From the NCBI GenBank assembly GCA_050261575.1, contig JBLNDL010000033.1, positions 1 to 64,000 on the forward strand: a stretch of DNA of 64,000 nucleotides. The letters are read 5' to 3'. Position numbers and translations under genes: made by a program. Positions 1 through 64,000 of this stretch are shown here, piece after piece. Source of the DNA: Sphingomonadaceae bacterium. GTDB taxonomy: Bacteria; Chloroflexota; UBA6077. The stretch's first letter is position 1; every line of letters starts with the position of its first letter. The notes under the pieces were generated by a model. The model ran no database searches and was not told where the DNA came from. It saw nothing but the letters and a program-made list of their open reading frames with translations.

Positions 1-206
1 CCCCCCCCCCGGCCCATACCCCTTGCCCCCCCGGCCCCGGGGCCCCACCCGGGCGCCGCGTCCCACGTCTGTCGCCCATCGCGGCCTGGCACTCCGGCAC
101 ATTTGGGTGTGGGGCAGGGGCTTGTTCCTTGCCGTTGGACTCAGGCGGTACCCATTGCAGTCGGGCTGCAGCGCAACTGGGTGCTTGAGTGCGCCGGATG
201 GACCCC

Positions 207-1076
207 TTAGCGCAGCAGGCTGTGGCTCGCCACGGTGATACCGGCCTGGCGAGCGAACTGCAAGGCAGCCTCCGCCTCGGCCACCAACTCCTCCCGGCTG
301 GCCCCGTCGTTGGGGAACTCAGCTATCCCCGCCCTGTACCGGATGCCGGTTCCCTCGGTCACCGCGTTGCAGAGGCGCTCCGCCACGACCTGCGCCCCCT
401 CTGCCCCGGTCTCGGGTAGGATGGCGAGGAAGTTGGACTCGTTACCGCGAACCACGACGTCGATGGTACGCAACCGTTCCATCAGGATCTTGCCTGCAGT
501 GGCCAGAATCTCCGTCGTCGCGTCCGGCCCCTGGTCGCGCACGATGTCCTCCCAATCGTCGGCGCTCAACAGCAGCAGCGACAGGGGCCGCTGATAGCGC
601 CTCGCCCTCTCGATCTCGATGTTCAGCAGCCTGTCGGCGTAGCTGCTCTTCAAGGCGCCCGTAAGTACGTCGTGGCGCGAGAGTTCCGCGATCGTCTCGG
701 CATCTCGCTCCAACTGAGTCCTGATAGCCGTCATCTGTCTCGATATCACCATCCCGAGCAGCGCCGCCACCGCGAGGCACGCGGAGCCCGGCAAAAAGGC
801 GAGAAGGCTTCTCGGCTCCAGGGGAGAGTACAAGAGGACCACCGTTCGGTGGATCTGAGCGCCCACGTAGATGGCAACGCCGACCACCATCGCGGCTATC
901 CCTGACCACCTGAAAGGGTTGGCCAGGGCAGTGGCGACGACGGCCGCGGCCAAGGCCCACCCCAGTATCGCCATGTCTCGAAGGTCCTGCTGGGCGAATA
1001 CCACCGCGGTGGCTACCATCCACAGGGCCAGCAGCCCAACCACGAGCAGGGTTGACGCTACGTGCTTTCCGTTCAA
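207..1076 (-). CDS. Membrane protein (about 4 TM) with a degenerate GGDEF domain; probable c-di-GMP receptor (PelD-like)
   Basis: Hydrophobic N-terminus; D-x-LTG and 'EIERARRY..PLSLLLL' GGDEF-domain hallmarks; RTID (RxxD I-site) intact; active-site motif replaced by GNESN. Confidence 0.85.
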   Translation of the reverse strand: MNGKHVASTLLVVGLLALWMVATAVVFAQQDLRDMAILGWALAAAVVATALANPFRWSGIAAMVVGVAIYVGAQIHRTVVLLYSPLEPRSLLAFLPGSACLAVAALLGMVISRQMTAIRTQLERDAETIAELSRHDVLTGALKSSYADRLLNIEIERARRYQRPLSLLLLSADDWEDIVRDQGPDATTEILATAGKILMERLRTIDVVVRGNESNFLAILPETGAEGAQVVAERLCNAVTEGTGIRYRAGIAEFPNDGASREELVAEAEAALQFARQAGITVASHSLLR

Positions 1077-1233
1077 TGCACTCTCTCCCGTCTATCCTCG
1101 AGGAGTCTCATCGCCTGGGAAACCGGAACCAATCGGGGGAACACCCACTCGTGGCGCTCATCATCGAGCGGGTACCTCTGGACAGAGTCCACGTTTCTCG
1201 CCAGGAGAGTTGACATGAGCCAGAGATGCTAGC

Positions 1234-3441
1234 TTAGGGTGCCTGGCCGGGACTGCTGGACGGCTGAACCGCTCGGTAGGACAGCACGCCAAGCATGATG
1301 GCCGCCACGAGGAGGGCCGCAAGCGCAGCCACCGAGTAGATCTGGCTGCTGTTCACCAACGGTTCCTTGGTGCCCTGCTCAGCCACACCGGCCAACTCGA
1401 TGCCGGCCAGGCTGTCCTTGCCCTGGTCGTCGAGGGTCGAAAGCACCACGTTCCCGGCGGGCAGCCGCCCTGCCAAGGCCCGCACCGACCGCTCGGAGGT
1501 TTCGGCGGAGGTGCCGCTCACTACCAGTAGCGCCTTCTGATCGTTCCAGGGGGACGGTACCAGCTCAACGATCCCCAGACTCGCCGCATCCTTTATCCCG
1601 AGCAGAACCAGTTCCGTTCGTTGCAGGGAGCGTCTGGACTCTGCCTCCAGGGCGAGCGGCAGCTTCGGGCCGACTTCGGCCACCACGCCGTTGTTCTCCG
1701 GCAGGCCGTACGCCACCAGGTTGTACTCTCGCTTCGCCGCGTCGGTGAGTTGGCTGGACAGCCCTGCCCGCATCTCGGTGCTCTGTCCCAGGGATTGGCG
1801 ACCCAGGGCCACGGCGATCTGGAGGCCGTTGGCCAGCATCTCTCCCCCTTCGGGCAACACGAGGTAGCTGTTGGAGGGTGTTCCGTCCGCGACGAAAGGA
1901 TAGGGGTAGTTGATGAGATCCAGCGGTGGCTGCTCCCCGCCGATCGGGAACGAGATCGCAGTGTCCGAGTGCAGCACCGCCCACTGACGCTCCTTGGCTT
2001 CGGGGCCGAGGCTCTTGGCCGGAACTGCGTAGAGATTGAAGCCCACGGCGATGGAGTTGACGCCGGGACGCAAGGAGGCCGCGGGTAGCTGAATCCGTTG
2101 CGTCGAGCGCTCGCTGCCTTGGGGTCTCAGGAACTGGCTCCACACCAGCGTGCCGTTGACCGACACCTGCGCCGAGGAGCGGTCGGGATCGAGCAAGGGG
2201 GAGTAGGTAAGCACCAGGTCCAGGGTTGCCGTCGTGCCGCTGCTCACCGGAGGGGCATCGAGGTTGAAGGCGACGATGTGTTTGCCCGCGCCCTTGACGG
2301 TGGAGTCCGCCATGCCCAACTGCCGCAGGCTGACCTGCGCCGGCCGGTCTGCTCCCTGGGCCTCCCCTTGCCTCAACTCCTCCTGGGCGCGCGAGATGAT
2401 GGCGTATGGGCCCTGCAGGGTCTTCATCCCGAGGCGGGAACTCAGGGTTCGCACCGCTCGGTGCACTCCCTCGTCGTTGCCGCCGCTCACCACCAGGACG
2501 GTGAATCGGCTGTCCCAGGGGGAGCGGACCATCTGCAGCACCCCGTTCTCGGGCGGGATTGGCACATTCCGCTCGTCCACGAAGCCCTGTGCGGACGATC
2601 CCTGGCTCACCTTGAGGGGTAGGCCGGGCGACAGCTCATGCAGGAAGGGGTTCGTATCGGGCCGGCCGATCACCACGAGATCGCTTCCGGCTCGTAGTTG
2701 CTGGTCGACTTGATTGGCGGTGTAGAGCTTCGCCTCGAATGGCTTACCCCCCGATGCCTGCCCGAAGCGGGCCGCCACGCTGGCCGCGGCACTGAAGTCG
2801 CTGGATGACGGCTCGTTGGGCAGGATCACGGCTACTTTGCCCTCGAGCAGGGTTGGGCGCAGGAAGGGCTCGGGGAACCGAGCCAGGTCCGGCTCCGGCA
2901 GTCCCAGAAAGCGCAGGGGCGAGGCGTACTGGTAGTGGATGTGGGATGTCTCGTATACCGTGCTCCACAAGGCCGGATTCTCCTGGTTGACGTGCTCCTC
3001 GCCGCCGAGCAGCATGAGGAACTGGAGTTCGATCAGGTTGAGATCGTGATTCAGCTTCTCCTTGGGTATGCCGATCCTCCAACTGGTTCGCCCGGCGTTG
3101 TCGGCGGTCAATCGGGTGCTGGCCATCGGAAGGCCGTTGACCAGTACGGTAAGCGTGGACGTCTCGGGGTCCAGCTGCTCGGAATGGCCGAACTCCAGGT
3201 GGAGGTAGCTTCCCTCGGCCAGCTCGTATTCCCCGTAACCCGGGAGCCAGAACTCCAGGGTCGGCAGAAAGCCCTGGGCCGTCGTGTCGGCGATCCCGGC
3301 GTCCTTCAAGCTCACGTCCGGCCATGGGACCGGCACGGCCGCGGAGGCGGACAGCGGCCTTCCGAGCAGGAAGATGCTTGCCAAAAGGATCGTGCCGATC
3401 GACACCCCGATCGACCGTTTCGAGAATGCAACGCTGCTCAA
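1234..3441 (-). CDS. BcsB-like polysaccharide co-polymerase subunit
   Basis: Signal/TM N-terminus; two repeats of 'L.L...S..LDP..S...V.VNG' plus flavodoxin-like segments ending SPW; C-terminal TM anchor. TTG start at 3441 chosen for its GGAGAGG SD (ORF track start 3504). Confidence 0.85.
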   Translation of the reverse strand: MSSVAFSKRSIGVSIGTILLASIFLLGRPLSASAAVPVPWPDVSLKDAGIADTTAQGFLPTLEFWLPGYGEYELAEGSYLHLEFGHSEQLDPETSTLTVLVNGLPMASTRLTADNAGRTSWRIGIPKEKLNHDLNLIELQFLMLLGGEEHVNQENPALWSTVYETSHIHYQYASPLRFLGLPEPDLARFPEPFLRPTLLEGKVAVILPNEPSSSDFSAAASVAARFGQASGGKPFEAKLYTANQVDQQLRAGSDLVVIGRPDTNPFLHELSPGLPLKVSQGSSAQGFVDERNVPIPPENGVLQMVRSPWDSRFTVLVVSGGNDEGVHRAVRTLSSRLGMKTLQGPYAIISRAQEELRQGEAQGADRPAQVSLRQLGMADSTVKGAGKHIVAFNLDAPPVSSGTTATLDLVLTYSPLLDPDRSSAQVSVNGTLVWSQFLRPQGSERSTQRIQLPAASLRPGVNSIAVGFNLYAVPAKSLGPEAKERQWAVLHSDTAISFPIGGEQPPLDLINYPYPFVADGTPSNSYLVLPEGGEMLANGLQIAVALGRQSLGQSTEMRAGLSSQLTDAAKREYNLVAYGLPENNGVVAEVGPKLPLALEAESRRSLQRTELVLLGIKDAASLGIVELVPSPWNDQKALLVVSGTSAETSERSVRALAGRLPAGNVVLSTLDDQGKDSLAGIELAGVAEQGTKEPLVNSSQIYSVAALAALLVAAIMLGVLSYRAVQPSSSPGQAP

Positions 3442-3464
3442 CTTACCTCTCCATACCCCTTGGA

Positions 3465-5072
3465 TCATCGCAAGGCGAAGAGACGCCAGCCGCTGGAAGG
3501 CCACTCCTTCAGCAGGTGAATGGTGCTCTCACTTGGGCTATCAGTGACCGTGGTTGGATACTGGCTCAACGCCTTGGATAGACCTTCCAACCTGGGATCG
3601 CGGATCAGGAGGTACTTCGCCGTCGCCTCCCGAGCTTCGGTCCGCGGAGGTCCTCCCGCCTGGATTCGATCGAACATCTCGGGTTGCCCGGTGAAGAATA
3701 CGATGGGATAGCCCTCGGCCAAGTCTACCAGGACACGCCCGCCATCCGCGTTGTCCAGCAGGTAGCGAGATATGCTCCTCTCTTCTTCCCAATCCCCGCC
3801 CCATGCCAGATGATCCACGTGCTGCACCGTGGCGAAGCCCGGTAGTGCGATGGATAGCGCCAGGGCGACTGCTGCTACCAGGCGGATGGCGACTGCTGCC
3901 ACGCGGGACCTCCCCGACCCTGGAGCGTCTCCGGATAAGAGGTGGCCGACGAGGACTATCACGAGGGGGACAGTTGGCAGGAGCCTCTCCGGCCAGGGGG
4001 CGGCGCCGTCCTCGGGGAGCGGCAGTTGCGCCAAGGGCAACAGGAAGGCAATCGCCATCAATGCCAGGGACAGCCTGCGACGGGACAGTCGGAAATCCGC
4101 CAGGAGAAGCGTGGCCGCGACGAACAGCGGCGACAGCGCTGTGAGAGTCCTGGTGGCCGCTCCGGCGGCGGCCGCGGTATCGGTAGCCCAATCCCCCGGA
4201 CTGGCGAGATACGCCAGGGAGCCGGCTGCCTGAACGGCAGCGAGGTAGCCGACCCTGAGCATCTCCTGGGGACCGTAGGGAAGCAGCAGGCTGCACAGGA
4301 CCCAGCCTCCGAGAACGAAGACCACCGGCATGGCGCACGTGACCAGTGGCGCCCAACGGGGCCCGCTGGGTGCCCGGTTGGGGTCACCCTCTAGGAGCCA
4401 GACGAGGACGAGGATCGACCCCGCGTACAGGAGCGGCTGGTGGAGGGCGAGCGAGGCGAGCCCGAGTGAGAAGCCGAGCGAGATCAACGCCTGGAGATTG
4501 CCGGTTCGATGCCACCAGGCCAGGAAGTGGATCGAAGTGAGCACGAGCAGCATCGATACGCTTTCCGACGATCCACCGCTCGTGAGCAGCAGCACCGTGG
4601 GGTTCAGGGCGAAGCAGGCCACCAGAGGGTATCGCCAGCGTCGCGCGATTAACCAACCGGCAAGGGCCCGGTCCAGGACGGCGCAGGTAAGGGCGCTGTA
4701 TACGGCTGCCATGACGATTCCCGATATCCCGTTCCGCGACAGGTATGGTAGCGCGGCGAACGGCAGCTCCAGCAGCGTCGGCAGAAGGGGCTGCGTGGAC
4801 GAGGGGATCGAGAGCAGGGAAAGGTCGCCCGAAAGGACCAGCCAGGCCCGCACCGTACGCTCCATCGCCTCGGGCAGGATCCGGTTCGGCCGTGATGGGA
4901 GCACGAAGGCGACAGCCAGATTCAGGGCAAGGCACGCGAGAAACAGCAGCGCACCCTCACCCGCGAGGCGACGGTGCTGCTGCCGCGTCTTGGCCGGGCC
5001 GACGCTTGAGCTGGCTGGTGTGGGGGTGCTGATGGATTGAGTAAAGTGACGTTCCACTAGCGGGCGGTTCAT
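3465..5072 (-). CDS. GT-C-like (PMT/ArnT-type) polytopic membrane protein, divergent paralog
   Basis: Many TM segments; 'FALNP..L...SGGSSE' motif paralogous to the next two genes. Confidence 0.7.
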   Translation of the reverse strand: MNRPLVERHFTQSISTPTPASSSVGPAKTRQQHRRLAGEGALLFLACLALNLAVAFVLPSRPNRILPEAMERTVRAWLVLSGDLSLLSIPSSTQPLLPTLLELPFAALPYLSRNGISGIVMAAVYSALTCAVLDRALAGWLIARRWRYPLVACFALNPTVLLLTSGGSSESVSMLLVLTSIHFLAWWHRTGNLQALISLGFSLGLASLALHQPLLYAGSILVLVWLLEGDPNRAPSGPRWAPLVTCAMPVVFVLGGWVLCSLLLPYGPQEMLRVGYLAAVQAAGSLAYLASPGDWATDTAAAAGAATRTLTALSPLFVAATLLLADFRLSRRRLSLALMAIAFLLPLAQLPLPEDGAAPWPERLLPTVPLVIVLVGHLLSGDAPGSGRSRVAAVAIRLVAAVALALSIALPGFATVQHVDHLAWGGDWEEERSISRYLLDNADGGRVLVDLAEGYPIVFFTGQPEMFDRIQAGGPPRTEAREATAKYLLIRDPRLEGLSKALSQYPTTVTDSPSESTIHLLKEWPSSGWRLFALR

Positions 5073-5081
5073 CCTCGCATT

Positions 5082-6788
5082 CTACCTCGGCTCCACCACA
5101 CGGAACAGCCTCCACGCCCCCGGTCCCGGAAACTCTCGGACGAGTTGTGCCCATGGGGCCCCTTCGTCGTACAGCGTGGGATAGGCCTTCAGCACCTCCG
5201 AGCGCCCTCGTGCGTCGAAGGAGGGGAAGGGAACGAGTATCTGCTCGACCTGCCCCACGGGCTGGTGCAGGATGGAGAAGAAGTCCTTATCGGTGGTAAG
5301 CACCAGATCCTGCGGGCGGTCCAAGAAGAAGACGATCCCCGATCCCACGGAGGCGTCGATCATCGTGGTGGTTCCCTGAGGTTGACCGTTGAGGAATCGG
5401 GCCATCTCGACGAACTCGTCGAGCTGGCCGCCCTCCCCGGCGTACTGCGCGGTCTCGGGCGCCACCAACAGTGACGCGAAGAGGCGTTGGGGCATGGGCT
5501 GCTGGATTACGCCCCACGCCTGGGCTGGAAGCCCAACGGCTGGAACGAGTAATAGGCCCGCAGCCGCGAGGGCGGCAACACCGCGGGGCCAGCCGTGCGG
5601 GCAGGCCCGGTAGGTGGCGGCGGCCACGACGACGCCGGCCGGCACCATCCAGAAGAAGTAACGGCTCCAGGGTGGCAGCAGGCCTCGCAGGGCGATCAGG
5701 AAGGTGAATGCCAGGATGGACCAGGCCACGAAGAGGAGGGTGAGGTCGGCCCAGCGTCGCCGCCAGATTGCGACGAGCAGGAGCGCTATCGATGCGGGGA
5801 GCACCAGGGGCGCGAGCGAGAGGATTTGGCGCGCGAGCAGGAGGGCCGAGCCCGCCAACGAGCCCTGAGCGTAGTAGAAGAGATGGGTGGGCCCGACGAT
5901 GTGCGCGGTATCCGGGGTGGTGGCGGTGGACCCTGGGCCCACCAGGAAGTAGATTGGGTTTCCGGTGATCTGCCAGTTGGCGAATACCCACAAGGCCAGG
6001 GCCCAGACGGGTGGGGTGATGAATGCCACGATGCTTCCAGACGCCGTGTGGCTCCAGAGCTTGCCCGTAACGACCCACTGCCGCCACGCGATGGCGAAGG
6101 CCATCGCCGCGACCCACGCCAGCGCTTCGTAGCGGCAGTAGATGGCCAGAGCGGCTCCGATCCCTGCCCAGAGCAGCCCTCCTGGCCGGCCGTCTTGCTC
6201 CCACTGGAGGAAGCCGTTGAGGGAGAGGAGGAGGAGCGCCATGAAAGGGGCCTCGGAGAGCCCCATGACGCTGTTGTGGACGATGAGCTGGTGCATCCCG
6301 AAGGCCGTCACCCAGACCAGCCGCCAGGGTAGGGACAGCCCGAAGCGGTGCAGGATCACGTCGATCTGGACGAGGGCGAAGGCGGCGTAGAATGCGCTCA
6401 TGAGCGGGCCGGACAGCAGCGGCAGGCCGAGTGGTTTGAGCAGGAAGAGCAGCGGCAGGTCGGAAAGGGCTGGCAGAGGCGGCCAGACGAAGCCGAGGGC
6501 TGCAAGGTGTGGGTCGCGGCTGAACAGCACGCCGTGGGCCTGGGCGATGCGGGTGATGCCATCCCAGTTGTAGGTTTCGAGCAGGTAGGCGCCCACCCAG
6601 CCGAGGAAGGCGTAGACGAGGAAGCTGGCGACGAAGAGGGGCCAGGCTATCCGTGGCGCTCGGACAGAAGGAGGTGAGAGTGTCTGGGTCACAGGTGGCA
6701 TTGCCATCTCCCGGGTGCATGATCTGATTGTGCCGACTGGGCCCTCGCCGACGAAGTCACGATTGGTCTCTTTCACGAGTCCCCTCAC
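5082..6788 (-). CDS. GT-C-like (PMT/ArnT-type) membrane glycosyltransferase
   Basis: 'WDGITR...RDPHLAALGFVWPPLP', 'GLSE', 'RYE' motifs; many TMs; true start may be the ATG near 6707. Confidence 0.78.
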   Translation of the reverse strand: MRGLVKETNRDFVGEGPVGTIRSCTREMAMPPVTQTLSPPSVRAPRIAWPLFVASFLVYAFLGWVGAYLLETYNWDGITRIAQAHGVLFSRDPHLAALGFVWPPLPALSDLPLLFLLKPLGLPLLSGPLMSAFYAAFALVQIDVILHRFGLSLPWRLVWVTAFGMHQLIVHNSVMGLSEAPFMALLLLSLNGFLQWEQDGRPGGLLWAGIGAALAIYCRYEALAWVAAMAFAIAWRQWVVTGKLWSHTASGSIVAFITPPVWALALWVFANWQITGNPIYFLVGPGSTATTPDTAHIVGPTHLFYYAQGSLAGSALLLARQILSLAPLVLPASIALLLVAIWRRRWADLTLLFVAWSILAFTFLIALRGLLPPWSRYFFWMVPAGVVVAAATYRACPHGWPRGVAALAAAGLLLVPAVGLPAQAWGVIQQPMPQRLFASLLVAPETAQYAGEGGQLDEFVEMARFLNGQPQGTTTMIDASVGSGIVFFLDRPQDLVLTTDKDFFSILHQPVGQVEQILVPFPSFDARGRSEVLKAYPTLYDEGAPWAQLVREFPGPGAWRLFRVVEPR

Positions 6789-8464
6789 TCACCATCCAGC
6801 GAGGCATCCGGATTCTTGGCCCTATAGATCGACAGCCCATCGTCCTGGAATACTGGATCAAAGTGCGATGTTAGCTCCGCCTTGTCGATTTCGCGGGCAA
6901 CTCTGTCATCCGGTGATTCGGGGTGCATGACCACCCACTGGACATAAGCTGACGGGTTCTTCAAGGCTTCTTTCCAGAGGTTGCCGCTAAATGTGCCAAT
7001 GTATTCGTGGAACTTAACACGGGCCTCGAATATGAACTGAGAGAAGGTGTCATCGATCAGGATACCACCCCCATCGTAGTATTCACGCAGGTAAGTTGCG
7101 CCTTCGATAGGTGCCGATTTGGCGCTTGATCCTGCCAAGCCGTCTGTGACTGTCGCAATAGATAGTGGCCATCCCGGAATCCAGAGAGCTGCTTGGAAGG
7201 CTAGCGCCAGCCCAATGGCCGCAGCTACGATCTTCTGTTTCCCCAATGTCATGGCTTGGTCAGCAAGGTACGCGATAAACAATGCGGCGCCAGGTATCAG
7301 GATGCTCCCATAGCGGATATTGAAATACCCGGCGGGTTCACTATGAGGAGTTGCCAGCGTAGAGTGACCAAGCCAAAGCGAGATGATATTGAATGGAAGG
7401 GCAGACAGAAAGACGTAGGTGGCCAGAGAGTTGCCACGGAATCTGGTGGTCAGCGCGTAGACTACGACGCCAACCGATGCCAGGATCGAGCCAGCCCACC
7501 CGATATTATCGATCGCAGCCCAACCGTACGTGGATATGGATAACAAGATGTTGTGCTTCGTATAGAGGGCTCCTGCCTTCAGCGCTTGCTCCTGCTGATA
7601 TGCGGCTGAGAACTCGCCGCGGGCGAACTCCAAAGCATCGCCGTAGATTAGCCAGTTGTAAAACAGCCACATGAACATTGCATAGACTGGAAGGACAAGG
7701 TAGGCAATCGTGATGCCTTCAGTCTTGACTGGGCTCCTCGTATCGAGGTATGCAGTCAACGAAACCACAGCAGCAGAAGCAAACGAATAGAACCAGCCAT
7801 CGTAGCGAGAGCCGACTGCCAAGATAGCGAGGAAGCCGCTCCATAGTAAGTCCTTATAGGTGGATTGCAGGCTCCAACGCAGCAAGAAGTAGGAGGAGGC
7901 AGTCATCGATGCCGACAGCACAGGTTCTGTTAGGGCTGTGCATTGGAGATATAGAACATTGGGATTTGAGATGAACGCGGCCAGTCCAATCCATGCGGCG
8001 ATCTGGTGTTTCGTAATCAACCGAATCGAGAGGAACAGCGTAACTGAGGTTGCCAAGAAAGAGAAGAAACCTACGATGCTCCCAGCAAGACCGGTGTGCC
8101 AAAGGAAATCGATTTGAATAAAAGGCTGCATCAAGATGTGAGGTACAGGCAACCAGACCGTTCCGAATTGCGCTAATCCAGGTGTTCTGGAGTCGAGGAC
8201 ACGCCTGGCGATGTTTAGGTGTGAAATGGCGTCCGAGTATGCCAGAGTGAGATCGTTCTGGTAGAACCAGAGTTGGGCCGTCGCTGCGACAATCGTCGAG
8301 ACGACTACTACCCAGAATAGGGGTTTCATTCCCCAATCCATTGGGCGGAGCGATAGACTGGCTCTTGTCGCTGGGCCGGTCTGAGACCCCCGGGCTGTGC
8401 CTTCCGGTATCCGGCTCGGCGGAGCGGATGGTCCCGGCTCGTGGGGTATGCTCTCGTGTTTCAC
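6785..8464 (-). CDS. GT-C-like (PMT/ArnT-type) membrane glycosyltransferase
   Basis: 'SDAISHLNIARRV.DS.TPG.AQ.GTVWLP', 'NPN..YLQ.TA.TE', 'RYDGW' motifs; overlaps both neighbours by 4 nt. Confidence 0.8.
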   Translation of the reverse strand: MKHESIPHEPGPSAPPSRIPEGTARGSQTGPATRASLSLRPMDWGMKPLFWVVVVSTIVAATAQLWFYQNDLTLAYSDAISHLNIARRVLDSRTPGLAQFGTVWLPVPHILMQPFIQIDFLWHTGLAGSIVGFFSFLATSVTLFLSIRLITKHQIAAWIGLAAFISNPNVLYLQCTALTEPVLSASMTASSYFLLRWSLQSTYKDLLWSGFLAILAVGSRYDGWFYSFASAAVVSLTAYLDTRSPVKTEGITIAYLVLPVYAMFMWLFYNWLIYGDALEFARGEFSAAYQQEQALKAGALYTKHNILLSISTYGWAAIDNIGWAGSILASVGVVVYALTTRFRGNSLATYVFLSALPFNIISLWLGHSTLATPHSEPAGYFNIRYGSILIPGAALFIAYLADQAMTLGKQKIVAAAIGLALAFQAALWIPGWPLSIATVTDGLAGSSAKSAPIEGATYLREYYDGGGILIDDTFSQFIFEARVKFHEYIGTFSGNLWKEALKNPSAYVQWVVMHPESPDDRVAREIDKAELTSHFDPVFQDDGLSIYRAKNPDASLDGE

Positions 8465-11400
8465 AGCAGATCCCCCAGACTCGCGGCCGGCGTCGTCTTG
8501 ATCTCACCCTGGTAGAGCCCGTGCTTCGTCTTCTCCCAGTAGGAGGGCCGGTAGAAGAGCTGGATGAACCCCTTCCACGCGCCGATGCTCATGAGTGCCC
8601 AGTACAGCGGGCTGATCAGCGCGTACTTCACCATGTCGTAGTAGCCCCGGCGCATGCATCCTGCCACGTTGGTGTACATGAAGGCGAAGTTGCCGATGTA
8701 GAGACCGATGGCCCCAAGGTAGAACACGGGAGCTGGGTAGAGCAGTTGAATGACGTCCCAACGCGTCAGATACCAAATCGCGGTGAGGCCCCAAAAGACG
8801 GGGTTCATCAGGAAGCCAAAGAACGTACCCCCGACCACCATGTTGAAGCTGAAGAACTGGTAGGGACCGATATCCCGCATCAGCTTCAAGGGGTGCCGCA
8901 TGTGGACCAGGTAGGTCTGGATGTACCCCTTGACCCACCGGGAGCGTTGCCGGATCCAATTGTATAGCTCGGAGTTGGCTTCCTCATAGGTGGTGGAGTC
9001 CACCACTGCGGTCTTCCCTCCCGCTTTGAACAGCCGCACCCCTAGGTCGGCATCCTCCGTCACGTTGTAGGGGTCCCAGCCCCCCAGCTCCCGCAGTTGC
9101 GCAGTGCGGAAGTGGTTGGAGGTCCCACCCAGCGGAATGGGCGAGTTGCTGGCGTCGAGTCCGGGGATGAAGAGGTCGAACCACATGGAGTACTCGGTCG
9201 TGAACCAGCGGGTCAGAAGGTTCTGATCTCGGTTGTAGTAGTTCAGCTTGGCCTGGATGCACTGAACGCGCGGGTCCGCCTTCCTGAATGCGGCCACAAC
9301 CCTCTTCAACTGGTCCCGATCAGGAATGTCCTCGGCGTCGTAGATGACCACGTACTCCCCTTGAGCGTGGATGAGACCGTAGTTGCAGGCTTTCGGCTTC
9401 CCCTTTGGGAGGGAGTGAGGCACCACCGCCACCTTGAAGTGGGCGGGTAGGTCGTGGCGGAGCGCTGCCTCGATGGTCTCCCTGTCGTCCTCCTCCAGCA
9501 GCAGCTTCACGTCCAGCTTCGCCTTTGGGTAGTCCAGGTTCCCGATCGCACGGATCAGGGTTGGCAGCACCTCTGCCTCTCGGTAGAGTGGCACCAGCAC
9601 GGTGTAGATCGGCAGATCTCGCTCGTCCAGCGCCATGATCTCTTCCGGTGTGACGTCCACCTCCAACGTGTGGGAGATGGCCTTGTAGATCAGGTAGAAC
9701 TTGTACGTGGAGAAGGCCAGGTAGAAGGCAGTGCTGAGCGCGATGGCCCACGTAAAGTAGGCCAAGGGGTTGACGGCCACCAGCAGGAGAGACAGCCCCA
9801 GGAACGCCAGCAGTCCCGCCTTCTGGCGACGGGTCAGCACCCTCATGGCTGAGTCGTCGGGGTAGCGATACACCAGGTCGTTGGCGCTGCGCCAGAGATA
9901 CTCGCTGCGGTAGATCCTCTCCAGCGCCTCCTCCAAGTCCTCCTCGGTCGTGATCACTGGATCGACCCTGCAGCCCGTGATGCCCTCGACCTGGGCGATG
10001 GTCTCGGAGTCCAAGGGGTTCACCATCGCGAGGACGACCCTGTTACCGACCCGGGCCAGGGGGAGAACGCCGCGTTCCCGTGTCAACGACTCCGGAACGC
10101 TGCGGGCAGCCTCCTCGTCTATCTCCACTTCCGCCAGACTGTAGTGTGGCACCTGCAGTTGCTCGGATAGGACATCCACCAACTGCTCCTGTGTGATGTA
10201 GCCGAGGCTCAGAAGCGCTTTCTCCAGCCTCACACCGGTCTGTCGGTGGGTTGCCAACCCCTTCTCGAGTTGTTGCCTGTTGATCAGGTCCTTCTGCACC
10301 AGCAGGTCCCCAAGTGTCTGCCGGCCGTGGACCCTCCGCAGCGCCTCCAGTACCTCGCTCCTGGTGGCGACCAGTATGGAGATCGGCCGCCCGAGTGCCT
10401 CCTCCACTTGCTCGGGAGCACCATCCAGAGGATTGGCGAAGGCCACGGCGATCGTGTTGCCCTCCCGCCGCACGGGGACCGCAACGCACCTGTTCGCTAC
10501 CTCTTCGGGGAGGAGTCGGGCGACCTCAGGCTCCACAGGTTCGACCCATCGCAGACCCTGCCGGCGGTTTCCGAGGGCATCGATCACCTCTACAGGTACC
10601 GAATGGTACCGCAAGTCGGTCCGTGTCAGGTGGAGGCGCGCGGCCATGGCGTCCGCGAGCTGTTGCTCCGATAGGAACCCCAAGTCGGTGATCGCGATAT
10701 CGAAAGGGAGCTCGGAGCGAAGCTGATGCTGCCAGATCTGCAGCAGTTGCTCGCGGCTGATCACACCGGAGACCACCATCGACTCCGCGAACTCCCGTAG
10801 AGGTGCGCTGAGCCTGGAGAGATCTAAGTCGTACAGCCGCTCGATCGCCAACTGTACCGCTTCCTCGCTCGTCACCACCACCCGTGGGATCAGACCGTGG
10901 GTGCCTATGGCTTGCTCCAGGGTTCGCACACTTTGAGGATCCGGGGTGGCAGCGGTGAGGATTCGGCCCTCCCTGTGGAGCGGAAGCAGGCGATACTGAC
11001 TGGCGAGCTCCTTGGACAGCAGGTTGATCGTCTCGGAGGTAGGGGCATACCGTGATGCGGTCACCCAGGGGATTCGAAGCTGTAGCGCCTGCAGCTCGAT
11101 CAATCCGGCCTCGTCGAGCAGATCGAGATCCCTGAGGCAGTTGGCCAGGGGTTGATGGGTGCGGCGCTGTCGCTGGAGTCCACGCTCGATTTGCCTCGCC
11201 GTCATCCTGCCGCCGCGGAGCAGGTATGTCTCCTCTTGCGGTGCCGCGTGGCTAGTGCTCCCAGTTGCATAGAGCCTGCCTATGTTCTCTTCTAGCTCCG
11301 CTTGGCCGCAGAGGTGCGCTTCGACCGGACAGCCGTACAGCCTTTCCAGAAGCTTCAGTGCGTCTTGGTTCACGGTCTCCGCCGTGGCTACCTGCAGCCT

Positions 11401-12438
11401 CCCCTTAGACATCGCCAGGGGAAGGCAGCCCAGACGCCGCGCCAGCGGCTCGGGAAACCCGGATGCCAGCGAGGGATCGACGGTCGCATGTGAGAGCCTG
11501 ACTGGCTGGATACCCAACTGGTGGGCGCGGGCCTCCAGCAGATCGTATTCGTCGATCAACCCCAACCGCAGGAGCACCTTCTCCACGGGCTCCCCAGTGT
11601 TCACGGCGATAGTACTGGCTCGGGCTATCTGCCCTCTGTCCACCGATCGGTGCTCCAGTAGCTCCTGCCAGAGGGACTTGGTGGGCCGCGGCAGGTCCTC
11701 CGCCTGGGGCAGATAACTGTTTTCCAAGGCTTGACGCGCTTCCGAGGGGGTGCACAGGACAACGTACGGGGGGAGGCCCGTGAGCTGCTCCACCTCACGG
11801 AGTGCGTTCTCGGGGGGCAGGGTGGGGCTTGCCAGAACCATCTCGGTGCCGATTGGAAACAGGGCGACGAGTTGCCATCGCCTCGCCAGTTGCTCGGGGA
11901 TGAGCCGGACGAAGGGAGGGAAAGGCGCCCACGCCTTGAGACGGAGGTGGGGCAGGTAGAGGGCCATGCCCAGTGCCTCGATCAAGTCTTCCTCTGTCAG
12001 TACTCCAGCGAGTGGAAAGCGGTCCGGATCCGGGGGCTGGGACCTATCCAGCTCTTGCGCGATGGTGCGAGCCTGGTTCTCGGTGAGGAATCCGGTGTGC
12101 GCCAGCGATTGGATGGCGAAAGCCCAATCGGCAGGCGGCTCGTGCGGGGCGTACACCCGATTCAAGGCCACATCGATGTCCGCTTCCCCGGTCGGTACCG
12201 GGCGGATCGTGCTGGCGGTCAGCGATCGCAGGTCTCGCAGCACTCCGCGCTCGTCGGGGTTGGCCATCGCCACCACCAACTCGTCGTCCTGGCGCTCCAG
12301 CGGAATCACGCGATGGGCCCGTGCGAAGGGCTCGGGTATCTGGCGCACCAGACGGGGCTGCAGGGGGTACCGGCTGAGTGCGACGTAGGGGCGCAACAAG
12401 GGTGTCCTGAGGTTCGGTACGGCTCCTTCCGTGATCAC
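8461..12438 (-). CDS. Processive GT2 polysaccharide synthase with six N-terminal MshEN/GSPII_E-N repeats (NfrB-related domain content)
   Basis: GT2 motifs KPKACN, YDAED, TED, QRSRW with flanking TMs; repeated MshEN-like units in about the first 850 aa. Confidence 0.9.
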   Translation of the reverse strand: MITEGAVPNLRTPLLRPYVALSRYPLQPRLVRQIPEPFARAHRVIPLERQDDELVVAMANPDERGVLRDLRSLTASTIRPVPTGEADIDVALNRVYAPHEPPADWAFAIQSLAHTGFLTENQARTIAQELDRSQPPDPDRFPLAGVLTEEDLIEALGMALYLPHLRLKAWAPFPPFVRLIPEQLARRWQLVALFPIGTEMVLASPTLPPENALREVEQLTGLPPYVVLCTPSEARQALENSYLPQAEDLPRPTKSLWQELLEHRSVDRGQIARASTIAVNTGEPVEKVLLRLGLIDEYDLLEARAHQLGIQPVRLSHATVDPSLASGFPEPLARRLGCLPLAMSKGRLQVATAETVNQDALKLLERLYGCPVEAHLCGQAELEENIGRLYATGSTSHAAPQEETYLLRGGRMTARQIERGLQRQRRTHQPLANCLRDLDLLDEAGLIELQALQLRIPWVTASRYAPTSETINLLSKELASQYRLLPLHREGRILTAATPDPQSVRTLEQAIGTHGLIPRVVVTSEEAVQLAIERLYDLDLSRLSAPLREFAESMVVSGVISREQLLQIWQHQLRSELPFDIAITDLGFLSEQQLADAMAARLHLTRTDLRYHSVPVEVIDALGNRRQGLRWVEPVEPEVARLLPEEVANRCVAVPVRREGNTIAVAFANPLDGAPEQVEEALGRPISILVATRSEVLEALRRVHGRQTLGDLLVQKDLINRQQLEKGLATHRQTGVRLEKALLSLGYITQEQLVDVLSEQLQVPHYSLAEVEIDEEAARSVPESLTRERGVLPLARVGNRVVLAMVNPLDSETIAQVEGITGCRVDPVITTEEDLEEALERIYRSEYLWRSANDLVYRYPDDSAMRVLTRRQKAGLLAFLGLSLLLVAVNPLAYFTWAIALSTAFYLAFSTYKFYLIYKAISHTLEVDVTPEEIMALDERDLPIYTVLVPLYREAEVLPTLIRAIGNLDYPKAKLDVKLLLEEDDRETIEAALRHDLPAHFKVAVVPHSLPKGKPKACNYGLIHAQGEYVVIYDAEDIPDRDQLKRVVAAFRKADPRVQCIQAKLNYYNRDQNLLTRWFTTEYSMWFDLFIPGLDASNSPIPLGGTSNHFRTAQLRELGGWDPYNVTEDADLGVRLFKAGGKTAVVDSTTYEEANSELYNWIRQRSRWVKGYIQTYLVHMRHPLKLMRDIGPYQFFSFNMVVGGTFFGFLMNPVFWGLTAIWYLTRWDVIQLLYPAPVFYLGAIGLYIGNFAFMYTNVAGCMRRGYYDMVKYALISPLYWALMSIGAWKGFIQLFYRPSYWEKTKHGLYQGEIKTTPAASLGDLL

Positions 12439-12456
12439 CGCTCCTGCTACCTTCCG

Positions 12457-12630
12457 TCACCGTCTCGGTCGTTTTCGATCCCACTCGTAGAGGTCGAAGG
12501 CCGCGTACGCGGCCAGAAAGACTCCCAGTATCAACAGCGGTACAGTCAGGAAACCGAGAAAGACGGTCAGGAAGATCAGCAGCCACAGGGCCATGATCAG
12601 GAAGACTCGCAACAGCACGAAGACGATCAT
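12457..12630 (-). CDS. Small hydrophobic membrane protein (57 aa), absent from the ORF track
   Basis: MIVFVLLRVFLIMALWLLIFLTVFLGFLTVPLLILGVFLAAYAAFDLYEWDRKRPRR; ATG overlaps the upstream stop (TGATG); fills the operon gap. Confidence 0.75.
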   Translation of the reverse strand: MIVFVLLRVFLIMALWLLIFLTVFLGFLTVPLLILGVFLAAYAAFDLYEWDRKRPRR

Positions 12631-13625
12631 CAGCACGTTGCGGGCGAGTAGCCTCGACTGCCTCGTCCCTCCGTCTCGCCGATCCTCAGTTCCAGGCTGC
12701 CTGGAGCGCTACCGACCACTCGGGGCAGGAACTGCGCGAGTTGCTTGATCCGCTCCTCCAGCGGAAGGACGCTGTCGTACTGGACGGTGGCGTAGAGCGT
12801 CCCCCGGTGGAAGCGCCGAACCTTCACGCGCCGGACGCCCTCCAACTCCTCCAGGGCTTGCTGGAAGGCCGCCAGGGATCGGAAGCTTTCGAATGGTGAG
12901 ACCACCAGGTTGATGGATCCCAGGGTGTCGGCTATGTCTAGGGTGCCTGGCGGTCTCGCTGGACCTGTTTGGACTCGCGGTGGCTCGGCCATTGCGTGCC
13001 CCTCCGACCCCCTCTCCCAGGGGGCGAAGGTCTCGGTGATGGCACGATCGCCAGCGCCACCCTCTTCTCGGAGGAGCGCGACCTGACCGGCGGGTGCAGC
13101 CTCGGGTTGAGAGGCAACCGGACCCTGGGGTCTGGCTCCGGAGGCCCATTCGTGTCCGTCGGCCACTTCCGCCCGCAGTTGCGGGGCCGGCATACGTTGT
13201 GATCCCGCCACGGGCTCGGACCCGCTCGAGAGCCGGACTTCTTGGCTGGCCCGAGTCGGGGGCTCCTGGCTCGCGACCCATTGGAGCGCAGCCGCGAGCC
13301 TTTCCGCGGAGATGTCCTGGGGCAGCACCGTGTCCATCCGTCCCAGCAGTGCCCGATCCGCGGCCCCGGCGCCTACCAGCCCGACGAAGCGGGTCGGCAT
13401 GCCCTCCATCCTGCTGAGATCGACGACTGTGGCCACAGTATCACCCTGGGCTGCTTCGAGATCCACCAGCACCACGTCCGGAGAGACCTCGAGAAACGAC
13501 AACCCGAGTTCCCTGCCCGTTGAGGTCGTGCCGACCACCTGGAGATTTCGGTAGTGTTCCAGGATCATCCTCAACACCAGAGAGGTGCTCTCGTCGTCGC
13601 TGGCCACGAGGATACGGAAGGCCAT
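12630..13625 (-). CDS. Atypical receiver-domain protein with a low-complexity linker and an unknown C-terminal domain
   Basis: N-terminal 'RILVASDD...PDVVLVD' REC fold, conserved Thr/Lys not evident; C-terminal domain similar to that of 13625-14671. Confidence 0.75.
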   Translation of the reverse strand: MAFRILVASDDESTSLVLRMILEHYRNLQVVGTTSTGRELGLSFLEVSPDVVLVDLEAAQGDTVATVVDLSRMEGMPTRFVGLVGAGAADRALLGRMDTVLPQDISAERLAAALQWVASQEPPTRASQEVRLSSGSEPVAGSQRMPAPQLRAEVADGHEWASGARPQGPVASQPEAAPAGQVALLREEGGAGDRAITETFAPWERGSEGHAMAEPPRVQTGPARPPGTLDIADTLGSINLVVSPFESFRSLAAFQQALEELEGVRRVKVRRFHRGTLYATVQYDSVLPLEERIKQLAQFLPRVVGSAPGSLELRIGETEGRGSRGYSPATC

Positions 13626-14671
13626 CAGTTGAGTGCCTCCATCTCGACCATTTCCAGCTCGACCTGTTCGCGTGTTGCCGACACGGGGCGAAGTTGGATT
13701 CCAGGTATCGCCAGCAACGATCCGATCGGCGTCGCATCACCGGTGCACTGCAATACCACGCCGAGCGATTCCCCGTCGAGATGCTCGATCCTGGTGTCGA
13801 CCACTCCGGGGAGCCGTCTGATCGTCCGAAAGAAGGCGAGCAGCGATGCCAGGTTGTGGAACGGCCGTATCACCAGTTCGATGCTGCCGGCAGGTACTCC
13901 AGCCGGTGTCCCCGTGTTCATCTGCGGGGGGGCTGGCTCCTTCGACGGCAGCGGGCCAACCACCTGCTCCGGCGCCCCAGATCGGACGTGGACGGGAGTC
14001 TGCTGCCCTGCCTGGTACGAGGAGTCCTCATCCATTATGTTCCTGTTGACTTCCTGAGAGGAAGGGGAAACCGACTGTGATTGGAGCACGGCACCCTGGA
14101 CTTGGGGCTCGCTGGCCTCCGGAGCCGGCATCGACGTAGTGGCGCCGGGGCTGCTTGCGGCCAGAACGGCCTTGTCCAACTCCTGCGCCATCGTGATGAT
14201 CGATTCCTTCGTCCTCCGTAGCACCTCGGTGGTCTTTCGGTCGGTCTGGTGAACGCGGTGCTGGATTTCCCCTCGGGCTTGATCCAGCAGGGAGAGCACC
14301 TCCATCTGGAGCTCTATCGCTCGCATCCTGGCTTTCTCAAACCCGCGGCTCTCCTCTTCCTGGGTTGCTCCCCCCCTCGCCTCGATCGTCTCCGCGGCCC
14401 GATCGACCATTCGGGCAGCCGCAGTCATGGCGAACCTGGACAGCTCCGACATGGTCGCCAAGGAGGCCTCGAGTGTGGCTAGACGCTCGTTGGCCCGCTG
14501 GAGAGCCGACTGTAGATCGGAATTGCTTCGCAGCAACTCTTGGTTCTTTCGCCGAAGCTCTTCGAAACTGGCCACCAAGTCTCGAAAGAGGCGCAGCGAT
14601 ACTTTGTCTTCGCTTCCGAGCCTCTCCAGTTCGAAGTCGGTGTCGGTGAGCCTGTCGCCGAGTTCGGACAT
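13625..14671 (-). CDS. Coiled-coil protein (DivIVA-like organisation) with an unknown C-terminal domain
   Basis: Heptad-rich N-terminal half, Pro/Ser/Gln linker; start of the next gene overlaps its stop (TGATG). Confidence 0.7.
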   Translation of the reverse strand: MSELGDRLTDTDFELERLGSEDKVSLRLFRDLVASFEELRRKNQELLRSNSDLQSALQRANERLATLEASLATMSELSRFAMTAAARMVDRAAETIEARGGATQEEESRGFEKARMRAIELQMEVLSLLDQARGEIQHRVHQTDRKTTEVLRRTKESIITMAQELDKAVLAASSPGATTSMPAPEASEPQVQGAVLQSQSVSPSSQEVNRNIMDEDSSYQAGQQTPVHVRSGAPEQVVGPLPSKEPAPPQMNTGTPAGVPAGSIELVIRPFHNLASLLAFFRTIRRLPGVVDTRIEHLDGESLGVVLQCTGDATPIGSLLAIPGIQLRPVSATREQVELEMVEMEALN

Positions 14672-14838
14672 CGGTTCTCCATTCTAGACGCCCGGCGCAA
14701 GCGGGGCGCACGGGGCGGAGGAACGGTGTTGATCGTAACGATCAGTCTAGGTGCTGGGTAGAGAGGCAGCCAGGGTGCAACCCCACTTCTTGAATTGGGA
14801 GATGCGGGAAGGCGGTCGGGGGTCTTCCCTGAGGAGCA

Positions 14839-14852
14839 GGGTGCTAGCACCC
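14839..14852. promoter_or_regulatory. Palindromic operator GGGTGCTAGCACCC
   Basis: Perfect 14-bp palindrome in the divergent intergenic region; identical core at 15706-15719. Confidence 0.6.
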
Positions 14853-14995
14853 AAGGAGCGCGACCGGCGAGAGGCCTTCTTCTTGACACCGGCCTGCCCT
14901 GGGGCTAAGGTACGGGGCGGTGAGCGTAGCCCCCCCACAAGGCCCCACGCGGTCTTGGCACTCGGCTGTCCTCGAACGAAGGAGCACCCGGCGGC

Positions 14996-15706
14996 ATGGC
15001 CATGTCTACCGCAAACGCCCAGGGCAAGATCCGAGTCGTGATAGTGGAGGATGAGAGCCTCTACCGGGACCTGCTGTCGTTCGCCTTGGCGCAGCACCCC
15101 AGGCTCGAGGTGGTCGGATCCTTCGCCGACGGAGAGAGTGCCGTGAGTGCCGTCTCTCGCCTGCGTCCCGATGTGGCCATGCTGGACATCGAACTGGGCG
15201 GGGCCATGAACGGGATCCAGTTGGGCCTCCTGCTTCGCCAGCAGTTGCCCGACTTGGGGATCGTGATCCTCTCTAACCACCAGGACACTCAGTTCCTTGC
15301 AGCGGTCCCCCAGGCATCGGTGGCTGGGTGGTCTTACCTGCTGAAGAAGTCGGTGAGCGACCTCCAAGCGCTGGGCCGTGCCATCGAGGGAGCGGCTGCA
15401 GGGTTCGTGGTGCTGGACCCTCGACTGGTGACGGGAGCCAGGAGGGGTGGCCAGAGCCCGCTGTCCCACCTGACCCCTCGGCAGCAGGAGATCCTGAGCC
15501 TCATCGCCCAGGGCTTCACCAACTCTGCCATCGCGGAACGTCTCAGTCTGGCCGAGAAGACGGTGGAGAACCAGATCAATCTGCTCTACCAACAGTTGGG
15601 GATCGACCGTGAGGATCCGTCCCTGCAGCCCAGGGTCAAGGCGACCCTGATCTGCCTGCAGGCCGCGCAGCCCCGACAAGAATGGGAGAGAATCCCGCCG
15701 AGATAG
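14996..15706 (+). CDS. NarL/FixJ-family response regulator (REC + LuxR HTH)
   Basis: VEDE, DVAMLD, YLLK; 'LTPRQQEILSLIAQGFTN..IAERL.L.EKTVE'. Confidence 0.93.
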   Translation: MAMSTANAQGKIRVVIVEDESLYRDLLSFALAQHPRLEVVGSFADGESAVSAVSRLRPDVAMLDIELGGAMNGIQLGLLLRQQLPDLGIVILSNHQDTQFLAAVPQASVAGWSYLLKKSVSDLQALGRAIEGAAAGFVVLDPRLVTGARRGGQSPLSHLTPRQQEILSLIAQGFTNSAIAERLSLAEKTVENQINLLYQQLGIDREDPSLQPRVKATLICLQAAQPRQEWERIPPR

Positions 15707-15720
15707 GGTGCTAGCACCCT
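15705..15720. promoter_or_regulatory. Palindromic operator AGGGTGCTAGCACCCT
   Basis: Perfect 16-bp palindrome upstream of the stand-alone REC gene. Confidence 0.6.
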
Positions 15721-15786
15721 TCAGACCGGCCTCGCCGAACGGTAGCATGTGGAGACAGAGGCGAGGAGTGTCCGGGAGATCTAGAG

Positions 15787-16176
15787 GTGCCGCAGCTACC
15801 GACTCCTGAGAGCGCAGGCCATCGTCCCACGCTGTTGGTGGACGACCAAGCTGCCTTTCGCCAGCTTGCCCGCAGCCTTCTGGAGGGCCGCTATGGTATC
15901 GTGGTCGTCGGCGAGGCTTCCAGCGGCGAAGAGGCACTAGAGATGGTGCCGCTCCTCCATCCGAAGGTGGTGATCCTGGACGTACAGCTTCCGGGAATGA
16001 ATGGGTTCGAGGCTGCCTGGCGCATGATGGAGATGGCTCCGGAGCTGCAGGTAGTGGTGGTGAGCGCCTACGATTTCCAGTACACAGCCCTGGCTGAGAG
16101 CGTGGGGGCAGCGGGTTTCGTGAGTAAGCGCCACCTCTCGGCGGAGGGCGTGGCCAGGCTTCTCGGCATCCAGTGA
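15787..16176 (+). CDS. Single-domain response regulator
   Basis: LVDD, ILDVQLPGMNG, VSA, FVSK motifs. Confidence 0.88.
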   Translation: MPQLPTPESAGHRPTLLVDDQAAFRQLARSLLEGRYGIVVVGEASSGEEALEMVPLLHPKVVILDVQLPGMNGFEAAWRMMEMAPELQVVVVSAYDFQYTALAESVGAAGFVSKRHLSAEGVARLLGIQ

Positions 16177-16199
16177 CGGCTGTATCCACTCGCCATGGG

Positions 16200-17885
16200 T
16201 CACTCGCTGGTAAACTCGAGGGGCAGCAGGACGGATAGCCAGGTTCCCTTGCCCGGCTGGCTGACGACCTGCCAGCTTCCGCCCACCTGGTCGACCCGCC
16301 CGGCGATGTTGCTCAGCCCCAGCCCCAAGTTGGTGTGGGCGGTGTCGAAACCGCGACCGTCGTCCTCCACCTCCACCACTAGGCACCCCTTCGTGTCCAT
16401 TCTGAGGCAGACCTGCACCTGCGTGGCCCCCGCGTGCCGGTAGGCGTTGCTCAGCGCCTCCTCCACCGTTCGATAGGCTACGAGGCGTAGTCGCTCCGGG
16501 ATGCGGTTGTGGATGGGATCGTCCATCTCGGCGAGGCTGGGATCGATCTGCACGGAGCAGTTGAGACCATCCTCGAAGCTCGCCACCAGCGAACGGATGG
16601 CGGGCACCAGCCCGACCCGGATGATGGAGGGGTGCAGAAGGTGGCTAGCCCTGCGAATCTCCTGCTCCCTGATATTGTCGATCTCCTCCCTCGTCTGCTC
16701 CAGGACTTCCCGGGCCTTTGCGGGATCCTCCTCCAACAGCCGGATGCAGTCCCCCAGTCGGTGCCACGCCATCAGCAGCTTGGTCTGCACCCTGCCGTGC
16801 AGCAGCTCGGCGATGGACCTTCTGAGCCTTTCGTCGGCCATCGTTAGCTGCTGCCTGGACTGCTGCACCTCCTTCAGTTGAGCTTGAAGGGCCTCGATCA
16901 GGCGGGTGTTCTCCATCGTCAGGGATACCTGGTGGGCGAACGCCTCACTAGTGCGACGTTGGGCGTCGGTCAGTGGCTCCGATGTGAGGAAGACGATCGC
17001 CCCCTCTACCTGCCCCTCAACCTTCAATGGGCAGAGAAAGGCGTGGCGGATCCCGGCCTGGAGAGCCCCCATCCGGATGAGGCGAGGATCGGCTACCCCT
17101 TCGCCTATCTGCTCCAGTGCCGCCGCGACCGGCTCGCCCGTGAGGTATGCCTTTCGACTCCAAAGGTTGGCGTGGACGTCGATGGCAAAGCGATTGGATT
17201 CGGTGGGGGTGCAGGCGTTCCTGGCAGCCGCCAGCACATTCTGCACCGGTTCAGAGTCCAGTCCCGACGAAGCCACGACCCAACCGTGACGGCCGCCGGG
17301 TTCGATGAGCACCATGGCCACGATAATGGCCCCCGTGGCCGCGAGCGCGCTGTCGACGATCTCTTGGTAGATGGCTACCTGGTTGTCTGGGATCCGTGGC
17401 GATGCCGGGCTGCCGACCGTGGAACAGGGTACCGCGATGCCTGCCTCACCGTTGTTGCCCCTTCTGGTCTGGTCCTGCCTCTGGGAGCCATCCCCGACTG
17501 TCAGGTCGACCGACGACTCTCCAGAGGGAGTGCTCTCCAGCCTGGACAGCAGATCGAAGAACTGATCGGCGTTCAGGCTCTTCAGCAGGTAATCGGAGGC
17601 TCCGCTCTCGATCGCCTCGGAGAGATCCTCGTCCTCGGCGGAGTCGGTGAGCATGACGATCTTGGCATCGGGCATCTCCGCCTTGATCATTCGAGTGGCC
17701 TCGAGCCCATTGCATCGCGGCATGTGGAGGTCCATCAAGATCGCGTCGGGGTGGAGCTCCCTTGCCTTCGCCAGAGCCTCGAACCCGTCTCCGGCCGTGC
17801 CGGCCACCTCCACGCCGTGGGCAGCCAGCAGTCTCTGGAGACGCTCCAGGAAGAGCGGTTGATCATCCGCAAGTAGCAGCTTCAT
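16200..17885 (-). CDS. Hybrid sensor kinase REC-GAF-HisKA_3-HATPase
   Basis: NarL-type REC; GAF segment; 'IAELLHG' H-box; EALSNAYRH, EDDGRGF, GLGL, G.GT boxes. Confidence 0.88.
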   Translation of the reverse strand: MKLLLADDQPLFLERLQRLLAAHGVEVAGTAGDGFEALAKARELHPDAILMDLHMPRCNGLEATRMIKAEMPDAKIVMLTDSAEDEDLSEAIESGASDYLLKSLNADQFFDLLSRLESTPSGESSVDLTVGDGSQRQDQTRRGNNGEAGIAVPCSTVGSPASPRIPDNQVAIYQEIVDSALAATGAIIVAMVLIEPGGRHGWVVASSGLDSEPVQNVLAAARNACTPTESNRFAIDVHANLWSRKAYLTGEPVAAALEQIGEGVADPRLIRMGALQAGIRHAFLCPLKVEGQVEGAIVFLTSEPLTDAQRRTSEAFAHQVSLTMENTRLIEALQAQLKEVQQSRQQLTMADERLRRSIAELLHGRVQTKLLMAWHRLGDCIRLLEEDPAKAREVLEQTREEIDNIREQEIRRASHLLHPSIIRVGLVPAIRSLVASFEDGLNCSVQIDPSLAEMDDPIHNRIPERLRLVAYRTVEEALSNAYRHAGATQVQVCLRMDTKGCLVVEVEDDGRGFDTAHTNLGLGLSNIAGRVDQVGGSWQVVSQPGKGTWLSVLLPLEFTSE

Positions 17886-18189
17886 CGGTCACACTCACCA
17901 TTCCATCGGACCAGCGAGACTTCCACCACCACTCTGGTTCTCAGTCCTGATCTCGCGTAGAGATGGAGCGTTCTCTCCACCTCCTGCGCTCGCTCTCGCA
18001 TAATCCGCAACCTGAAATTCTGGCTGTTGGCAGAGGCAGCCTGCTTCGGGTCGATCCACACCCGTCGTCGATGGTTGCGAGAAACCGGACACCGCTCTGC
18101 GTGAAGTGTATCCATACCCGGCTGACGCTGGAGTGCTTTCGGGCGTTGATGAGGATTTCCTGGATGATCCTCATCAAATCGACTTGCAC
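17882..18189 (-). pseudogene. Truncated, frameshifted HisKA_3-type histidine kinase ATPase remnant
   Basis: 'RIIQEILINARKHS...DDGCG' in one frame continues as 'DP...LRIMRERA...RTRVVVEV' in another; no H-box region upstream. Confidence 0.72.
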
Positions 18190-18636
18190 TGCCGGGTCGA
18201 ACTCTCTCTCCTGATCTCCAGCGGTACAGAGAGCTCAGGGTGGATCTAGGAATCCTGGCCGAACCATAGAAGGTACTGTCTCAGGAAGAGAAGAAGCCCT
18301 GCTGCGGGGATACGGGCCCCTTCAGTCCCAGAATGTACTCTCGCAAGTCGGCATGCGTATCCTGGGCGACGGTGACAAGGCGGGAAAGATAGCAACCCGC
18401 TGTGTCCATCTGGCCCTGTGCCAGCATCTCGCGCACTGCCACAGCCGATCAGAGCCGCGATGCAGGGGTGCAAGGCGGTGGCACGGGCCAAGCGTCCCTA
18501 TTGGCAAACTGGCACTGTTCCCTCACTGCGCGCTCGGTCGCGCACGCACTTCTTTGAGCGGGAACCACGGGGCCACGGAGGACGACGCAATGGTACACCC
18601 GAAGGCTGATCGGCATCTATCCTTGGGCGCGGGGTC

Positions 18637-18993
18637 TCAGCGGGTCTCGGTGAGGCGGTTTCTGCCGTCCACCAGGACGACGCGGGGGTGCCAATCTGGT
18701 GGCACTGGGTCCTCGACCTGTACGTAGGACATGATGATCACGATGTCCCCGATGCTCACCAGGTGCGCGGCAGCCCCGTTGAGCTGCACGATCCCGCTGC
18801 CAGACTCGCCAGGGATGGCGTAGGTCTCCAGTCGGGCTCCATTGGTGACGTCGACGACCTGAACCCGTTCGTAGGGGAGGATGTTCGCTGCCTCCAGCAG
18901 TTGCCTATCGACGGTGATGGATCCTACGTAGTGGAGATCCGCACCAGTGACGGTGGCCCGGTGGATCTTTCCACTCAGCATGGTACGCAGCAA
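18637..18993 (-). CDS. panD: Aspartate 1-decarboxylase
   Basis: [14 protein letters not shown] (Gly-Ser autocleavage site), [17 protein letters not shown] start after GGAGG. Confidence 0.96.
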
Positions 18994-19104
18994 GACGCGA
19001 TGCCTCCACAGAGAGCCATCCTGGCGGCAGGATGGATGCCTGTAATGATACCTCGGGGAGCGGACGGCATACAACTCTCGGCGGTCGCGACCCGAATTCG
19101 ACCG

Positions 19105-19140
19105 GCACTATATTGACGTTTTTAAATATAGTGCTATGAT
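19105..19140 (+). promoter_or_regulatory. Sigma70-type promoter overlapped by an inverted-repeat operator
   Basis: TTGACG(19113)-16 nt-TATGAT(19135) with extended TG; arms GCACTATATT/AATATAGTGC. Confidence 0.7.
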
Positions 19141-19262
19141 GGTGGCGTTGCGCGCCCCGCCGCCGTGGCGCTCTCATGTTGCGCAGTGTATCGAAACTCG
19201 TCGATATATGGTGGAGCGCCCTGCCCTTGGGTTGGGTGTCACGCCGAGAAGGAGATGCGAGG

Positions 19263-20837
19263 ATGTCACAGAAGGCAACCGGTGACCGGATAAGGGAAGC
19301 GGTGAGGGAACGATACGCCGAGGAGGCCAGGCGAGTGCGTTCCCAGAGGGGCGGGGGCTGCTGCTCCGGCCCGACAGAGCTTGGCAATTCGCGTAGGCTG
19401 TACACCGAAGGTGAGTTGAGCGAAGTGCCCCAGGAGGCTGCCCTGGCCTCGCTGGGTTGTGGCAACCCGACCCTGCTGGCGGAGCTGAAGCCGGGGGAGG
19501 TGGTGCTGGATCTGGGGTCCGGCGGCGGCATCGACGTGCTGCTCTCCGCCAAGCGGGTTGGGCCGGCCGGCAAGGCATACGGCCTGGACATGACCGATGA
19601 GATGCTGGAACTGGCCAGGGAGAACGCTCGCAAGGCGGGCGTGGCCAACGTCGAGTTCCTCAAGGGACAGATCGAGTCCATCCCCCTGCCCGACTCCAGC
19701 GTGGACGTCATCATCTCCAACTGCGTGATCAACCTCTCCGCCGACAAAGATGCTGTGTTCAGGGAGGCATACCGGGTCCTGAAGCGGGGTGGGCGCTTTG
19801 CCGTGGCCGACATCGTGGTGCAGAACGGTCCGCTTCCAGCGGCGATTCGAGAGATGCTCGCGCTGTGGGCCGGCTGCGTCGCGGGTGCCCTCGGCGAGGA
19901 GGAGTACCGCCAGAAGCTGGCAGCGGCCGGTTTCGTCGACGTCGACCTCCAGGTCCTGAAGTCGTACGGACTGGAGGACGTGCCCGAGGAGATGCGCTGC
20001 TGCGTGCCTCCGGGCCTCTCCCTCCCCGGCGACACCCGGGTGATCTCCGCCTTCATAAGGGCCACCAAGGGCGAGACCGGCAGTGAGGCAGGAATCCATC
20101 AGGGCGCAACCATCTCGGGCCGGACTGAGACCTTCAAGGTGACGACGACGAGCGCCCCCTCTTGCTGCGGCCGGACGGTCGAGGGCAAGCCATCCCCCTC
20201 TGGCTGTTGTGGCGACGAGGTGAGGGATTACTTCGATAAGGTGGCCCCTATGTGGGACGAGATGCGCCGCTCCTACTTCACCGAGGAGGTTCGGGATGCG
20301 GCGATCGCCAGGGCCCGGCTTCAGCCGGAGGCGGTGATCGCCGACGTCGGCACAGGCACCGGCTTCATGCTGGCCGGTGTGGCTCCCGTGGTTCGGAAGG
20401 CCTACGGCTTCGACAACTCGGCCGAGATGCTGGAGGTGGCCCGGGCCAACCTGGGTGGACTGGGTAGCGTCGAGTTGAGGCTCTCCGAAGGCGCCTCCCT
20501 TCCACTTCCTGATGGGGTGCTGGACGCGGTGTTTGCCAACATGTATCTCCACCACGCCCCGGATCCCGCCGCGGCCATCGTTGAGATGGCCAGGGTGCTG
20601 AAGCCGGGTGGGCGGCTCGTGATCACCGACATGGACCGGCACGACCACGAGTGGATGAGGGCAGAGATGGCGGACCTATGGATGGGCTTCGACCGCGAGC
20701 AGGTGGCGGCGTGGTACAGGGCGGCGGGCCTCTCCGAGGTCGCGGTGGAGTGCACCGGATCGAACTGCTGCAGTGGCTCTAGCTGCGGTGACCGGGTCAG
20801 TATCGGCGTCTTCGTCGCCAGTGGGACCAAGGTGTAG
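19263..20837 (+). CDS. arsM: Arsenite methyltransferase fused to a second class I SAM methyltransferase domain
   Basis: SLGCGNP, LDLGSGGGID, ISNCVINL, WAGCVAGA; second domain DVGTGTG...RVLKPGG; adjacent to acr3. Confidence 0.88.
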   Translation: MSQKATGDRIREAVRERYAEEARRVRSQRGGGCCSGPTELGNSRRLYTEGELSEVPQEAALASLGCGNPTLLAELKPGEVVLDLGSGGGIDVLLSAKRVGPAGKAYGLDMTDEMLELARENARKAGVANVEFLKGQIESIPLPDSSVDVIISNCVINLSADKDAVFREAYRVLKRGGRFAVADIVVQNGPLPAAIREMLALWAGCVAGALGEEEYRQKLAAAGFVDVDLQVLKSYGLEDVPEEMRCCVPPGLSLPGDTRVISAFIRATKGETGSEAGIHQGATISGRTETFKVTTTSAPSCCGRTVEGKPSPSGCCGDEVRDYFDKVAPMWDEMRRSYFTEEVRDAAIARARLQPEAVIADVGTGTGFMLAGVAPVVRKAYGFDNSAEMLEVARANLGGLGSVELRLSEGASLPLPDGVLDAVFANMYLHHAPDPAAAIVEMARVLKPGGRLVITDMDRHDHEWMRAEMADLWMGFDREQVAAWYRAAGLSEVAVECTGSNCCSGSSCGDRVSIGVFVASGTKV

Positions 20838-20871
20838 CAGGGGGAGGGGCAAGGAGCATTCTCTCGGTTGC

Positions 20872-20916
20872 TTGACTGACGGGGCCTCCGAGCCTAGCCT
20901 ATCGATCACCATCGAT
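20872..20916 (+). promoter_or_regulatory. Promoter and ArsR-type palindrome upstream of acr3
   Basis: TTGACT-17 nt-TAGCCT followed directly by ATCGAT-CACC-ATCGAT. Confidence 0.55.
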
Positions 20917-21094
20917 CCATTACAAGGGTGTTCGCGAACGCGTGGTGTGCCCTGCTTCCCGCTCGCCTGCTGGGGAAGTGCGCTGGGGAGATCGTCGGCA
21001 GCCTCATACCGACTCTCCGAGCCCTGTCCGATCCCAATGGTCTGCGATCACCGGTAATCCATCCTGCAACTCGATTTGGACGAGGAGGTGCTCG

Positions 21095-22174
21095 ATGTCG
21101 CAACTGACGCAGGAGAGTGCTCACCGGGGCGTCGCCGGTCGACTCTCCATGCTGGATCGCTTCCTGCCCCTGTGGATCTTCGCGGCCATGGGGCTTGGCT
21201 TGTGGCTCGGCTACAGCAACCCCGGCGTCATCAAGGCTCTGGACTCCGCCCGCATCGATACGGTCTCGTTTCCCATCGCCATCGGCCTCCTCTGGATGAT
21301 GTACCCCGTCCTTGCTAGGGTGAAGTACGAAGAGCTCGGTAAGATCAAAAGTGCAGGGCGGATGTTCATTCTCTCACTCATCCAGAACTGGATCATCGGT
21401 CCCGCACTCATGTTCGCCCTGGCCTGGCTGCTGCTGCCCGACATGCCGGAGTACCGCACGGGCCTCATCCTGATCGGCCTCGCACGTTGCATCGCCATGG
21501 TGCTGGTCTGGAACATGCTGGCGGGCGGGGACAACGAGTACTGTGCCGTCCTGGTGGCACTCAACTCGATCTTCCAGGTGGCGGCCTACTCCGCTCTGGC
21601 CTACTTCTATGTCACCGTCCTGCCCGGCTGGCTGGGCCTGGGCGCCGGACAGGCCATCCGCATCGAGTTCTGGGACATCGCCAAGAGCGTCTTCGTCTTC
21701 CTGGGGATCCCACTGGTGGCTGGAATGGTCACTCGCTACGTTGGGCTTCACACGAGGGGCAAGGAGTGGTACGACAGCGTGGCCATGCCGAAGCTCGCGC
21801 CGACTGCGCTGGTGGCGCTGCTGTTCACCATCGTGGTGATGTTCTCCATGAAGGGGGACGTGATCCTCGCCCTGCCCCTGGATGTGCTCAGGATTTCGAT
21901 CCCGTTGCTGGCCTACTTCGGGCTGATGTTCTTCGTATCCTTCCTTCTCTCCTGGAAGCTGGGCTTCGGCTACCCCGAGTCGGCGACCCTCTCCTTCACT
22001 GCCGCCTCGAACAACTTCGAGCTGGCGATCGCCGTCGCCGTCGGTGTCTTCGGCATTGCTTCCGGCCAGGCCCTCGCTGCGGTGGTTGGCCCTCTGATCG
22101 AGGTGCCGGTGCTGATAGGCCTGGTGTACGTGGCGCTCTCGTTCAGGCGACGGCTGTACGGCGAGGCGGCCTGA
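21095..22174 (+). CDS. acr3: ACR3-family arsenite efflux transporter
   Basis: [55 protein letters not shown]. Confidence 0.96.
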
Positions 22175-22215
22175 GTGCCGCGCCGGACGGAAGGCGGAGA
22201 TCGCGGGGGCCGCCC

Positions 22216-22497
22216 CTACGACGGGGTGTGGGACCGCTCCCGCAGGAGCCGCCAGCCCTTGTCGGTGATGGACCACAGGCGAGCGGCGCCGTCCGTGCCG
22301 CAGGTGGCGTGGAGGGGACAGCCCAGGCAGGCAGCCGACTGGCAGCCCTGCGGCACGAGTGACAGGTACCCGAGGCGCAGGGCGTCCTCTAGCATCTTCT
22401 CCAGAAGCCCCTCGCCCACCCCCAGCTCGCGGGCCAGGCCTCGGGTGGTGGAGATCCCACGGGATCGGGCCATTAGGGACAGCAGTCTCAGCAGCAC
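22216..22497 (-). CDS. feoC: FeoC-like winged-helix protein with a Cys cluster
   Basis: 'LARELGV....LE.MLE...RLGY' then C-x4-C-x2-C-x5-C; directly downstream of feoB. Confidence 0.75.
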   Translation of the reverse strand: MLLRLLSLMARSRGISTTRGLARELGVGEGLLEKMLEDALRLGYLSLVPQGCQSAACLGCPLHATCGTDGAARLWSITDKGWRLLRERSHTPS

Positions 22498-22501
22498 GCC
22501 A

Positions 22502-24556
22502 TCACCCCATACCCAGCAGCCGCGCCAGTTGGTAGGTGGCAATTCCCGAGAGCAGCGACAGGCCGAGCTGGAAGAGGAGCGCGAAGCTCGTCCACCGCCA
22601 ATCCTTGGTCTGCGCCTGGATGGCCGCGAGGGTGGAAACGCAGGGGATGAAGGTGATCTGCACCACCAGATAGGCCAGGGCCGAAGCGAGGGTGAGCATC
22701 TGGGGCAGCGCCGCGGCGAGGCTGCCCTCGTGGCTGCTGGCGGCCAGGACCGCCATGGTGGCCAGGGCGTTCTCCTTAGCCACCGAGCTGGTCAGCAGCG
22801 CCACCATCATCCTCCAGTCCAGCCCCATGAGTCCCCCCAGAGGCTCCAGGTACCTACCCATCCAGGCCAGGTAGCTCTCCTGAATATCTCCTGTGGGAAG
22901 CGCGGCCAGCAGCCAGATGAGAACCGACACCAGCAGGATGACGGTGCCGGCTCGCACCAGGAACTCCCTGGTGCTTTGCCAGGTCTCCAGCGCCACCGCC
23001 CGCCAGTTCGGCAGGTGGAAGAGGGGAAGCTCCATTATTAGGGCGGGCCTTTCGCTGTGGAGCACCAGGCGGTCCAGCAGGATGCCGGTGAGGGTCAGCA
23101 GCACCAGGTTCATGGCCACCAGTCCCAAGGTCACGGCGGCGGCCGCCTCTCCGAAGAGGGCGCCGCTCATGAACACCAGTACGACCATCCTGCCGGTACA
23201 CGGCACGAGGGGGATCAGCAGGATGGTGAGGAGGCGGGCTCGGGCTGAGTCTATCAGCCGTGCGCCGAAGACCGCTGGAACGTTGCAGCCGAAGCCGAGG
23301 AAGAGAGGCACCAGCGACTCGCCGTGGAGCCCCATGGCATGCATGAAACGGTCTCCCACGAAGGCGGCCCTGGCCAGGTAGCCCACCTGCCGAAGCAGCC
23401 CGATCCCCAGGAAGAAGACCACCAGGATCGGCAGCACGGAGACCACCGTTCCCACGCCCTCCAGCACCCCGTCCACCAGCAGCCCCGAGAGCCACGGCGG
23501 AGAGAGGGCCAGCGCCGTCCGCAGCAGGGCTCCAGCGGCCGTTATCGCGCGTTCCAGGATGTCGACCAGGGGGTTGGCCACGAGATACACCATCCAGAAG
23601 AGCAGCCCCAACAGGGCCAGAAGGAGGATGGGGCCGAGGTACGGGTGGGTGGCGACCCGGTCGATCCTCTCGGTGAGCGAGACGGCGCCCCTCTGCGGCC
23701 TGAAGAGTGCGGCTCGAACCATCCGCTCGATCCACTCGTAGCGGGTGCTCGCGATGGCGACCACGGCGTCCTCGTTCTGCCGCAGCAGCCTGAAGAGCCT
23801 GTCCGAGCGATCCGGTGGCAGCGCGGTCTGGGCCAACTGGGTCATCTCTCGGTCGCCCTCCAGCAGCTTGAGCGCGAGCCACCGGCGAGGGTAGGGTGGA
23901 ACAACGTCGTACCCCACCAGCTTCTCGACGCGGGCCACCAGTGTGGCCAGGTCGGGAGGCAGCTCCGGGCGTTTCGGGGCGTAGCTGGACCCCGCTTCGG
24001 CCAGCGCCCCGATGCACTCCAGCAGATCGGTCACGCCCTCGCCGTGGGACGCCACCATCGCCACCACCGGTACGCCGAGGGCTGCCTCCAGCACCTTCTC
24101 CTCCACCCGCATCCCGTCCTTCGCTGCGACGTCCATCATGTTGATGGCCACGACGACGGGGGACGGAAGCTCCAGCACCTCGGCGACGAGGTAGAGACTG
24201 CGCTCCAGGTTGGTGGCGTTCAGCAGCACCACCACGACGTCCGGCTTCTCCTGGGCGATGTAGCCTCGGGCCACCTGCTCGTCGGGGGAGTTGGCCGTCA
24301 GACTGTATACGTCGGGAAGCTCGACGATTTCGAAGGTACGGTTGTCCCGCCTGTGGGAGCCTCTGCGAATCTCCACCGTGGTGCCGGGCCAGTTGCCGGT
24401 GTGCTGGGACAGTCCGGTGAGCAGGTTGAAGAGGGTGGTCTTGCCCACGTAGGGAGCACCGAGCAGCGCCACGGAGAGTGTCTCCCGCGATGCTTCCGCT
24501 CCCACGCGGAGGGCGGTGGAGGGATCGCTCCCGAGGGGATCAGTCGTGCCGGCCAT
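22502..24556 (-). CDS. feoB: Ferrous iron transporter B
   Basis: G-domain (GKT, NWPGTT, NMMD), GFGCNVPA, PC gate motifs, MELP. Confidence 0.93.
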   Translation of the reverse strand: MAGTTDPLGSDPSTALRVGAEASRETLSVALLGAPYVGKTTLFNLLTGLSQHTGNWPGTTVEIRRGSHRRDNRTFEIVELPDVYSLTANSPDEQVARGYIAQEKPDVVVVLLNATNLERSLYLVAEVLELPSPVVVAINMMDVAAKDGMRVEEKVLEAALGVPVVAMVASHGEGVTDLLECIGALAEAGSSYAPKRPELPPDLATLVARVEKLVGYDVVPPYPRRWLALKLLEGDREMTQLAQTALPPDRSDRLFRLLRQNEDAVVAIASTRYEWIERMVRAALFRPQRGAVSLTERIDRVATHPYLGPILLLALLGLLFWMVYLVANPLVDILERAITAAGALLRTALALSPPWLSGLLVDGVLEGVGTVVSVLPILVVFFLGIGLLRQVGYLARAAFVGDRFMHAMGLHGESLVPLFLGFGCNVPAVFGARLIDSARARLLTILLIPLVPCTGRMVVLVFMSGALFGEAAAAVTLGLVAMNLVLLTLTGILLDRLVLHSERPALIMELPLFHLPNWRAVALETWQSTREFLVRAGTVILLVSVLIWLLAALPTGDIQESYLAWMGRYLEPLGGLMGLDWRMMVALLTSSVAKENALATMAVLAASSHEGSLAAALPQMLTLASALAYLVVQITFIPCVSTLAAIQAQTKDWRWTSFALLFQLGLSLLSGIATYQLARLLGMG

Positions 24557-25460
24557 CGCCGTCGCCCTTCCTGGTCACCAGGATCCGCTGGGCCTCGCCC
24601 CTTCCTATGGCGACCTTGGTGTCCCTCACCAGGACGATGAGGGGGCCGCTCCTCGGGTTCTGTACCATGCTGACTTGGGTGCCTGGAGTGAAGCCCAGGG
24701 CCAGACAGCGGGCCACGAAGCTCTTGCCTGCCGTCAGCCGCTTCACGACGGCGCTCTCTCCAGGGGCCAGCCGTGCGAGCGGCACCGTCTGGGCGGCGCT
24801 GGCGGGCTCCACAGGGGTGACGTTGACGGAGTCGGCCTCCTCGGCGGAGAGCGAGTGGGTATGCCCTCCGATCCTGAAGGTCACGCCGTTTGATCCGTGA
24901 TCCTGGTCGATCATCTCCACTTCGACCCCTGGCTTTAGCCCGATTCGGTCGAGGCTCCGCAGGAGGGATGGGTCCTCCTCTCGGACGCTCGCCACGCGGG
25001 CCACCTCCGACGGAGGCAACTGCGATAGGGGCATCCCAGCCACGGGGCTCGCCTCGCCGGCCGGGTTGGGGATCGTGTGGCCGTGCGGGCAGGTGGGGGT
25101 GTCGCCGACTGCCCTGGCGAGTTCCCGTTCCACCTCGGGAGAGGTGGCGTGCTCCAGCTTGCAGGCCTCCCCGTGGACTCTATCCCAAGGGAAACCGAGG
25201 ATGTCGTGGAGGAACCGCTCCCAGAGGCGGTGGCGCCGCATCACCGAGCGCGCCAAGGCGCGACCCTCGTCTGACAGAGTGATCTCGCCCCTCGGCTGGT
25301 AGCTGATGAGCCCCCGCTCCGAAAGGCGTCCCAGCATCTCGGTGACCGAGGGGGCAGATACCTGTCGCTCCTTCGCGAGGGAGGATGTGGTTATCCTCTC
25401 CCCTCTCTCCTCCAGCCGGCCAAGGGCTTCCAGGTACTCCTCGAGCTGCTCGCTGGCCAT
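24540..25460 (-). CDS. DtxR/MntR-family metal-dependent regulator with two C-terminal FeoA domains
   Basis: EEYLEA, SVTEM, RRHRLWERFL, EACKLEH, CPHG; FeoA units 'IGLKPG' and 'LGFTPG'. Confidence 0.9.
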   Translation of the reverse strand: MASEQLEEYLEALGRLEERGERITTSSLAKERQVSAPSVTEMLGRLSERGLISYQPRGEITLSDEGRALARSVMRRHRLWERFLHDILGFPWDRVHGEACKLEHATSPEVERELARAVGDTPTCPHGHTIPNPAGEASPVAGMPLSQLPPSEVARVASVREEDPSLLRSLDRIGLKPGVEVEMIDQDHGSNGVTFRIGGHTHSLSAEEADSVNVTPVEPASAAQTVPLARLAPGESAVVKRLTAGKSFVARCLALGFTPGTQVSMVQNPRSGPLIVLVRDTKVAIGRGEAQRILVTRKGDGDGRHD

Positions 25461-25488
25461 CGCCCTCCCTCCACCGCCTCGTGGCCCG

Positions 25489-25506
25489 AATTAGGGGTGC
25501 CTAATT
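25489..25506. promoter_or_regulatory. DtxR-family operator AATTAGG-GGTG-CCTAATT
   Basis: Perfect inverted repeat with TTAGG/CCTAA arms ~30 nt upstream of the regulator, overlapping a TACAAT -10 on the minus strand. Confidence 0.8.
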
Positions 25507-25623
25507 GTAGCATCGTGCTAGCTCCCTGTGTATGCCCCCGCGCGGAGGCGGGAATGTGAGGTACACTTCTCTGCGAGGGCACTCGACGGCCCTGAGTCTT
25601 CTGTAAGGCAGGCGAGCGAAGAC

Positions 25624-26391
25624 ATGGTGCAGAACGCTCCGCGTGAAGGTGAGGGCGATCACGTGGTCTCCGCCGTCCAGAGGCAGGGTGAGGCCGGTCG
25701 CAGGTTGGAGATCATAATCTCTCCACCTGCCTCGGTGGCGGAGAATCTGGCTATAGACGAGGCGATGACCCGATCGGCGGCGACCGACCAGAGGCTGGTG
25801 CTCAGGCTGTGGTGGGGGGGATCCCCCACCGTCGTCCTGGGCAGCTCCGAGAAGCCGGAGGTGGTGGCCGATCTGGAGGCCTGCCGGCGGATGGGGGTGG
25901 AGGTTGTGCGCCGCTCGACGGGCGGTGGCACCGTTCTGCAGACGCCGGGCGTCTTCAACTACTCCCTGACGGCTCCGGCGCAGGGGCTACCCAACACTCG
26001 GGCCGTCTTCGGCGTGGGGGCCCGACTTCTGATCGACGCCCTTGCGGGGTTGGGGATCCAGGCCGAGCCGAAGGGGATATCGGACGTGGCGGTGGATGGC
26101 AGGAAGATCTCCGGCAACGCCATGGCCAAGCGGTGGGGCGGGCTTCTCCTCCACGGGACCCTGCTGCTGGACCTGAACCTGGATCTGGTGGACGCCTGCC
26201 TGCGCCACCCGCCCCGGGAGCCGGACTACCGAGGCGGTCGGAGCCACCGGGAGTTCCTTACCACACTGAGGTCGCTGGGCGTTTCGGTAGCCGCTGCCGA
26301 GGTGGAGGCTGCGGTCGTGGACGCGGCCCGCCGGCTGGAGGAGCACGGGGTGTTCGATCGCTTCCCGAACCTCCTGGACAGGGGCGGCTGA
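25624..26391 (+). CDS. Lipoate-protein ligase family protein (catalytic domain only)
   Basis: NLAIDEA, RRSTGGGTV, KISGNA, HGTLL; start uncertain. Confidence 0.88.
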   Translation: MVQNAPREGEGDHVVSAVQRQGEAGRRLEIIISPPASVAENLAIDEAMTRSAATDQRLVLRLWWGGSPTVVLGSSEKPEVVADLEACRRMGVEVVRRSTGGGTVLQTPGVFNYSLTAPAQGLPNTRAVFGVGARLLIDALAGLGIQAEPKGISDVAVDGRKISGNAMAKRWGGLLLHGTLLLDLNLDLVDACLRHPPREPDYRGGRSHREFLTTLRSLGVSVAAAEVEAAVVDAARRLEEHGVFDRFPNLLDRGG

Positions 26392-26542
26392 TAGGCAGAC
26401 AGCAGGGTATCCGGCAAGGCTCTGCTGCTGCCTGCCAGTTGCAGCCGGGCCGAGGCCGAACCCGTGGGGCCTGGAAGAGGGAGCCCAGCGAGCCGGGGGC
26501 CGAGCCTTCAGGTGGCGCTGCCGTCTCAACTGTGGCGCGGAC

Positions 26543-27064
26543 TCAGTCCACGGAGTGCGAGCCTTCCACCCCAGACAGGCGGCTTTCCATCTGGGCCAGC
26601 CCGGCAGGGTCGATCACTCGCTGCGTTATGGGGGAGGAGAGGATTATGGACGTGGTTGGCTGGCCATGGGGGGTGATCTTGCTCAAGAGCCATTCCAGGT
26701 GCTGGACCGAGGTGACCGCGACCCTCATTAGATAGGAGTCGTCCCCGGTTACGCGGTGGCACTCCAGCACCTCGGGCAGTTCCCTGGCCATGGCCACCAG
26801 TTGGCCGCCCTTGACCTCGTTCTCCGTGGCGACCCGAATGTAGGCGGTGATCGGCAGCCCCAGCTTCTCCCGGTTCAGCCTCACCCGGTAGCCGCGGATG
26901 ATTCCCGCCTCCTCCATCCGTCGCACCCGTTCGGCCACGGCGGGAAGAGTGAGCCCGACTCGCCTGCCCAACTCCGCGTAGCTCAGGCGAGCATCCTGCT
27001 GGAGCTCTTTCAGGATTCGCCAGCCGACATCGTCGAGGAGCCTTTCAGAATCCAAAGTTGCCAT
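26543..27064 (-). CDS. Lrp/AsnC-family transcriptional regulator
   Basis: 'ILKELQQDARLSYAELGRRVGL..PAV.ERVRRME..GII.GY'; ECHRVTG. Confidence 0.95.
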   Translation of the reverse strand: MATLDSERLLDDVGWRILKELQQDARLSYAELGRRVGLTLPAVAERVRRMEEAGIIRGYRVRLNREKLGLPITAYIRVATENEVKGGQLVAMARELPEVLECHRVTGDDSYLMRVAVTSVQHLEWLLSKITPHGQPTTSIILSSPITQRVIDPAGLAQMESRLSGVEGSHSVD

Positions 27065-27216
27065 CCCGAAATGGTTTAGCCTCTTAACCCGGATGCCCGT
27101 TCTAGTTTAGTTCCTGTATTGGAGAACAGGGGCCGGGCACCTATCATAGCACGCGACGGGAGAAGCCGAGAGCTTCCGAAGAAAGGAGCGTCTCGGTTGA
27201 GCGGATCCAGTTCCTC

Positions 27217-27552
27217 GTGACGGTCGACGCGGAGGTGATAACCATGGTGCGAAGCAATCCCGTTGCTCCCTCGAAGGGTTCCGGGATCGGTCTTCCCGGG
27301 TTGCGCCGCCGAGATCGGTCTATCAGGGTGCGGATTCTCGATGGAGGCCACGAGGTAGACAGCTTCGAGGTTTCCACCCTGGATGCCCTGCGGTCCGAGA
27401 TGAAGGCGATCCAGCCCTACCTCCCCAAGAGGGGCGTCCTGATCGAGTTTCAGGGCATCGAGGAGGAGTCGCTACCCTTGGGCATCAGTAGAGTTCGCCG
27501 TGAGGTCGATCTCGGGGACCTGAGAGCCGCACTGTCTTTCCTGGCGGCCTGA
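27217..27552 (+). CDS. Hypothetical protein
   Basis: Protein-like composition, AAGGAG upstream, divergent from Lrp; no recognisable motif. Confidence 0.45.
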   Translation: MTVDAEVITMVRSNPVAPSKGSGIGLPGLRRRDRSIRVRILDGGHEVDSFEVSTLDALRSEMKAIQPYLPKRGVLIEFQGIEEESLPLGISRVRREVDLGDLRAALSFLAA

Positions 27553-27938
27553 GCGACGCCTTCGACCGGCCCCGTATCCAAGCGTGGCTGGTTCGTGGCA
27601 CTCAAAACTGCCCCCTCTTGGCCGCCATCCCACTGGGCAGGGGTGGCGGCCTTTCCCCCCTATTATACGCGCTGATGCCTTTTCCTGTGTAGGCCCCAGT
27701 CTAGCGCCCCAGGGGTTTTCTGTTTGCGTTCGTGCCGAGGCTGCAGCGCGTGTTGCGTTTGCCTCGTAGCGCGAGCGATGGTCTTGATACCAGCGGGGCC
27801 GAGGGACTCTGACGGGCGTGCCGTTCCACCAGGTTGACAGATGGAACCACGGCAGGATAGGATACCCCTGGCAGGTATGCGGCGGAGCGGGCAGCTAGCC
27901 TCCGCCTGCCCCTCAGCTCACGGCGGAGGTCTCGTGGC

Positions 27939-28649
27939 GTGGACTCGCAGAACCTCTCCCTTCTGGCAGCTTTTGCCGCGGGGCTCCTTTCCTTCCTCTC
28001 GCCCTGCGTCCTGCCCCTGGTGCCGGCCTACGTCGGGTACCTGGCCGGAAACTCGTCCGTCGCGGCGCCCGAGTCGCGCCGAATGGCCACTCTGTTCCAT
28101 TCGGCGGCCTTCGTGCTGGGCTTCTCACTGGTGTTCGTCGGCTTCTGGGCCTCGATAGGGCTGATCGGCTATGTCCTGCCGGGCTTCGGCGGCCTCTTCC
28201 GCCAGGCGGGCGGCGCCGTCCTGGTAATTCTCGGGCTCCACCAGATGGGCGTCTTCCAGATCTCCCTGCTGTACCGGCAGTTCAGGCTGGAGCCACGGCT
28301 CGACTCCTCCGCTACTCCGCTCGCCTCGATGCTGGTGGGCGTGGCCTTCGCGGCCGGCTGGACCCCGTGCATCGGTCCAGTGCTGGCCGGCATCATCGGC
28401 CTGGCGAGCATGAGCGAAACGGTCGCTCAGGGCAGCTACCTGCTGGTTGCCTACTCCCTCGGCCTTGGTGTACCTTTCTTGATCACAGGGGTGGCGCTGG
28501 CTCAGGCGAGCGCGCTGCTGAGCAAGGTGAAGCGGCACCTCAGGGTGGTGTCAGTGGCCAGCGGGCTGCTGTTGGTCTCGATCGGGGTGATGATGCTCTC
28601 CGACACCTTCAAGCTTCTCCCCCAGTACTTCAACTGGGGCGGGCTGTAG
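27939..28649 (+). CDS. ccdA: Cytochrome c biogenesis / thiol-disulfide transporter CcdA
   Basis: SFLSPCVLPLVPAY and GWTPCIGPVL motifs. Confidence 0.94.
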   Translation: MDSQNLSLLAAFAAGLLSFLSPCVLPLVPAYVGYLAGNSSVAAPESRRMATLFHSAAFVLGFSLVFVGFWASIGLIGYVLPGFGGLFRQAGGAVLVILGLHQMGVFQISLLYRQFRLEPRLDSSATPLASMLVGVAFAAGWTPCIGPVLAGIIGLASMSETVAQGSYLLVAYSLGLGVPFLITGVALAQASALLSKVKRHLRVVSVASGLLLVSIGVMMLSDTFKLLPQYFNWGGL

Positions 28650-28756
28650 GGTAGTGCTGGGTCCTGGGCGCTGAGCTCTGGGGAGTGTTCAGCCCTCGGC
28701 CCTGGGTTCAGGGTAGGCCTCTACCCTGGGCGCTCGTGATGGCTCTCTCGTAAGGA

Positions 28757-29362
28757 GTGAAGGCGATGCAGATATGGGGAATCAGGCAAGGGGTGCCGGC
28801 CCTGCTGCTGGGGCTGGCGATGCTGACCGTGGTCGGTTGCTTCGGAGGGAGCAGGAATTTCACGCCCGGTGTCGGCGGTGAGGTGCTGACGGCGGCGCAA
28901 CCCGCCGGAGGCCCGAGCTCGGGTGCCGCCCGACCCGACGTCGGTCCTAGGGTCGGCAACCTCGCCCCAGACTTCTCCCTGAAGGGGTTGGATGGCCAGA
29001 CCGTCCGACTGTCCGAGTTGCGGGGCAAGCCGGTGCTGGTCAACTTCTGGGCCACCTGGTGCCCTCCATGCCGCCAGGAGATGCCCGACCTAGAGAAGGT
29101 CTACCAGAGGTACCGTGACGAGGGGGTGGTGTTCCTCGGCGTCAACAAGGAGGAGGACGCCGAGACGGTTCGCAAGTTCGTGGAGCAGAACCGCTACAGT
29201 TGGACCTTCCTGCTGGACTCCGATGGGAAGGTCGGCAACTCTTACTGGGTGAGTGGCATCCCCACCAGCTACTTCGTCGACCGAGAGGGGATCGTCAGGG
29301 ACATCCACATCGGGATACTCAACGTCTCCCTCCTGGAGGCCAAGCTGGGCAAGATCCTGTAA
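28757..29362 (+). CDS. TlpA/ResA-family thiol-disulfide oxidoreductase, probable lipoprotein
   Basis: APDFSL, NFWATWCPPC, GIPTSYFVD; VVGC lipobox-like. Confidence 0.92.
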   Translation: MKAMQIWGIRQGVPALLLGLAMLTVVGCFGGSRNFTPGVGGEVLTAAQPAGGPSSGAARPDVGPRVGNLAPDFSLKGLDGQTVRLSELRGKPVLVNFWATWCPPCRQEMPDLEKVYQRYRDEGVVFLGVNKEEDAETVRKFVEQNRYSWTFLLDSDGKVGNSYWVSGIPTSYFVDREGIVRDIHIGILNVSLLEAKLGKIL

Positions 29363-29406
29363 GGCCCTCCAGCGCGGGCGCGTGAGTTTCGCCCACTCTG
29401 GCTCTG

Positions 29407-29535
29407 GTCGTGGCAACGACTGCAGTCGTTCGCCCATTCAGGTGGTAGTTGCGACTGCAGTCGTTCGTCCAGTCTCCAGCGAGCCTGCGTCCCGTTCCCC
29501 CACGAGGCTTCGAACGGCTGAAGCCGTTACTACGA
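29407..29535. repeat. Cluster of REP-like palindromes
   Basis: CGACTGCAGTCGTTCG twice plus an inverted related copy AACGGCTGAAGCCGTTACTAC; GTAG-type ends. Confidence 0.65.
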
Positions 29536-29696
29536 GGGCGATCGGCCCTACGCCGCCCCCCCCACCGTCGCTTCCTCTCCTCGAGGCCCGCCTTCTCAGA
29601 TAGTTGCCAAGATGGGGACATTTCGCAACTGGAGAATGGAACTTCCCGGCAGCTTCCACAGTCTAATAGAGTAGCCACCTCCATGGAGGAAGAAGC

Positions 29697-32372
29697 ATGA
29701 CCTGGAGCCTGCGTGAGTTGCTTCCCCTCGGCCGGCCCCGATCTGCCGTCTTGCCGGCCGTCGCCACCCTCTTGATGATGGTTTGCCTGGCCTTCCCCGG
29801 GGCCGTCCGCGCCGCCGACGGCTCGCTGGAGTTGCTCCAGACTGGTTGGGATGGAACGGTAGTGCCCGGCAGTTGGAACCCCGTGCGGGTGCGGGTGACC
29901 GGCGGCGGCGCGGACACCACCGCTCGCGTGGAGGTGGTGCTGAAGAACCGTTTCCAGGCCAACCCCCAGACAGCGGCCGCCGAGTATCCCATAGGAGCCT
30001 ATGGGCAGGAGGTTGCCCTTGCGGCCGGCGTGGCCAAGGAGATCACCATCTGGGTGCCCGTCGACTCCGGGATGGTCGCATCCGGAAGTATGCTGGGCTC
30101 GGTGCGGCTGATGGTCGGCGACGAGTTGGTTACGGAGCAGAAGGTGGAGAGCCTCCGCGCAATCCGCACCCCGGGTTGGCCCCTCGTGGGGGTGCTGGCG
30201 GAATCCCCGGCGGTGGGTCGATCCCTATCCCAGGTGGAGATGGCCGTCCAGGGCTTGCCGGTGGCGCTCAGTCTCGCTCGCCTCTCGGCCCAGGACCTTC
30301 CCCCCGTGTCGGAGCGACTAGGGGCGCTGTCGGCGATCGTGGTGCAGGGGAACGCCGCCTCCACGCTGACGGCCGAGCAACGGCGGGCTGTGGAGGAATG
30401 GGTGGCTTCGGGGTGGCACCTGATCCTGCTGGGCGGGGCCGAGGCGGCGCGGACGATGGCCGTCCTGCCTCCGGATAGCCTGCCGGTGACTCTCGACGGC
30501 CTCGACGGTGCCGCCGACCTGTCGGGCCTCGCTCGGTGGGCTGACGCGAAGGAAGCTGTGCCCGGGGCCGGCCACGCAGTTCGATTCAGAAGCGAGTCGG
30601 GCTCCCCACTGGCTGGTTCTGCCGAGCGTCCACTCGTCTGGAGGTGGCAGGTCGGGCAGGGCACGGTGACGTTGCTGGCCGTCGATCCGACGATCGAGCC
30701 GCTGGCTGGTTGGGGCGGCACCCCCACCCTGTTGCGCAAGCTGCTCGAGCCGGCGCTGCCAGATGCCAGCGAGAACGAGAAGATGCGCTTGGCCAGGCAG
30801 ATGGAGAGCGACCTCCTTGCCCAAATGCAAGGCGCCGTCGAGGCGGTGCCGCCGGAAGTCTTCCCAAACTGGTGGACCGTCGCGCTCCTGCTTGGCGCCT
30901 TCGCCCTGGCCGTCGGCCCGCTGCTGCACTTCGTCCTCGGGAGGCTCGACCGCAGGACGCTGGTGTGGCTGGCCGTCCCCGCCGCCGCCCTGCTGCTCTC
31001 GGCTGCCCTCTACTACGTCGGGGTCGGCCGGGGTGGCAGGGACGTGCTGGCTAGCGTCGTGACTCACGTGCGACTGGACCCTGCTGGTCTGCACTCTCGG
31101 GCCTCCATCGTGGCGGGTTTCTTCGCTCCCACCCACCCGAAGCTTGCCGTCGAGGTGCCAGGGGACACGCCCGTGCGGGTGCTCAGCCGCTTCTCCGGAC
31201 CCTACGGCCCAGGAGGGTTGCCGGTCGCCCCCTCGTCCGAGCCCCCCTTCCACGTCGTCTCCGGTCGGGACACCCGTGTGGAGTTTGACTCCGGCCAATG
31301 GTCCATGCGCGCTGTGGGCTTGAGCCGTGAGTTGGGCGAGGAAGCCGGAAAGATCACGGCGCGGCTGGGGTTGGAATCGGATCTCATCAAAGGCACGTTG
31401 CGAAACGATACCCCTTATCACTTGGAGGACGCAGCGGTGGCGATCGGCCAGGGTCTGGTTAAGCTGGGCAACCTGGCTCCAGGGCAGAGCGTTCCCGTGG
31501 TGCTGGACCCTGGGCCTGCCGCCGATCCCTTCCGAGGGGGCTTTCCCCTTTCCTACCGCCTCTTCGGCAGGCCGGTGAGCGATGCGGCCGCCGGAGGAGG
31601 TGGTATGCCTGTTCCATTCCCCGTATCCGCAGTATCCAGCGTCGCCGTGCGGAGCTCGGTGGTCATGCCAGGTGGGGTGCCGGAGCGCCTCGAGCTACCT
31701 CGGGATCCCGAGGTGCTCCGCCGGGTGCGACTGATGGATCCCATCGTGAACGTGCCGAAGCCTAGCCCTGGCATGTCCGCGATGCCCCTCACCTTCCTTG
31801 CCTTCACTCGCTCCCAGGTGGCTCAGGGGTTGCCGGGGGTGGGGGATCGCCAGGTCTACCACCTGGCGTTGCTGGAGCAGCGGCTGCAATTGGAGTTCCC
31901 GCCCGGCCCCTTCACCATACCTGCATCGCTCATACCTGCCGATGTGATGTCCACGAGCGGCGGCTGGGGCGGGGGGAGCAACGGAACCATCAGTTGGGTC
32001 AGTCTGGACAGCGGCTCGATGACCTGCAGCTTCAAGCTTCCGCTGCCTTCCGGTGCTAAGGTCGAGGCGATCACGGCGACTACCCAACAGATGGGGCCGT
32101 CGACTTCGGTGGCGCAGCGCGAAAAGGGGATGCCTCCGCCTCGTCCCGGCGTGGCCCCCAGCCCGGCGGAGCCAGGGGTATTCTCGGTGTACAACTGGCA
32201 GACGGCGGCATGGGAGCCGCTGCCCGGCGGCCAGGAGCGGACACGCATCGCCCCCGCTGACTCCTACGTGGGGCAGGATGGGACGGTGAAGCTTCAGGTG
32301 TCCGCCGGGCAGGATCGAGCCGTGCAGTTCATCATGCCGGAGTTGACGGTGGAAGGGACGGTGGGACGATGA
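29697..32372 (+). CDS. Large secreted/membrane protein with a GATase-like domain; first gene of the MoxR-vWA operon
   Basis: Signal peptide; 'WV..G.HLILLGG' GATase-like motif; two central TMs; ATGA overlap with the next gene. Confidence 0.72.
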   Translation: MTWSLRELLPLGRPRSAVLPAVATLLMMVCLAFPGAVRAADGSLELLQTGWDGTVVPGSWNPVRVRVTGGGADTTARVEVVLKNRFQANPQTAAAEYPIGAYGQEVALAAGVAKEITIWVPVDSGMVASGSMLGSVRLMVGDELVTEQKVESLRAIRTPGWPLVGVLAESPAVGRSLSQVEMAVQGLPVALSLARLSAQDLPPVSERLGALSAIVVQGNAASTLTAEQRRAVEEWVASGWHLILLGGAEAARTMAVLPPDSLPVTLDGLDGAADLSGLARWADAKEAVPGAGHAVRFRSESGSPLAGSAERPLVWRWQVGQGTVTLLAVDPTIEPLAGWGGTPTLLRKLLEPALPDASENEKMRLARQMESDLLAQMQGAVEAVPPEVFPNWWTVALLLGAFALAVGPLLHFVLGRLDRRTLVWLAVPAAALLLSAALYYVGVGRGGRDVLASVVTHVRLDPAGLHSRASIVAGFFAPTHPKLAVEVPGDTPVRVLSRFSGPYGPGGLPVAPSSEPPFHVVSGRDTRVEFDSGQWSMRAVGLSRELGEEAGKITARLGLESDLIKGTLRNDTPYHLEDAAVAIGQGLVKLGNLAPGQSVPVVLDPGPAADPFRGGFPLSYRLFGRPVSDAAAGGGGMPVPFPVSAVSSVAVRSSVVMPGGVPERLELPRDPEVLRRVRLMDPIVNVPKPSPGMSAMPLTFLAFTRSQVAQGLPGVGDRQVYHLALLEQRLQLEFPPGPFTIPASLIPADVMSTSGGWGGGSNGTISWVSLDSGSMTCSFKLPLPSGAKVEAITATTQQMGPSTSVAQREKGMPPPRPGVAPSPAEPGVFSVYNWQTAAWEPLPGGQERTRIAPADSYVGQDGTVKLQVSAGQDRAVQFIMPELTVEGTVGR

Positions 32373-33319
32373 TCCGCGTGCGGGGACTGAGGAAGCGATA
32401 CGGGCGCGTGACCGCCCTGGATGGCCTGGACCTCACCGTGCCTGCCGGTTCCATCTACGGTTTCATCGGGCAGAATGGGGCCGGCAAGACGACGACCCTG
32501 AGGGTGCTAGCCACCCTCATCCTGCCCGACGACGGCGCCGCCGAGGTGGCCGGGGTCGACGTCGTGCGCCACCCGTACGAGGTGCGGCGGGTGGCCGGCT
32601 ACATGCCCGACTTCTTCGGCGTCTACGACGATCTGAAGGTTGGGGAGTACCTGGAGTTCTACGCTTCCATCCACGGCGTTCAAGGTAGTGCCGTCTCTTC
32701 CCTCCGGGACAGTCTGCTGGAGCTGGTGGATCTCACCAACAAGAGGGACGAGTACGTGGAGGGTCTCTCCAGGGGCATGCAGCAGAGACTCTGCCTGGCT
32801 CGGGCGCTGATTCACGACCCCAAGGTGCTGCTGCTGGACGAGCCCGCGAGCGGCCTGGACCCCCTGGCCAGGGTGGAGATGCGGGAGCTGCTCAAAGAGC
32901 TGGGTCGCATGGGGAAGACGATCCTGATCAGCTCCCACATCCTCTCCGAACTGGCCGACCTGTGCACCCACGCCGGAGTAATAGCGTCGGGCAGGCTGGT
33001 GCGGGAGGGCACCGTAAAGGAGCTGCTCTGGATGGCGGAGCGACCCGGCTACCTGCTGCGGACCCTGCGGGACGGTGAGCGGGCCGCCTCCGTGCTGGAG
33101 GAGGTGCCGGGAGTGGTGGCCGTCGACACCACCGAGGAGGGGATACGCTTCCACTGCCAGGACGGTGCCGAGGGTGCCGCCGCGGCCCTGGCTGCAGTTG
33201 TATCGGCGGGCATCCCCGTAGCCCGTTTCGCGGAGCTGGAGAACAGCCTCGAATCCACCTTCCTCCGGCTGGCGCGACAGGACGAGGAGGGAGCGAGAGG
33301 GATGGAGGTGTCGCGATGA
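32369..33319 (+). CDS. ABC transporter ATP-binding protein
   Basis: GQNGAGKT, LSRGMQQ, LLLDEP, SSH. Confidence 0.95.
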   Translation: MIRVRGLRKRYGRVTALDGLDLTVPAGSIYGFIGQNGAGKTTTLRVLATLILPDDGAAEVAGVDVVRHPYEVRRVAGYMPDFFGVYDDLKVGEYLEFYASIHGVQGSAVSSLRDSLLELVDLTNKRDEYVEGLSRGMQQRLCLARALIHDPKVLLLDEPASGLDPLARVEMRELLKELGRMGKTILISSHILSELADLCTHAGVIASGRLVREGTVKELLWMAERPGYLLRTLRDGERAASVLEEVPGVVAVDTTEEGIRFHCQDGAEGAAAALAAVVSAGIPVARFAELENSLESTFLRLARQDEEGARGMEVSR

Positions 33320-34431
33320 CGCCGATGACACTGGCTGCCACCGCTCCTCAGGCTAGCCCTGAGGTCAACTGGCTGCTCGTGGCCGGACTGTCGGTCCTGC
33401 TCGCGCTGCTGGTCTTTCAGGCCACGAGGAGCCGCGAGGCTCGCACCGGCCTGCGGTTGGGGCTGCGGGGGCTGGTCGCCAAGGAGCTTCGCTCTCGCAG
33501 CCGGGGCTGGCGACCGGTCTGGCTGCTCACCGGCTACCTGGCGATGCTGGCGCTCGCCGTCGGTGGCTTCCTGGCGCTGATGGCGAACGTGGGCGGGGTG
33601 ATCAGCCCAAACCTCGGCATTCAGCTCTTCTCCGCCCTGGCCACCGGAGCGGTGCTGATGCTGGCCTTCATCACGCCAGCGCTCACCGTGGGCTCCATCT
33701 CGGGAGAGCGCGAGAGACGCACGCTGGAGCTCCTGCTGGTCACCCGAGCCTCGGCCCTGGGGCTGGTGCTGGGGAAGCTGGCCGGCTCGCTCCTCTACGT
33801 TCTGTTCCTGCTGGTCGCGTCGTTGCCAGCGTTCGCGCTGGTGTACCTCTTCGGCGGGGTTCCCCCGCTCCATCTAGGCATGGTGCTGGCGGTGGCAGCG
33901 GTGACCGCGGTCGCGTACGCCTCGTTGGGACTCTTGCTGAGCGCCCTACTGAGACGCACGATCGTCGCCTCGGTGGTGGCCTATCTGCTGGTGCTATTCC
34001 TGGTGCTGGGCTTGCCCTTCCTGTCGATACTGGCCGTGCTGGCCTCGCAGGGGCGAGCGAGCGGTGGCACCGCGCTGTACAGCTTCGCCAGCCCGATGTC
34101 GTCGCTGGCCTCGGTGCTGCCCTCGAACTCCGGCTGGGGGATGCCCCTAGTGGGCGACCTGCTGCCGCTCGTCCTGGGTGGGCGGCTTGGCTTTGGCCGC
34201 GTCGAGTCCGCGGCTGGGGGGATCTCCGCTACCATGGTCTACGCACTGCAGCCCGACCCCATCACAGGCCAGGTTGCCACCGTCGTCGCCTGGGCGCCCT
34301 GGGTGTACCACTTCCTCTTCAGCGCGGCCTTGGCCGCGCTGTGCGTGCTGCTGGCGGCGCTGGTCCTGGCGCCCACCAAACCGTGGCAGGCCCGGCGGCT
34401 GAGGCGGACTCGAGTGAAGAGTGATGAGTGA
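33316..34431 (+). CDS. ABC-2 type permease
   Basis: Multiple TMs; 'ISGERERRTLELLL' motif. Confidence 0.88.
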   Translation: MTPMTLAATAPQASPEVNWLLVAGLSVLLALLVFQATRSREARTGLRLGLRGLVAKELRSRSRGWRPVWLLTGYLAMLALAVGGFLALMANVGGVISPNLGIQLFSALATGAVLMLAFITPALTVGSISGERERRTLELLLVTRASALGLVLGKLAGSLLYVLFLLVASLPAFALVYLFGGVPPLHLGMVLAVAAVTAVAYASLGLLLSALLRRTIVASVVAYLLVLFLVLGLPFLSILAVLASQGRASGGTALYSFASPMSSLASVLPSNSGWGMPLVGDLLPLVLGGRLGFGRVESAAGGISATMVYALQPDPITGQVATVVAWAPWVYHFLFSAALAALCVLLAALVLAPTKPWQARRLRRTRVKSDE

Positions 34432-36223
34432 GAGGCGGCATGGCAAGATGAGTCCCCGCGTCACCCACCGCTCATCACCCATCACTCATCACTCATCGCT
34501 CGTCACTCTAAAGCGTCGCGTCCGTGCTCGGTGGCTGCTCGATCGGATCCGCCTCGGCCTCCTGTGCGGCCTCGGTGGCGGGGCTGTTCTCTCCCTTGTC
34601 ACGCGGCTCCTCGGATACCCCTCGTGGCCCCTCCTCGTTGCCGGCTCGCTCGGGCTTGCCCTGGCAATCGCCGTGGCGCTTGCCCTCCTCCGTTGGCCCG
34701 GCTCCTGGGAGGCGGCGAGGGTTGCGGACGGCCTGGGGCTGGAGGAGCGGGTCGCCACGGCCATCTACGCGGCGGAGACCGGCTTTCCCGCGGCGCCATT
34801 GCTGAACGACGAGGCCTTGCGGGCGTTGGCCGGATTGGACCCCTCGGCCTACCCCCTCTTGCCGGATCCCAGATCGTGGCGTCGTCCGCTGGTGGCCGGG
34901 CTGCTCCTCGCCCTGGTGGTGCTGCTGCCGATTCCGGCGCTGGGCGACGGGGGGCGGCAGGCCGTCGAGGCCCAGACCGTGGCAGCCGGCCGGAAATCCG
35001 TGCAGGAACTGCAGGCGGGATTGCCGCAGTCGCCGGTCCCCGAGCCGCTGGCTCGAGCCGCCGCTGCCGAGATGGAGCGGCTGGAGGAGGCTCTGGCCCA
35101 GGCGCGCAGCGCCGCCGAGGCCTCCCGGGCGGTGGAGGAGGCGCAGGAGCGGGTGGCTGCCCTGGGCGGGCCGCAGGACTACGCGTGGCATCGGGCGGTG
35201 GAAAGGCTGGCCGAGGCGTGGAACAGCGAGCCGGACCTGGGTGCCCTCGCCAGGGCGCTGGAATCGCGGGACCCTCAGGCAGTGGAGCGGGCACTGGCGG
35301 AGCTGTCGGACAGGCTGGGAGAGATGTCCGTGGAGCAGCGGGGGCAGCTTGGTCTGGCCCTCCAAGCCGGGGCGAACGCAGCCCGCGACGTACCCGACTT
35401 GGCGGGGGAGCTGCGGCAGGCTGCCCAGCAACTGGCTGCCGGGACGGATGGAGACGGGGGGACCGACCAGGCGGCCGGCACCCTCGATGCGCTGGCCCCG
35501 CTGATGGCCCAGGGCGCCGCCCGGTCGGGGAGCCTTCAGGCGGCGCAGCAGGTCGTCGCGGGGCTCGGCCGGGTGCGGGCGGAGTTGGGCGCGCCAGCGG
35601 GTAGCGCGATGGCCGCCGGAGGAACGGCTGCCGGAGGGGCGGCAACGGGAAGCGCCGCGGGTGGGGGTGCTGGCGGGGGTGCGCCCGCCAGCGGCGCGGG
35701 CTCCGGTGGCTCGGGCACGGGGAGCGGGGACGGCGGCGGATCTGGAACGGGCAGTGGTACGGGTTCGGGCGCCGGGACGGGCGCTGGCGGTGGTTCGGGC
35801 GCTGGGACCGGCTCGGGTGGCGGCTCTGGCGCGGGCGGAGGCGGCGCCGGTTCGGGTGCCGGTGCCGGAGGCGGACCCTCCCGAGGGCAGCCCGGATCGA
35901 GCGGCGGGGGGGCGACGACCCAGGGTGGGAGTGCGGCGCCCAGCAACCGAGGCGCGACAGTCTACGAACGCGTCTACGCCCCGACCTTGGTGGGCGGCGA
36001 GGGCGGTCCTACCGTGCAGGCTCCAGGGGACGCCGCCGGGGCTGGAGGCGAGACGGTGGAAATGCCGGAGTCGGCAGTGACCCTGGGGGGACTGCGGCCG
36101 TACGACGAGGTGTTCGGCCAGTACGACGCCGAGGCGCGGCAGTCGCTCTCGCGCCAGCCGCTGCCCCCAGCCCTCCAGGGGCTGGTGCAGCGGTACTTTT
36201 CGGCGATCGACCCGGGCCAGTAG
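34421..36223 (+). CDS. Membrane-anchored coiled-coil protein with a Gly-rich tail
   Basis: TMs, 'GLEERVATA', helical stalk, GSG/GAG repeats, C-terminal 'P.....V.RYF'. Confidence 0.75.
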   Translation: MMSERRHGKMSPRVTHRSSPITHHSSLVTLKRRVRARWLLDRIRLGLLCGLGGGAVLSLVTRLLGYPSWPLLVAGSLGLALAIAVALALLRWPGSWEAARVADGLGLEERVATAIYAAETGFPAAPLLNDEALRALAGLDPSAYPLLPDPRSWRRPLVAGLLLALVVLLPIPALGDGGRQAVEAQTVAAGRKSVQELQAGLPQSPVPEPLARAAAAEMERLEEALAQARSAAEASRAVEEAQERVAALGGPQDYAWHRAVERLAEAWNSEPDLGALARALESRDPQAVERALAELSDRLGEMSVEQRGQLGLALQAGANAARDVPDLAGELRQAAQQLAAGTDGDGGTDQAAGTLDALAPLMAQGAARSGSLQAAQQVVAGLGRVRAELGAPAGSAMAAGGTAAGGAATGSAAGGGAGGGAPASGAGSGGSGTGSGDGGGSGTGSGTGSGAGTGAGGGSGAGTGSGGGSGAGGGGAGSGAGAGGGPSRGQPGSSGGGATTQGGSAAPSNRGATVYERVYAPTLVGGEGGPTVQAPGDAAGAGGETVEMPESAVTLGGLRPYDEVFGQYDAEARQSLSRQPLPPALQGLVQRYFSAIDPGQ

Positions 36224-36533
36224 GGCAGGGGACAAGCCCCTGCCGCCGGGTTCGAGTGTAAGGGCCGCTGCTCCTGGTGCGCGGACGTCCCCCGCAATTG
36301 GATGCGAGCTAGGGATTCCTGACCGCGTATTCGCTGGCGTCACGTATACTTGCCGTGCCGGCCATCAGGAAGAGGGACCTGTGAACGATATCCCACTTCC
36401 CAGACGCAAGCGGATCCGTCTGGACAATCGGCACCACGCCGATGAGGTGGCGGTCTGTTCGGTCACTCGCCGGACAGGTGGGGGACAGCGAACGGCAGGA
36501 CGGCGACCAGGACCATCTCGGAGGGAAGCTTAG

Positions 36534-37559
36534 ATGGCTGAACACTCAGCACTCAGGACCCAGCACTCAGGACCCGGCGCTCAAGACTCGACGCTGGCGG
36601 ACGCCGCCGAGGCGGCCAGGCTGAAGCTGAGCGCCGTCGTGGAGGCATTGGGACAGGTAATCGTGGGGCAGATGGAGGTGGTGGACCGGCTGGTCACCGC
36701 GCTGGTGGCAGGCGGCCACGTCCTGCTGGAGGGGGTGCCGGGACTGGGCAAGACCCTCCTGGTGCGCACCCTGGGGCAGGTGACCGGCCTCAGCTTCAGC
36801 CGGATCCAGTTCACCCCCGACCTGATGCCCGGCGACATCACCGGCACCCAGATCTTCGACCGGGAGAGCGGCGGTCTGCGCTTCGTGCCGGGACCCATCT
36901 TTGCCAACCTCCTGCTGTCCGACGAGGTCAACCGGGCGACGCCGCGGACCCAGAGCGCCCTGCTGGAGGCGATGCAGGAGCACACCGTCACGGCCGGAGG
37001 GGAGAGCCACCCATTGCCGGAGCCCTTCTTCGTCCTCGCCACCCAGAACCCCCTGGAGATGGAGGGCACCTATCCCCTGCCGGAGGCGCAACTCGACCGT
37101 TTCCTCTTCAAGCTGCTGGTGCCCTTCCCCCCGGACGAGGAGCTGGCGGAGATCGCCGAGCGGACGACCGGCGTGCCCCGCCCCGCGCCCCCTCGGGTGA
37201 TGGAGCCGCACGACCTGGTGGAGGCGATGGATCTCGCGCGGCAGGTGGTTGTGGCGCCGCACGTCCTGCAGTACGCGGTGCGGCTGATCGGGGCGACCCA
37301 TCCGGACAGATCGCCGGTGCCCGAGGTGCGACGGTTCGTGCGGTACGGCTCCAGCCCCCGCGGACTGCAGGCCCTGCTTCTGGGCGCCAAGGTGGCGGCA
37401 CTGCGAGCGGGTAGGTGGAACGTGGCGTTCTCGGATCTGGATCAGATGGCCCTGCCCGCCCTGCGCCACAGGATGATCCTCCAGTTCGAGGCCACGGCGG
37501 AGGGGGTCACGGCCGACGATCTGGTCGGGCGCATTCTGGCGGCCGTCTCCCGAGAGTGA
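36534..37559 (+). CDS. moxR: MoxR-family AAA+ ATPase
   Basis: HVLLEGVPGLGKT, RIQFTPDLMP, DEVNR, ATQNP, LPEAQLDRF. Confidence 0.96.
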   Translation: MAEHSALRTQHSGPGAQDSTLADAAEAARLKLSAVVEALGQVIVGQMEVVDRLVTALVAGGHVLLEGVPGLGKTLLVRTLGQVTGLSFSRIQFTPDLMPGDITGTQIFDRESGGLRFVPGPIFANLLLSDEVNRATPRTQSALLEAMQEHTVTAGGESHPLPEPFFVLATQNPLEMEGTYPLPEAQLDRFLFKLLVPFPPDEELAEIAERTTGVPRPAPPRVMEPHDLVEAMDLARQVVVAPHVLQYAVRLIGATHPDRSPVPEVRRFVRYGSSPRGLQALLLGAKVAALRAGRWNVAFSDLDQMALPALRHRMILQFEATAEGVTADDLVGRILAAVSRE

Positions 37560-37562
37560 TGA

Positions 37563-38465
37563 GTGATGCATGATGAGTGGAGACCAGGCTTTCCGGGTTG
37601 GTCGCCGGGTTTCCGAGCCGCACTGGAGAGGATGGCCATCGCGCCTCGACGGCCGGCCCGCGGCCAGCACTCCGGCGCCGTCCGGTCTCGGGTGCGGGGC
37701 CGCGCCCTGGAGTTCGCCGACTACCGTGCCTACTGCCCGGGCGACGATCCCAGGCTGGTGGACTGGCGGGCCTACACCCGGCTGGGACGGCTTTACCTGA
37801 AGCAGTACGAGGAGGATCGCTCCCGCACCATCACGCTGCTGGTGGATGTCAGCGCCTCCCTGGACTGGGGCGAGGGTGAATCCCACAAGGGGCTCTACGC
37901 CCGGCGCCTCGCGGCGGCTCTGGCCTGGGTAGCGGTCAGCCGCCACGAGTCGGTGCGGGCGTTCCTGCTGCGCGACGGCGCCGCCGCGCCGCTGCCGCCC
38001 GCCTCCAGCCGGGATGGCGCCGCCGTGCTCTTCGGCCGGCTCGCCTCCGTCCGGGAGGGCGGGCGGACGGACCTCGGCGCAGCCGTTCGGCGGGCGCTGG
38101 TGGGGCCGGTGGCCGGCCCGGTCCTGCTGCTCACCGACCTTCTCGATCCCTCCTGGCCCGAGGCGCTGGATGCGCTCTCGGTGGGGGGAGAGGGGACCCT
38201 GCTGCAACTGCTGTCGCCGGCCGAGTGGCAGCCTCCGTTGGGCGAGGAGGTGGAGCTGCAGGACGCCGAGAGCGGGGAATTGCGTCCCACCCGTTTGGGG
38301 CCGATAGAGCTGGCAGCCTACCGGGAGCGGTTGGAGGTTTTCCTGGCCCAGGTGCGCAGCCACTGCCACCGCCTCGGGATCCTTCCAGTCGCCTTGAACA
38401 CCGCCACACCGCTGCAGGAGGCAGTGCTGCGGGAGCTGCCCTCCTTGGGCGTGTTGAGGGGGTGA
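37563..38465 (+). CDS. DUF58 domain protein
   Basis: 'EFADYRAY.PGDD.R.VDW', DVSAS; follows moxR. Confidence 0.92.
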   Translation: MMHDEWRPGFPGWSPGFRAALERMAIAPRRPARGQHSGAVRSRVRGRALEFADYRAYCPGDDPRLVDWRAYTRLGRLYLKQYEEDRSRTITLLVDVSASLDWGEGESHKGLYARRLAAALAWVAVSRHESVRAFLLRDGAAAPLPPASSRDGAAVLFGRLASVREGGRTDLGAAVRRALVGPVAGPVLLLTDLLDPSWPEALDALSVGGEGTLLQLLSPAEWQPPLGEEVELQDAESGELRPTRLGPIELAAYRERLEVFLAQVRSHCHRLGILPVALNTATPLQEAVLRELPSLGVLRG

Positions 38466-38469
38466 TGCG

Positions 38470-40293
38470 ATGCCGCTCCTCGAGTCCCCGGGCGCGGTGT
38501 GGCTGCTGGTCACCATTCCGGCCATCGTTCTGCTCTGGATCCTGCGGCCGCTACGCCCGCGGCTGCGGGTACCCAGCCTCTTCCTTTGGCAGGGCTCACC
38601 CGCCGAGCGGCGGTCTGCCCGACCCTGGCAGCGGCTCCGCAACCACCCGCTGCTCTGGATCCAGCTTGCCATCGCTCTGCTGCTGGCGCTGGCCGCCGCT
38701 CGCCCGTTCCTGCCGGCCGACGCCGCCGGCCAGCACCTGATGGTGCTGCTGGACGCCTCCGGCAGCATGAGGGCGCGGGACGTCCCAACGGACCGATTCG
38801 CGGCGGCGCGGTCGACCGTCGTGGATCTGGCCCGAGGGCTGGGGCCTGGCCAGGAGATGACCGTGCTGCGGCTGGACGAACAGCCCAGGGTGCTGGTGGC
38901 TGGTGCGCGCGGCGCCGACCAGGTGGAGCAGGCGCTGTCGGGCGAGCGTCCATCCTACGGGCCGCCCGACGTGGCCGCGGCGCTCGCCCTGGCGGCGGGT
39001 CTTACCCGGGGGCCGGCGGAGTGGGTGCTGGTGGGCGACGGCGGGCTGACCATTCCTGAGGGCGTCCATCGACCGCCAGACACGGGATTCCGCTTCCTGC
39101 CGGTCGGAAGCCCGGCAGGCAACGTCGCCATCACGGGCATGGCGGTGAGGCAAGAGGGGGAGAATCGCGTCCTGCAGGTAGGGCTTCGCAACTACGGCGG
39201 GGGGCCGGCGGTCGGCCGGCTGCAACTGCTGGCCGAGGGCCAGATGGTGGGGGCTCGGGAGTGGCGCCTCGAGGCCGGAGCAGAGGATTACGTCTCCTGG
39301 GGACACCTGCTGTTGGGTCCGGCGTGGTACGAGGCCCGGCTCTCCGGGGTGCCCCAGGGATCGAACGCCCTGGAGCAGGACGACGCGGCCTGGGTGGCGG
39401 CGGCCGACGCTTCGGAGGAGGTGCGGGTGCTGCTGGTGAGCGCGGGCAACGGCTTCCTGGAGCGTATGCTCAGCGTCCACGGAAACGTGAGGGCTTTCAG
39501 CGCGTCCCCGTCCGATTGGCCGGGGGTCGCCTCCCAAGAAGCCGCCTACCCCCTGACGGTGCTGGATCGCCTTTGGCCAGAGCGATGGCCCTCGGGGAGC
39601 GCCCTGGTGGTGGGAGCGCCCGTCGGCGAGTCCTTCCGGCCTCGCGAGGTCTGGCCCCGAACGGACCATCCCCTCCTCCGCTACGTCGACTGGTCGGAGG
39701 TCCGGGTGGGGGAGGCGCGCCGCGCGACGCTGGGCGACGACTGGGAGACGGTGATCGACTCGGACGGCGGACCGCTGCTCGCGGTGCGCACCGATGGCGG
39801 CCGCCGGCAGGCGGTGCTGACGTTCGAGCTGAGTCAGTCGGACCTTCCCCTGCGTCCGGCCTTCCCGGTCCTGATGGCCAACCTGATGGAGTGGCTGCTT
39901 CCTCGACCCGAGACGGCGCCGCGCACGGTCGCGCCCGGCGCTGCCCTCTCGCCGGAGCCGTCGCCGCTGGCGCAGCAACTGTGGGCGGAGGCCGGCGACG
40001 GCACCCGCTACGATCTGGCGCCTCCGTGGCCGCCCCGACCCTTCCGGCCGCCCGAACCCGGCCTGTACAGCGTCGTCCAATCCTGGGAGGGGGAGCGCCA
40101 GCGCTCCCTGCTGGTGGCGAGCGGCTATCACCCTCAGGAGGCGGACTTGAGCCCTCGGTCGATCGACATTCCGGCGGCGAAGGGAGAGGTGTCGGCCCCA
40201 GCCAGGGGCGCCCTCCCCTTCTGGCCCTGGCTGGTTGCCGGGGTGGTGGGGCTTGCACTGGTCGAATGGTGGGTGGATGCGCGTGGACGGTAG
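38470..40293 (+). CDS. BatA N-terminal + vWA domain membrane protein
   Basis: 'PSLFLW', 'LLLALAAARP', DASGSM MIDAS, C-terminal TM ending EWW. Confidence 0.88.
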   Translation: MPLLESPGAVWLLVTIPAIVLLWILRPLRPRLRVPSLFLWQGSPAERRSARPWQRLRNHPLLWIQLAIALLLALAAARPFLPADAAGQHLMVLLDASGSMRARDVPTDRFAAARSTVVDLARGLGPGQEMTVLRLDEQPRVLVAGARGADQVEQALSGERPSYGPPDVAAALALAAGLTRGPAEWVLVGDGGLTIPEGVHRPPDTGFRFLPVGSPAGNVAITGMAVRQEGENRVLQVGLRNYGGGPAVGRLQLLAEGQMVGAREWRLEAGAEDYVSWGHLLLGPAWYEARLSGVPQGSNALEQDDAAWVAAADASEEVRVLLVSAGNGFLERMLSVHGNVRAFSASPSDWPGVASQEAAYPLTVLDRLWPERWPSGSALVVGAPVGESFRPREVWPRTDHPLLRYVDWSEVRVGEARRATLGDDWETVIDSDGGPLLAVRTDGGRRQAVLTFELSQSDLPLRPAFPVLMANLMEWLLPRPETAPRTVAPGAALSPEPSPLAQQLWAEAGDGTRYDLAPPWPPRPFRPPEPGLYSVVQSWEGERQRSLLVASGYHPQEADLSPRSIDIPAAKGEVSAPARGALPFWPWLVAGVVGLALVEWWVDARGR

Positions 40294-40338
40294 ACGAGGA
40301 TCGAGGACCGAGGTCTCGGGACTGGGGGGCGCGCCGCG

Positions 40339-43128
40339 ATGAACCCCCTCGGTCCGCTGCCCTCGGTCCTGTTCACCGATCCGCTGTGGCTGCTGGCGCT
40401 CCCGCCGGCCGCCGCCCTGCTGGTCGTGGCGAGGCTGCCCTGGTGGAGGGCGGCGAGAAGGGCCGGAAAGGCCGCGCTGCGCCAGGAGGCCCGACGGCTG
40501 GGGTTGCGCCTGGCTTGGATCGCCCTGCTGCTGCTGGCCCTATCCGGCCTCACCCTCACCCGGCCTCTGGATCGCCAGGCCCTGCTGTTCGTGGTGGACG
40601 CGTCGGCCAGCGTGGTGGCGGTGCGGGACCAGGCAGAGGCCGCCGTGAGGGCCGCTGCGAGCCGGATGCGGGACGGCGACCTGTTGGGGGTGGTCGCCGC
40701 CGCGGCAGGCGCCCGGGTGGAGGAGGTCCCCACGGACGAACCCCTCTTCGACCGGCTCTCCGTCTCCCTGCCGGACACCGCCACCGACCTGGCGGCAGGG
40801 CTGCGCCTGGCGGGCGCGCTGCTTCCCGAGGGGTACGCTGGCCGGCTGGTGGTGGCCTCCGACGGACGGCAGACTCGCGGAGACGCCCTGGCCGCGGCCC
40901 GGGACCTGGCTGCCAGAGGGATCGTGGTGGACGTGCTTCCCCTCGGTACCGCCGCCGCTCCAGACCTGAGGCTGGAATCCGTGGCGCTGCCGGAGACTGC
41001 CTACAGGGGCGAGGTTGCCACCCTGACGGCCCGGCTGCACTCCGACCGCTCCACCACCGCCACGCTCCGGGTGTACAGGGACGACCAACTGCTGCTGGAG
41101 CGGAGGGTGGATTTGCGCGCTGGGCGGCAGGAGGTGGTGCTCTCGGTGCCCGTCGGCGATCCTGGGCTGCACCGGTATCGGGTGGATCTGTCCTCGCCGG
41201 ACCCGTCGGCGGACGGCACCACGGCGAACAACGCCCTGGGGGCCATCCAGCGGGTCGTCGGCCCGCCCAGGGTGCTGGTGGTCGCCTCTTCCCCCGAGGA
41301 GGCGGGGATGCTGCCCAGCGCGCTCTCGGCCGGTGGGGCCGAGGTGAGCGTGGTCGGTCCGGCGGGGGTGCCGGCCGACCTGGCGGGGTGGGCCCGCTAC
41401 GACTCCGCCGTCCTGGTGGACGTGCCCGCCGAGTCGCTGCCCGCGGGGACGATGGACCTGCTGGAGAGGTACGTGCGGGACATGGGGCGGGGGCTGGTGA
41501 TGACCGGCGGACCCGACAGCTTCGGACCCGGCGGCTACGCCGACACGCCAGTGGAGCGGGCTCTACCGGTGTACATGGATCTGCGGGGGCGTGGGCGGCA
41601 GCCGAGGGTCGCCCTGGCGCTGGTGATCGACAAGTCCGGCAGCATGTCAGGTGCCAAGATGGAGATGGCCAAGGAGGCTGCCGCGCGCAGCGTAGGGCTG
41701 CTACGCCCCGGCGACCGTGCCGCCGTGCTCGCGTTCGACTCGGTGCCGCAGTGGGTGGCGCCGCTGACGCCGGTGGAGGAGCGGGAGAGTCTGGAGCAGG
41801 CTATCGGGAGCATCTACGCAGCGGGTGGGACCGAGATCTACCCAGCGCTGGCGGCCGGGTTCGACGCACTGCGGGATGTGGAGGCCGATGTCAAGCATCT
41901 TCTGCTGCTAACGGACGGGCGATCGGGCTCCGGGGGCGACTACGGGGCGCTGGTGCGGGAGATGAGGGACGCTAGGGTGAGCCTCTCCACCGTCGCGGTC
42001 GGCAGCGACGCCGATACAGGACTGCTGGAGGCGATGGCTCGGGCTGGGCGGGGTCGCTACCACTTCACGGCCGACCCGGCGGACATCCCGCAGATCTTCA
42101 TGCGCGAGACCCTGATGGCCACCCGCACGCTGCTGGTCAACAGGCGCTTCTACCCTGCCGCCGCGTCGGAGGGTCCGTTGCTGAGGGGCGTGCAGGTGGT
42201 GCCCCCCCTGGACGGCTACGTGGCCGTGACGGCCAAGGAGCAGGCCGAGGTGGTGCTGGTCTCGCCGGAGGGCGATCCGGTGCTGGCCACCTGGCAGTAC
42301 GGGCTCGGTCGGGCCGCCGCCTGGACTCCGGACGTGGCCGGCCGCTGGAGCGGCGCGTGGGCGGGGATCCCCACCACCACCATCCTCTGGGGCAACCTGC
42401 TCTCCTGGCTGCTGCCACCCCAGGAGGCCGGGGAGCTGTCGGTTCGGGTCGATGCCGAGGGGGACACGGGCTTCGAGGTGGTGGCGGAGAACCGCGGGGG
42501 ATGGGAGGAGCTTCGATCGACCCGCGCTACGCTGCTGGGTCCCGATGGACGGCGGCGGGAGATGGAGCTTTCTCCTGCGGGGCCGGGCCGCTACAGGGCG
42601 CGAGGGGAGATGCCCGAGCCGGGGGCGTACGTGGTGCAGGTGAGCCAGACCGTCGATGGCGGCGAGTTGCGTGGCGAGGCAGGGTGGGTGGCGCCATACC
42701 CCGCAGAGTACCGCGAGGTGGGGGTGGACCACGCCTTCCTGAGGCAGTTGGCGGCCGCGGGTGGGGGCGAGCTGCTGGGTAAGCCGGAGGAGGCCGCGGA
42801 GCCGCGTGGCCGTACGGCCGTCTCGCGCTGGCCCGGCTGGCCGTTCCTGATAGCGCTGGCTGCCATCCTCTGGCCCCTGGAGATCGCTGCCCGCCGCCTG
42901 GTGGTGCCGGCGGTGGCGCGGGGACGCGGGGAGGCGGGAACAGGCACACTCCCTCTCCCTCTGGGAGAGGGCCAAGGTGAGGGAAAGGACGCTGGGGACC
43001 GCAGATCCCCTCTCCCACTCCGAGAGGGTGAGGGTAAGGGCCGAGGGTCTGCGCCCGCCCTGGACACGGCGGGGCGGCTGCTGGAGCGCAAGCGCGCCCT
43101 GCGGGAGGGGCGGAGGGAGAAGGGTTAG
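40339..43128 (+). CDS. Double-vWA protein with an inserted GATase1-like domain
   Basis: DASAS and DKSGS MIDAS motifs; 'GG..SFG.GGY..TP.E..LPV'; terminal TMs. Confidence 0.88.
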   Translation: MNPLGPLPSVLFTDPLWLLALPPAAALLVVARLPWWRAARRAGKAALRQEARRLGLRLAWIALLLLALSGLTLTRPLDRQALLFVVDASASVVAVRDQAEAAVRAAASRMRDGDLLGVVAAAAGARVEEVPTDEPLFDRLSVSLPDTATDLAAGLRLAGALLPEGYAGRLVVASDGRQTRGDALAAARDLAARGIVVDVLPLGTAAAPDLRLESVALPETAYRGEVATLTARLHSDRSTTATLRVYRDDQLLLERRVDLRAGRQEVVLSVPVGDPGLHRYRVDLSSPDPSADGTTANNALGAIQRVVGPPRVLVVASSPEEAGMLPSALSAGGAEVSVVGPAGVPADLAGWARYDSAVLVDVPAESLPAGTMDLLERYVRDMGRGLVMTGGPDSFGPGGYADTPVERALPVYMDLRGRGRQPRVALALVIDKSGSMSGAKMEMAKEAAARSVGLLRPGDRAAVLAFDSVPQWVAPLTPVEERESLEQAIGSIYAAGGTEIYPALAAGFDALRDVEADVKHLLLLTDGRSGSGGDYGALVREMRDARVSLSTVAVGSDADTGLLEAMARAGRGRYHFTADPADIPQIFMRETLMATRTLLVNRRFYPAAASEGPLLRGVQVVPPLDGYVAVTAKEQAEVVLVSPEGDPVLATWQYGLGRAAAWTPDVAGRWSGAWAGIPTTTILWGNLLSWLLPPQEAGELSVRVDAEGDTGFEVVAENRGGWEELRSTRATLLGPDGRRREMELSPAGPGRYRARGEMPEPGAYVVQVSQTVDGGELRGEAGWVAPYPAEYREVGVDHAFLRQLAAAGGGELLGKPEEAAEPRGRTAVSRWPGWPFLIALAAILWPLEIAARRLVVPAVARGRGEAGTGTLPLPLGEGQGEGKDAGDRRSPLPLREGEGKGRGSAPALDTAGRLLERKRALREGRREKG
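42951..43040. repeat. CCCTCTCCC...GAGAGGG REP-like palindromes inside the 3' end of the vWA gene
   Basis: Two tandem copies; a related inverted copy lies at about 58383-58415. Confidence 0.6.
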
Positions 43129-44138
43129 ACGGGGCGCAGACACCTGGTGTCACGGTCGAGCAAACCCGCCAACTGCCGGGCGGCCTCGTCCGGATCCGTT
43201 CCCGTTTGCAGTCGGTAGCAGTCGCAGGATGCCGCCGTGTCCATCATCGTTTCGAAGTGATCCGTCGCCAGGCCGCGGTTCGCGGGCGGCATGCTGTGCT
43301 CCAGCAGGGCGAGGAACGCCTCGGACTTCCCCATCGGCTGGAGGAGGCTGGTGGGGGTTCGTGCGATGCTCGGGAACACCAGCAGTCGGGGCCGGGCCTG
43401 CTCGGCGAGACAGCCGGGGAAGAGGGCGTCGGCGGGGAATGAGTACTTGTTCCTCTCGTTGGGGGCGTGCCCTGCCAGGAATGCCAGCTCCCGGAAGAAG
43501 CCCAAACCATCGGCGCAGACGTTGATGTCCTCGGGGAAGGCCAGCACCTGAACCCCTCCCTCACGCTTCGTGAGAAGGGGCATGTCGTCGGAGAGGAGCC
43601 GCAGGCCGGCCCGCAGTAGGGCTATCGAGAGGGTGGACTTGCCGCTGCCGGGCAGGGCAGGCAGTATCAGGGCGTGTCCGTTCGACTCCAGGGCCGCGCC
43701 GTGGATGGGATACAGCCCTCGCAGACGGAGGAACTCCAGTACCATCGGCAGGATGGCGAAGTGCTGGATCGACCACAGCGCACCCGCGCGCTCGCGGACC
43801 ACGTACACCGCCATCCGACGGGCGTGGAAGTCGGCAACGCTGAGGGAGAGCCCGCGAGCCTCCAGGAAGAGCCGGCCGTCCAGGGCGCTGTGGCGAAGCC
43901 CGCCCTGCTCGTTCACCACGGTCGCATCGGGCGGCACGATCAGCGGGAGCGACTCGACCACTTCCATCTGGCAGTTCAGTGTCTCCCGCTTGGGCGCCCC
44001 CGGAGCCGCCTCGGCATACCGGTGGAACAGCCCGTCCATCGCCTCGGCCAGGTGAGGGTGGTTCGCCCATGCCTCGATCCGCAGCCCGTGCACGCAGTAC
44101 GTCAGACCCTCCAGTGTCGTGACCCTGGCCGATCGCAT
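43125..44138 (-). CDS. HprK-related kinase (RiPP-associated type)
   Basis: IHGAA, Walker A 'PGSGKST', 'LLSDD' motif; immediately downstream of the precursor genes. Confidence 0.85.
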   Translation of the reverse strand: MRSARVTTLEGLTYCVHGLRIEAWANHPHLAEAMDGLFHRYAEAAPGAPKRETLNCQMEVVESLPLIVPPDATVVNEQGGLRHSALDGRLFLEARGLSLSVADFHARRMAVYVVRERAGALWSIQHFAILPMVLEFLRLRGLYPIHGAALESNGHALILPALPGSGKSTLSIALLRAGLRLLSDDMPLLTKREGGVQVLAFPEDINVCADGLGFFRELAFLAGHAPNERNKYSFPADALFPGCLAEQARPRLLVFPSIARTPTSLLQPMGKSEAFLALLEHSMPPANRGLATDHFETMMDTAASCDCYRLQTGTDPDEAARQLAGLLDRDTRCLRPV

Positions 44139-44289
44139 CCCCTCGTTCCTCCCGCGGAGTGTTCACGGATGGCGAGAGCCGATCGCACGGACGGCCGGCC
44201 GGTGGACGGCCCGACCCGTGCTGCCCTCGCCCATCGCTCTGGATCGATAGAATTCGGCCGGGGGTTACCCCCGGCCGGTGGCGGACCCG

Positions 44290-44385
44290 CTAGTAGTGGT
44301 TGATCGAGTCGTAGTCGTTGAACAGGGCCGTCAGGCCGCTGGGCTTCCCGAGGGACATCGGTCGGAGCGATACGTATCTCTTCAT
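44290..44385 (-). CDS. Putative RiPP precursor A2: MKRYVSLRPMSLGKPSGLTA-LFNDYDSINHY
   Basis: 31-aa ORF with AAAGAGGA SD; leader paralogous to A1; not in the ORF track. Confidence 0.7.
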   Translation of the reverse strand: MKRYVSLRPMSLGKPSGLTALFNDYDSINHY

Positions 44386-44474
44386 GTCGCATCCTCTTTC
44401 TCTGGCGCAGCGAGTCCGCCGGGCAGCCGGTCGGGCAGCCCGACGGCCTCGCCTTCGCTAGCCCCGACGACTGT

Positions 44475-44564
44475 CTACCAACCACCGTTGTAGGGGATGG
44501 TGGCCGTCAAGCCGCTCAACTTGCCCAGCAGCGCGAGGCGCGGCGATACGTAGCTCCTCTTCAC
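44475..44564 (-). CDS. Putative RiPP precursor A1: MKRSYVSPRLALLGKLSGLTA-TIPYNGGW
   Basis: 29-aa ORF, GTG start after AAAGGAGGTG; lasso-type leader YxxPxLxxxGxxxxxT. Confidence 0.8.
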   Translation of the reverse strand: MKRSYVSPRLALLGKLSGLTATIPYNGGW

Positions 44565-44961
44565 GAATCTCACCTCCTTTCTCGTCCCTATGCTTGGATA
44601 GCCGAGGGCGCCCGTCTCCAAAGTGGAGAGGGTCGCGGAGCGTGGATCCGCACCGGCGGTTCGCGCCTCCGAGTTGGGGGACACCACGTTGGAGTGCATC
44701 GTGTCTCCCCTCGCAACCCCCTCGGCCATGGTCCGACCCTCGCCGCCAAGGGGCCGGCTCGGCCGTCCGGATCGGCTCTCGACAGCGGGTACAACCGGTA
44801 GGGGTGGCTGCCCAGCGTACCGACCCGCCGGTTGCCGCGCCACTCTAGCTGGGGCCGATGAATCCAGCATTAATCGGCCGAGCGGTATTGTGTCAACCGT
44901 GTAAGCACTCACCACGCGCCGATTTCATCTCCCGTTCAATTCCCTGGACTAGTCTGGAGCC

Positions 44962-45984
44962 GTGAAGAAGGCGATCGAAGTCAGAGACCTGTCCAAGAGC
45001 TACCCGAAGCCCATGAGCTTTCGGGAGATCCTCCGGCATCGCAGGTGGCGATCGAAGACGGATGCCCTGCGGGGGGTCGGCTTCCACGTGGCCGAGGGAG
45101 AGGTGTTCGGCCTGCTGGGCCCCAACGGAGCGGGGAAGACCACCCTGATCAAGATCCTCTGTACCCTCGTCCTTCCGACCGAGGGGTCGGCCTCCGTCAA
45201 CGGCTTCGACGTGGTTCGGGACCCTGCGGCCGTGCGGAGGAGCATCGGATACGTGGTTGCCGACGAGCGCAGCTTCTACTGGCGGCTGACGGGACGCCAG
45301 AACCTGCGCTTCTTTGCCACGCTGAACAACCTGATCGGCAAGGAGGGAGAGCGGCGAGTGGAGGAGGTCGCGGATCTGGTCGGCCTTCGCGAGGAGCTGG
45401 ACACGCCCTTCCTCCACTACTCCACGGGCACCAAGCAGAAGATGGCCATCGCCCGGGGGATGCTCACCGATCCGCCCATCCTGCTGCTGGACGAGCCCAC
45501 CCGCAGCCTGGACCTGCCGACGGCCAGAGCCGTACGCGGTTTCGTTAAGAGCGGGCTTGCTGCCCAGGGGAGAACGGTGCTGATAGCCACCCACAACATG
45601 GAGGAGGCGTCGGAGCTGTGCCAGCGGGTGGCGGTGATCGACCGGGGGCGGCTCAGGGCGTGGGGGACACCGGCGGAGATCGCCCAGGCCGTGGACTGGA
45701 CGGGGAAGAAGGTACTCCTGGAGGTAGACGGGTGGACGGAGGGGGTCGCGACTCGGGTGCGCCTCCTGCCGGGGGTGCGGGAGTTGGCACTGCTGCCGCG
45801 GTCCTGCGGCGAGAACGGCAGGGCGCTGAGGCTACGGATCGGCCTGCGGGAGGGCGCCGATTCCGTCGCCGAGGTGATAGAGACGGTGGTGCGCTCGGGC
45901 GGCCGGATCGTCTCGTTCCAGGAGGAGGCGCCCACCCTGGCCGACCTCTTCCTCCGCATCACAGAGGAGGAGCCCAGCCCGTGA
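44962..45984 (+). CDS. ABC exporter ATP-binding protein
   Basis: GPNGAGKT, YSTGTKQ, LLLDEP, ATH. Confidence 0.94.
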   Translation: MKKAIEVRDLSKSYPKPMSFREILRHRRWRSKTDALRGVGFHVAEGEVFGLLGPNGAGKTTLIKILCTLVLPTEGSASVNGFDVVRDPAAVRRSIGYVVADERSFYWRLTGRQNLRFFATLNNLIGKEGERRVEEVADLVGLREELDTPFLHYSTGTKQKMAIARGMLTDPPILLLDEPTRSLDLPTARAVRGFVKSGLAAQGRTVLIATHNMEEASELCQRVAVIDRGRLRAWGTPAEIAQAVDWTGKKVLLEVDGWTEGVATRVRLLPGVRELALLPRSCGENGRALRLRIGLREGADSVAEVIETVVRSGGRIVSFQEEAPTLADLFLRITEEEPSP

Positions 45985-46796
45985 CGCTGCTGCTCCACAA
46001 GGTGGCGGCCTTCGTGGCTCGGGACCACACCGAGGCCACCAGCTACCGCTTCGCCTTCGCCATGCGGTACGTCAACGCCCTCTTCACGGTGCTCACCTTC
46101 TACTTCGTCTCCGGGCTGGTCGAGGGCGCAGCTACCCCCCACCTGGCCGAGTACGGCGGGGACTACTTCGCCTTCGTCCTTGTGGGCATCGCGCTGTCCG
46201 GCTACCTGAGGACCTCCCTGACCAACTTCTCCTACCTGATACGGAACGCCCAGATGACGGGCACCATCGAGGCGTTGCTCGTGACACAGACGGAGCTGCC
46301 GACGGTCGTCCTGGCCTCCTCCGTGTACAGCTTCGTCGCCACCTCCACCACGGTGCTGCTCTACCTGGCGGTGGGTGCCCTGCTGTTCGGTGTGAACCTG
46401 AGCGGGGCCAACTTCCTCGCCGCGCTGCTGGTGCTGCTCCTCTCCATCGCCGCGTTCAGCAGCATCGGGATCGCCTCGGCCTCCTTCATCGTGGTCTTCA
46501 AGAAGGGAGATGCGGTGCTCGGCGCGATCACCCAGATCTCCATGCTGCTCGGAGGGGTCTACTATCCCCTCTCCATCCTGCCCGTCTGGCTCCAGGGAGC
46601 CGCGGCCCTGCTTCCCATCACCTACTCCCTGCGGGCGATGCGCTATGCGCTGTTCAGACCGGAGGAGATGGGGTCGGTGGCGCTGGATGTGGCCATCCTG
46701 GCCGCATTCGCGGCCGTTGCCCTGCCGTCGAGCGTGTGGCTCTTCGGCAGGGCAGTGCGGATGGCGAAGTCCTCGGGCAGCCTGGGCCACTACTAA
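45981..46796 (+). CDS. ABC-2 permease
   Basis: About 6 TMs, 'GVYYP...LP.WLQ......P.TY'; GTGA overlap with the ATPase stop. Confidence 0.9.
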   Translation: MTLLLHKVAAFVARDHTEATSYRFAFAMRYVNALFTVLTFYFVSGLVEGAATPHLAEYGGDYFAFVLVGIALSGYLRTSLTNFSYLIRNAQMTGTIEALLVTQTELPTVVLASSVYSFVATSTTVLLYLAVGALLFGVNLSGANFLAALLVLLLSIAAFSSIGIASASFIVVFKKGDAVLGAITQISMLLGGVYYPLSILPVWLQGAAALLPITYSLRAMRYALFRPEEMGSVALDVAILAAFAAVALPSSVWLFGRAVRMAKSSGSLGHY

Positions 46797-47074
46797 GCGG
46801 GCGTCTCTAGATAGAGCGCACGCCTCCCGCTGGGGGAGTCGACACGGACTAGTGATAGCTGCTTCGGGTGGTGGGGCCGGTGGGACACCCTCTGCCAAAG
46901 GGAGCGCGTGAACGTGCCCTACGGCACGTTCACGGGGTGGGGGCCGTAGGGGCCGCCGGCCTCCCGGCGGGGGGGATAAGCCCCCGCCTCCCCTTCGTCG
47001 TCGAATTGCGGAACGCTGCACCTGGAGCGAGCGGCCTGAGGTGGCTTGCTCCAGGTGCCATCGACTCGCTTCTT

Positions 47075-47761
47075 CTAGTGGGTATGGGCTGGTGCGACCT
47101 GCCCCTCGCCCGTGGTGTGGCCGCCCTCCGCCGGGGCACCCTCCCCGTGGACTGCGTTCCCTTCGGCGGCCTCGAAAAGGGCGAGGACGTACTTCTGGAA
47201 CAGCAGTTCGGCCTCTACCTTCTCACGGTTTGCCGCCACAGAGCCCTCCTTGGCCGCCAGCTCCCTGGCCTCCGCCACGGCGTGGAACTTCTCGGCGATC
47301 CCGTCCTTCACCGCCCGGTCCAGCAGGGCGTAGGTCTCGTCCAGGGAGCCAGTCTCCAGCGCCTTGTCGGCGGCGGTGAGCGCCGGGCCAAAGTCGCTCT
47401 CCGTCTTCAGGCCGGTGTAGGCAGCCCCCTCGCCGTGCCGATGCAGCCGGACGGCGGTCTCGTAGAAGAAGCGCTCTGCCAGCTTCTGGGCCTCGCCGCC
47501 CAGCCGGCGTACCTCCTGAGTGTGCTGGAAGACCGCGGAAAGCTCGGCCTCCGACTCGGGCTGGACGTATGGCAGGACCAGGTCGACGTCGTTCGCTTCC
47601 AGCGCCTTCTGCGCGGCGGCGACCACCGGACCGTTCACGGAGTCGCAGTGGGCCTCGGCGGATGGTGCCGGGGCGAAGGCCAAGGCGGTGACGCCGATCG
47701 CCAGGGCGAAGGTTAGAGCGCCCAGCTTGAGTCTCAGGGCCTTTCTGGTCAGGTGCAGCAT
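47075..47761 (-). CDS. Secreted protein, DUF6448-like
   Basis: Signal peptide then 'AHCDS.NGPVV', 'F.ET.VRLHR.GEGA.YTGLK'; His-rich tail. Confidence 0.75.
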   Translation of the reverse strand: MLHLTRKALRLKLGALTFALAIGVTALAFAPAPSAEAHCDSVNGPVVAAAQKALEANDVDLVLPYVQPESEAELSAVFQHTQEVRRLGGEAQKLAERFFYETAVRLHRHGEGAAYTGLKTESDFGPALTAADKALETGSLDETYALLDRAVKDGIAEKFHAVAEARELAAKEGSVAANREKVEAELLFQKYVLALFEAAEGNAVHGEGAPAEGGHTTGEGQVAPAHTH

Positions 47762-47875
47762 CTCGATTGTCTCCTTTTCTGCTCTTGTCGTTTTGTGCCG
47801 GCGGTGAACCGGTTGCGGATCGTCGCCGGACCCTTTCCCTGTGCTGCATTCTGCACCGTCGCAGGAAGACCTTCA

Positions 47876-47889
47876 TTGACGTGGATCAA
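47876..47889 (-). promoter_or_regulatory. Crp/Fnr-family box TTGAC-N4-ATCAA
   Basis: One mismatch from the FNR consensus; centred about -41.5 relative to a CAGAAT -10 at 47853-47848. Confidence 0.65.
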
Positions 47890-48035
47890 GTCTTCTGAGT
47901 TCATCCTCGATGCGCGAGGCCCCTGGAGAAGCTCCAGGGGCCTCTATGTGAAGGGGAGGAGGGATCCTCCCCGTCGATTGACGTCTCTTGGACGGACGAG
48001 CGGGCTGGCCGGACGCCTGCTGCCTCCGGAGCAGC

Positions 48036-49259
48036 CTACCCGTCCAGCAGTCGCTTCTCCCCTTCCAGCGCTCGGATGCCGGTGGCGTCCTGTGTCACCT
48101 CCAGGCAGCCCAGGTACTTCCCCTCCCTGCGGACCGCGTAGTAGCGGATCACGATGAAGCGCCCGCCAGACTGGATCCAGAACTCGGCGGTGTCGCGCCT
48201 GCCGCTCCGGAAGTCCTCCAGGATCCGGTTCACCACGTGGACGCTCTTCTCCGGGTGGCACTGCTGCACCTTGCGACCGATGATCGCCGTCGCTCGGGGG
48301 AAGACCCTCTCCTTGCCGTTGCTGAAGTAGCGCACTTGGTCCTGATCGTCCACGAAGGTGATATCCACGGGCAGGCTGTTCAGTATCGGCTCCAGGGCGG
48401 CTAGCGGTAGGCTCCCGGTCTCGAAGGAGACCACGTCCTCTCTCCCCGCCTCGGCGGATGTGCGCGGCGCCTCCTGTCGGGTCTGTCCGGTCGTGGGCGG
48501 CACGACCTTCCAGTAGCCGATCTCACCGAACTGCCGGATGGTATTCTCCCACTCCTCCTCCGTGAGCACCCTGAGGGCCGTGGGGAAGAGGATGTTGTTC
48601 TCCTTGTGGAAGTGGCTCGCGAGCATGGTCGCCAGCGCCTCCGCCGCCTCCTTTAGCCGCGGGACGAGGGTTGCCAGAGATGTCCCGTCGGCAGCCTCGA
48701 CGGCCGCGAAGAACCCCTTCTTGATCGCCCTGATCCTGTCGTGCTCGCTCCACATGATGGCCGGTGGCTGTACGATCCCGTGCTTCTCCAGGTAGGGGAA
48801 GAGGACGTTCTCCTCGCGCAGGTAGTGGTTCTCCGACTCCTTGAACTCGCCGGCGATCGACCTCAACCGCTGTAGCGGTGCGGACGCCGCCTCCTGATCG
48901 GGGGCAGCCGCGATCTCCTCGACCACCGCTTCGAGGTCGGCGGCCAGATCCAGGAGAAGCTCGTGCTCCCTCAGGAGGATCTGGATCGGGTGATGCGGAG
49001 GCGCAGCGGCCTGCTCTCTCTCCAGCGCTTCCTGGAACACGGCCAGGTGGACGTCGCAGAGCCGCTCCAGCTCCTCCCTGGGCATCCCCTCGTCGACCAG
49101 CTCGCCCTCGATCCGCGCGATCTCCTCCGCAGTAAGGGTCCGCAATAGCCCCGCGGCTTCCTTCTTGGCGTTTTCCGGATCGGTGCCCTCGTGCAGTGCC
49201 CTGATCAGTCGCTTCAGCGTGGTCTTCCTGCCGATTGCATCGGCAAGCAGCTCGCTCAT
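48036..49259 (-). CDS. DUF438 / hemerythrin / PAS domain protein
   Basis: LCDVH, HY.REEN.LFP, MWSEHD, KENNILFP; C-terminal PAS 'ITFVD..D.VRYF...IIGR.VQ.CHP'. Confidence 0.88.
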   Translation of the reverse strand: MSELLADAIGRKTTLKRLIRALHEGTDPENAKKEAAGLLRTLTAEEIARIEGELVDEGMPREELERLCDVHLAVFQEALEREQAAAPPHHPIQILLREHELLLDLAADLEAVVEEIAAAPDQEAASAPLQRLRSIAGEFKESENHYLREENVLFPYLEKHGIVQPPAIMWSEHDRIRAIKKGFFAAVEAADGTSLATLVPRLKEAAEALATMLASHFHKENNILFPTALRVLTEEEWENTIRQFGEIGYWKVVPPTTGQTRQEAPRTSAEAGREDVVSFETGSLPLAALEPILNSLPVDITFVDDQDQVRYFSNGKERVFPRATAIIGRKVQQCHPEKSVHVVNRILEDFRSGRRDTAEFWIQSGGRFIVIRYYAVRREGKYLGCLEVTQDATGIRALEGEKRLLDG

Positions 49260-49401
49260 GGCATTCTCTCCTTCGACTTCGATGTCCAGACGGCCCCGTC
49301 TGGGCCATCCGCTCGTGCTGGCCATGAGGATGGGGTAGGGAACGCGAGGTGTCCGCGACTTTTGTCACAAGCCGCGTCGCTCGGTCGTGGGGGGCGTGGC
49401 G

Positions 49402-50604
49402 CTACCGTATGGAGCGCACGTAGCGGAGCGCCCTGATCAACCGGACCGGCTCCAGCAGTCTGTAGCTGTGTCTGAGATGGCGCGGCCTCGGCATCAGGAG
49501 CTGCAGGAGGGATCCGAGACTGGTTCGGTCGGTGGAAACCAGCTTGGCCAGGGTCGAGGGGAGCGGAGCGGGATCCTCGTCGTTGGCGAGAACACGCTCC
49601 AGGGCCGCTGCGGCAAGTGCTGGCCGCAGGGGTTTGCCGCCGGGGCTCTCGATCAGGTCCGGGGGCAGTTCCGTCCCGAAGAGGGCAGCGGCGACGGCCA
49701 GTGAGTATCGAAGGCAGAGGGCTGCCCGGAGGCGACCGGCCTCGCGGGCGAGCGCTTCCCAGTCCAGCCGGTCGCGGTGCCGCTCCACCAGCTCGTGGAG
49801 GTCACTCAGTCGCGACAGCCCCACACCGAAGCCGTCGTTGTAGGCCATGTGGGTGCAGAGGTGGATGACCTGGTGGATGGGGCTGAGGACACGCCCCTCG
49901 ACCCCGTCCACTGGGATGGCCTCGGAGTGCTGCAGCATCTCCGCCACGTCGACGTGGAAGGGTGCGCGCTTGCGTGCCAGGCCCCAGTGGATCTCGACCA
50001 CGGCGGCTCGGCCACCCCCATCGCGCAGGCGATACTTCTTCTCGTACCACTCAGGTGGCCACTTGCCGGCCGGCCACTCCTCCTCCGCCGGAAGGTAGCC
50101 CAGGGACAGCAGGACCCGCTCGGCGGCCGCGCGATCCTCTCTCTGAACCAGCAGATCGAGGTCGCGTAGCTGCCTCAAGGCGGGGTCCGGGTAGACGGTG
50201 TGCAGGAGGGCCGCGCCCTTCAGCAGGACGGCGGCGATCCCTTCGGTGGCGAGCCCGTCGACGACGCGTCGCAGCTCCCGCTGCCAGAGCAGGGTGGAGA
50301 TGCCGTTCAGGAGGTAGGCGGCGTGGAGTCGGGACAGGGCGCCTGCTGGGACCTGGGGGGCGAAGGGTGGCAGCGAGAGGGTGCGGTAGACCAGTGGCGC
50401 GACTCGATGCCCCTCCGCTCGGGATACCAGCCGCTCCCAATCGAGCGGCTCCGCCAGCAGCAGCTCGACCCGTTCGCGAGCGGCCCCATCCAGGTGGATG
50501 CGAGCAGCGGCGGCGAGCAGCCTCTCCTCCGCGGGCCTGGAGGCGAGGAGGGCTCGCAACTCCTCGATCGGCCTGTCCGTGCTAGGCGCGGTGGCACTAC
50601 CCAT
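49402..50604 (-). CDS. Nucleotidyltransferase (NTP_transf_5-like)
   Basis: 'LLKG..L...YP....R...DLDLLV', 'VEIHW'; overlaps the B2 gene end. Confidence 0.88.
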   Translation of the reverse strand: MGSATAPSTDRPIEELRALLASRPAEERLLAAAARIHLDGAARERVELLLAEPLDWERLVSRAEGHRVAPLVYRTLSLPPFAPQVPAGALSRLHAAYLLNGISTLLWQRELRRVVDGLATEGIAAVLLKGAALLHTVYPDPALRQLRDLDLLVQREDRAAAERVLLSLGYLPAEEEWPAGKWPPEWYEKKYRLRDGGGRAAVVEIHWGLARKRAPFHVDVAEMLQHSEAIPVDGVEGRVLSPIHQVIHLCTHMAYNDGFGVGLSRLSDLHELVERHRDRLDWEALAREAGRLRAALCLRYSLAVAAALFGTELPPDLIESPGGKPLRPALAAAALERVLANDEDPAPLPSTLAKLVSTDRTSLGSLLQLLMPRPRHLRHSYRLLEPVRLIRALRYVRSIR

Positions 50605-51100
50605 TCCCGTGGTCCCAACTCGGGCGAGACAGGGGCTCCGAGCCGCCTCGACGCGCCTTCGGCGATGCCGGGGGAGGCTCGGGCAGATGCCAGACCTGGA
50701 GGTAGTCCACCTCCGGCGCGCCACGTTCCATGAAGGGTCGATCGTCGAGCACCAACCACCCGTGGGCGTCCACCGACCCGTCGGGGTTTCGCCGGATCCC
50801 GAAGGCGATCCGCACGGGGTAGCCCAACCTGGTGCAGAAGTAGTAGAGGGTGAGAGAGCGTAGCAGGCAGTGGCCGAAGAAGAGGATGGGGGCGCGCCGC
50901 ATCACCCCGTCCACGTGGCGCACCACCCTCCGGACTTCCGAGATCTCCACGGTGGGCGGTGTGGTGGTGGGCGTGAGCCACCCCACCACTCTCCTCACCT
51001 TCACGAAGTGAAGGGCGGCGTTTAGCCCCACGAGCAGTCCGACGATCCGCAGCGTGAGCCCGAGGTCTGCCCGAGCGACCGCTCTCACCTCTCCGATCAT
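50597..51100 (-). CDS. Lasso peptide B2-type leader peptidase (transglutaminase-like)
   Basis: 'CLLRSL' catalytic Cys and 'AHGW' His; follows the RRE gene. Confidence 0.88.
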   Translation of the reverse strand: MIGEVRAVARADLGLTLRIVGLLVGLNAALHFVKVRRVVGWLTPTTTPPTVEISEVRRVVRHVDGVMRRAPILFFGHCLLRSLTLYYFCTRLGYPVRIAFGIRRNPDGSVDAHGWLVLDDRPFMERGAPEVDYLQVWHLPEPPPASPKARRGGSEPLSRPSWDHGNG

Positions 51101-51110
51101 TGCCAACCGA

Positions 51111-51380
51111 CTAGACGACCAGTCCCTGCTCTCGCAGCTCGTGGAGCAGCGCCACGACGTCCTGCTCCACCTGTTCGGCAGGGGCGTCGTACTCCTCGGC
51201 GATCCTGGAGGCGATCTCCCCGGCGGTGGCCTGGCCGTCGATCAGTTCCCAGATACGGGTGCCCACCTCGTTCAGGGAGTAGTAGTTCTCGCTCTTCGCG
51301 CTCAGCAGCACCGTCTCCTCGCCCATCTTTCGCCAGACCACGTCGGAGGCTCTGGATGGGACGACGTCTGTACCCTGCAT
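51111..51380 (-). CDS. PqqD-family RiPP recognition element (lasso B1-type)
   Basis: 'ETVLL.....YYSLNEVG.RIWELIDG...I..EYD....V..DV...L..L...GL'; GAGGAGG SD. Confidence 0.92.
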   Translation of the reverse strand: MQGTDVVPSRASDVVWRKMGEETVLLSAKSENYYSLNEVGTRIWELIDGQATAGEIASRIAEEYDAPAEQVEQDVVALLHELREQGLVV

Positions 51381-51638
51381 CAAGGCTACCCCTCCTCGGA
51401 GAAGGTCGGTAGTTGCGCCGTCGCCCACAGGCTAGCAGGGAGGGGGAGGCGGAGCATGAACATTCGAGGGGATGGGCGTGGGGCCGGGGTTTCGTTTCTG
51501 TAATCCGGGCGCGCCGTCTAAGAAGTAGGGCGGGGGACACGTGAGGCGAGCGGGCGCAGTGCCGCGTGTCCCCCGCCGGCCCGCCCCACGTGTGAGGGGG
51601 GGGCCGGCCACTGCGGCGGGACGGGAGGGACGTGCCGC

Positions 51639-53576
51639 TCAGTCCAGCGTGATGCGCAGGATGCGATCGTCCTCTGCGGCCGGGTTCCCCCTTCCGTCCC
51701 GGTTGCTCGTGGTGAAGTAGATCAGCCCATCGGGTCCCTGCGTAACCTCTCGCAGCCGCCCGAAGTCCCCCTCGAACAGCCGCTCCTGGGCCACTACCTG
51801 CCGGGAGTCCGGCCCGCCGAGCACCACTCGATGGAGGTGCCCGCCCCGAAGGGTGGCGAAGAAGAGGCTACCCGTCCACTCGAAGAGGCGGTCGGCGTCG
51901 TAGAAGGTGGCTCCGGCGGGCGCCACTGCGGGGTTGAAGACCAGGATGGGATCGATGAAGCGCGAGTCTCCGGCGGCGCCCTGGACCCCCGGCCACCCGT
52001 AGTTGCCCCCAGCCTGGAGGACGTTCACCTCGTCGTTGCCCGAGGGTCCGTGCTCCGTGCTGAAGAGCTGCCCCGTCCCAGGCTGGAATGCCAGCCCCTG
52101 TGGGTTCCGGTGTCCGAAGGTGAAGACGGGTGACCCCGGGAACGGGTTGTCCTCGGGGATGGTGCCGTCCGGGTTGATCCGCAGCACCTTTCCGGCGACG
52201 GAGCCGATGTCCTGGGCCAGGCTGGAGGCGGCGGCATCCCCCGTTGTCACGTACAGCTTGCCGTCCGGCCCAAACCTCAGCCGCCCGCCGTCGTGTATCG
52301 TGGCGGCCGGTATCCCGTCCAACAGCACTGTCTCGCCGCCCGCCTGGTTGCCCTGTACGGTGAGCCGCGAGAGCCGGTTCGCAAGCTGCCCCGGGCCAGC
52401 CTCGCGAGTGTACATGACGTAGATCTGCCCGTTCTGCGCGAAGTTGGGGTCCAGGGCCAGGCCCATCAAGCCCGATTCCGCGGTGGTCACCGCCGGTAGG
52501 ACGGCGACGGGGTCCGGAAGGAGCTGCCCATCCACGATCACCCGGATCCGCCCCGGCCGCTCGGTGAAGAACAGCCGGCCGTCGGGAGCGAAGGCGAGCG
52601 CCCAGGGGGTGTTCAGCCCGGAGGCCACCACCTCCACCCTCGGCTGGAAGCTCTGTGGAGCCACCGGCTGCTGAGGCTCGAACGCGTTCTGGAGGTCGCT
52701 GCTGGGGAGTTGATCCAGCCGGTTGAGCCCCCGCGGCTGGGTGTTGTTGTACTGCCGGAGGAAGGGGCTTCCGGCGAGCTGAGCCTCCAGATCGGCCGGC
52801 AATCCCGTTCCCGTCAGCACGCCCTTGAACCAGTCGCCCAGTAGCAGACCCTGGGTGAGACCGGTCGTCGCGTCGAAGTGCATGATGCCCCGCTGGAACC
52901 GCTGGTACACGAAGTTGCGGTTGTTGGGATCGAAGGCGGGGCGGCTCGTCGGTGCCCCCCAGATCTCCAGGTTGAGCAGCGGGAGCAGATCGGGGTTGCC
53001 GCCTCCTTGAGGAAAGGCGTCGGCCAGCCCGACTGTCGACTCGAAGGTGCGCATGAAGCCGACGTCGAGCCCCTCGAACTGATCGGGCGCGTTCGCCCGA
53101 GTGAACTCGATAATCGCCCGATCGTAGTCCGGCTGTCCCTCCACGGGGGTGGACTGCACCAGTCCGGCGTCGGGCGCAGGAAACTGGGAGCCGTTGATGG
53201 CCGTCACCGCTAACAGTCCCGGGTCGAGGAGGTTGAGCAGCCTGACTCCCCCGTCGCCGCCCTGCTGCATCACCCCGCGCTGAAAGACCTGGACCGCGAA
53301 ACCCTCCAGGACGAAGCTCCTGGACACGGGAAAGCCGAAGGTTCTGACACCACCCCGGTGGGTGAAGTAGTCGAAGAAGGCGTCGTTGTCGATCCTGAAC
53401 CCCGTTTCCTGGAAGAAGCGGGGGTCCTGGACCTGCTGCTGTGGTGCGGCCCCGCCGGCTGCAGGGGCTGCCGCCATCACCACGAAGAGCGCGATCAGTG
53501 CCGGAATCAGGGGCGGAGGCGGGATTCTGCTCACGGTTCTCCTCTGTTGTGCGAGTGTTGTCGGTTGCGAAGGCAT
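51639..53576 (-). CDS. Secreted PQQ-dependent sugar dehydrogenase (GSDH) with an N-terminal surface domain
   Basis: PWALAF.PDG, HDGGRL.FGPDG.LY.TTGD, GHRNPQG, EHGP...DEVN; signal peptide. Confidence 0.88.
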   Translation of the reverse strand: MPSQPTTLAQQRRTVSRIPPPPLIPALIALFVVMAAAPAAGGAAPQQQVQDPRFFQETGFRIDNDAFFDYFTHRGGVRTFGFPVSRSFVLEGFAVQVFQRGVMQQGGDGGVRLLNLLDPGLLAVTAINGSQFPAPDAGLVQSTPVEGQPDYDRAIIEFTRANAPDQFEGLDVGFMRTFESTVGLADAFPQGGGNPDLLPLLNLEIWGAPTSRPAFDPNNRNFVYQRFQRGIMHFDATTGLTQGLLLGDWFKGVLTGTGLPADLEAQLAGSPFLRQYNNTQPRGLNRLDQLPSSDLQNAFEPQQPVAPQSFQPRVEVVASGLNTPWALAFAPDGRLFFTERPGRIRVIVDGQLLPDPVAVLPAVTTAESGLMGLALDPNFAQNGQIYVMYTREAGPGQLANRLSRLTVQGNQAGGETVLLDGIPAATIHDGGRLRFGPDGKLYVTTGDAAASSLAQDIGSVAGKVLRINPDGTIPEDNPFPGSPVFTFGHRNPQGLAFQPGTGQLFSTEHGPSGNDEVNVLQAGGNYGWPGVQGAAGDSRFIDPILVFNPAVAPAGATFYDADRLFEWTGSLFFATLRGGHLHRVVLGGPDSRQVVAQERLFEGDFGRLREVTQGPDGLIYFTTSNRDGRGNPAAEDDRILRITLD

Positions 53577-53737
53577 CCCCGCCCCGAGGAGCCGAGCCGT
53601 GACTCCCTACCCGGTGCCTGCAAGAAGCATTCCGAGCCCGGCGCCTGCGTGGGCGTGGGGACACTCGATGGTCGCGGGACAGAGGAGAGAGTGGAGAGGC
53701 ACGAGGCTGGGGGCGCAGCCCCCAGCCTCGTGGAGTG

Positions 53738-54970
53738 TTATTTCACCAGCACCCGGTGGTACTTCTTCTTGCCCGCCCGGAGGAAGAGGGACCCTTCCAC
53801 CAGGTCGTGGGGGGTAATCACCTGGTCCGCGCTCGCGATGCGGTCGCCGTTGACGTAGGCGCCGCCCTGCTGAATCAACCGCCTTGCCTCGCCACGAGAG
53901 CCGACCAGCCCGACCATGGCGAAGAGTTGAGGAACGGGGATCCCCTCGGCCAACTCCGCCGCCCCGATCTCCGTCGTGGGGGCTCCTTCCAGGGATCCCT
54001 CGCCCCCGCCAAAGAGGGCTCGCGAGGCCGCCTGCGCCTCCTTGGCCGCCTCCTCGCCGTGGGTGATCTTCGTGGCCTCGAAGGCCAGCACCTCCTTGGC
54101 CTTGCGGATGTCCGCTCCCTTCAGCCTTCCCAGAGCCTGCACCTCCTCCATGGGAAGGTGGGTGAAGAGGGCCAGGAAGCGCTCCACGTCTGGGTCCTCG
54201 GTGTTGATCCAGAACTGGTAGAACTGGTACGGCGAGGTCAACTCCGAATCCAGCCAAACCGTTCCCGCCTCGGTTTTCCCCATCTTGGCGCCCGAGGCCG
54301 TGGTGAGGAGGGGGAACACCATGACGTACGCCTGCCCGCCCTCGATCCGGCGAATCAGCTCCGCGCCGGCCAGGCTGTTAGCCCACTGGTCGCTGCCCCC
54401 GCATTGGAGGACGCAGCCGTAGTCCCTGTAGAGCTGGAGGAAGTCGTAAGCCTGGAGAAGCTGGTAGTTGAACTCCACGAAGTTGAGTCCGGCATCCGAC
54501 TCCAGCTTGGTGCGGTAGGTCTCCGTGGCGAGCATCTGGTTGACGCTGAAGTGGACCCCGACGTCTCTCAGGAACTCGATGTACTTCAGCTTCGTCAGCC
54601 ATTCGGCGTTGTTGACCATCAGGGCGCGGCCGTCGGAGAAGTCCAGGTAGCGCTGAAGCTGCCTCTTCAGCCCCTTCAGGTTCTCCTCGATCTGTTCGTA
54701 GGTGAGGACGGGCCTGCTCACTGTTCGGCCTGTGGGGTCGCCGATCAGGCCGGTTCCACCACCCACGAGGGCGATGGGGCGATGGCCGAAGCGCTGCATC
54801 CAGGTGAGCGCCATGATGGTGAGTAGGTGGCCGATGTGGAGGCTGGGGGCCGTGGGATCGTACCCCACGTAGAGGGTGATCGGCCTCTCCAGCGCTAGGC
54901 GCAACCCTTGCTCGTCGGAGACATCCTTGACGAAGCCGCGGGCTGCCAGGACGTCGAACACGTTTGCCAC
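53738..54970 (-). CDS. tyrS: Tyrosine--tRNA ligase
   Basis: YVGYDPTA.SLHIGH, GGSDQW.N, KMGKT, C-terminal S4 domain. Confidence 0.97.
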   Translation of the reverse strand: MANVFDVLAARGFVKDVSDEQGLRLALERPITLYVGYDPTAPSLHIGHLLTIMALTWMQRFGHRPIALVGGGTGLIGDPTGRTVSRPVLTYEQIEENLKGLKRQLQRYLDFSDGRALMVNNAEWLTKLKYIEFLRDVGVHFSVNQMLATETYRTKLESDAGLNFVEFNYQLLQAYDFLQLYRDYGCVLQCGGSDQWANSLAGAELIRRIEGGQAYVMVFPLLTTASGAKMGKTEAGTVWLDSELTSPYQFYQFWINTEDPDVERFLALFTHLPMEEVQALGRLKGADIRKAKEVLAFEATKITHGEEAAKEAQAASRALFGGGEGSLEGAPTTEIGAAELAEGIPVPQLFAMVGLVGSRGEARRLIQQGGAYVNGDRIASADQVITPHDLVEGSLFLRAGKKKYHRVLVK

Positions 54971-55226
54971 GATGCCAACTCCCAGAGCTTACTATCTAGA
55001 CGTGAATTATACGCGATTCGCCCAGTAGAAGAGGGTGTGCGGCAGCTTTCACGGGTTCGCTGCGGTACGTCGGCTCGGCCACGTCTGGGAATACTCGAGT
55101 CATCGTGTGCCGTTTGGCCCTCGAGAAAACGTGCGGCATGGTGGGCTGCATCTGCCGACTCGAACGGATTAGGGCCGGCAGGTGGGGGCCCAGTTCCGGC
55201 GCTTCTTGGGACTCGTCACGAGAGTC

Positions 55227-55255
55227 TTGACATGCCTCGATAGCACTCCTACTAT
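55227..55255 (+). promoter_or_regulatory. Sigma70-type promoter
   Basis: TTGACA-17 nt-TACTAT. Confidence 0.7.
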
Positions 55256-55305
55256 CCCGAGAGCAGTCCCAAGCACGAGTTCCCCGACCCTGCGATCCAC
55301 CGTCA

Positions 55306-55378
55306 CTAAGCGGGTACCTCTAGTTCATGTTGGCTTCTCTAGCTGGAAACGTGCACTCATCTAGAGATACCTGCTTAG
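55306..55378. other. Structured non-coding element, copy 1
   Basis: Long terminal stem; homologous to 63216-63289. Confidence 0.6.
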
Positions 55379-55407
55379 ACCTTAGAGCTGAGATAAGGAG
55401 AGGTTCC

Positions 55408-56250
55408 GTGAAAGCTGTATTCACCCTGACGTCGGCGGAGTCCCGGCGATTGATCGCCAAAGGCGTGGTCCAGATGCCCGAGATGAAGGCCGCCCTGGAG
55501 ACGGCGTACGTCATAGTCACGGGGGGGACGACGAACGCCTACGTTGCCCAGGAACTGTTGGGGAGGGAGATCGACCCGGCCCGCTTCACCGCCGGCACAA
55601 ACACCAATGGGGTGCTGTGTGTCACGCCGGTGCCGGCGCGGATCCCCTTCCCGATCATCCTCCACAAGGGCCAAGTGGTCCAGAAGACGATCCGCGAGGC
55701 TCTGGACGACTTCCACAAGAACACCGTGGTGCTGAAGGGCGCGAACGCGATCGACCCCGAAGGGAACGTGGGGATCATCACCTCGGGCTTCGACGGCGGC
55801 ACGGTCCCCGCCATCCTGGGGACCGTCACCTCCCAGGGGCTCAAGCTGATAGTGCCCGTCGGCCTCGAGAAGATGGTGCGATCGGTCAAGGAGTCCGCTG
55901 CCTGTGTCGGCGCCAAGTCCTTCGACTACTCCTTGGGTGCCGACTTCGGGATCTACTGCCTCACCAACACCACCCCTGTGACGGAGATCGAGGCGCTGAG
56001 GATCCTGTTCGGCGTGGAGGCGAGGCACGTGGCCTCGGGCGGCATCGGTGGGTCCGAGGGATCCGTGGTGATCGTCGTTCAGGGCGAGGAGGCCAACGTG
56101 AAGAAGGCGATCGCCCTGGTGGAGAGCATCAAGGGGGAGAAGCCGACCGTTGGCGTCAAGGGCGTCTGCGAGACCTGCCGCTACGCCTGCCGCTTCGCGG
56201 GGGTGAAGGAGGCCGACCTGCCCGCCTGGCTGCAGAGCGCGGCCCGGTAG
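55408..56250 (+). CDS. Hypothetical protein, possibly sugar-isomerase/CoA-transferase-like fold, with a C-terminal Cys cluster
   Basis: AAGGAGAGG SD; 'GGTTNAYV', 'KGANAID', 'PVGLEK', 'GGIGGSEG'; C-x2-C-x3-C. Confidence 0.75.
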   Translation: MKAVFTLTSAESRRLIAKGVVQMPEMKAALETAYVIVTGGTTNAYVAQELLGREIDPARFTAGTNTNGVLCVTPVPARIPFPIILHKGQVVQKTIREALDDFHKNTVVLKGANAIDPEGNVGIITSGFDGGTVPAILGTVTSQGLKLIVPVGLEKMVRSVKESAACVGAKSFDYSLGADFGIYCLTNTTPVTEIEALRILFGVEARHVASGGIGGSEGSVVIVVQGEEANVKKAIALVESIKGEKPTVGVKGVCETCRYACRFAGVKEADLPAWLQSAAR

Positions 56251-56416
56251 ACAGCGGGCCGCAGGCACAGGGCCAGGGTTGTGCTCATCAGGGGCGCACG
56301 GTCGTGCGCCCCATCGTTTCCGCCTCGAAGCGGTGCGGATGCGTCGTGTCTGGGCACGGGTTCCGCAGTACGCCGTTGCGGTACCGTTTCCACAGAGCGG
56401 TTAGGAGGTGAAGACG

Positions 56417-57007
56417 ATGGCGGAGAGGATCGCGCTGACGGTGGTGGATCTGCAGAACGACTTCATGCCGGGGGGCACCCTAGCGGTGCACGAGGGCGAC
56501 CACGTGGTGCAGGTGGCTAACCGCTACTTGGAGATGTTCAAGGTGGCGGGGGTGCCGATCTACGCCACCCGGGATTGGCACCCGCCGGCGACCAAGCACT
56601 TCAAACAGTACGGCGGGATCTGGCCTCCCCACTGCGTGCAGGGCACGTGGGGGGCCGAGTTCCACTCGGAACTGCGGTTGCCCACGGATGTCATCGTGGT
56701 CTCCAAGGGGATGGATCCCGAACAGGACAGCTACTCTGCCTTCGACGCCTTCGAGGCCGACGGCACCCCGTTGGCCGAATCACTCCGGCGTCGGGGAGTC
56801 GAGAGGCTATACATCGGTGGGCTTGCCACCGACTACTGCGTGCGCTGGTCGGTGCTGTCCGCGATGAAGCTGGGCTTCAAGATAACGGTTCTGCTGGACG
56901 CCAGCCTCGGGGTGAATCTGAGTCCCCACGACTCCGAGAGGGCAATCACCGAGATGGTTCGGGAGGGGGCGGAGGTGACCACCATCGAGCGGGTCAAGCT
57001 GTGGTGA
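56417..57007 (+). CDS. pncA: Nicotinamidase/pyrazinamidase
   Basis: VDLQNDF, DWHP, WPPHCVQG, SKG, YSAF, GLATDYCV. Confidence 0.94.
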   Translation: MAERIALTVVDLQNDFMPGGTLAVHEGDHVVQVANRYLEMFKVAGVPIYATRDWHPPATKHFKQYGGIWPPHCVQGTWGAEFHSELRLPTDVIVVSKGMDPEQDSYSAFDAFEADGTPLAESLRRRGVERLYIGGLATDYCVRWSVLSAMKLGFKITVLLDASLGVNLSPHDSERAITEMVREGAEVTTIERVKLW

Positions 57008-57017
57008 GCATGCCCGG

Positions 57018-57962
57018 CTAGCTTCCCGGCCCTGGGCTTTGGAGGCCGAGCATGAGCGCGCCGGGGACCTCTTTCGAGAGAGCCACCACGTCGTTCCGGT
57101 CGAGCAGGCCTCTCTCCGTGATGTAGCCTGTGAGGTATCGAGTCGGGGTGACGTCGAAGGCGACGTTGCGGGCCACTACGCCCGGGATCGGCTCCGGTAG
57201 AATCGCCCGGGAGTCCCTCTCCTCCGGAGGGAGGCGTTTGCCGCGCTCCTCCCATGGGGCTATCTTGTGGGTTTCCGCGAGGGCATAGAAGGGCACCCGG
57301 CAGCGGCGCGCCGCCAATGCCAGCAGCAGGGTGCCGGTCCCGTTCACCAGGGCGCCGTTGGGCCGGATCGTGCCGGCCCCGACCAGGGCGGCACCCGCCT
57401 CCGGGGCGAAGATCCCGACCTCGGCGTCTGTGATCAGCGTGGTGGGGATCCCCCTCGCCGCCAAGGCGGCTGCCGTCTTCCACCCCTCGCATCGTGGCCG
57501 GGACTCGGCCACCGTAACCCCGCTGATCACTCCGCGAGCCCAGCACTCCTTCAGGGCGTGGAGGACGGTGGAGGAGTAGCCGAGGGTGATGACGATTCCG
57601 GTCACCACCTCGGCTGCGTGATCGGCGATGACGGAGAGAGAGCTGTCCTGCCTCGCGATCCACCTTCTGGCCTCATCCGCCGCGGCTGCCCTGGCTGCCC
57701 CCACGTTGTGGGCCCCGCCCGCCTCCAACCAAGCGGCGAGCACCGCAGCGACCCCGTTGGACAGCGAGGCAACGCTGGGGCGGGCTATGCCCAGTCCGCG
57801 GGCAGTGTCCAGGAAGAGGTCGGCGAAGCTGTCGTTGGGCAGGGCGGGGTCGGTGGCCATCTCTCCCAGCAGCTCCAAGGCCCGCCGTGCTAGGCCGGTG
57901 GCCCCCATCTCCTCCTCTTCACGAATCGCCTCGACGCGGCTGGCGATCTCCTGGACGTTCAT
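57018..57962 (-). CDS. eIF-2B alpha/beta/delta family protein (sugar-phosphate isomerase-like)
   Basis: ARPS, YSSTV, ESRP..EG, LVGA, NG.GT, FDVTP, ITE.G. Confidence 0.85.
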   Translation of the reverse strand: MNVQEIASRVEAIREEEEMGATGLARRALELLGEMATDPALPNDSFADLFLDTARGLGIARPSVASLSNGVAAVLAAWLEAGGAHNVGAARAAAADEARRWIARQDSSLSVIADHAAEVVTGIVITLGYSSTVLHALKECWARGVISGVTVAESRPRCEGWKTAAALAARGIPTTLITDAEVGIFAPEAGAALVGAGTIRPNGALVNGTGTLLLALAARRCRVPFYALAETHKIAPWEERGKRLPPEERDSRAILPEPIPGVVARNVAFDVTPTRYLTGYITERGLLDRNDVVALSKEVPGALMLGLQSPGPGS

Positions 57963-58050
57963 CCCTTGGCAGCTTCCCTTCCTTGCGATAGTATCGTGCT
58001 GGCACGGTCTGAGCAGGAAGAGTACCCGAGGGAGAGCCCGAGCGGGAGCG

Positions 58051-58338
58051 ATGTCGACCACCGAGACCACTACCACACCCGAGACGGGGCAGCGGCGTCA
58101 GTTGCTGCCTCCCTACGCGGTCATCCTGCACAACGACGACGTGAACGAGATGGGCTACGTCGCCATGGTGCTGGTGAAGAGCGTGCCCGGCCTGACCACC
58201 GAGCGAGCGGTGGAGATCATGCTGACGGCGCACTTTCAGGGGCGGGCGGTGGTGATCGTGTGCCCGCTGGAGCTGGCGGAGCTGTATCGGGAGCGGCTCG
58301 AGGGGCACGGCCTGACGGCTACCATCGAGAAGGCGTAG
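58051..58338 (+). CDS. clpS: ATP-dependent Clp protease adaptor
   Basis: 'Y.VILHNDDVN...YV', 'IM..AH..G.A.V'. Confidence 0.92.
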   Translation: MSTTETTTTPETGQRRQLLPPYAVILHNDDVNEMGYVAMVLVKSVPGLTTERAVEIMLTAHFQGRAVVIVCPLELAELYRERLEGHGLTATIEKA

Positions 58339-58665
58339 CGGGGGGAGGTGGGGGCCGCCCGAGCCCTGGCCCTGCAACGTGCCCCTATCCCGACCCTCTC
58401 CCAGAGGGAGAGGGAGCATTGGTGACCGCCTCTCCCCTGGGGGCCGCCTGCAGGCGGGTGAGGGCCGCGCCCCCGACTCAGCAGGCCCACCGTTGACATA
58501 AGGTCCAGCTTGACCTGTTCCTCCCCTTCGGGTATATTCTCCAGGCTGTCCCGCGGACGGCCTCGTTTGATTCCCCATGCAAGTCGAGGGCGCACTCCCA
58601 CGCCGGCCGTCGCCAGTTGACGATATACTTCAGTGTGGGCAGCTATCCTTCGTAATTGGTGAGCC

Positions 58666-60243
58666 ATGAGAGTACTGGTAAGCGATCCGGTGGCCAACGA
58701 CGGAGTCGACTACCTGCGGCAGTACGCCGAGGTCGACCTGAAGACCGGTCTGAGTCCGGAGGAGTTGATTCGGATCATTCCGGGCTACGACGCCCTGGTG
58801 GTGCGGAGCGAAACGAAGGTGACGGCCGAGGTGGTCGAAGCCGGAGCGCGGCTCCAGGTGATCGGGCGGGCCGGCGTTGGCATCGACAACATAGACGTGG
58901 CCGCGGCGACGCGGCGGGGCATCGTGGTGGTGAACGCGCCAACCGGCAACAACATCGCGGCAGCCGAGCACACGATCGGTATGATGCTGGCCGTGGCCCG
59001 CAACATCCCCCAGGCGCACCTCTCTCTCCGAGCCGGGAAGTGGCAGCGTTCCAAGTTCATGGGGGTGGAGCTGAGAAACAAGCTGCTGGGGGTGGTCGGA
59101 CTGGGGAAGATCGGGACGGAGGTGGCCCGGCGCGCCCAGGGGTTGGAGATGCAGGTCATCGCGTTCGACCCCTACCTGTCGGCCGAGCACGCGAAGAAGC
59201 TGGGCATCGAGGCGGTGACCCTGGACGATCTGCTACGGCGGGCAGACTTCGTGACTGTGCACGTGCCTTTGACTCAGCAGACCCGGGGGCTGATCGGGGC
59301 GGAGCAGTTGCGCAGGATGAAGCCTACGGCCAGGCTGATCAACTGCGCCCGTGGTGGCGTGGTCGACGAGGCGGCATTGCTGAATGCCCTGGACGAAGGG
59401 GTCATCGCCGGGGCGGCCCTCGACGTCTTCGCCCAGGAGCCTCCCCCTGCGGATAGCCCCCTGCTGTGCCACGACAAGGTGGTGGTGACCCCTCACCTGG
59501 CGGGGTCCACGGTGGAGGCGCAGGTGGGGGTGGCTCTGGATGTGGCGGAGCAGATAGTTGCGGTCCTGCGGGGCCAGTCTGCCCGATACGCGGTAAACGC
59601 CCCGGTGATCCTACCGGAGGCGATGTCGGTGCTCGGTCCCTACATGGAGCTGGCGGGGAAGCTCGGCAGCATGGCCACCCAGCTCTCCGAGGGGCAGCTT
59701 CGCTCCATCGAGGTCACCTACGCTGGGGAGATAGCGGAGCTGGAGACCGCGCCCCTCAAGGCGATGGTGATCAAGGGGTTGCTGCAGCCGGTGCTGGCCG
59801 AGGAGATCAATCTGGTCAACGCGACGGTCATCGCCAAGAGTCGTGGCCTGAACGTGGTGGAGCGGAAGACGGGCCAGGTGAACAACTACAGCAACCTCAT
59901 CACCATCCAGCTCGACACCGATCGTTCCTCTCACATCGTGGCGGGTACGGCGATGCTGGGCGAGCCCCATCTGGTGCGCGTGGACAAGTATTGGGTGGAC
60001 GTGGTGCTGGCCGGCGGCACCATGCTGTTCAGCTACCACCGAGACCGGCCCGGCATGATCGGCCACGTGGGGACGGTGCTGGGCAAGGCGAACGTCAACA
60101 TCTCTTTCATGTCGGTGGGCCGGCTGGCGCCCAAGGGCGAATCGCTGATGGTGATCGGTGTCGATGATCCGGTGGGGCCTGCCCTCGTGGAGAAGCTGCT
60201 GGCAGTACCCGACATCTACGCGATCCGTGTGGCGAGGATCTGA
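58666..60243 (+). CDS. serA: D-3-phosphoglycerate dehydrogenase
   Basis: GRAGVGIDN, GLGKIG, INCARG, TPHL; C-terminal ACT 'DRPGMIG'. Confidence 0.96.
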   Translation: MRVLVSDPVANDGVDYLRQYAEVDLKTGLSPEELIRIIPGYDALVVRSETKVTAEVVEAGARLQVIGRAGVGIDNIDVAAATRRGIVVVNAPTGNNIAAAEHTIGMMLAVARNIPQAHLSLRAGKWQRSKFMGVELRNKLLGVVGLGKIGTEVARRAQGLEMQVIAFDPYLSAEHAKKLGIEAVTLDDLLRRADFVTVHVPLTQQTRGLIGAEQLRRMKPTARLINCARGGVVDEAALLNALDEGVIAGAALDVFAQEPPPADSPLLCHDKVVVTPHLAGSTVEAQVGVALDVAEQIVAVLRGQSARYAVNAPVILPEAMSVLGPYMELAGKLGSMATQLSEGQLRSIEVTYAGEIAELETAPLKAMVIKGLLQPVLAEEINLVNATVIAKSRGLNVVERKTGQVNNYSNLITIQLDTDRSSHIVAGTAMLGEPHLVRVDKYWVDVVLAGGTMLFSYHRDRPGMIGHVGTVLGKANVNISFMSVGRLAPKGESLMVIGVDDPVGPALVEKLLAVPDIYAIRVARI

Positions 60244-60265
60244 TAGCTCTATTGAGGTTGTTCTC

Positions 60266-60862
60266 GTGGACAGACTGCGCGAGTTCTGGCACTGGTTCGA
60301 TCAACTGAGTGACGTGAAGAAGGTGGCCGCTGGCTCCGCCGTGACGCTCTTTCTCTTCGCCTCGTGGCTGTACACCCTGGGGTTCTTGGGCCTGGCAGCC
60401 TCGGCTCGACAGGCGCAGGCGCGGCCCGAGTCCACTCCGCTGGCGACGCCGCCCGTTGCCAGCCCCACGGCAGTGGCTCCGGCTGCCCGCGCCACCCTGC
60501 CCCCGGCTACCCCTGGAGCCCCCGAGCCCACCTCCTCCATCTACCATCCGGTCCCGCCGCCGCCCACCCCGAGACCCTACGTGCAGCCCACTGCTCGAAC
60601 CGTACCCACCAGGACTCCAACACCCCAACCTTCGAAGACGGTGTCCCCGCAGGCCACGAAGAGTGCGACTCCCGGTGTAGGGACTCCTGCGCCCACCGGC
60701 TCCGTTCCCACGCCGACGAGGCAAGGGGTCCCTCTGGTGACCCCGGGTATCCCCCCCACGTCGCAGCCCGGAGCGGCGACCCCAACGCCGACCCATCGGG
60801 CAGCGACTCCCACCGCCACGATGGTGCCCACAACCGCCACGCCGACGGCTACCTCGCGTTAG
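60266..60862 (+). CDS. Membrane-anchored Pro/Thr-rich hypothetical protein
   Basis: One TM followed by PT/ATP repeats. Confidence 0.65.
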   Translation: MDRLREFWHWFDQLSDVKKVAAGSAVTLFLFASWLYTLGFLGLAASARQAQARPESTPLATPPVASPTAVAPAARATLPPATPGAPEPTSSIYHPVPPPPTPRPYVQPTARTVPTRTPTPQPSKTVSPQATKSATPGVGTPAPTGSVPTPTRQGVPLVTPGIPPTSQPGAATPTPTHRAATPTATMVPTTATPTATSR

Positions 60863-60879
60863 CTTGGAGGGTCTGAAGA

Positions 60880-61590
60880 ATGGTGTCCGAATTGGAGTTG
60901 CCCAAGGCGGGTCACGGGAACGTCGCGGTGACCCTGGAGATGGTCAGGTCGAATCCTGCGATCCGCTGCTACCTGGAGGCCGCCGACCAGCAGGCCATCT
61001 TGAAGGGCTACACCGAGCACGGGCTGCGCCACGCCAACCTGGTGTCGACGGTCACCCAAAGCATTCTGATGCAGTTGCAGGCGCCGCCCCGCCGGATCGA
61101 GCTGGGCGCCATCGCGGGTTACATCCACGACGTTGGGAACCTCGTGGGGCGCGAGTGGCACAGCTCCAGCGGGGGGACCATCGCTTTGGGGCTGCTCCAG
61201 CAACTGGGGATGGCGCCCGAGGAGATCGCCGTGGTGGTGCCGGCCATCGCCAACCACGACGAGCGTCACGGGGAACCGGTCAGCGACGTCAGCGCCGCGC
61301 TGATCCTGGCCGACAAGTCCGACGTCCATCGCAGCCGAGTCCGGAACCCCAATCCCGCAACCTTCGACAACCACGACCGCGTGAACTACGCCGCGCGCCG
61401 CAGTTTCGTGCGGGTAGACGTCAAGAAGCGAGTGATAGCCTACGAGCTGGCGATCGAGACCGAGTTTCTCCCCGGGGGCGTACTAGACTATTTCGAGATC
61501 TTCCTCCCCCGCATGTTGATAGCGCGGAGGTCCGCCGAGTTCCTGAAATGCCAGTTCGAGATGGTCATCAACAACACCAGGGTGTTCTGA
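60880..61590 (+). CDS. HD-domain phosphohydrolase
   Basis: GYTEH..RH, IHDVGN, NHDE, LADKSDVHRSRV. Confidence 0.9.
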   Translation: MVSELELPKAGHGNVAVTLEMVRSNPAIRCYLEAADQQAILKGYTEHGLRHANLVSTVTQSILMQLQAPPRRIELGAIAGYIHDVGNLVGREWHSSSGGTIALGLLQQLGMAPEEIAVVVPAIANHDERHGEPVSDVSAALILADKSDVHRSRVRNPNPATFDNHDRVNYAARRSFVRVDVKKRVIAYELAIETEFLPGGVLDYFEIFLPRMLIARRSAEFLKCQFEMVINNTRVF

Positions 61591-61657
61591 GCAACCACCC
61601 ACAGAGCGGTACAGATCCTGCCCGATCCCCGTCTGAGACTTGCCGAAGGGGTGAAGG

Positions 61658-62119
61658 ATGGGTGCGCGCGGGGAGATCTCTGGCGGGGAGCGGGCTGCCC
61701 GATGGGCGATAGTTGGGCTGTCGCTGCTGGGGGCGGCCGATGCGCTCTACATGCTCTCCTACACAGGGGGATTGCTGAAGAGACTGGCCTGCCCCTTCTT
61801 CGGTGAGGGGTGCGAGATAGTGGGGCGGTCTTCCCATGCCAGCCACTTCGGGGTCCCCAACGCGGCCGTGGGGGCGGTGGGCTACGCCGCCATGGCGGCG
61901 TTGGCGCTCTGGGCGGGGGACAGGCCGCTGGAGCGCCGTCCCTGGCCCTCCCTGGGGCTGGCCTTCACCTCGCTGTCGGCCTTCGTAGCCAGCGTCTACC
62001 TCACCTGGGAGCAGGCCGCCAAGGTCGGGGCCTGGTGCTTCTGGTGCATCACCTCGGCCGCCATCAACGTCCTCATCCTTCCCCTGGCCCTCCGGGGGGT
62101 GCGTGCCGTCCGTCTCTAG
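61658..62119 (+). CDS. Vitamin K epoxide reductase family protein
   Basis: Loop cysteines C-x6-C, 'GVPNA..G', CFWC in the last TM. Confidence 0.9.
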   Translation: MGARGEISGGERAARWAIVGLSLLGAADALYMLSYTGGLLKRLACPFFGEGCEIVGRSSHASHFGVPNAAVGAVGYAAMAALALWAGDRPLERRPWPSLGLAFTSLSAFVASVYLTWEQAAKVGAWCFWCITSAAINVLILPLALRGVRAVRL

Positions 62120-62129
62120 GAACCTGTCC

Positions 62130-62212
62130 GGCAACCACAACGGCACAAAGACACGAAGGTGCGCCGAGGCCACTACTCGGTCTCACTTCGTGCCCTTCGT
62201 GTCTTCGTGGCC
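62130..62212. repeat. Imperfect inverted repeat of CACGAAG-type units between convergent genes
   Basis: CACAAAGACACGAAG versus CTTCGTGCCCTTCGTGTCTTCGTGG; may act as a terminator. Confidence 0.5.
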
Positions 62213-62247
62213 AGGTTCTCGGATAGGCTCCGGGGCTTGGGCCGGCT

Positions 62248-62826
62248 CTACCTGTTCGACCAGGATTGCGGGGACCAACTGTCGTTGTAGATGTAGCGGG
62301 ACACCATATCCAGGGTGGTCTGCACCTCGTCGTGGCGACGGGCGTTCTCCAGGGCGATGGCGCCCAGGTTGGCAACGGCCTCCACGAACTCGATGTCGTC
62401 GGTTCCGAACTCCCGGGGCAAGTCGGTGTAGACTCGCATGACCCCGATCACCTGGCCCCTGAGCCGCATCGGTACCGAGAGGATGGAGGCGATGCCCTCC
62501 TGGACGTTCTGGGGGCCGTACTGGACCCGTGGATCGCTGCCGGCATCCAGCACCGCCACGGAACGGCCCTCCAGTGCCTCCGCCATGCTTCGGTCCACGT
62601 TGACCGGTCCCTTCCGAATGTACCAGTCGCTGAGGCCGTAGTCCACGCCGTGGCGCAACTCGCGGCGGTCCGGGCTGAGGAGCATGATCGAACATGCCTT
62701 GGTCCCCAATGCCTGGGCGGTGCTCTGGACTATGGCCTTCAGCACGTCCTTCGGCTGGAGGCTGGAATTGACGGTGACAGCCACCTCGTAGAGGGCGCGA
62801 AAGTAGCAGGTCTCTTTGGCATCCAT
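62248..62826 (-). CDS. Stand-alone GAF domain protein
   Basis: 'SSL....VL..IV', 'SILSVPM....VIGVMRVY......F...D', 'AIALENAR'. Confidence 0.88.
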   Translation of the reverse strand: MDAKETCYFRALYEVAVTVNSSLQPKDVLKAIVQSTAQALGTKACSIMLLSPDRRELRHGVDYGLSDWYIRKGPVNVDRSMAEALEGRSVAVLDAGSDPRVQYGPQNVQEGIASILSVPMRLRGQVIGVMRVYTDLPREFGTDDIEFVEAVANLGAIALENARRHDEVQTTLDMVSRYIYNDSWSPQSWSNR

Positions 62827-63215
62827 CACGAGCTCCTTCTCCGTCTCGATCTGGTCCAGGTTTCCCCGGGCCTGCGGATGTTCATCCCATCGCCACACTC
62901 TTCGGCTTCTCTCGGCCGGGGCGATGCCGGGGATCGCCGGGACAGCAGCTAAGACCACGATCAGACTTGGAACCGGCTACTCTTTCTCCAACGGTCCTCC
63001 CTTCGCTGATATCGCCGAGCCTGAGCGCGGCGTTCCTTGAAAGCGACGCCTGTAGGGCACGACACACGTAATGCGAGCGGGCGCGGCGTCACGTATGCCC
63101 CGCCGCCGGATGCGTCCGATGGGCTGGGCGGCAGGGGATGAACCCCGCCCCAACCATCGAGTTCGCGGAACGGCGAGCTTAGTAGGTCGCCAGTATAGCA
63201 TTTGCTGTTTTTGCG

Positions 63216-63289
63216 CCAAGCAGTTATCTCCAGTTCATGTCAACTGCTCTAGCGGGAAACGTGTACTCTGCCTAGAGATATCCGCTTAG
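63216..63289. other. Structured non-coding element, copy 2
   Basis: Homologous to 55306-55378. Confidence 0.6.
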
Positions 63290-63570
63290 TAGGCCGGTCG
63301 CAAGCGCTGTCTCGCGGGCTCTTGTCCACGAAATTATCGAATTATCCACAAAAACATCCACAAGCGGCGATCCTAAGAAGGTGGTGGTGGCGGACGATCC
63401 CGTCGATAGCGGCTCCCTGATCGGCGAAGACGCTGGGGTTTCCGAAGGTCCACGATGAGAGTAGTAGCAAGACAAGTGCCGTTTCGCGTTGACCGCTGCC
63501 ACTACCAGGACCTACAATGCCGCAGTTGTAGCCTCGCTAGTCCCCCATTCGCTTAACGAGGTGCTCAAAG

Positions 63571-64000
63571 GTGAGACTGTACGAGTTTGAGGGTAAGAAG
63601 CTTCTCCAGCAGAACGGTATTCCGGTGCCGCGAGGCCAGCTAGCCACGAGTCCCGAGGAGGCGGCTGTGGCCGCGGCCGCCCTCGGCGACCGGGCGGTGG
63701 TCAAGGCCCAACTCCTGGTAGGTGGTCGCGGCAAGGCGGGGCTGGTGAAGCTGGTGTCCGGCCGCAGGGAGGCTGCGGACACAGCGGCCAGGATCTTGGA
63801 GTCGAGCCTGGGGGGCCAGAGGGTCCAGAGCGTCCTGGTCGAGGAGCAGTTGTCGATATCGAGGGAGTTGTACGTCAGCCTCTCCGTGGACCGGTTGGCC
63901 GGGTGTCCACTCATCCTGGCATGTGCCGAAGGGGGCGTGGAGATCGAGGAAGTCGCCAGGACCCGTCCCGAGGCGGTCATCCGCCACCACGTGGACGTGT
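63571..64000 (+). CDS. sucC: Succinyl-CoA synthetase beta subunit family protein (partial, runs off the window)
   Basis: MRLYEFEGK, VVKAQ...GGRGKAG.V, VLVEE, ELYVS, GGVEIEE; upstream TTGACC-18 nt-TACAAT. Confidence 0.88.
   Translation, partial: MRLYEFEGKKLLQQNGIPVPRGQLATSPEEAAVAAAALGDRAVVKAQLLVGGRGKAGLVKLVSGRREAADTAARILESSLGGQRVQSVLVEEQLSISRELYVSLSVDRLAGCPLILACAEGGVEIEEVARTRPEAVIRHHVDV

Follow-up and report, generated by a model that had tools for sequence, protein, structure and literature searches.

A lasso-type leader-processing and kinase module without a recognizable cyclase in a soil Chloroflexota: a candidate pathway to very short, linear, decorated peptides

Lasso-peptide precursors carry a leader with the motif YxxPxLx3Gx5Tx, in which Thr occupies position -2, followed by a core in which a small N-terminal residue (G, A, S or C) and an Asp or Glu at positions 7-9 give a 7-9-residue ring plus a tail. 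In the pseudomycoidin system the peptide is phosphorylated by PsmK, and its hexosylation needs PsmN (PMC6993621). A further system, the linear polyphosphorylated peptides (LPPs) of Bacillota, was published by Popov et al. (Nat Commun 2026, PMC13381572), where LPPs are presented as linear, polyphosphorylated products that depend on a RiPP recognition element (RRE) and are made without a cyclase. The same report quotes [Y/W]xxPx[L/V/I/A/F/Y] as the leader motif bound by the RRE, describes the characterized HprK-like RiPP kinases as acting on Ser, with LppK rejecting the S3T and S3Y variants, and records that LppN was inactive in the heterologous host.

The window, the whole 64-kb stretch of DNA analysed here, comes from a soil Chloroflexota whose assembly (3.72 Mb, 103 contigs) is 100% complete. 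An initial annotation had placed genes for an RRE, a B2 peptidase and a nucleotidyltransferase at 49402-51380, two precursors and an HprK-like kinase at 43125-44564, and a divergent ABC exporter beside them. All of these genes are present, the first set running from 51380 to 49402 and the second lying at or near 44564 to 43125, both on the minus strand:

51111-51380, minus strand: discrete RRE (B1, PqqD family; PF05402, 84 bits), probable start
50597-51106, minus strand: lasso-type B2 leader peptidase, a transglutaminase-like Cys protease (PF13471, 53.5 bits)
49402-50604, minus strand: PF14907 nucleotidyltransferase, PsmN/LppN-like (200.5 bits), likely start
45981-46796, plus strand: ABC-2 permease (PF01061, 68.7 bits)
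44962-45984, plus strand: ABC transporter ATPase, DrrA-like, divergent from the precursor genes (PF00005, 102.8 bits)
44475-44564, minus strand: precursor A2, 29 aa, predicted core TIPYNGGW, leader an exact YxxPxLx3Gx5Tx
44290-44385, minus strand: precursor A1, 31 aa, predicted core LFNDYDSINHY, leader with Y, G, L and T retained
44255-44278, minus strand: GC-rich 10-bp hairpin directly past precursor A1 (-28.1 kcal/mol)
43125-44138, minus strand: HprK-like P-loop kinase, PadeK/PsmK/LppK-like (TIGR04352, 86.2 bits, under the 200-bit cut-off)

The longest reading frame of the RRE extends to 51428, but the ATG at 51380 is its probable start; this Met is invariant in all six aligned RREs, is preceded by a Shine-Dalgarno sequence (GAGGAGGGG), and coincides with the end of the gene set as first annotated. 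The best NCBIfam matches of the RRE are the lasso PqqD models NF033536 (64 bits) and NF033530 (54.8 bits), both under cut-off, and its top PDB sequence matches (9x90_B, 5v1u and 9x8z_B) are lasso and LPP-type RREs. The B2 protein passes NF033537 (50.3 bits, cut-off 33), and PF13471 has no other match in the whole genome; Cys80 and His115 are invariant in the six aligned B2s, with an acidic residue 12-13 positions past the His. The longest frame of the nucleotidyltransferase begins at 50724, its likely start being the ATG at 50604 that overlaps the B2 stop, and its translation contains a DLD motif that, at a guess from unaligned sequences, may be the catalytic D134/D136 of PsmN (PMC6993621). 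All 14 kinase orthologues retain the Walker-A-type PGSGKST and LSDD motifs, and the AF2 model of the window kinase (pLDDT 89.5) has a PEPCK/HprK-type fold. Kinase, RRE and B2 each occur once in the genome, all three inside the window, where the sole strong nucleotidyltransferase match also falls. The exporter is assigned to the cluster by adjacency only; its ATPase scores 254 bits against TIGR01188, under cut-off, and the GTG start of its permease at 45981 overlaps the ATPase stop and has AGAGGAGGAG upstream.

In the window, 5 kb holding genes that look unrelated (DUF6448 and a DUF438-hemerythrin-PAS protein) lies between one half of the module and the other, and co-regulation is therefore not evident. 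A single 14,468-base contig of sequencing run X2, a run possibly from the window's own study, spans positions 42000-51531, so an artefact confined to the present assembly does not account for the gene order. The hairpin past precursor A1 has a z-score of -2.1, with equal folding in 3 of 200 shuffles, and is possibly an attenuator ahead of the kinase gene, although this evidence is weak.

The description of the system as lasso-like is borne out by the precursor leaders, which are of lasso type, and both predicted cores stand as first proposed. Strong Shine-Dalgarno sites precede both genes, AAGGAGGTG lying 7 nt ahead of the GTG start of A2 and AAGAGGA ahead of the ATG start of A1. Relative to the RRE-binding motif, the Pro and Leu of the A1 leader are swapped, and this precursor may bind the RRE poorly. 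Across the alignment of eight complete precursors from the window and its relatives, Y, G, L and T of the leader are invariant, as is a single Tyr of the core. All eight cores are 8-11 aa long and begin with T, L, Q or G, five of them have no C-terminal Ser, and in two (QAYGPIRVIHA and QAYGPIRIVLL) Tyr is the sole hydroxyl residue. None of the eight, including both window cores, fits the lasso core rules, and TIPYNGGW contains neither Asp nor Glu.

The absence of a cyclase, first claimed for the 64 kb, extends to the whole genome in profile searches with PF00733 and NF033535. No protein exceeds the 525-bit cut-off of NF033535, the best score in the genome search being 240 bits, to an asparagine synthase; of five PF00733 matches, one passes its cut-off, on contig C28. 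It is extremely improbable that this protein acts as a cyclase in trans to give true lasso peptides. As the sole PF00733 protein over cut-off, with 240 bits against the cyclase model in the genome search and 274 bits when scored as a protein, it is the one candidate for such a role. These scores lie far under the cyclase cut-off, however, and the protein passes the AsnB equivalog model TIGR01536 (533 bits, cut-off 267) and begins MCGI, retaining the N-terminal Cys of glutamine-hydrolysing enzymes; by sequence it is the true housekeeping AsnB. No RRE, B2, kinase or nucleotidyltransferase gene lies within 17 kb of it, and cores of 8-11 aa that begin T, L, Q or G would in any case lack lasso geometry.

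A genome without a cyclase, a module split into parts 5 kb apart and a precursor, A1, that departs from the leader motif are also what would be expected of a decayed or orphaned lasso cluster, in which the cyclase was lost, the other genes are drifting and there is no defined product. This explanation is very unlikely given the conservation of the module. Thirteen orthologues of the kinase (54-81% identity, among the best 120 of 166 matches listed) and thirteen of B2 (55-73% identity; 14 proteins among 254 candidates) were found, and four kinase/B2 orthologue pairs have equal longest-contig sizes (175649, 12232, 18659 and 3716). Three short orthologous contigs (1.4-4.3 kb) were examined. Two of them, the metagenomic L098 and L100, have a compact operon in which, within about 2.5 kb, the kinase gene is followed in turn by those for the RRE, B2 and the nucleotidyltransferase, adjoined by four and two similar precursors, respectively; in the third, L099, a truncated precursor follows the kinase. 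Both L098 and L100 stop inside the nucleotidyltransferase gene, and the absence of a cyclase there covers the sequence up to that point. The same four-gene module has thus been kept together with non-lasso precursors, with an invariant kinase P-loop, invariant catalytic Cys and His residues in B2 and ribosome-binding sites intact on both window precursors, and the uniform core size argues for a consistent design, not random decay. The view that the locus has not decayed is accordingly upheld by an arrangement that persists in relatives whose cores likewise cannot form a lasso.

Evidence on the origin of the module comes from genome G090 (locus L186), which has a cyclase-less set orthologous to that of the window, truncated at the contig start, whose kinase is 41% identical to the window kinase. 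Adjoining it is a separate, complete lasso set with its own RRE, B2, kinase and nucleotidyltransferase, an 821-bit cyclase and a precursor with a WxxP leader. The window proteins match the cyclase-less set better than the lasso set for the kinase (E 7e-36 versus 3e-4), the RRE (3e-17 versus 3e-14) and B2 (9e-24 versus 7e-6). As the two sets lie side by side, the cyclase-less one represents a paralogous lineage rather than a lasso cluster that has broken down. The surroundings of this and related sets also raise the possibility of a different function, in which the product is not a free peptide but a phosphorylated one that primes or decorates a glycan of the cell surface, the kinase and transferase acting in polysaccharide biosynthesis. 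For example, GT2, WecG/TagA and Bac_transf genes are interspersed among those of the cyclase-less set in G090, an LPP-like set in G198 adjoins Bac_transf and GT1 genes, a Duganella PqqD_rel_X/HprK_rel_A pair with a nucleotidyltransferase-like ORF lies within an XrtA/PEP-CTERM EPS locus, and LPP and paeninodin clusters are placed in capsule loci in PMC13381572. Such a role is unlikely for the window locus, which has a dedicated exporter instead of a nearby glycosyltransferase; nor is there a glycosyltransferase in the readable parts of L098 or L100.

The peptides could alternatively be macrocyclized or cross-linked by an enzyme unlike the lasso cyclase, either a neighbouring protein or one encoded elsewhere, giving a new cyclic RiPP. 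Tyr cross-linking occurs in other RRE-dependent pathways (PQQ and mycofactocin), and the invariant Tyr could serve as a cross-link partner. A radical SAM/SPASM enzyme (PF04055, PF13186) sits between the precursors and the kinase of L098, its best NCBIfam match being the YydG epimerase family (79.7 bits, under cut-off), and the DUF6448 and DUF438-hemerythrin-PAS proteins lie inside the window locus. The window genome has no orthologue of the radical SAM enzyme, however (best match E 9e-6, 27 bits), the DUF6448 and hemerythrin proteins were not found in L098 or L100, and no ATP-grasp, YcaO or similar gene is present at the window locus. As no enzymes other than the kinase, the nucleotidyltransferase and B2 are shared by every member, a cyclic product has a low probability.

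On balance, the locus appears to encode a working, cyclase-independent RiPP pathway with a front end borrowed from lasso-peptide biosynthesis and a product without a macrolactam ring. In the proposed pathway, the discrete RRE would bind the YxxPxLx3G leader of both precursors, and the HprK-like kinase would act before leader removal, phosphorylating a core residue that bears a hydroxyl group. Tyr is the preferred site, because it is the only hydroxyl residue found in every family core; Ser or Thr, where present, would be the conservative alternative. The PF14907 transferase may then attach another group, on the model of the hexose put on the phosphate by PsmN, after which the B2 cysteine protease, with the leader presented by B1, would cleave past the Thr-x junction, and linear products of 8 and 11 residues would exit through the adjacent ABC-2 exporter. 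The individual reactions, their order, the exit from the cell and what the product does are all inferred, with phosphorylation, nucleotidylation, glycosylation and export modelled on the paeninodin, pseudomycoidin and LPP precedents. A stronger proposal, that lasso-type B1 and B2 proteins acting without a cyclase define a distinct RiPP class of 8-11-residue linear peptides whose invariant Tyr is O-phosphorylated (possibly polyphosphorylated) and capped by the PF14907 transferase, can be offered only tentatively. As the characterized HprK-like kinases use Ser, Tyr phosphorylation would be new chemistry. If correct, this proposal would supply the first case of an HprK-type peptide kinase directed at Tyr and of a lasso leader peptidase with a natural role outside lasso biosynthesis; small exported signals and phosphoglycosyl peptides are both conceivable products.

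With regard to known systems, paeninodin/pseudomycoidin-type lasso clusters share B1, B2, an HprK-like kinase, a PF14907 transferase and an ABC exporter with the window, as well as the YxxPxLx3Gx5Tx leader with Thr at -2, but the window lacks their cyclase and its cores are too short and without the G/A/S/C and Asp/Glu ring pair. The HPr-rel-A system of Proteobacteria (TIGR04352, TIGR04353) likewise combines an HprK-related kinase, a PqqD-family chaperone and a PF14907-like ORF (by phmmer) without a cyclase. The window proteins fall below its cut-offs (kinase, 86.2 versus 200 bits for TIGR04352; RRE, 26.6 versus 35 bits for TIGR04353), the kinase resembles that of HPr-rel-A across residues ~145-330 only, and a phmmer search of 80 HPr-rel-A genome-contig loci gave no B2.

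The closest described system is that of the LPPs, which, as portrayed in PMC13381572, have in common with the window an RRE, an HprK-like kinase and an NTP transferase without a cyclase, a leader of YxxP type and a product predicted to be linear; a cyclase-less set beside a WxxP-leader lasso set, as in G090, is also reported there. The two differ in several respects. The leader peptidase is a lasso B2 cysteine protease in the window and a SipW-like signal peptidase I in LPP clusters, and no TIGR02228 match over cut-off occurs in the window or the rest of its genome (best 18.9 bits, contig C42). The window exporter is a two-gene ABC-2 type (PF00005 ATPase and PF01061 permease), whereas that of LPPs is MsbA-like. 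Precursors of the present family are 29-40 aa long with cores of 8-11 aa, compared with 35-200 aa and a 45-aa core for LPPs, and the window precursors (29 and 31 aa) share only the YxxPxL part of the LPP leader YxxPxVLxHQxIxFETxxS. LPPs are phosphorylated on Ser3, whereas the window cores have P or N at position 3 and the invariant core residue of the family is Tyr. The source calls LPPs restricted to Bacillota, and the window belongs to Chloroflexota. In view of this precedent, the initial annotation's suggestion of a possible new RiPP class was overstated, while its account of the absent cyclase and of the two cores stands. From its sequence and the published description of LPPs, the locus represents not the first cyclase-less family but a distinct variant of the LPP idea, B2-dependent, found in Chloroflexota and built on ultra-short Tyr cores, and its very short, linear, decorated products are probably a little-explored relative of the LPP family first described in 2026.

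The region 43125-51428 carries two gene groups, both on the minus strand, with a two-gene exporter lying divergently beside the second. The features and the profile matches that define them are as follows.

51380 to 49402, minus strand: group 1, comprising RRE, B2 and transferase genes (PF05402, NF033537 and PF14907 matches)
Within 51380-49402, minus strand: RRE, the PqqD-type leader-binding protein (PF05402, 84 bits)
Within 51380-49402, minus strand: B2, a transglutaminase-like protease that passes the NCBI lasso B2 model (NF033537, 50.3 bits; cut-off 33)
Within 51380-49402, minus strand: nucleotidyltransferase (PF14907, 200.5 bits)
44564 to 43125, minus strand: group 2, two small ORFs and then the kinase gene
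3′ of the small ORFs, minus strand: kinase, a 337-aa P-loop protein (best family HprK-related kinase A, TIGR04352, 86 bits, under the 200-bit cut-off)
44962-46796, plus strand: ABC-2 exporter, two genes, divergent from the small ORFs

In the start-codon listing of the window the RRE, B2 and transferase start codons overlap or abut, an arrangement resembling that of a translationally coupled operon. The small ORFs encode 29 and 31 aa, each with a strong Shine-Dalgarno site, and a promoter and terminator scan gave nothing beyond shuffle expectation. Two genes between the groups (47075-49325) separate the halves of the module. One encodes a secreted DUF6448 protein with a His/Gly-rich tail, the other a DUF438-hemerythrin-PAS_10 protein, and neither protein was found in the readable parts of two orthologous contigs, L098 and L100. 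A 14,468-base contig from an independent Logan assembly of a soil run, which may share a source study with the window, bridges 42000-51531 with the same gene order, so the order is not peculiar to one assembly. The sequencing runs listed for the locus included none of RNA, and their DNA contigs bear on gene order only. Directly upstream of the RRE gene, 51639-53576 encodes a member of the glucose/sorbosone dehydrogenase family (PF07995, 316 bits), a family with the annotation PQQ-dependent. This neighbor is probably coincidental; a PQQ role for the RRE was rejected, as PqqE had no match over cut-off in the genome search. Adjoining the kinase gene, a plus-strand run of large ORFs (37563-43128), the last with VWA and GATase1-like domains, looks like a BatA/aerotolerance-type operon with no apparent relation to the RiPP locus.

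The leader of the 44475-44564 ORF (A2) fits the lasso motif YxxPxLx3Gx5Tx exactly, and that of the 44290-44385 ORF (A1) departs from it by a swap of Pro and Leu, with Y, G, L and T retained. The cores predicted after the Thr-x junction are TIPYNGGW (8 aa) and LFNDYDSINHY (11 aa), which begin with T and L, respectively; the former contains neither Asp nor Glu, and both are too short for a lasso. Judged from sequence, the small ORFs are lasso-type precursors whose predicted cores are unable to form a lasso. When 78,018 six-frame ORFs of the genome were scanned by motif, no further plausible precursor turned up, and an hmmsearch of the precursor alignment against 187 loci added only a truncated precursor on contig L099. 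In all eight complete precursors aligned, four leader residues (Y, G, L and T) and one core Tyr do not vary. None of the six other predicted cores (GGAPLPYGRQS, QAYGPIRVIHA, QAYGPIRIVLL, QAYGPVRTS, LIYNFRTA and TGIILPYLSR) has lasso features, and two have Tyr as their sole hydroxyl residue.

The initial annotation had described a lasso-like locus lacking the ring-forming enzyme, and had called for a cyclase search of the whole genome. That genome (3.72 Mb in 103 contigs, 100% complete, 4.76% contamination) contains no protein over the cut-off of the lasso-cyclase model NF033535. PF00733 gave five matches, one over cut-off, to a protein on contig C28 that is of the AsnB type: it scores 533 bits on TIGR01536, the glutamine-hydrolysing equivalog (cut-off 267), begins with the Met-Cys of the glutaminase nucleophile, and reaches 274 bits (protein) or 240 bits (genome search) on NF033535, for which the cut-off is 525. 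No RRE, B2, kinase or transferase lies within 17 kb of it. The kinase, RRE and B2 genes are single-copy, and all three, with the sole strong transferase match, are inside the window. The gene inventory first reported (RRE, B2, transferase, two precursors, kinase, divergent exporter and no cyclase) was thus borne out by profile matches and genome search, and the reading of the product as a probably linear peptide and not a lasso was right, the cyclase being absent and the 8- and 11-aa cores being without lasso features.

A lasso cluster that had decayed by loss of its cyclase would look similar, and homologous loci bear on this alternative. A search of 5.8 billion clustered proteins gave 13 kinase orthologues, 54-81% identical, after which identity drops to 42% or less (best 120 of 166 matches); one of the 13 carries a Chloroflexota label. 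B2 likewise has 13 orthologues (55-73% identity), one of them labelled at source as 'lasso peptide biosynthesis B2 protein'. Four kinase/B2 orthologue pairs are reported with identical longest-contig sizes, which suggests that the members of each pair share a contig. Longer orthologous contigs (175,649, 26,785, 18,659 and 12,232 bases) are known by size only, and gene content was read from L098-L100, the three close contigs among the loci kept from scans with a kinase alignment; these scans returned mostly proteobacterial HprK_rel_A loci (best 80 of 547 and best 80 of 455), and a first scan with the kinase alone returned no relative. Searches of GTDB representatives gave no close orthologue. 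Among genomes of relatives, 11 of 41 had some match (best non-self E 1.3e-12); the counts were 2 of 66 at E<=1e-20 in the class search, 6 of 401 in the phylum sample and 1 of 6 in the class of G090, another Chloroflexota genome.

In L098 four precursor genes come first, then a radical SAM/SPASM gene and the genes for kinase, RRE, B2 and transferase. In L100 one precursor gene precedes those for kinase and RRE, and another lies between RRE and B2, with the transferase last; L099 has the kinase and the truncated precursor. L098 and L100 stop inside the transferase gene, and up to that point both keep the module with precursors devoid of lasso features. All 6 aligned B2 proteins have Cys80, His115 and, 12-13 positions further on, an acidic residue; the kinase P-loop and LSDD motif are present in 14/14. 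The transferase translation has a DLD motif which, by a guess from unaligned sequences, would be the catalytic D134/D136 of PsmN. On this conservation of sequence and gene content the locus is conserved and not decayed. The radical SAM/SPASM enzyme of L098 (856-1863, between the four precursors and the kinase) is closest in NCBIfam to the YydG peptide-epimerase family (79.7 bits, under cut-off). The window's genome contains no orthologue of it, and it may introduce D-residues or cross-links in L098 alone.

In G090, locus L186 (1-15000) has two RiPP sets in tandem. The first, cyclase-less, has a kinase (41% identical to the window's), RRE and B2 at the contig start; GT2, WecG/TagA and Bac_transf genes come next, and then a PF14907 transferase. 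Beyond these lies a complete lasso set, which has an RRE, B2, kinase, ABC exporter and transferase of its own, a precursor (WxxP leader, Gly1 core ending in Ser) and a cyclase (821 bits on NF033535). The window kinase matches the first set at E 7e-36 versus 3e-4 for the lasso set, and B2 at 9e-24 versus 7e-6. By these matches the first set is orthologous to the window's, and the cyclase-less module is a paralogue of the lasso machinery. The tandem sets mirror the Y-versus-W leader discrimination reported for LPP (linear polyphosphorylated peptide) and paeninodin pairs in Bacilli. A further genome (G228, 92% complete) has a 2.8-kb contig with genes for RRE, B2 and kinase and the beginning of a transferase gene. 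No cyclase in that genome is over cut-off, and two AsnB-like ORFs are on other contigs.

Other kinase-containing loci were seen in the same searches. L184 (Chloroflexota, 9160-16482) holds an LPP-like set with a 58-aa precursor (YQAPKL leader), RRE, HprK-like kinase, MsbA-like ABC exporter and a signal-peptidase-I-like protein (TIGR02228, 37 bits, under cut-off), near a second kinase and Bac_transf/GT1 genes. L183 (8962-12644) combines an HprK-like kinase (31% identity to that of the window), an ATP-grasp RiPP maturase (TIGR04187, 135 bits, under cut-off), an RRE domain and a precursor with a YxxP leader and a 28-aa core rich in Lys and Glu, and looks like a kinase-tailored graspetide-like cluster.

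By homology, the leader would be bound by the RRE, and the core would be phosphorylated by the kinase on the full-length precursor. The PF14907 enzyme would put a further group on the phosphorylated peptide, RRE-assisted B2 would cleave after Thr-x, and the linear 8-mer and 11-mer would be exported by the ABC-2 pump. The invariant core Tyr is the obvious candidate for the phosphorylation site because it is the sole hydroxyl residue common to all cores; kinases of this family would then carry out a new reaction, and the assignment is therefore held only tentatively, as somewhat unlikely. The kinase model (pLDDT 89.5) has a PEPCK/HprK P-loop fold and its fold search returned PEPCK chains, which fits the P-loop kinase superfold, a fold that does not discriminate substrates. 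PDB sequence searches with B2, kinase and nucleotidyltransferase gave nothing usable.

If this interpretation is correct, B1 and B2 would form a portable lasso leader-recognition and cleavage module that evolution has re-used without a ring-forming enzyme, and loci of this kind would be mislabelled by genome-mining rules under which every B1/B2 locus is 'lasso'. Linear phosphorylated peptides would also reach from Bacillota into Chloroflexota with a second, unrelated leader peptidase, which would suggest convergent assembly around the RRE/kinase/transferase core. Ultra-short cores with one invariant Tyr, such as the 8-mer, would offer a simple testable system for the action of HprK-like RiPP kinases and of PF14907 transferases, whose role is still unexplained.

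The sole match found in the open-access literature to cyclase-less RRE/kinase/transferase clusters is the description of LPPs by Popov et al. (Nat Commun 2026; PMC13381572), and no description of a B2-containing cyclase-less cluster was found there. According to the available portion of that paper, LPP clusters are often neighbors of paeninodin-like lasso clusters within capsule loci of Bacillota, to which the family is said to be restricted. The precursors have a YxxP leader and a length of 35-200 aa; in a 45-aa core, Ser3 carries the polyphosphorylation, variants S3T and S3Y stayed unmodified, and the transferase showed no activity in the heterologous host. Because these cyclase-less peptides are already published, the proposal of a new class was, on that portion of the text, too strong. 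For pseudomycoidin, the available text of PMC6993621 reports that the kinase phosphorylates the C-terminal Ser and that PsmN is needed for hexose on the phosphorylated form.

In Proteobacteria, a Duganella sp. chromosome (L096, 4356-13444) and most of L018-L097 encode an HprK_rel_A kinase, a PqqD_rel_X chaperone and a PF14907-like ORF identified by phmmer, which detected no B2 in any of these loci. This widespread system sits in an XrtA/PEP-CTERM exopolysaccharide locus (tyrosine autokinase, chain-length determinant, export protein, PepA); no leader peptidase or precursors were evident in the loci fetched, and an AsnB-like ORF occurs in only 4 of 80 (L023, L046, L049, L081). The window locus scores under the cut-offs of the NCBIfam HPr-rel-A models, and it stands apart from lasso clusters in both the defining cyclase and the core. 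It also falls outside the LPPs as defined by their peptidase, because its genome has no TIGR02228 match over cut-off. As far as the available LPP text allows comparison, the two share the RRE/kinase/transferase core and the lack of a cyclase, and differ in exporter type, precursor size, phosphosite (as predicted here) and phylum.

Follow-up and report, generated by a model that had tools for sequence, protein, structure and literature searches.

A cyclase-free cassette with lasso-type leader processing, an HprK-related kinase, a nucleotidyltransferase and short tyrosine-containing precursor cores

HprK-like kinases paired with NTP transferases are found in several described RiPP clusters. In Bacillota, the lppA-K-B-S-D-N cluster makes linear polyphosphorylated peptides (LPP), and the published account reports that LppK phosphorylates Ser3 of the LppA core, adds up to four phosphates and fails on the S3Y and S3T variants, and that no effect of LppN could be detected in a heterologous host (Popov et al. 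2026, PMC13381572). Its authors cast LPPs as a linear analogue of the tailoring found in the Bsf and paeninodin systems. The Bsf cluster of Bradymonas sediminis (bsfA, B1, B2, C, D, K, N) is described as performing RRE-assisted phosphorylation at core position 3 by a kinase, BsfK, that accepts Ser or Thr, not Tyr, and is strictly regioselective for that position (PMC10368454). In paeninodin/pseudomycoidin clusters the acceptor is instead a C-terminal Ser, and PsmN is reported to be needed for the addition of a hexose onto the phosphate of the phosphorylated peptide (PMC6993621). A further relative is the fosfazinomycin pathway, in which FzmU is described as forming an N-P bond from a kinase-made triphosphate-like donor (bioRxiv 10.64898/2026.09.23.753898).

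Discrete RREs of the lasso type are common outside recognizable lasso clusters; according to the RRE-Finder report about half of lasso-like RREs are without peptidase and cyclase partners (PMC7470986). In a daptide survey, as far as its text goes, nucleotidyltransferases appear only as secondary genes, and five of its supplements contain no match. Among the literature covered, mostly titles and abstract openings with few subscription journals, neither a B2-containing, cyclase-free kinase/nucleotidyltransferase cassette nor a phosphotyrosine RiPP was found. Lasso leader peptidases have reportedly been surveyed by Kretsch et al. 2023 (Biochemistry).

The window, that is, the whole stretch of 64,000 nucleotides that was analysed, carries a gene set of this kind together with two very short precursor genes, A1 and A2 (Table 1). 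On the minus strand the order is RRE, B2, nucleotidyltransferase (NTase), two other genes, A1, A2 and kinase, with the exporter on the plus strand ahead of A1. The genome to which the window belongs comprises 3.72 Mb in 103 contigs and is scored 100% complete and 4.76% contaminated; RRE and B2 are each single-copy in it.

Table 1. Features of the cassette and its surroundings, in window coordinates
Feature	Position	Strand	Remarks
HprK-related kinase	43125..44138	-	337 aa; His146, Walker A Lys167, Asp184-Asp185 intact
Perfect GC-rich hairpin after A2	44255..44277	-	weak U tail
Precursor A2	44290..44385	-	31 aa, ATG start; degenerate leader
A2 core LFNDYDSINHY	44325-44293	-	11 aa; Tyr5 and Tyr11
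Shine-Dalgarno of A2	44392..44399	-	resembles A1 site, weaker
GC-rich hairpin between A1 and A2	44402..44461	-	-44.0 kcal/mol for 44395-44475; role inferred
Precursor A1	44475..44564	-	29 aa, GTG start (read as Met); 21-aa leader and 8-aa core
A1 core TIPYNGGW	44501-44478	-	Tyr4 at 44492-44490
Stretch directly 5' of A1	44553..44816		100% identity in two metatranscriptome contigs; RBS and first 4 codons
Shine-Dalgarno of A1	44571..44580	-	AAAGGAGGTG, 6 nt upstream of start; near-perfect
ABC exporter ATPase, DrrA-like	44962..45984	+	
ABC-2 permease	45981..46796	+	
NTP_transf_5 (PF14907) nucleotidyltransferase	49402..50604	-	400 aa
Lasso-type B2 leader peptidase	50597..51106	-	NF033537 50.3 bits, cut-off 33
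Discrete RRE (PqqD/B1)	51111..51380	-	89 aa; PF05402 84 bits

The catalytic motifs of the cassette enzymes are intact. HprK is the top, if weak, hit of the kinase in sequence searches, and the kinase matches the PEP-carboxykinase fold by structure, a fold that HprK shares. Its His, Walker A and Asp-Asp residues are those that BsfK needs (PMC10368454). The NTase has no solved relative by sequence search; its Lys-Gly and Asp148-x-Asp150 motifs are invariant. Cys80, His115 and Asp121 of B2 are likewise invariant in 4 aligned rows, and the closest natural solved relatives of the RRE are lasso and LPP RREs (9x90, 5v1u, 9x8z, 6jx3). AlphaFold models of cassette enzymes are confident (pLDDT 89.5 and 86.6). 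The NCBIfam HPr-rel-A system also combines an HprK-related kinase (TIGR04352) with a PqqD-type protein (the TIGR04353 chaperone), but the window's kinase and RRE score below both cut-offs (86 bits against 200 and 26.6 against 35, respectively). Elsewhere in the genome there are two more weak PF14907 matches (C57:70422-70898 and C68:603-1145) with no RRE or B2 nearby.

The genes that separate the NTase from the ABC exporter (47075-49325, minus strand) encode a DUF438-hemerythrin-PAS protein and a DUF6448 protein, and look like an unrelated redox or anaerobiosis module; a TTGA-N6-TCAA palindrome at 47876-47889, which we take to be FNR/Crp-like, lies about 115 nt upstream of DUF6448. A plus-strand MoxR/VWA operon (34421-43128; AAA ATPase-like ORF, BatA-VWA, VWA-GATase1) converges on the kinase, the stop codons overlapping at 43125-43128. 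Two genes upstream of the RRE lies a tyrosyl-tRNA synthetase (53738-54970, minus strand), probably by coincidence. It was considered as a resistance copy and discarded, as it is the sole copy in the genome.

Kinase, NTase and permease each belong to a tight group of relatives. Thirteen proteins are close to the kinase, at 54-81% identity, after which identity falls to 28-42%; the relative at 81% bears the name Chloroflexota. For the NTase and the ABC-2 permease there are 8 close relatives each, at 57-73% and 63-89% identity. Contigs of 175649, 18659 and 12232 bp occur in the kinase, NTase and permease lists and one of 7006 bp in two of them, those of kinase and permease, and this recurrence of equal sizes suggests that the genes travel together. 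Three metagenome contigs with close kinases were obtained, one of which (L006) is without DNA upstream of the kinase. The other two, whose kinases are 54-55% identical to that of the window and whose precursor cores measure 8-11 aa, show the same association. L005 carries four precursors, a radical SAM/SPASM enzyme, kinase, RRE, B2 and NTase, and L007 a precursor, kinase, RRE, a second precursor, B2 and NTase. Similar short ORFs beside homologous kinases, to which the preliminary description had looked, are thus present, four times in L005 and twice in L007, along with RRE, B2 and NTase. The same motif scan, run as a control over 157 loci with distant kinases (L008-L164, 1.95 Mb), matched only two: L011, with a Tyr-free 8-aa core beside a 30% identical kinase, and L088, which looks spurious. 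A quick tree of 47 kinases unites the 16 close rows, with no more than 87% SH-aLRT support, and places the kinase of locus L195 outside them.

Beyond these loci, no further close one was found in the genome-contig or viral-contig collections, and the plasmid collection yielded no close locus and 3 distant NTase matches. Whole genomes contained no close kinase besides the window's own, the best distant match reaching E 5e-58 against 7e-167 for self. Distant kinases occur in 1 of 65 other genomes of the class and in 8 of 400 in a sample of the phylum; in other classes the counts are 1/6, 1/21, 0/2, 2/169 and 0/374 genomes. The gene order of the window is a circular permutation of that of L005 and L007, with the break between kinase and RRE, which would fit integration of the cassette from a circle. 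In L005 (120-1863) the four tandem precursors, three of them with cores starting QAYGP, precede the radical SAM/SPASM enzyme, which could cross-link their Tyr-Gly-Pro motif; searched with that enzyme as query, the window's genome contains no homologue of it.

What the precursors share beyond their leaders is a tyrosine. A profile of the eight context-linked precursors (A1 and A2 of the window, four of L005, two of L007) retrieved 45 hits from 1.84 billion representatives, 29 of which are long proteins (264-2697 aa) matched at several short places; these were left out of the core set. The 16 hits of <=199 aa were retrieved and sorted into three query sequences, an over-long call of A1, a one-residue variant of an L007 precursor, a multi-repeat protein, two lasso-compatible precursors (P0167 and P0179, with Asp at 8 or 9, 19-20 aa and no Tyr) and eight new non-lasso precursors. 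The latter, which come without genomic context, and the eight context-linked precursors together give a set of 16 non-lasso cores of 8-25 aa, such as QAYGPIRVIHA (L005), LIYNFRTA (L007) and NFIYKLPGG (P0176). Every one contains Tyr, at position 3-7 in 15 and at position 10 in one. Gly and Leu are found in 13 cores each, Ser in 8, Asn in 7 and Thr in 6; six cores are without any Ser or Thr, none has either at position 3, and three end in Ser.

Tyr thus appears to be the distinguishing feature of the cassette's precursors. The chance that all six independent context-linked cores contain it is small (p about 9e-5 at a Tyr background of 2.4%), three of the L005 cores being near-paralogues. Five of the eight context-free cores were retrieved by a profile whose columns include the Tyr and which hence favours Tyr; in the non-lasso hits aligned over the leader alone, it is present in 3/3 (p about 0.016). 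The preliminary description had called the cores of A1 and A2 unrelated, a view that the common Tyr corrects, and had proposed Asn and an aromatic C-terminus as shared traits. Neither is a family feature: Asn is found in 7/16 cores and a C-terminal Tyr, Trp or Phe in 2/16, both of them the window's (Trp in A1, Tyr in A2). P0157 has a leader identical to that of A1 at 18/21 positions, whereas its core, VPVYSLSG, shares only Tyr4. The combination of conserved leader and fast-changing cores suggests allele-specific signals or antagonists.

The earlier view that neither core fits a canonical lasso holds throughout. The A1 core is without Asp or Glu, the A2 core has Asp only at 4 and 6, and Asp/Glu at position 7-9 followed by a tail is found in none of the eight context-linked cores and none of the 16. 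Nor does the genome encode a lasso cyclase that scores over the cut-off. The best NF033535 score, 239.9 bits against 525, belongs to a glutamine-amidotransferase AsnB whose gene lies amid polysaccharide genes of contig C28 and which is the genome's only asparagine-synthetase homologue over the cut-off. No cyclase is present in the window, L005 or L007 either, the latter two being 4-kb contigs that end inside the NTase, beyond which one could still lie. With neither cyclase nor ring acid, the locus is not a lasso system.

Among the described systems, the cassette resembles in outline the LPP clusters, which as described also dispense with a cyclase, combine a YxxP leader with a discrete RRE as well as an HprK-like kinase, an NTP transferase and an exporter, and are expected to be modified close to the core N-terminus. 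Nevertheless, the cassette is not an LPP, as peptidase, leader, exporter and acceptor all differ. The LPP peptidase is described as a signal peptidase I of archaeal type, whereas the window, L005 and L007 encode lasso B2 and the locus proteins scanned show no match to the signal-peptidase family. The LPP exporter is MsbA-like, in contrast to an ABC-2 permease with a DrrA-like ATPase. The LPP leader reads YxxPxVLxHQxIxFETxxS, whereas the cassette leaders are of the canonical lasso type and have no His-Gln or Phe-Glu-Thr, and the LPP core has 45 aa with Ser3, in contrast to the short cores here, none of them with Ser3.

Similar points set the other systems apart. With Bsf the cassette shares split B1/B2 proteins, a nucleotidyltransferase, a YxxPxL leader and the catalytic residues of the kinase, but Bsf has a cyclase, a ring-forming core and Ile at leader position -2 (PMC10368454). 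Paeninodin/pseudomycoidin clusters also combine a kinase and NTP transferase pair (PsmK, PsmN) with B1, B2 and an ABC transporter, and the Asp-x-Asp motif that PsmN is reported to require, its mutant being dead, is intact in the window's NTase; those clusters, however, keep the cyclase (PMC6993621). Fosfazinomycin biosynthesis (FzmZ/FzmT/FzmU) also has a very short YxxP-leader peptide, no lasso and a discrete RRE adjoining a nucleotidyltransferase (bioRxiv 10.64898/2026.09.23.753898). By analogy the cassette would work like a linear counterpart of Bsf/paeninodin tailoring while belonging to neither LPP nor Bsf/pseudomycoidin.

A reading with about an even chance of being right is that the cassette makes a linear RiPP whose core Tyr is (poly)phosphorylated, then conjugated by the NTase, cleaved and exported. 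The RRE would bind the leader, to judge from motif spacing and homology, and the HprK-like kinase would transfer one or several phosphates to the core Tyr, a probable target since it is the only hydroxyl residue common to all cores. The NTase, if PsmN and FzmU are a guide, would then form a phosphodiester or related bond on the phospho-Tyr, either by attaching a nucleotide or sugar there or by accepting the peptidyl polyphosphate in place of an NTP. B2 would, as its family membership predicts, cut after Thr-2/Xaa-1, i.e. after Ala-1, and the ABC-2 exporter would release a modified peptide of 8-15 residues. A1 would be the main substrate; A2 would be an older duplicate, either less suited as a substrate or in decay. 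In favour, HprK-like RiPP kinases are reported to phosphorylate a hydroxyl residue near the core N-terminus (Ser3 in BsfA and LppA; PMC10368454, PMC13381572). Against this, both BsfK and LppK fail when Ser3 is replaced by Tyr, so that Tyr phosphorylation needs a changed specificity, and none is visible in the sequence. Furthermore, the position of Tyr varies whereas BsfK is strict for position 3, and no more than three loci (window, L005 and L007) were available as DNA.

If the kinase does phosphorylate Tyr, it would represent a new specificity, since the members of its family tested so far do not accept Tyr, and offer a route to phosphotyrosine on peptides that is leader-directed and sequence-tolerant. 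The cassette is a minimal test bed: the core has 8 residues with a single conserved hydroxyl residue, the proteins are four and small, and no cyclase complicates the outcome. It also bears on the role of PsmN/BsfN/LppN-type NTases in RiPP clusters, the PsmN hexose being unexplained and LppN silent in the accounts available, and represents lasso leader-processing machinery without lassos in a poorly known soil lineage, probably Chloroflexota to judge from the name borne by the 81% identical kinase.

An invariant Tyr fits equally well with an unlikely use of the NTase, in which it puts a nucleotide monophosphate directly on the Tyr hydroxyl and the kinase acts later, on the nucleotide or some other group. 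The pol-beta-family enzymes GlnE and GlnD nucleotidylate protein tyrosines, the NTase model resembles the hydroxyl-nucleotidylating ANT(2'')-Ia, LnuA and MenT, and such a route sidesteps the failure of known RiPP kinases on Tyr. These structural matches are nevertheless distant (12-18% identity, TM to the query about 0.3). In addition, PsmN, the one RiPP NTP-transferase case with a characterised product, needs a phosphorylated peptide and adds a hexose, not a nucleotide (PMC6993621).

It is also possible, though doubtful, that Tyr is kept because a receptor, the exporter or a tailoring enzyme recognises it, while phosphate or nucleotide goes to the N-terminal amine, the C-terminal carboxylate or Ser/Thr. 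The variable position of Tyr would fit this, as would the N-P bond made by FzmU (bioRxiv 10.64898/2026.09.23.753898) and a dedicated RRE-dependent peptidase, which implies that the freed N-terminus matters; other hydroxyls are present as well, such as Thr1 in A1 and Ser7 in A2. However, side-chain hydroxyls are the targets of those kinases of this type that have been characterised, and six of the 16 cores have no Ser or Thr. Conservation is also lacking at both terminal residues.

In a bolder scenario, the NTase replaces the lasso cyclase by joining the N-terminal amine freed by B2 to a Tyr-O-polyphosphate, closing a small phosphorus-bridged ring. If true, the kinase would be a RiPP tyrosine (poly)kinase and the product a member of a phosphorus-bridged macrocyclic peptide class. 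HprK-like RiPP kinases are reported to polyphosphorylate (PMC13381572), FzmU provides an N-P bond made from a triphosphate-like donor (bioRxiv 10.64898/2026.09.23.753898), and the distance between Tyr and the cleavage site is 3-7 residues. Yet no precedent was found, ring size and N-terminal residue vary widely, and PsmN and BsfN are described from clusters that keep a cyclase, so the usual job of the family is not ring closure. Ring closure by the NTase is quite improbable.

The leader of A1 has the lasso spacing, which we take to include Gly-8, and matches it at all of Tyr-17, Pro-14, Leu-12, Gly-8 and Thr-2. The BsfA leader is described with the same spacing (PMC10368454). By contrast, A2 matches only at -17, -8 and -2. 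The loss of the leader Pro in A2, noticed at the outset, is confirmed (Leu at -14) and goes further, with Pro replacing Leu at -12 and -6; the other 15 leaders have Pro-14 in 14 cases and an aliphatic residue at -12 and Leu-6 in all. The first nine A2 codons show zero differences in a DNA run of another study (X5 piece 44359-44541), so the changes at -14 and -12 are no assembly error. It is plausible that the A2 leader binds the RRE less well, as had been supposed, since two prolines in the strand expected to pair with the RRE suggest a poor substrate. A complex prediction of RRE and A2, folded without alignments, scored 0.02, which speaks neither for nor against binding. The Bsf system is reported to tolerate single and double substitutions in the leader motif (PMC10368454), so A2 may still be processed.

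Taken by itself, the degenerate A2 leader could indicate that what is left here is a phosphorylated-lasso cluster after loss of its cyclase, with short cores that are truncated and inactive. Unrelated genes do interrupt the cassette, its gene order differs from that of L005 and L007, and the lasso-compatible P0167 and P0179 are among the sequences picked up by the leader profile. Decay is nonetheless very improbable, as the same enzymes, at 54-65% protein identity, are again accompanied by short Tyr cores, catalytic residues are intact and the leaders appear to be under purifying selection. Leader pN/pS is 0.42 between A1 and A2 and below 1 in 10/10 pairs (0.10-0.72), values computed over few codons.

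Both ORFs are present on the minus strand where the preliminary description had placed them. Its remark that each has its own Shine-Dalgarno site also stands, with a strong site for A1 (-17.8 kcal/mol) and a weaker one for A2 (-7.1 kcal/mol) in duplex with a consensus anti-SD strand. So does the similarity of the leaders at the DNA level: the 51-nt stretches that cover the last 17 leader codons are identical at 35/51 positions, a value matched by 2/2000 random window positions (within 60-300 nt). Since the Shine-Dalgarno sites are alike, the duplication took in the ribosome-binding site, and A2 appears to be an old duplicate that has retained ORF, ribosome-binding site and Tyr. That the genes were unannotated is true in part, as gene callers report A2 intact (P0140) and A1 only as an over-long ORF of 84 aa (P0142). 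This longer A1, from an upstream ATG, was rejected; its Shine-Dalgarno site is weak (-7.0 vs -17.8 kcal/mol) and the homologues begin at the short start.

A six-frame leader-motif scan of the whole 3.72-Mb genome gave three matches, of which only A1 combines a compact ORF with a strong Shine-Dalgarno site, and the eight-precursor profile found A1 and A2 alone, both contained in the profile, among 78,018 six-frame genome segments (next E 1.3). A1 is very probably a real precursor of the cassette. That A1 and A2 are chance or untranslated features, for which RNA contigs that fail to span the coding parts could speak, is scarcely credible in view of a near-perfect Shine-Dalgarno site, a motif unique in the genome and homologues conserved next to the same enzymes.

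Two hairpins flank A2. The one between A1 and A2 belongs to no Rfam family. The perfect hairpin after A2 is absent from the terminator-scan calls; with its weak U tail it is likely to be a partial terminator or a 3' barrier that would hold precursor mRNA above kinase mRNA. The 5' leader of A1 has no Rfam match near threshold and folds no better than shuffles (z -0.97), and no promoter passed in a sigma-70 scan. In a metatranscriptome comparison of a 9.2-kb stretch, one contig from each of two runs of one study (X14, 44553-44816; X16, 44554-44773) is identical to the region 5' of A1; the contigs give no strand, and both end four codons into A1. The remaining pieces of both runs are short, divergent matches. 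The runs had been found with a query that includes this same region, and they give a weak hint that the precursor transcript is the abundant part of the locus.

Further loci display other combinations of these parts. L174 (G090:C24, 66-9333) has a kinase, RRE, B2 and NTase plus another set of RRE, B2 and kinase, glycosyltransferases and a sugar transferase being interspersed among them; neither precursor nor cyclase was found in its 12 kb. Two genomes from a single family carry Cys/Ser-rich precursors with a YQAPKL leader in the vicinity of an RRE and a pair of kinases (L176, 15231, minus strand; L179, 4718, plus strand). L181 (G018:C579, 8962-12939) encodes a lasso-like leader followed by a repetitive 28-aa core rich in Lys, Glu and Asp, next to an HprK-like kinase, an RRE and an ORF that looks ATP-grasp-like by eye, and is possibly a graspetide-type variant. 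In the 199-aa protein P0151 a unit of lasso-like leader, short core and SDxRLKxDIxPL-like segment is repeated. Finally, L195 (G440:C261, 9238-12269 and 14282-16753) holds two cyclase-free RRE/B2/kinase/NTase cassettes on one 16.8-kb contig, one of them with a precursor that ends in the tripeptide FSF.
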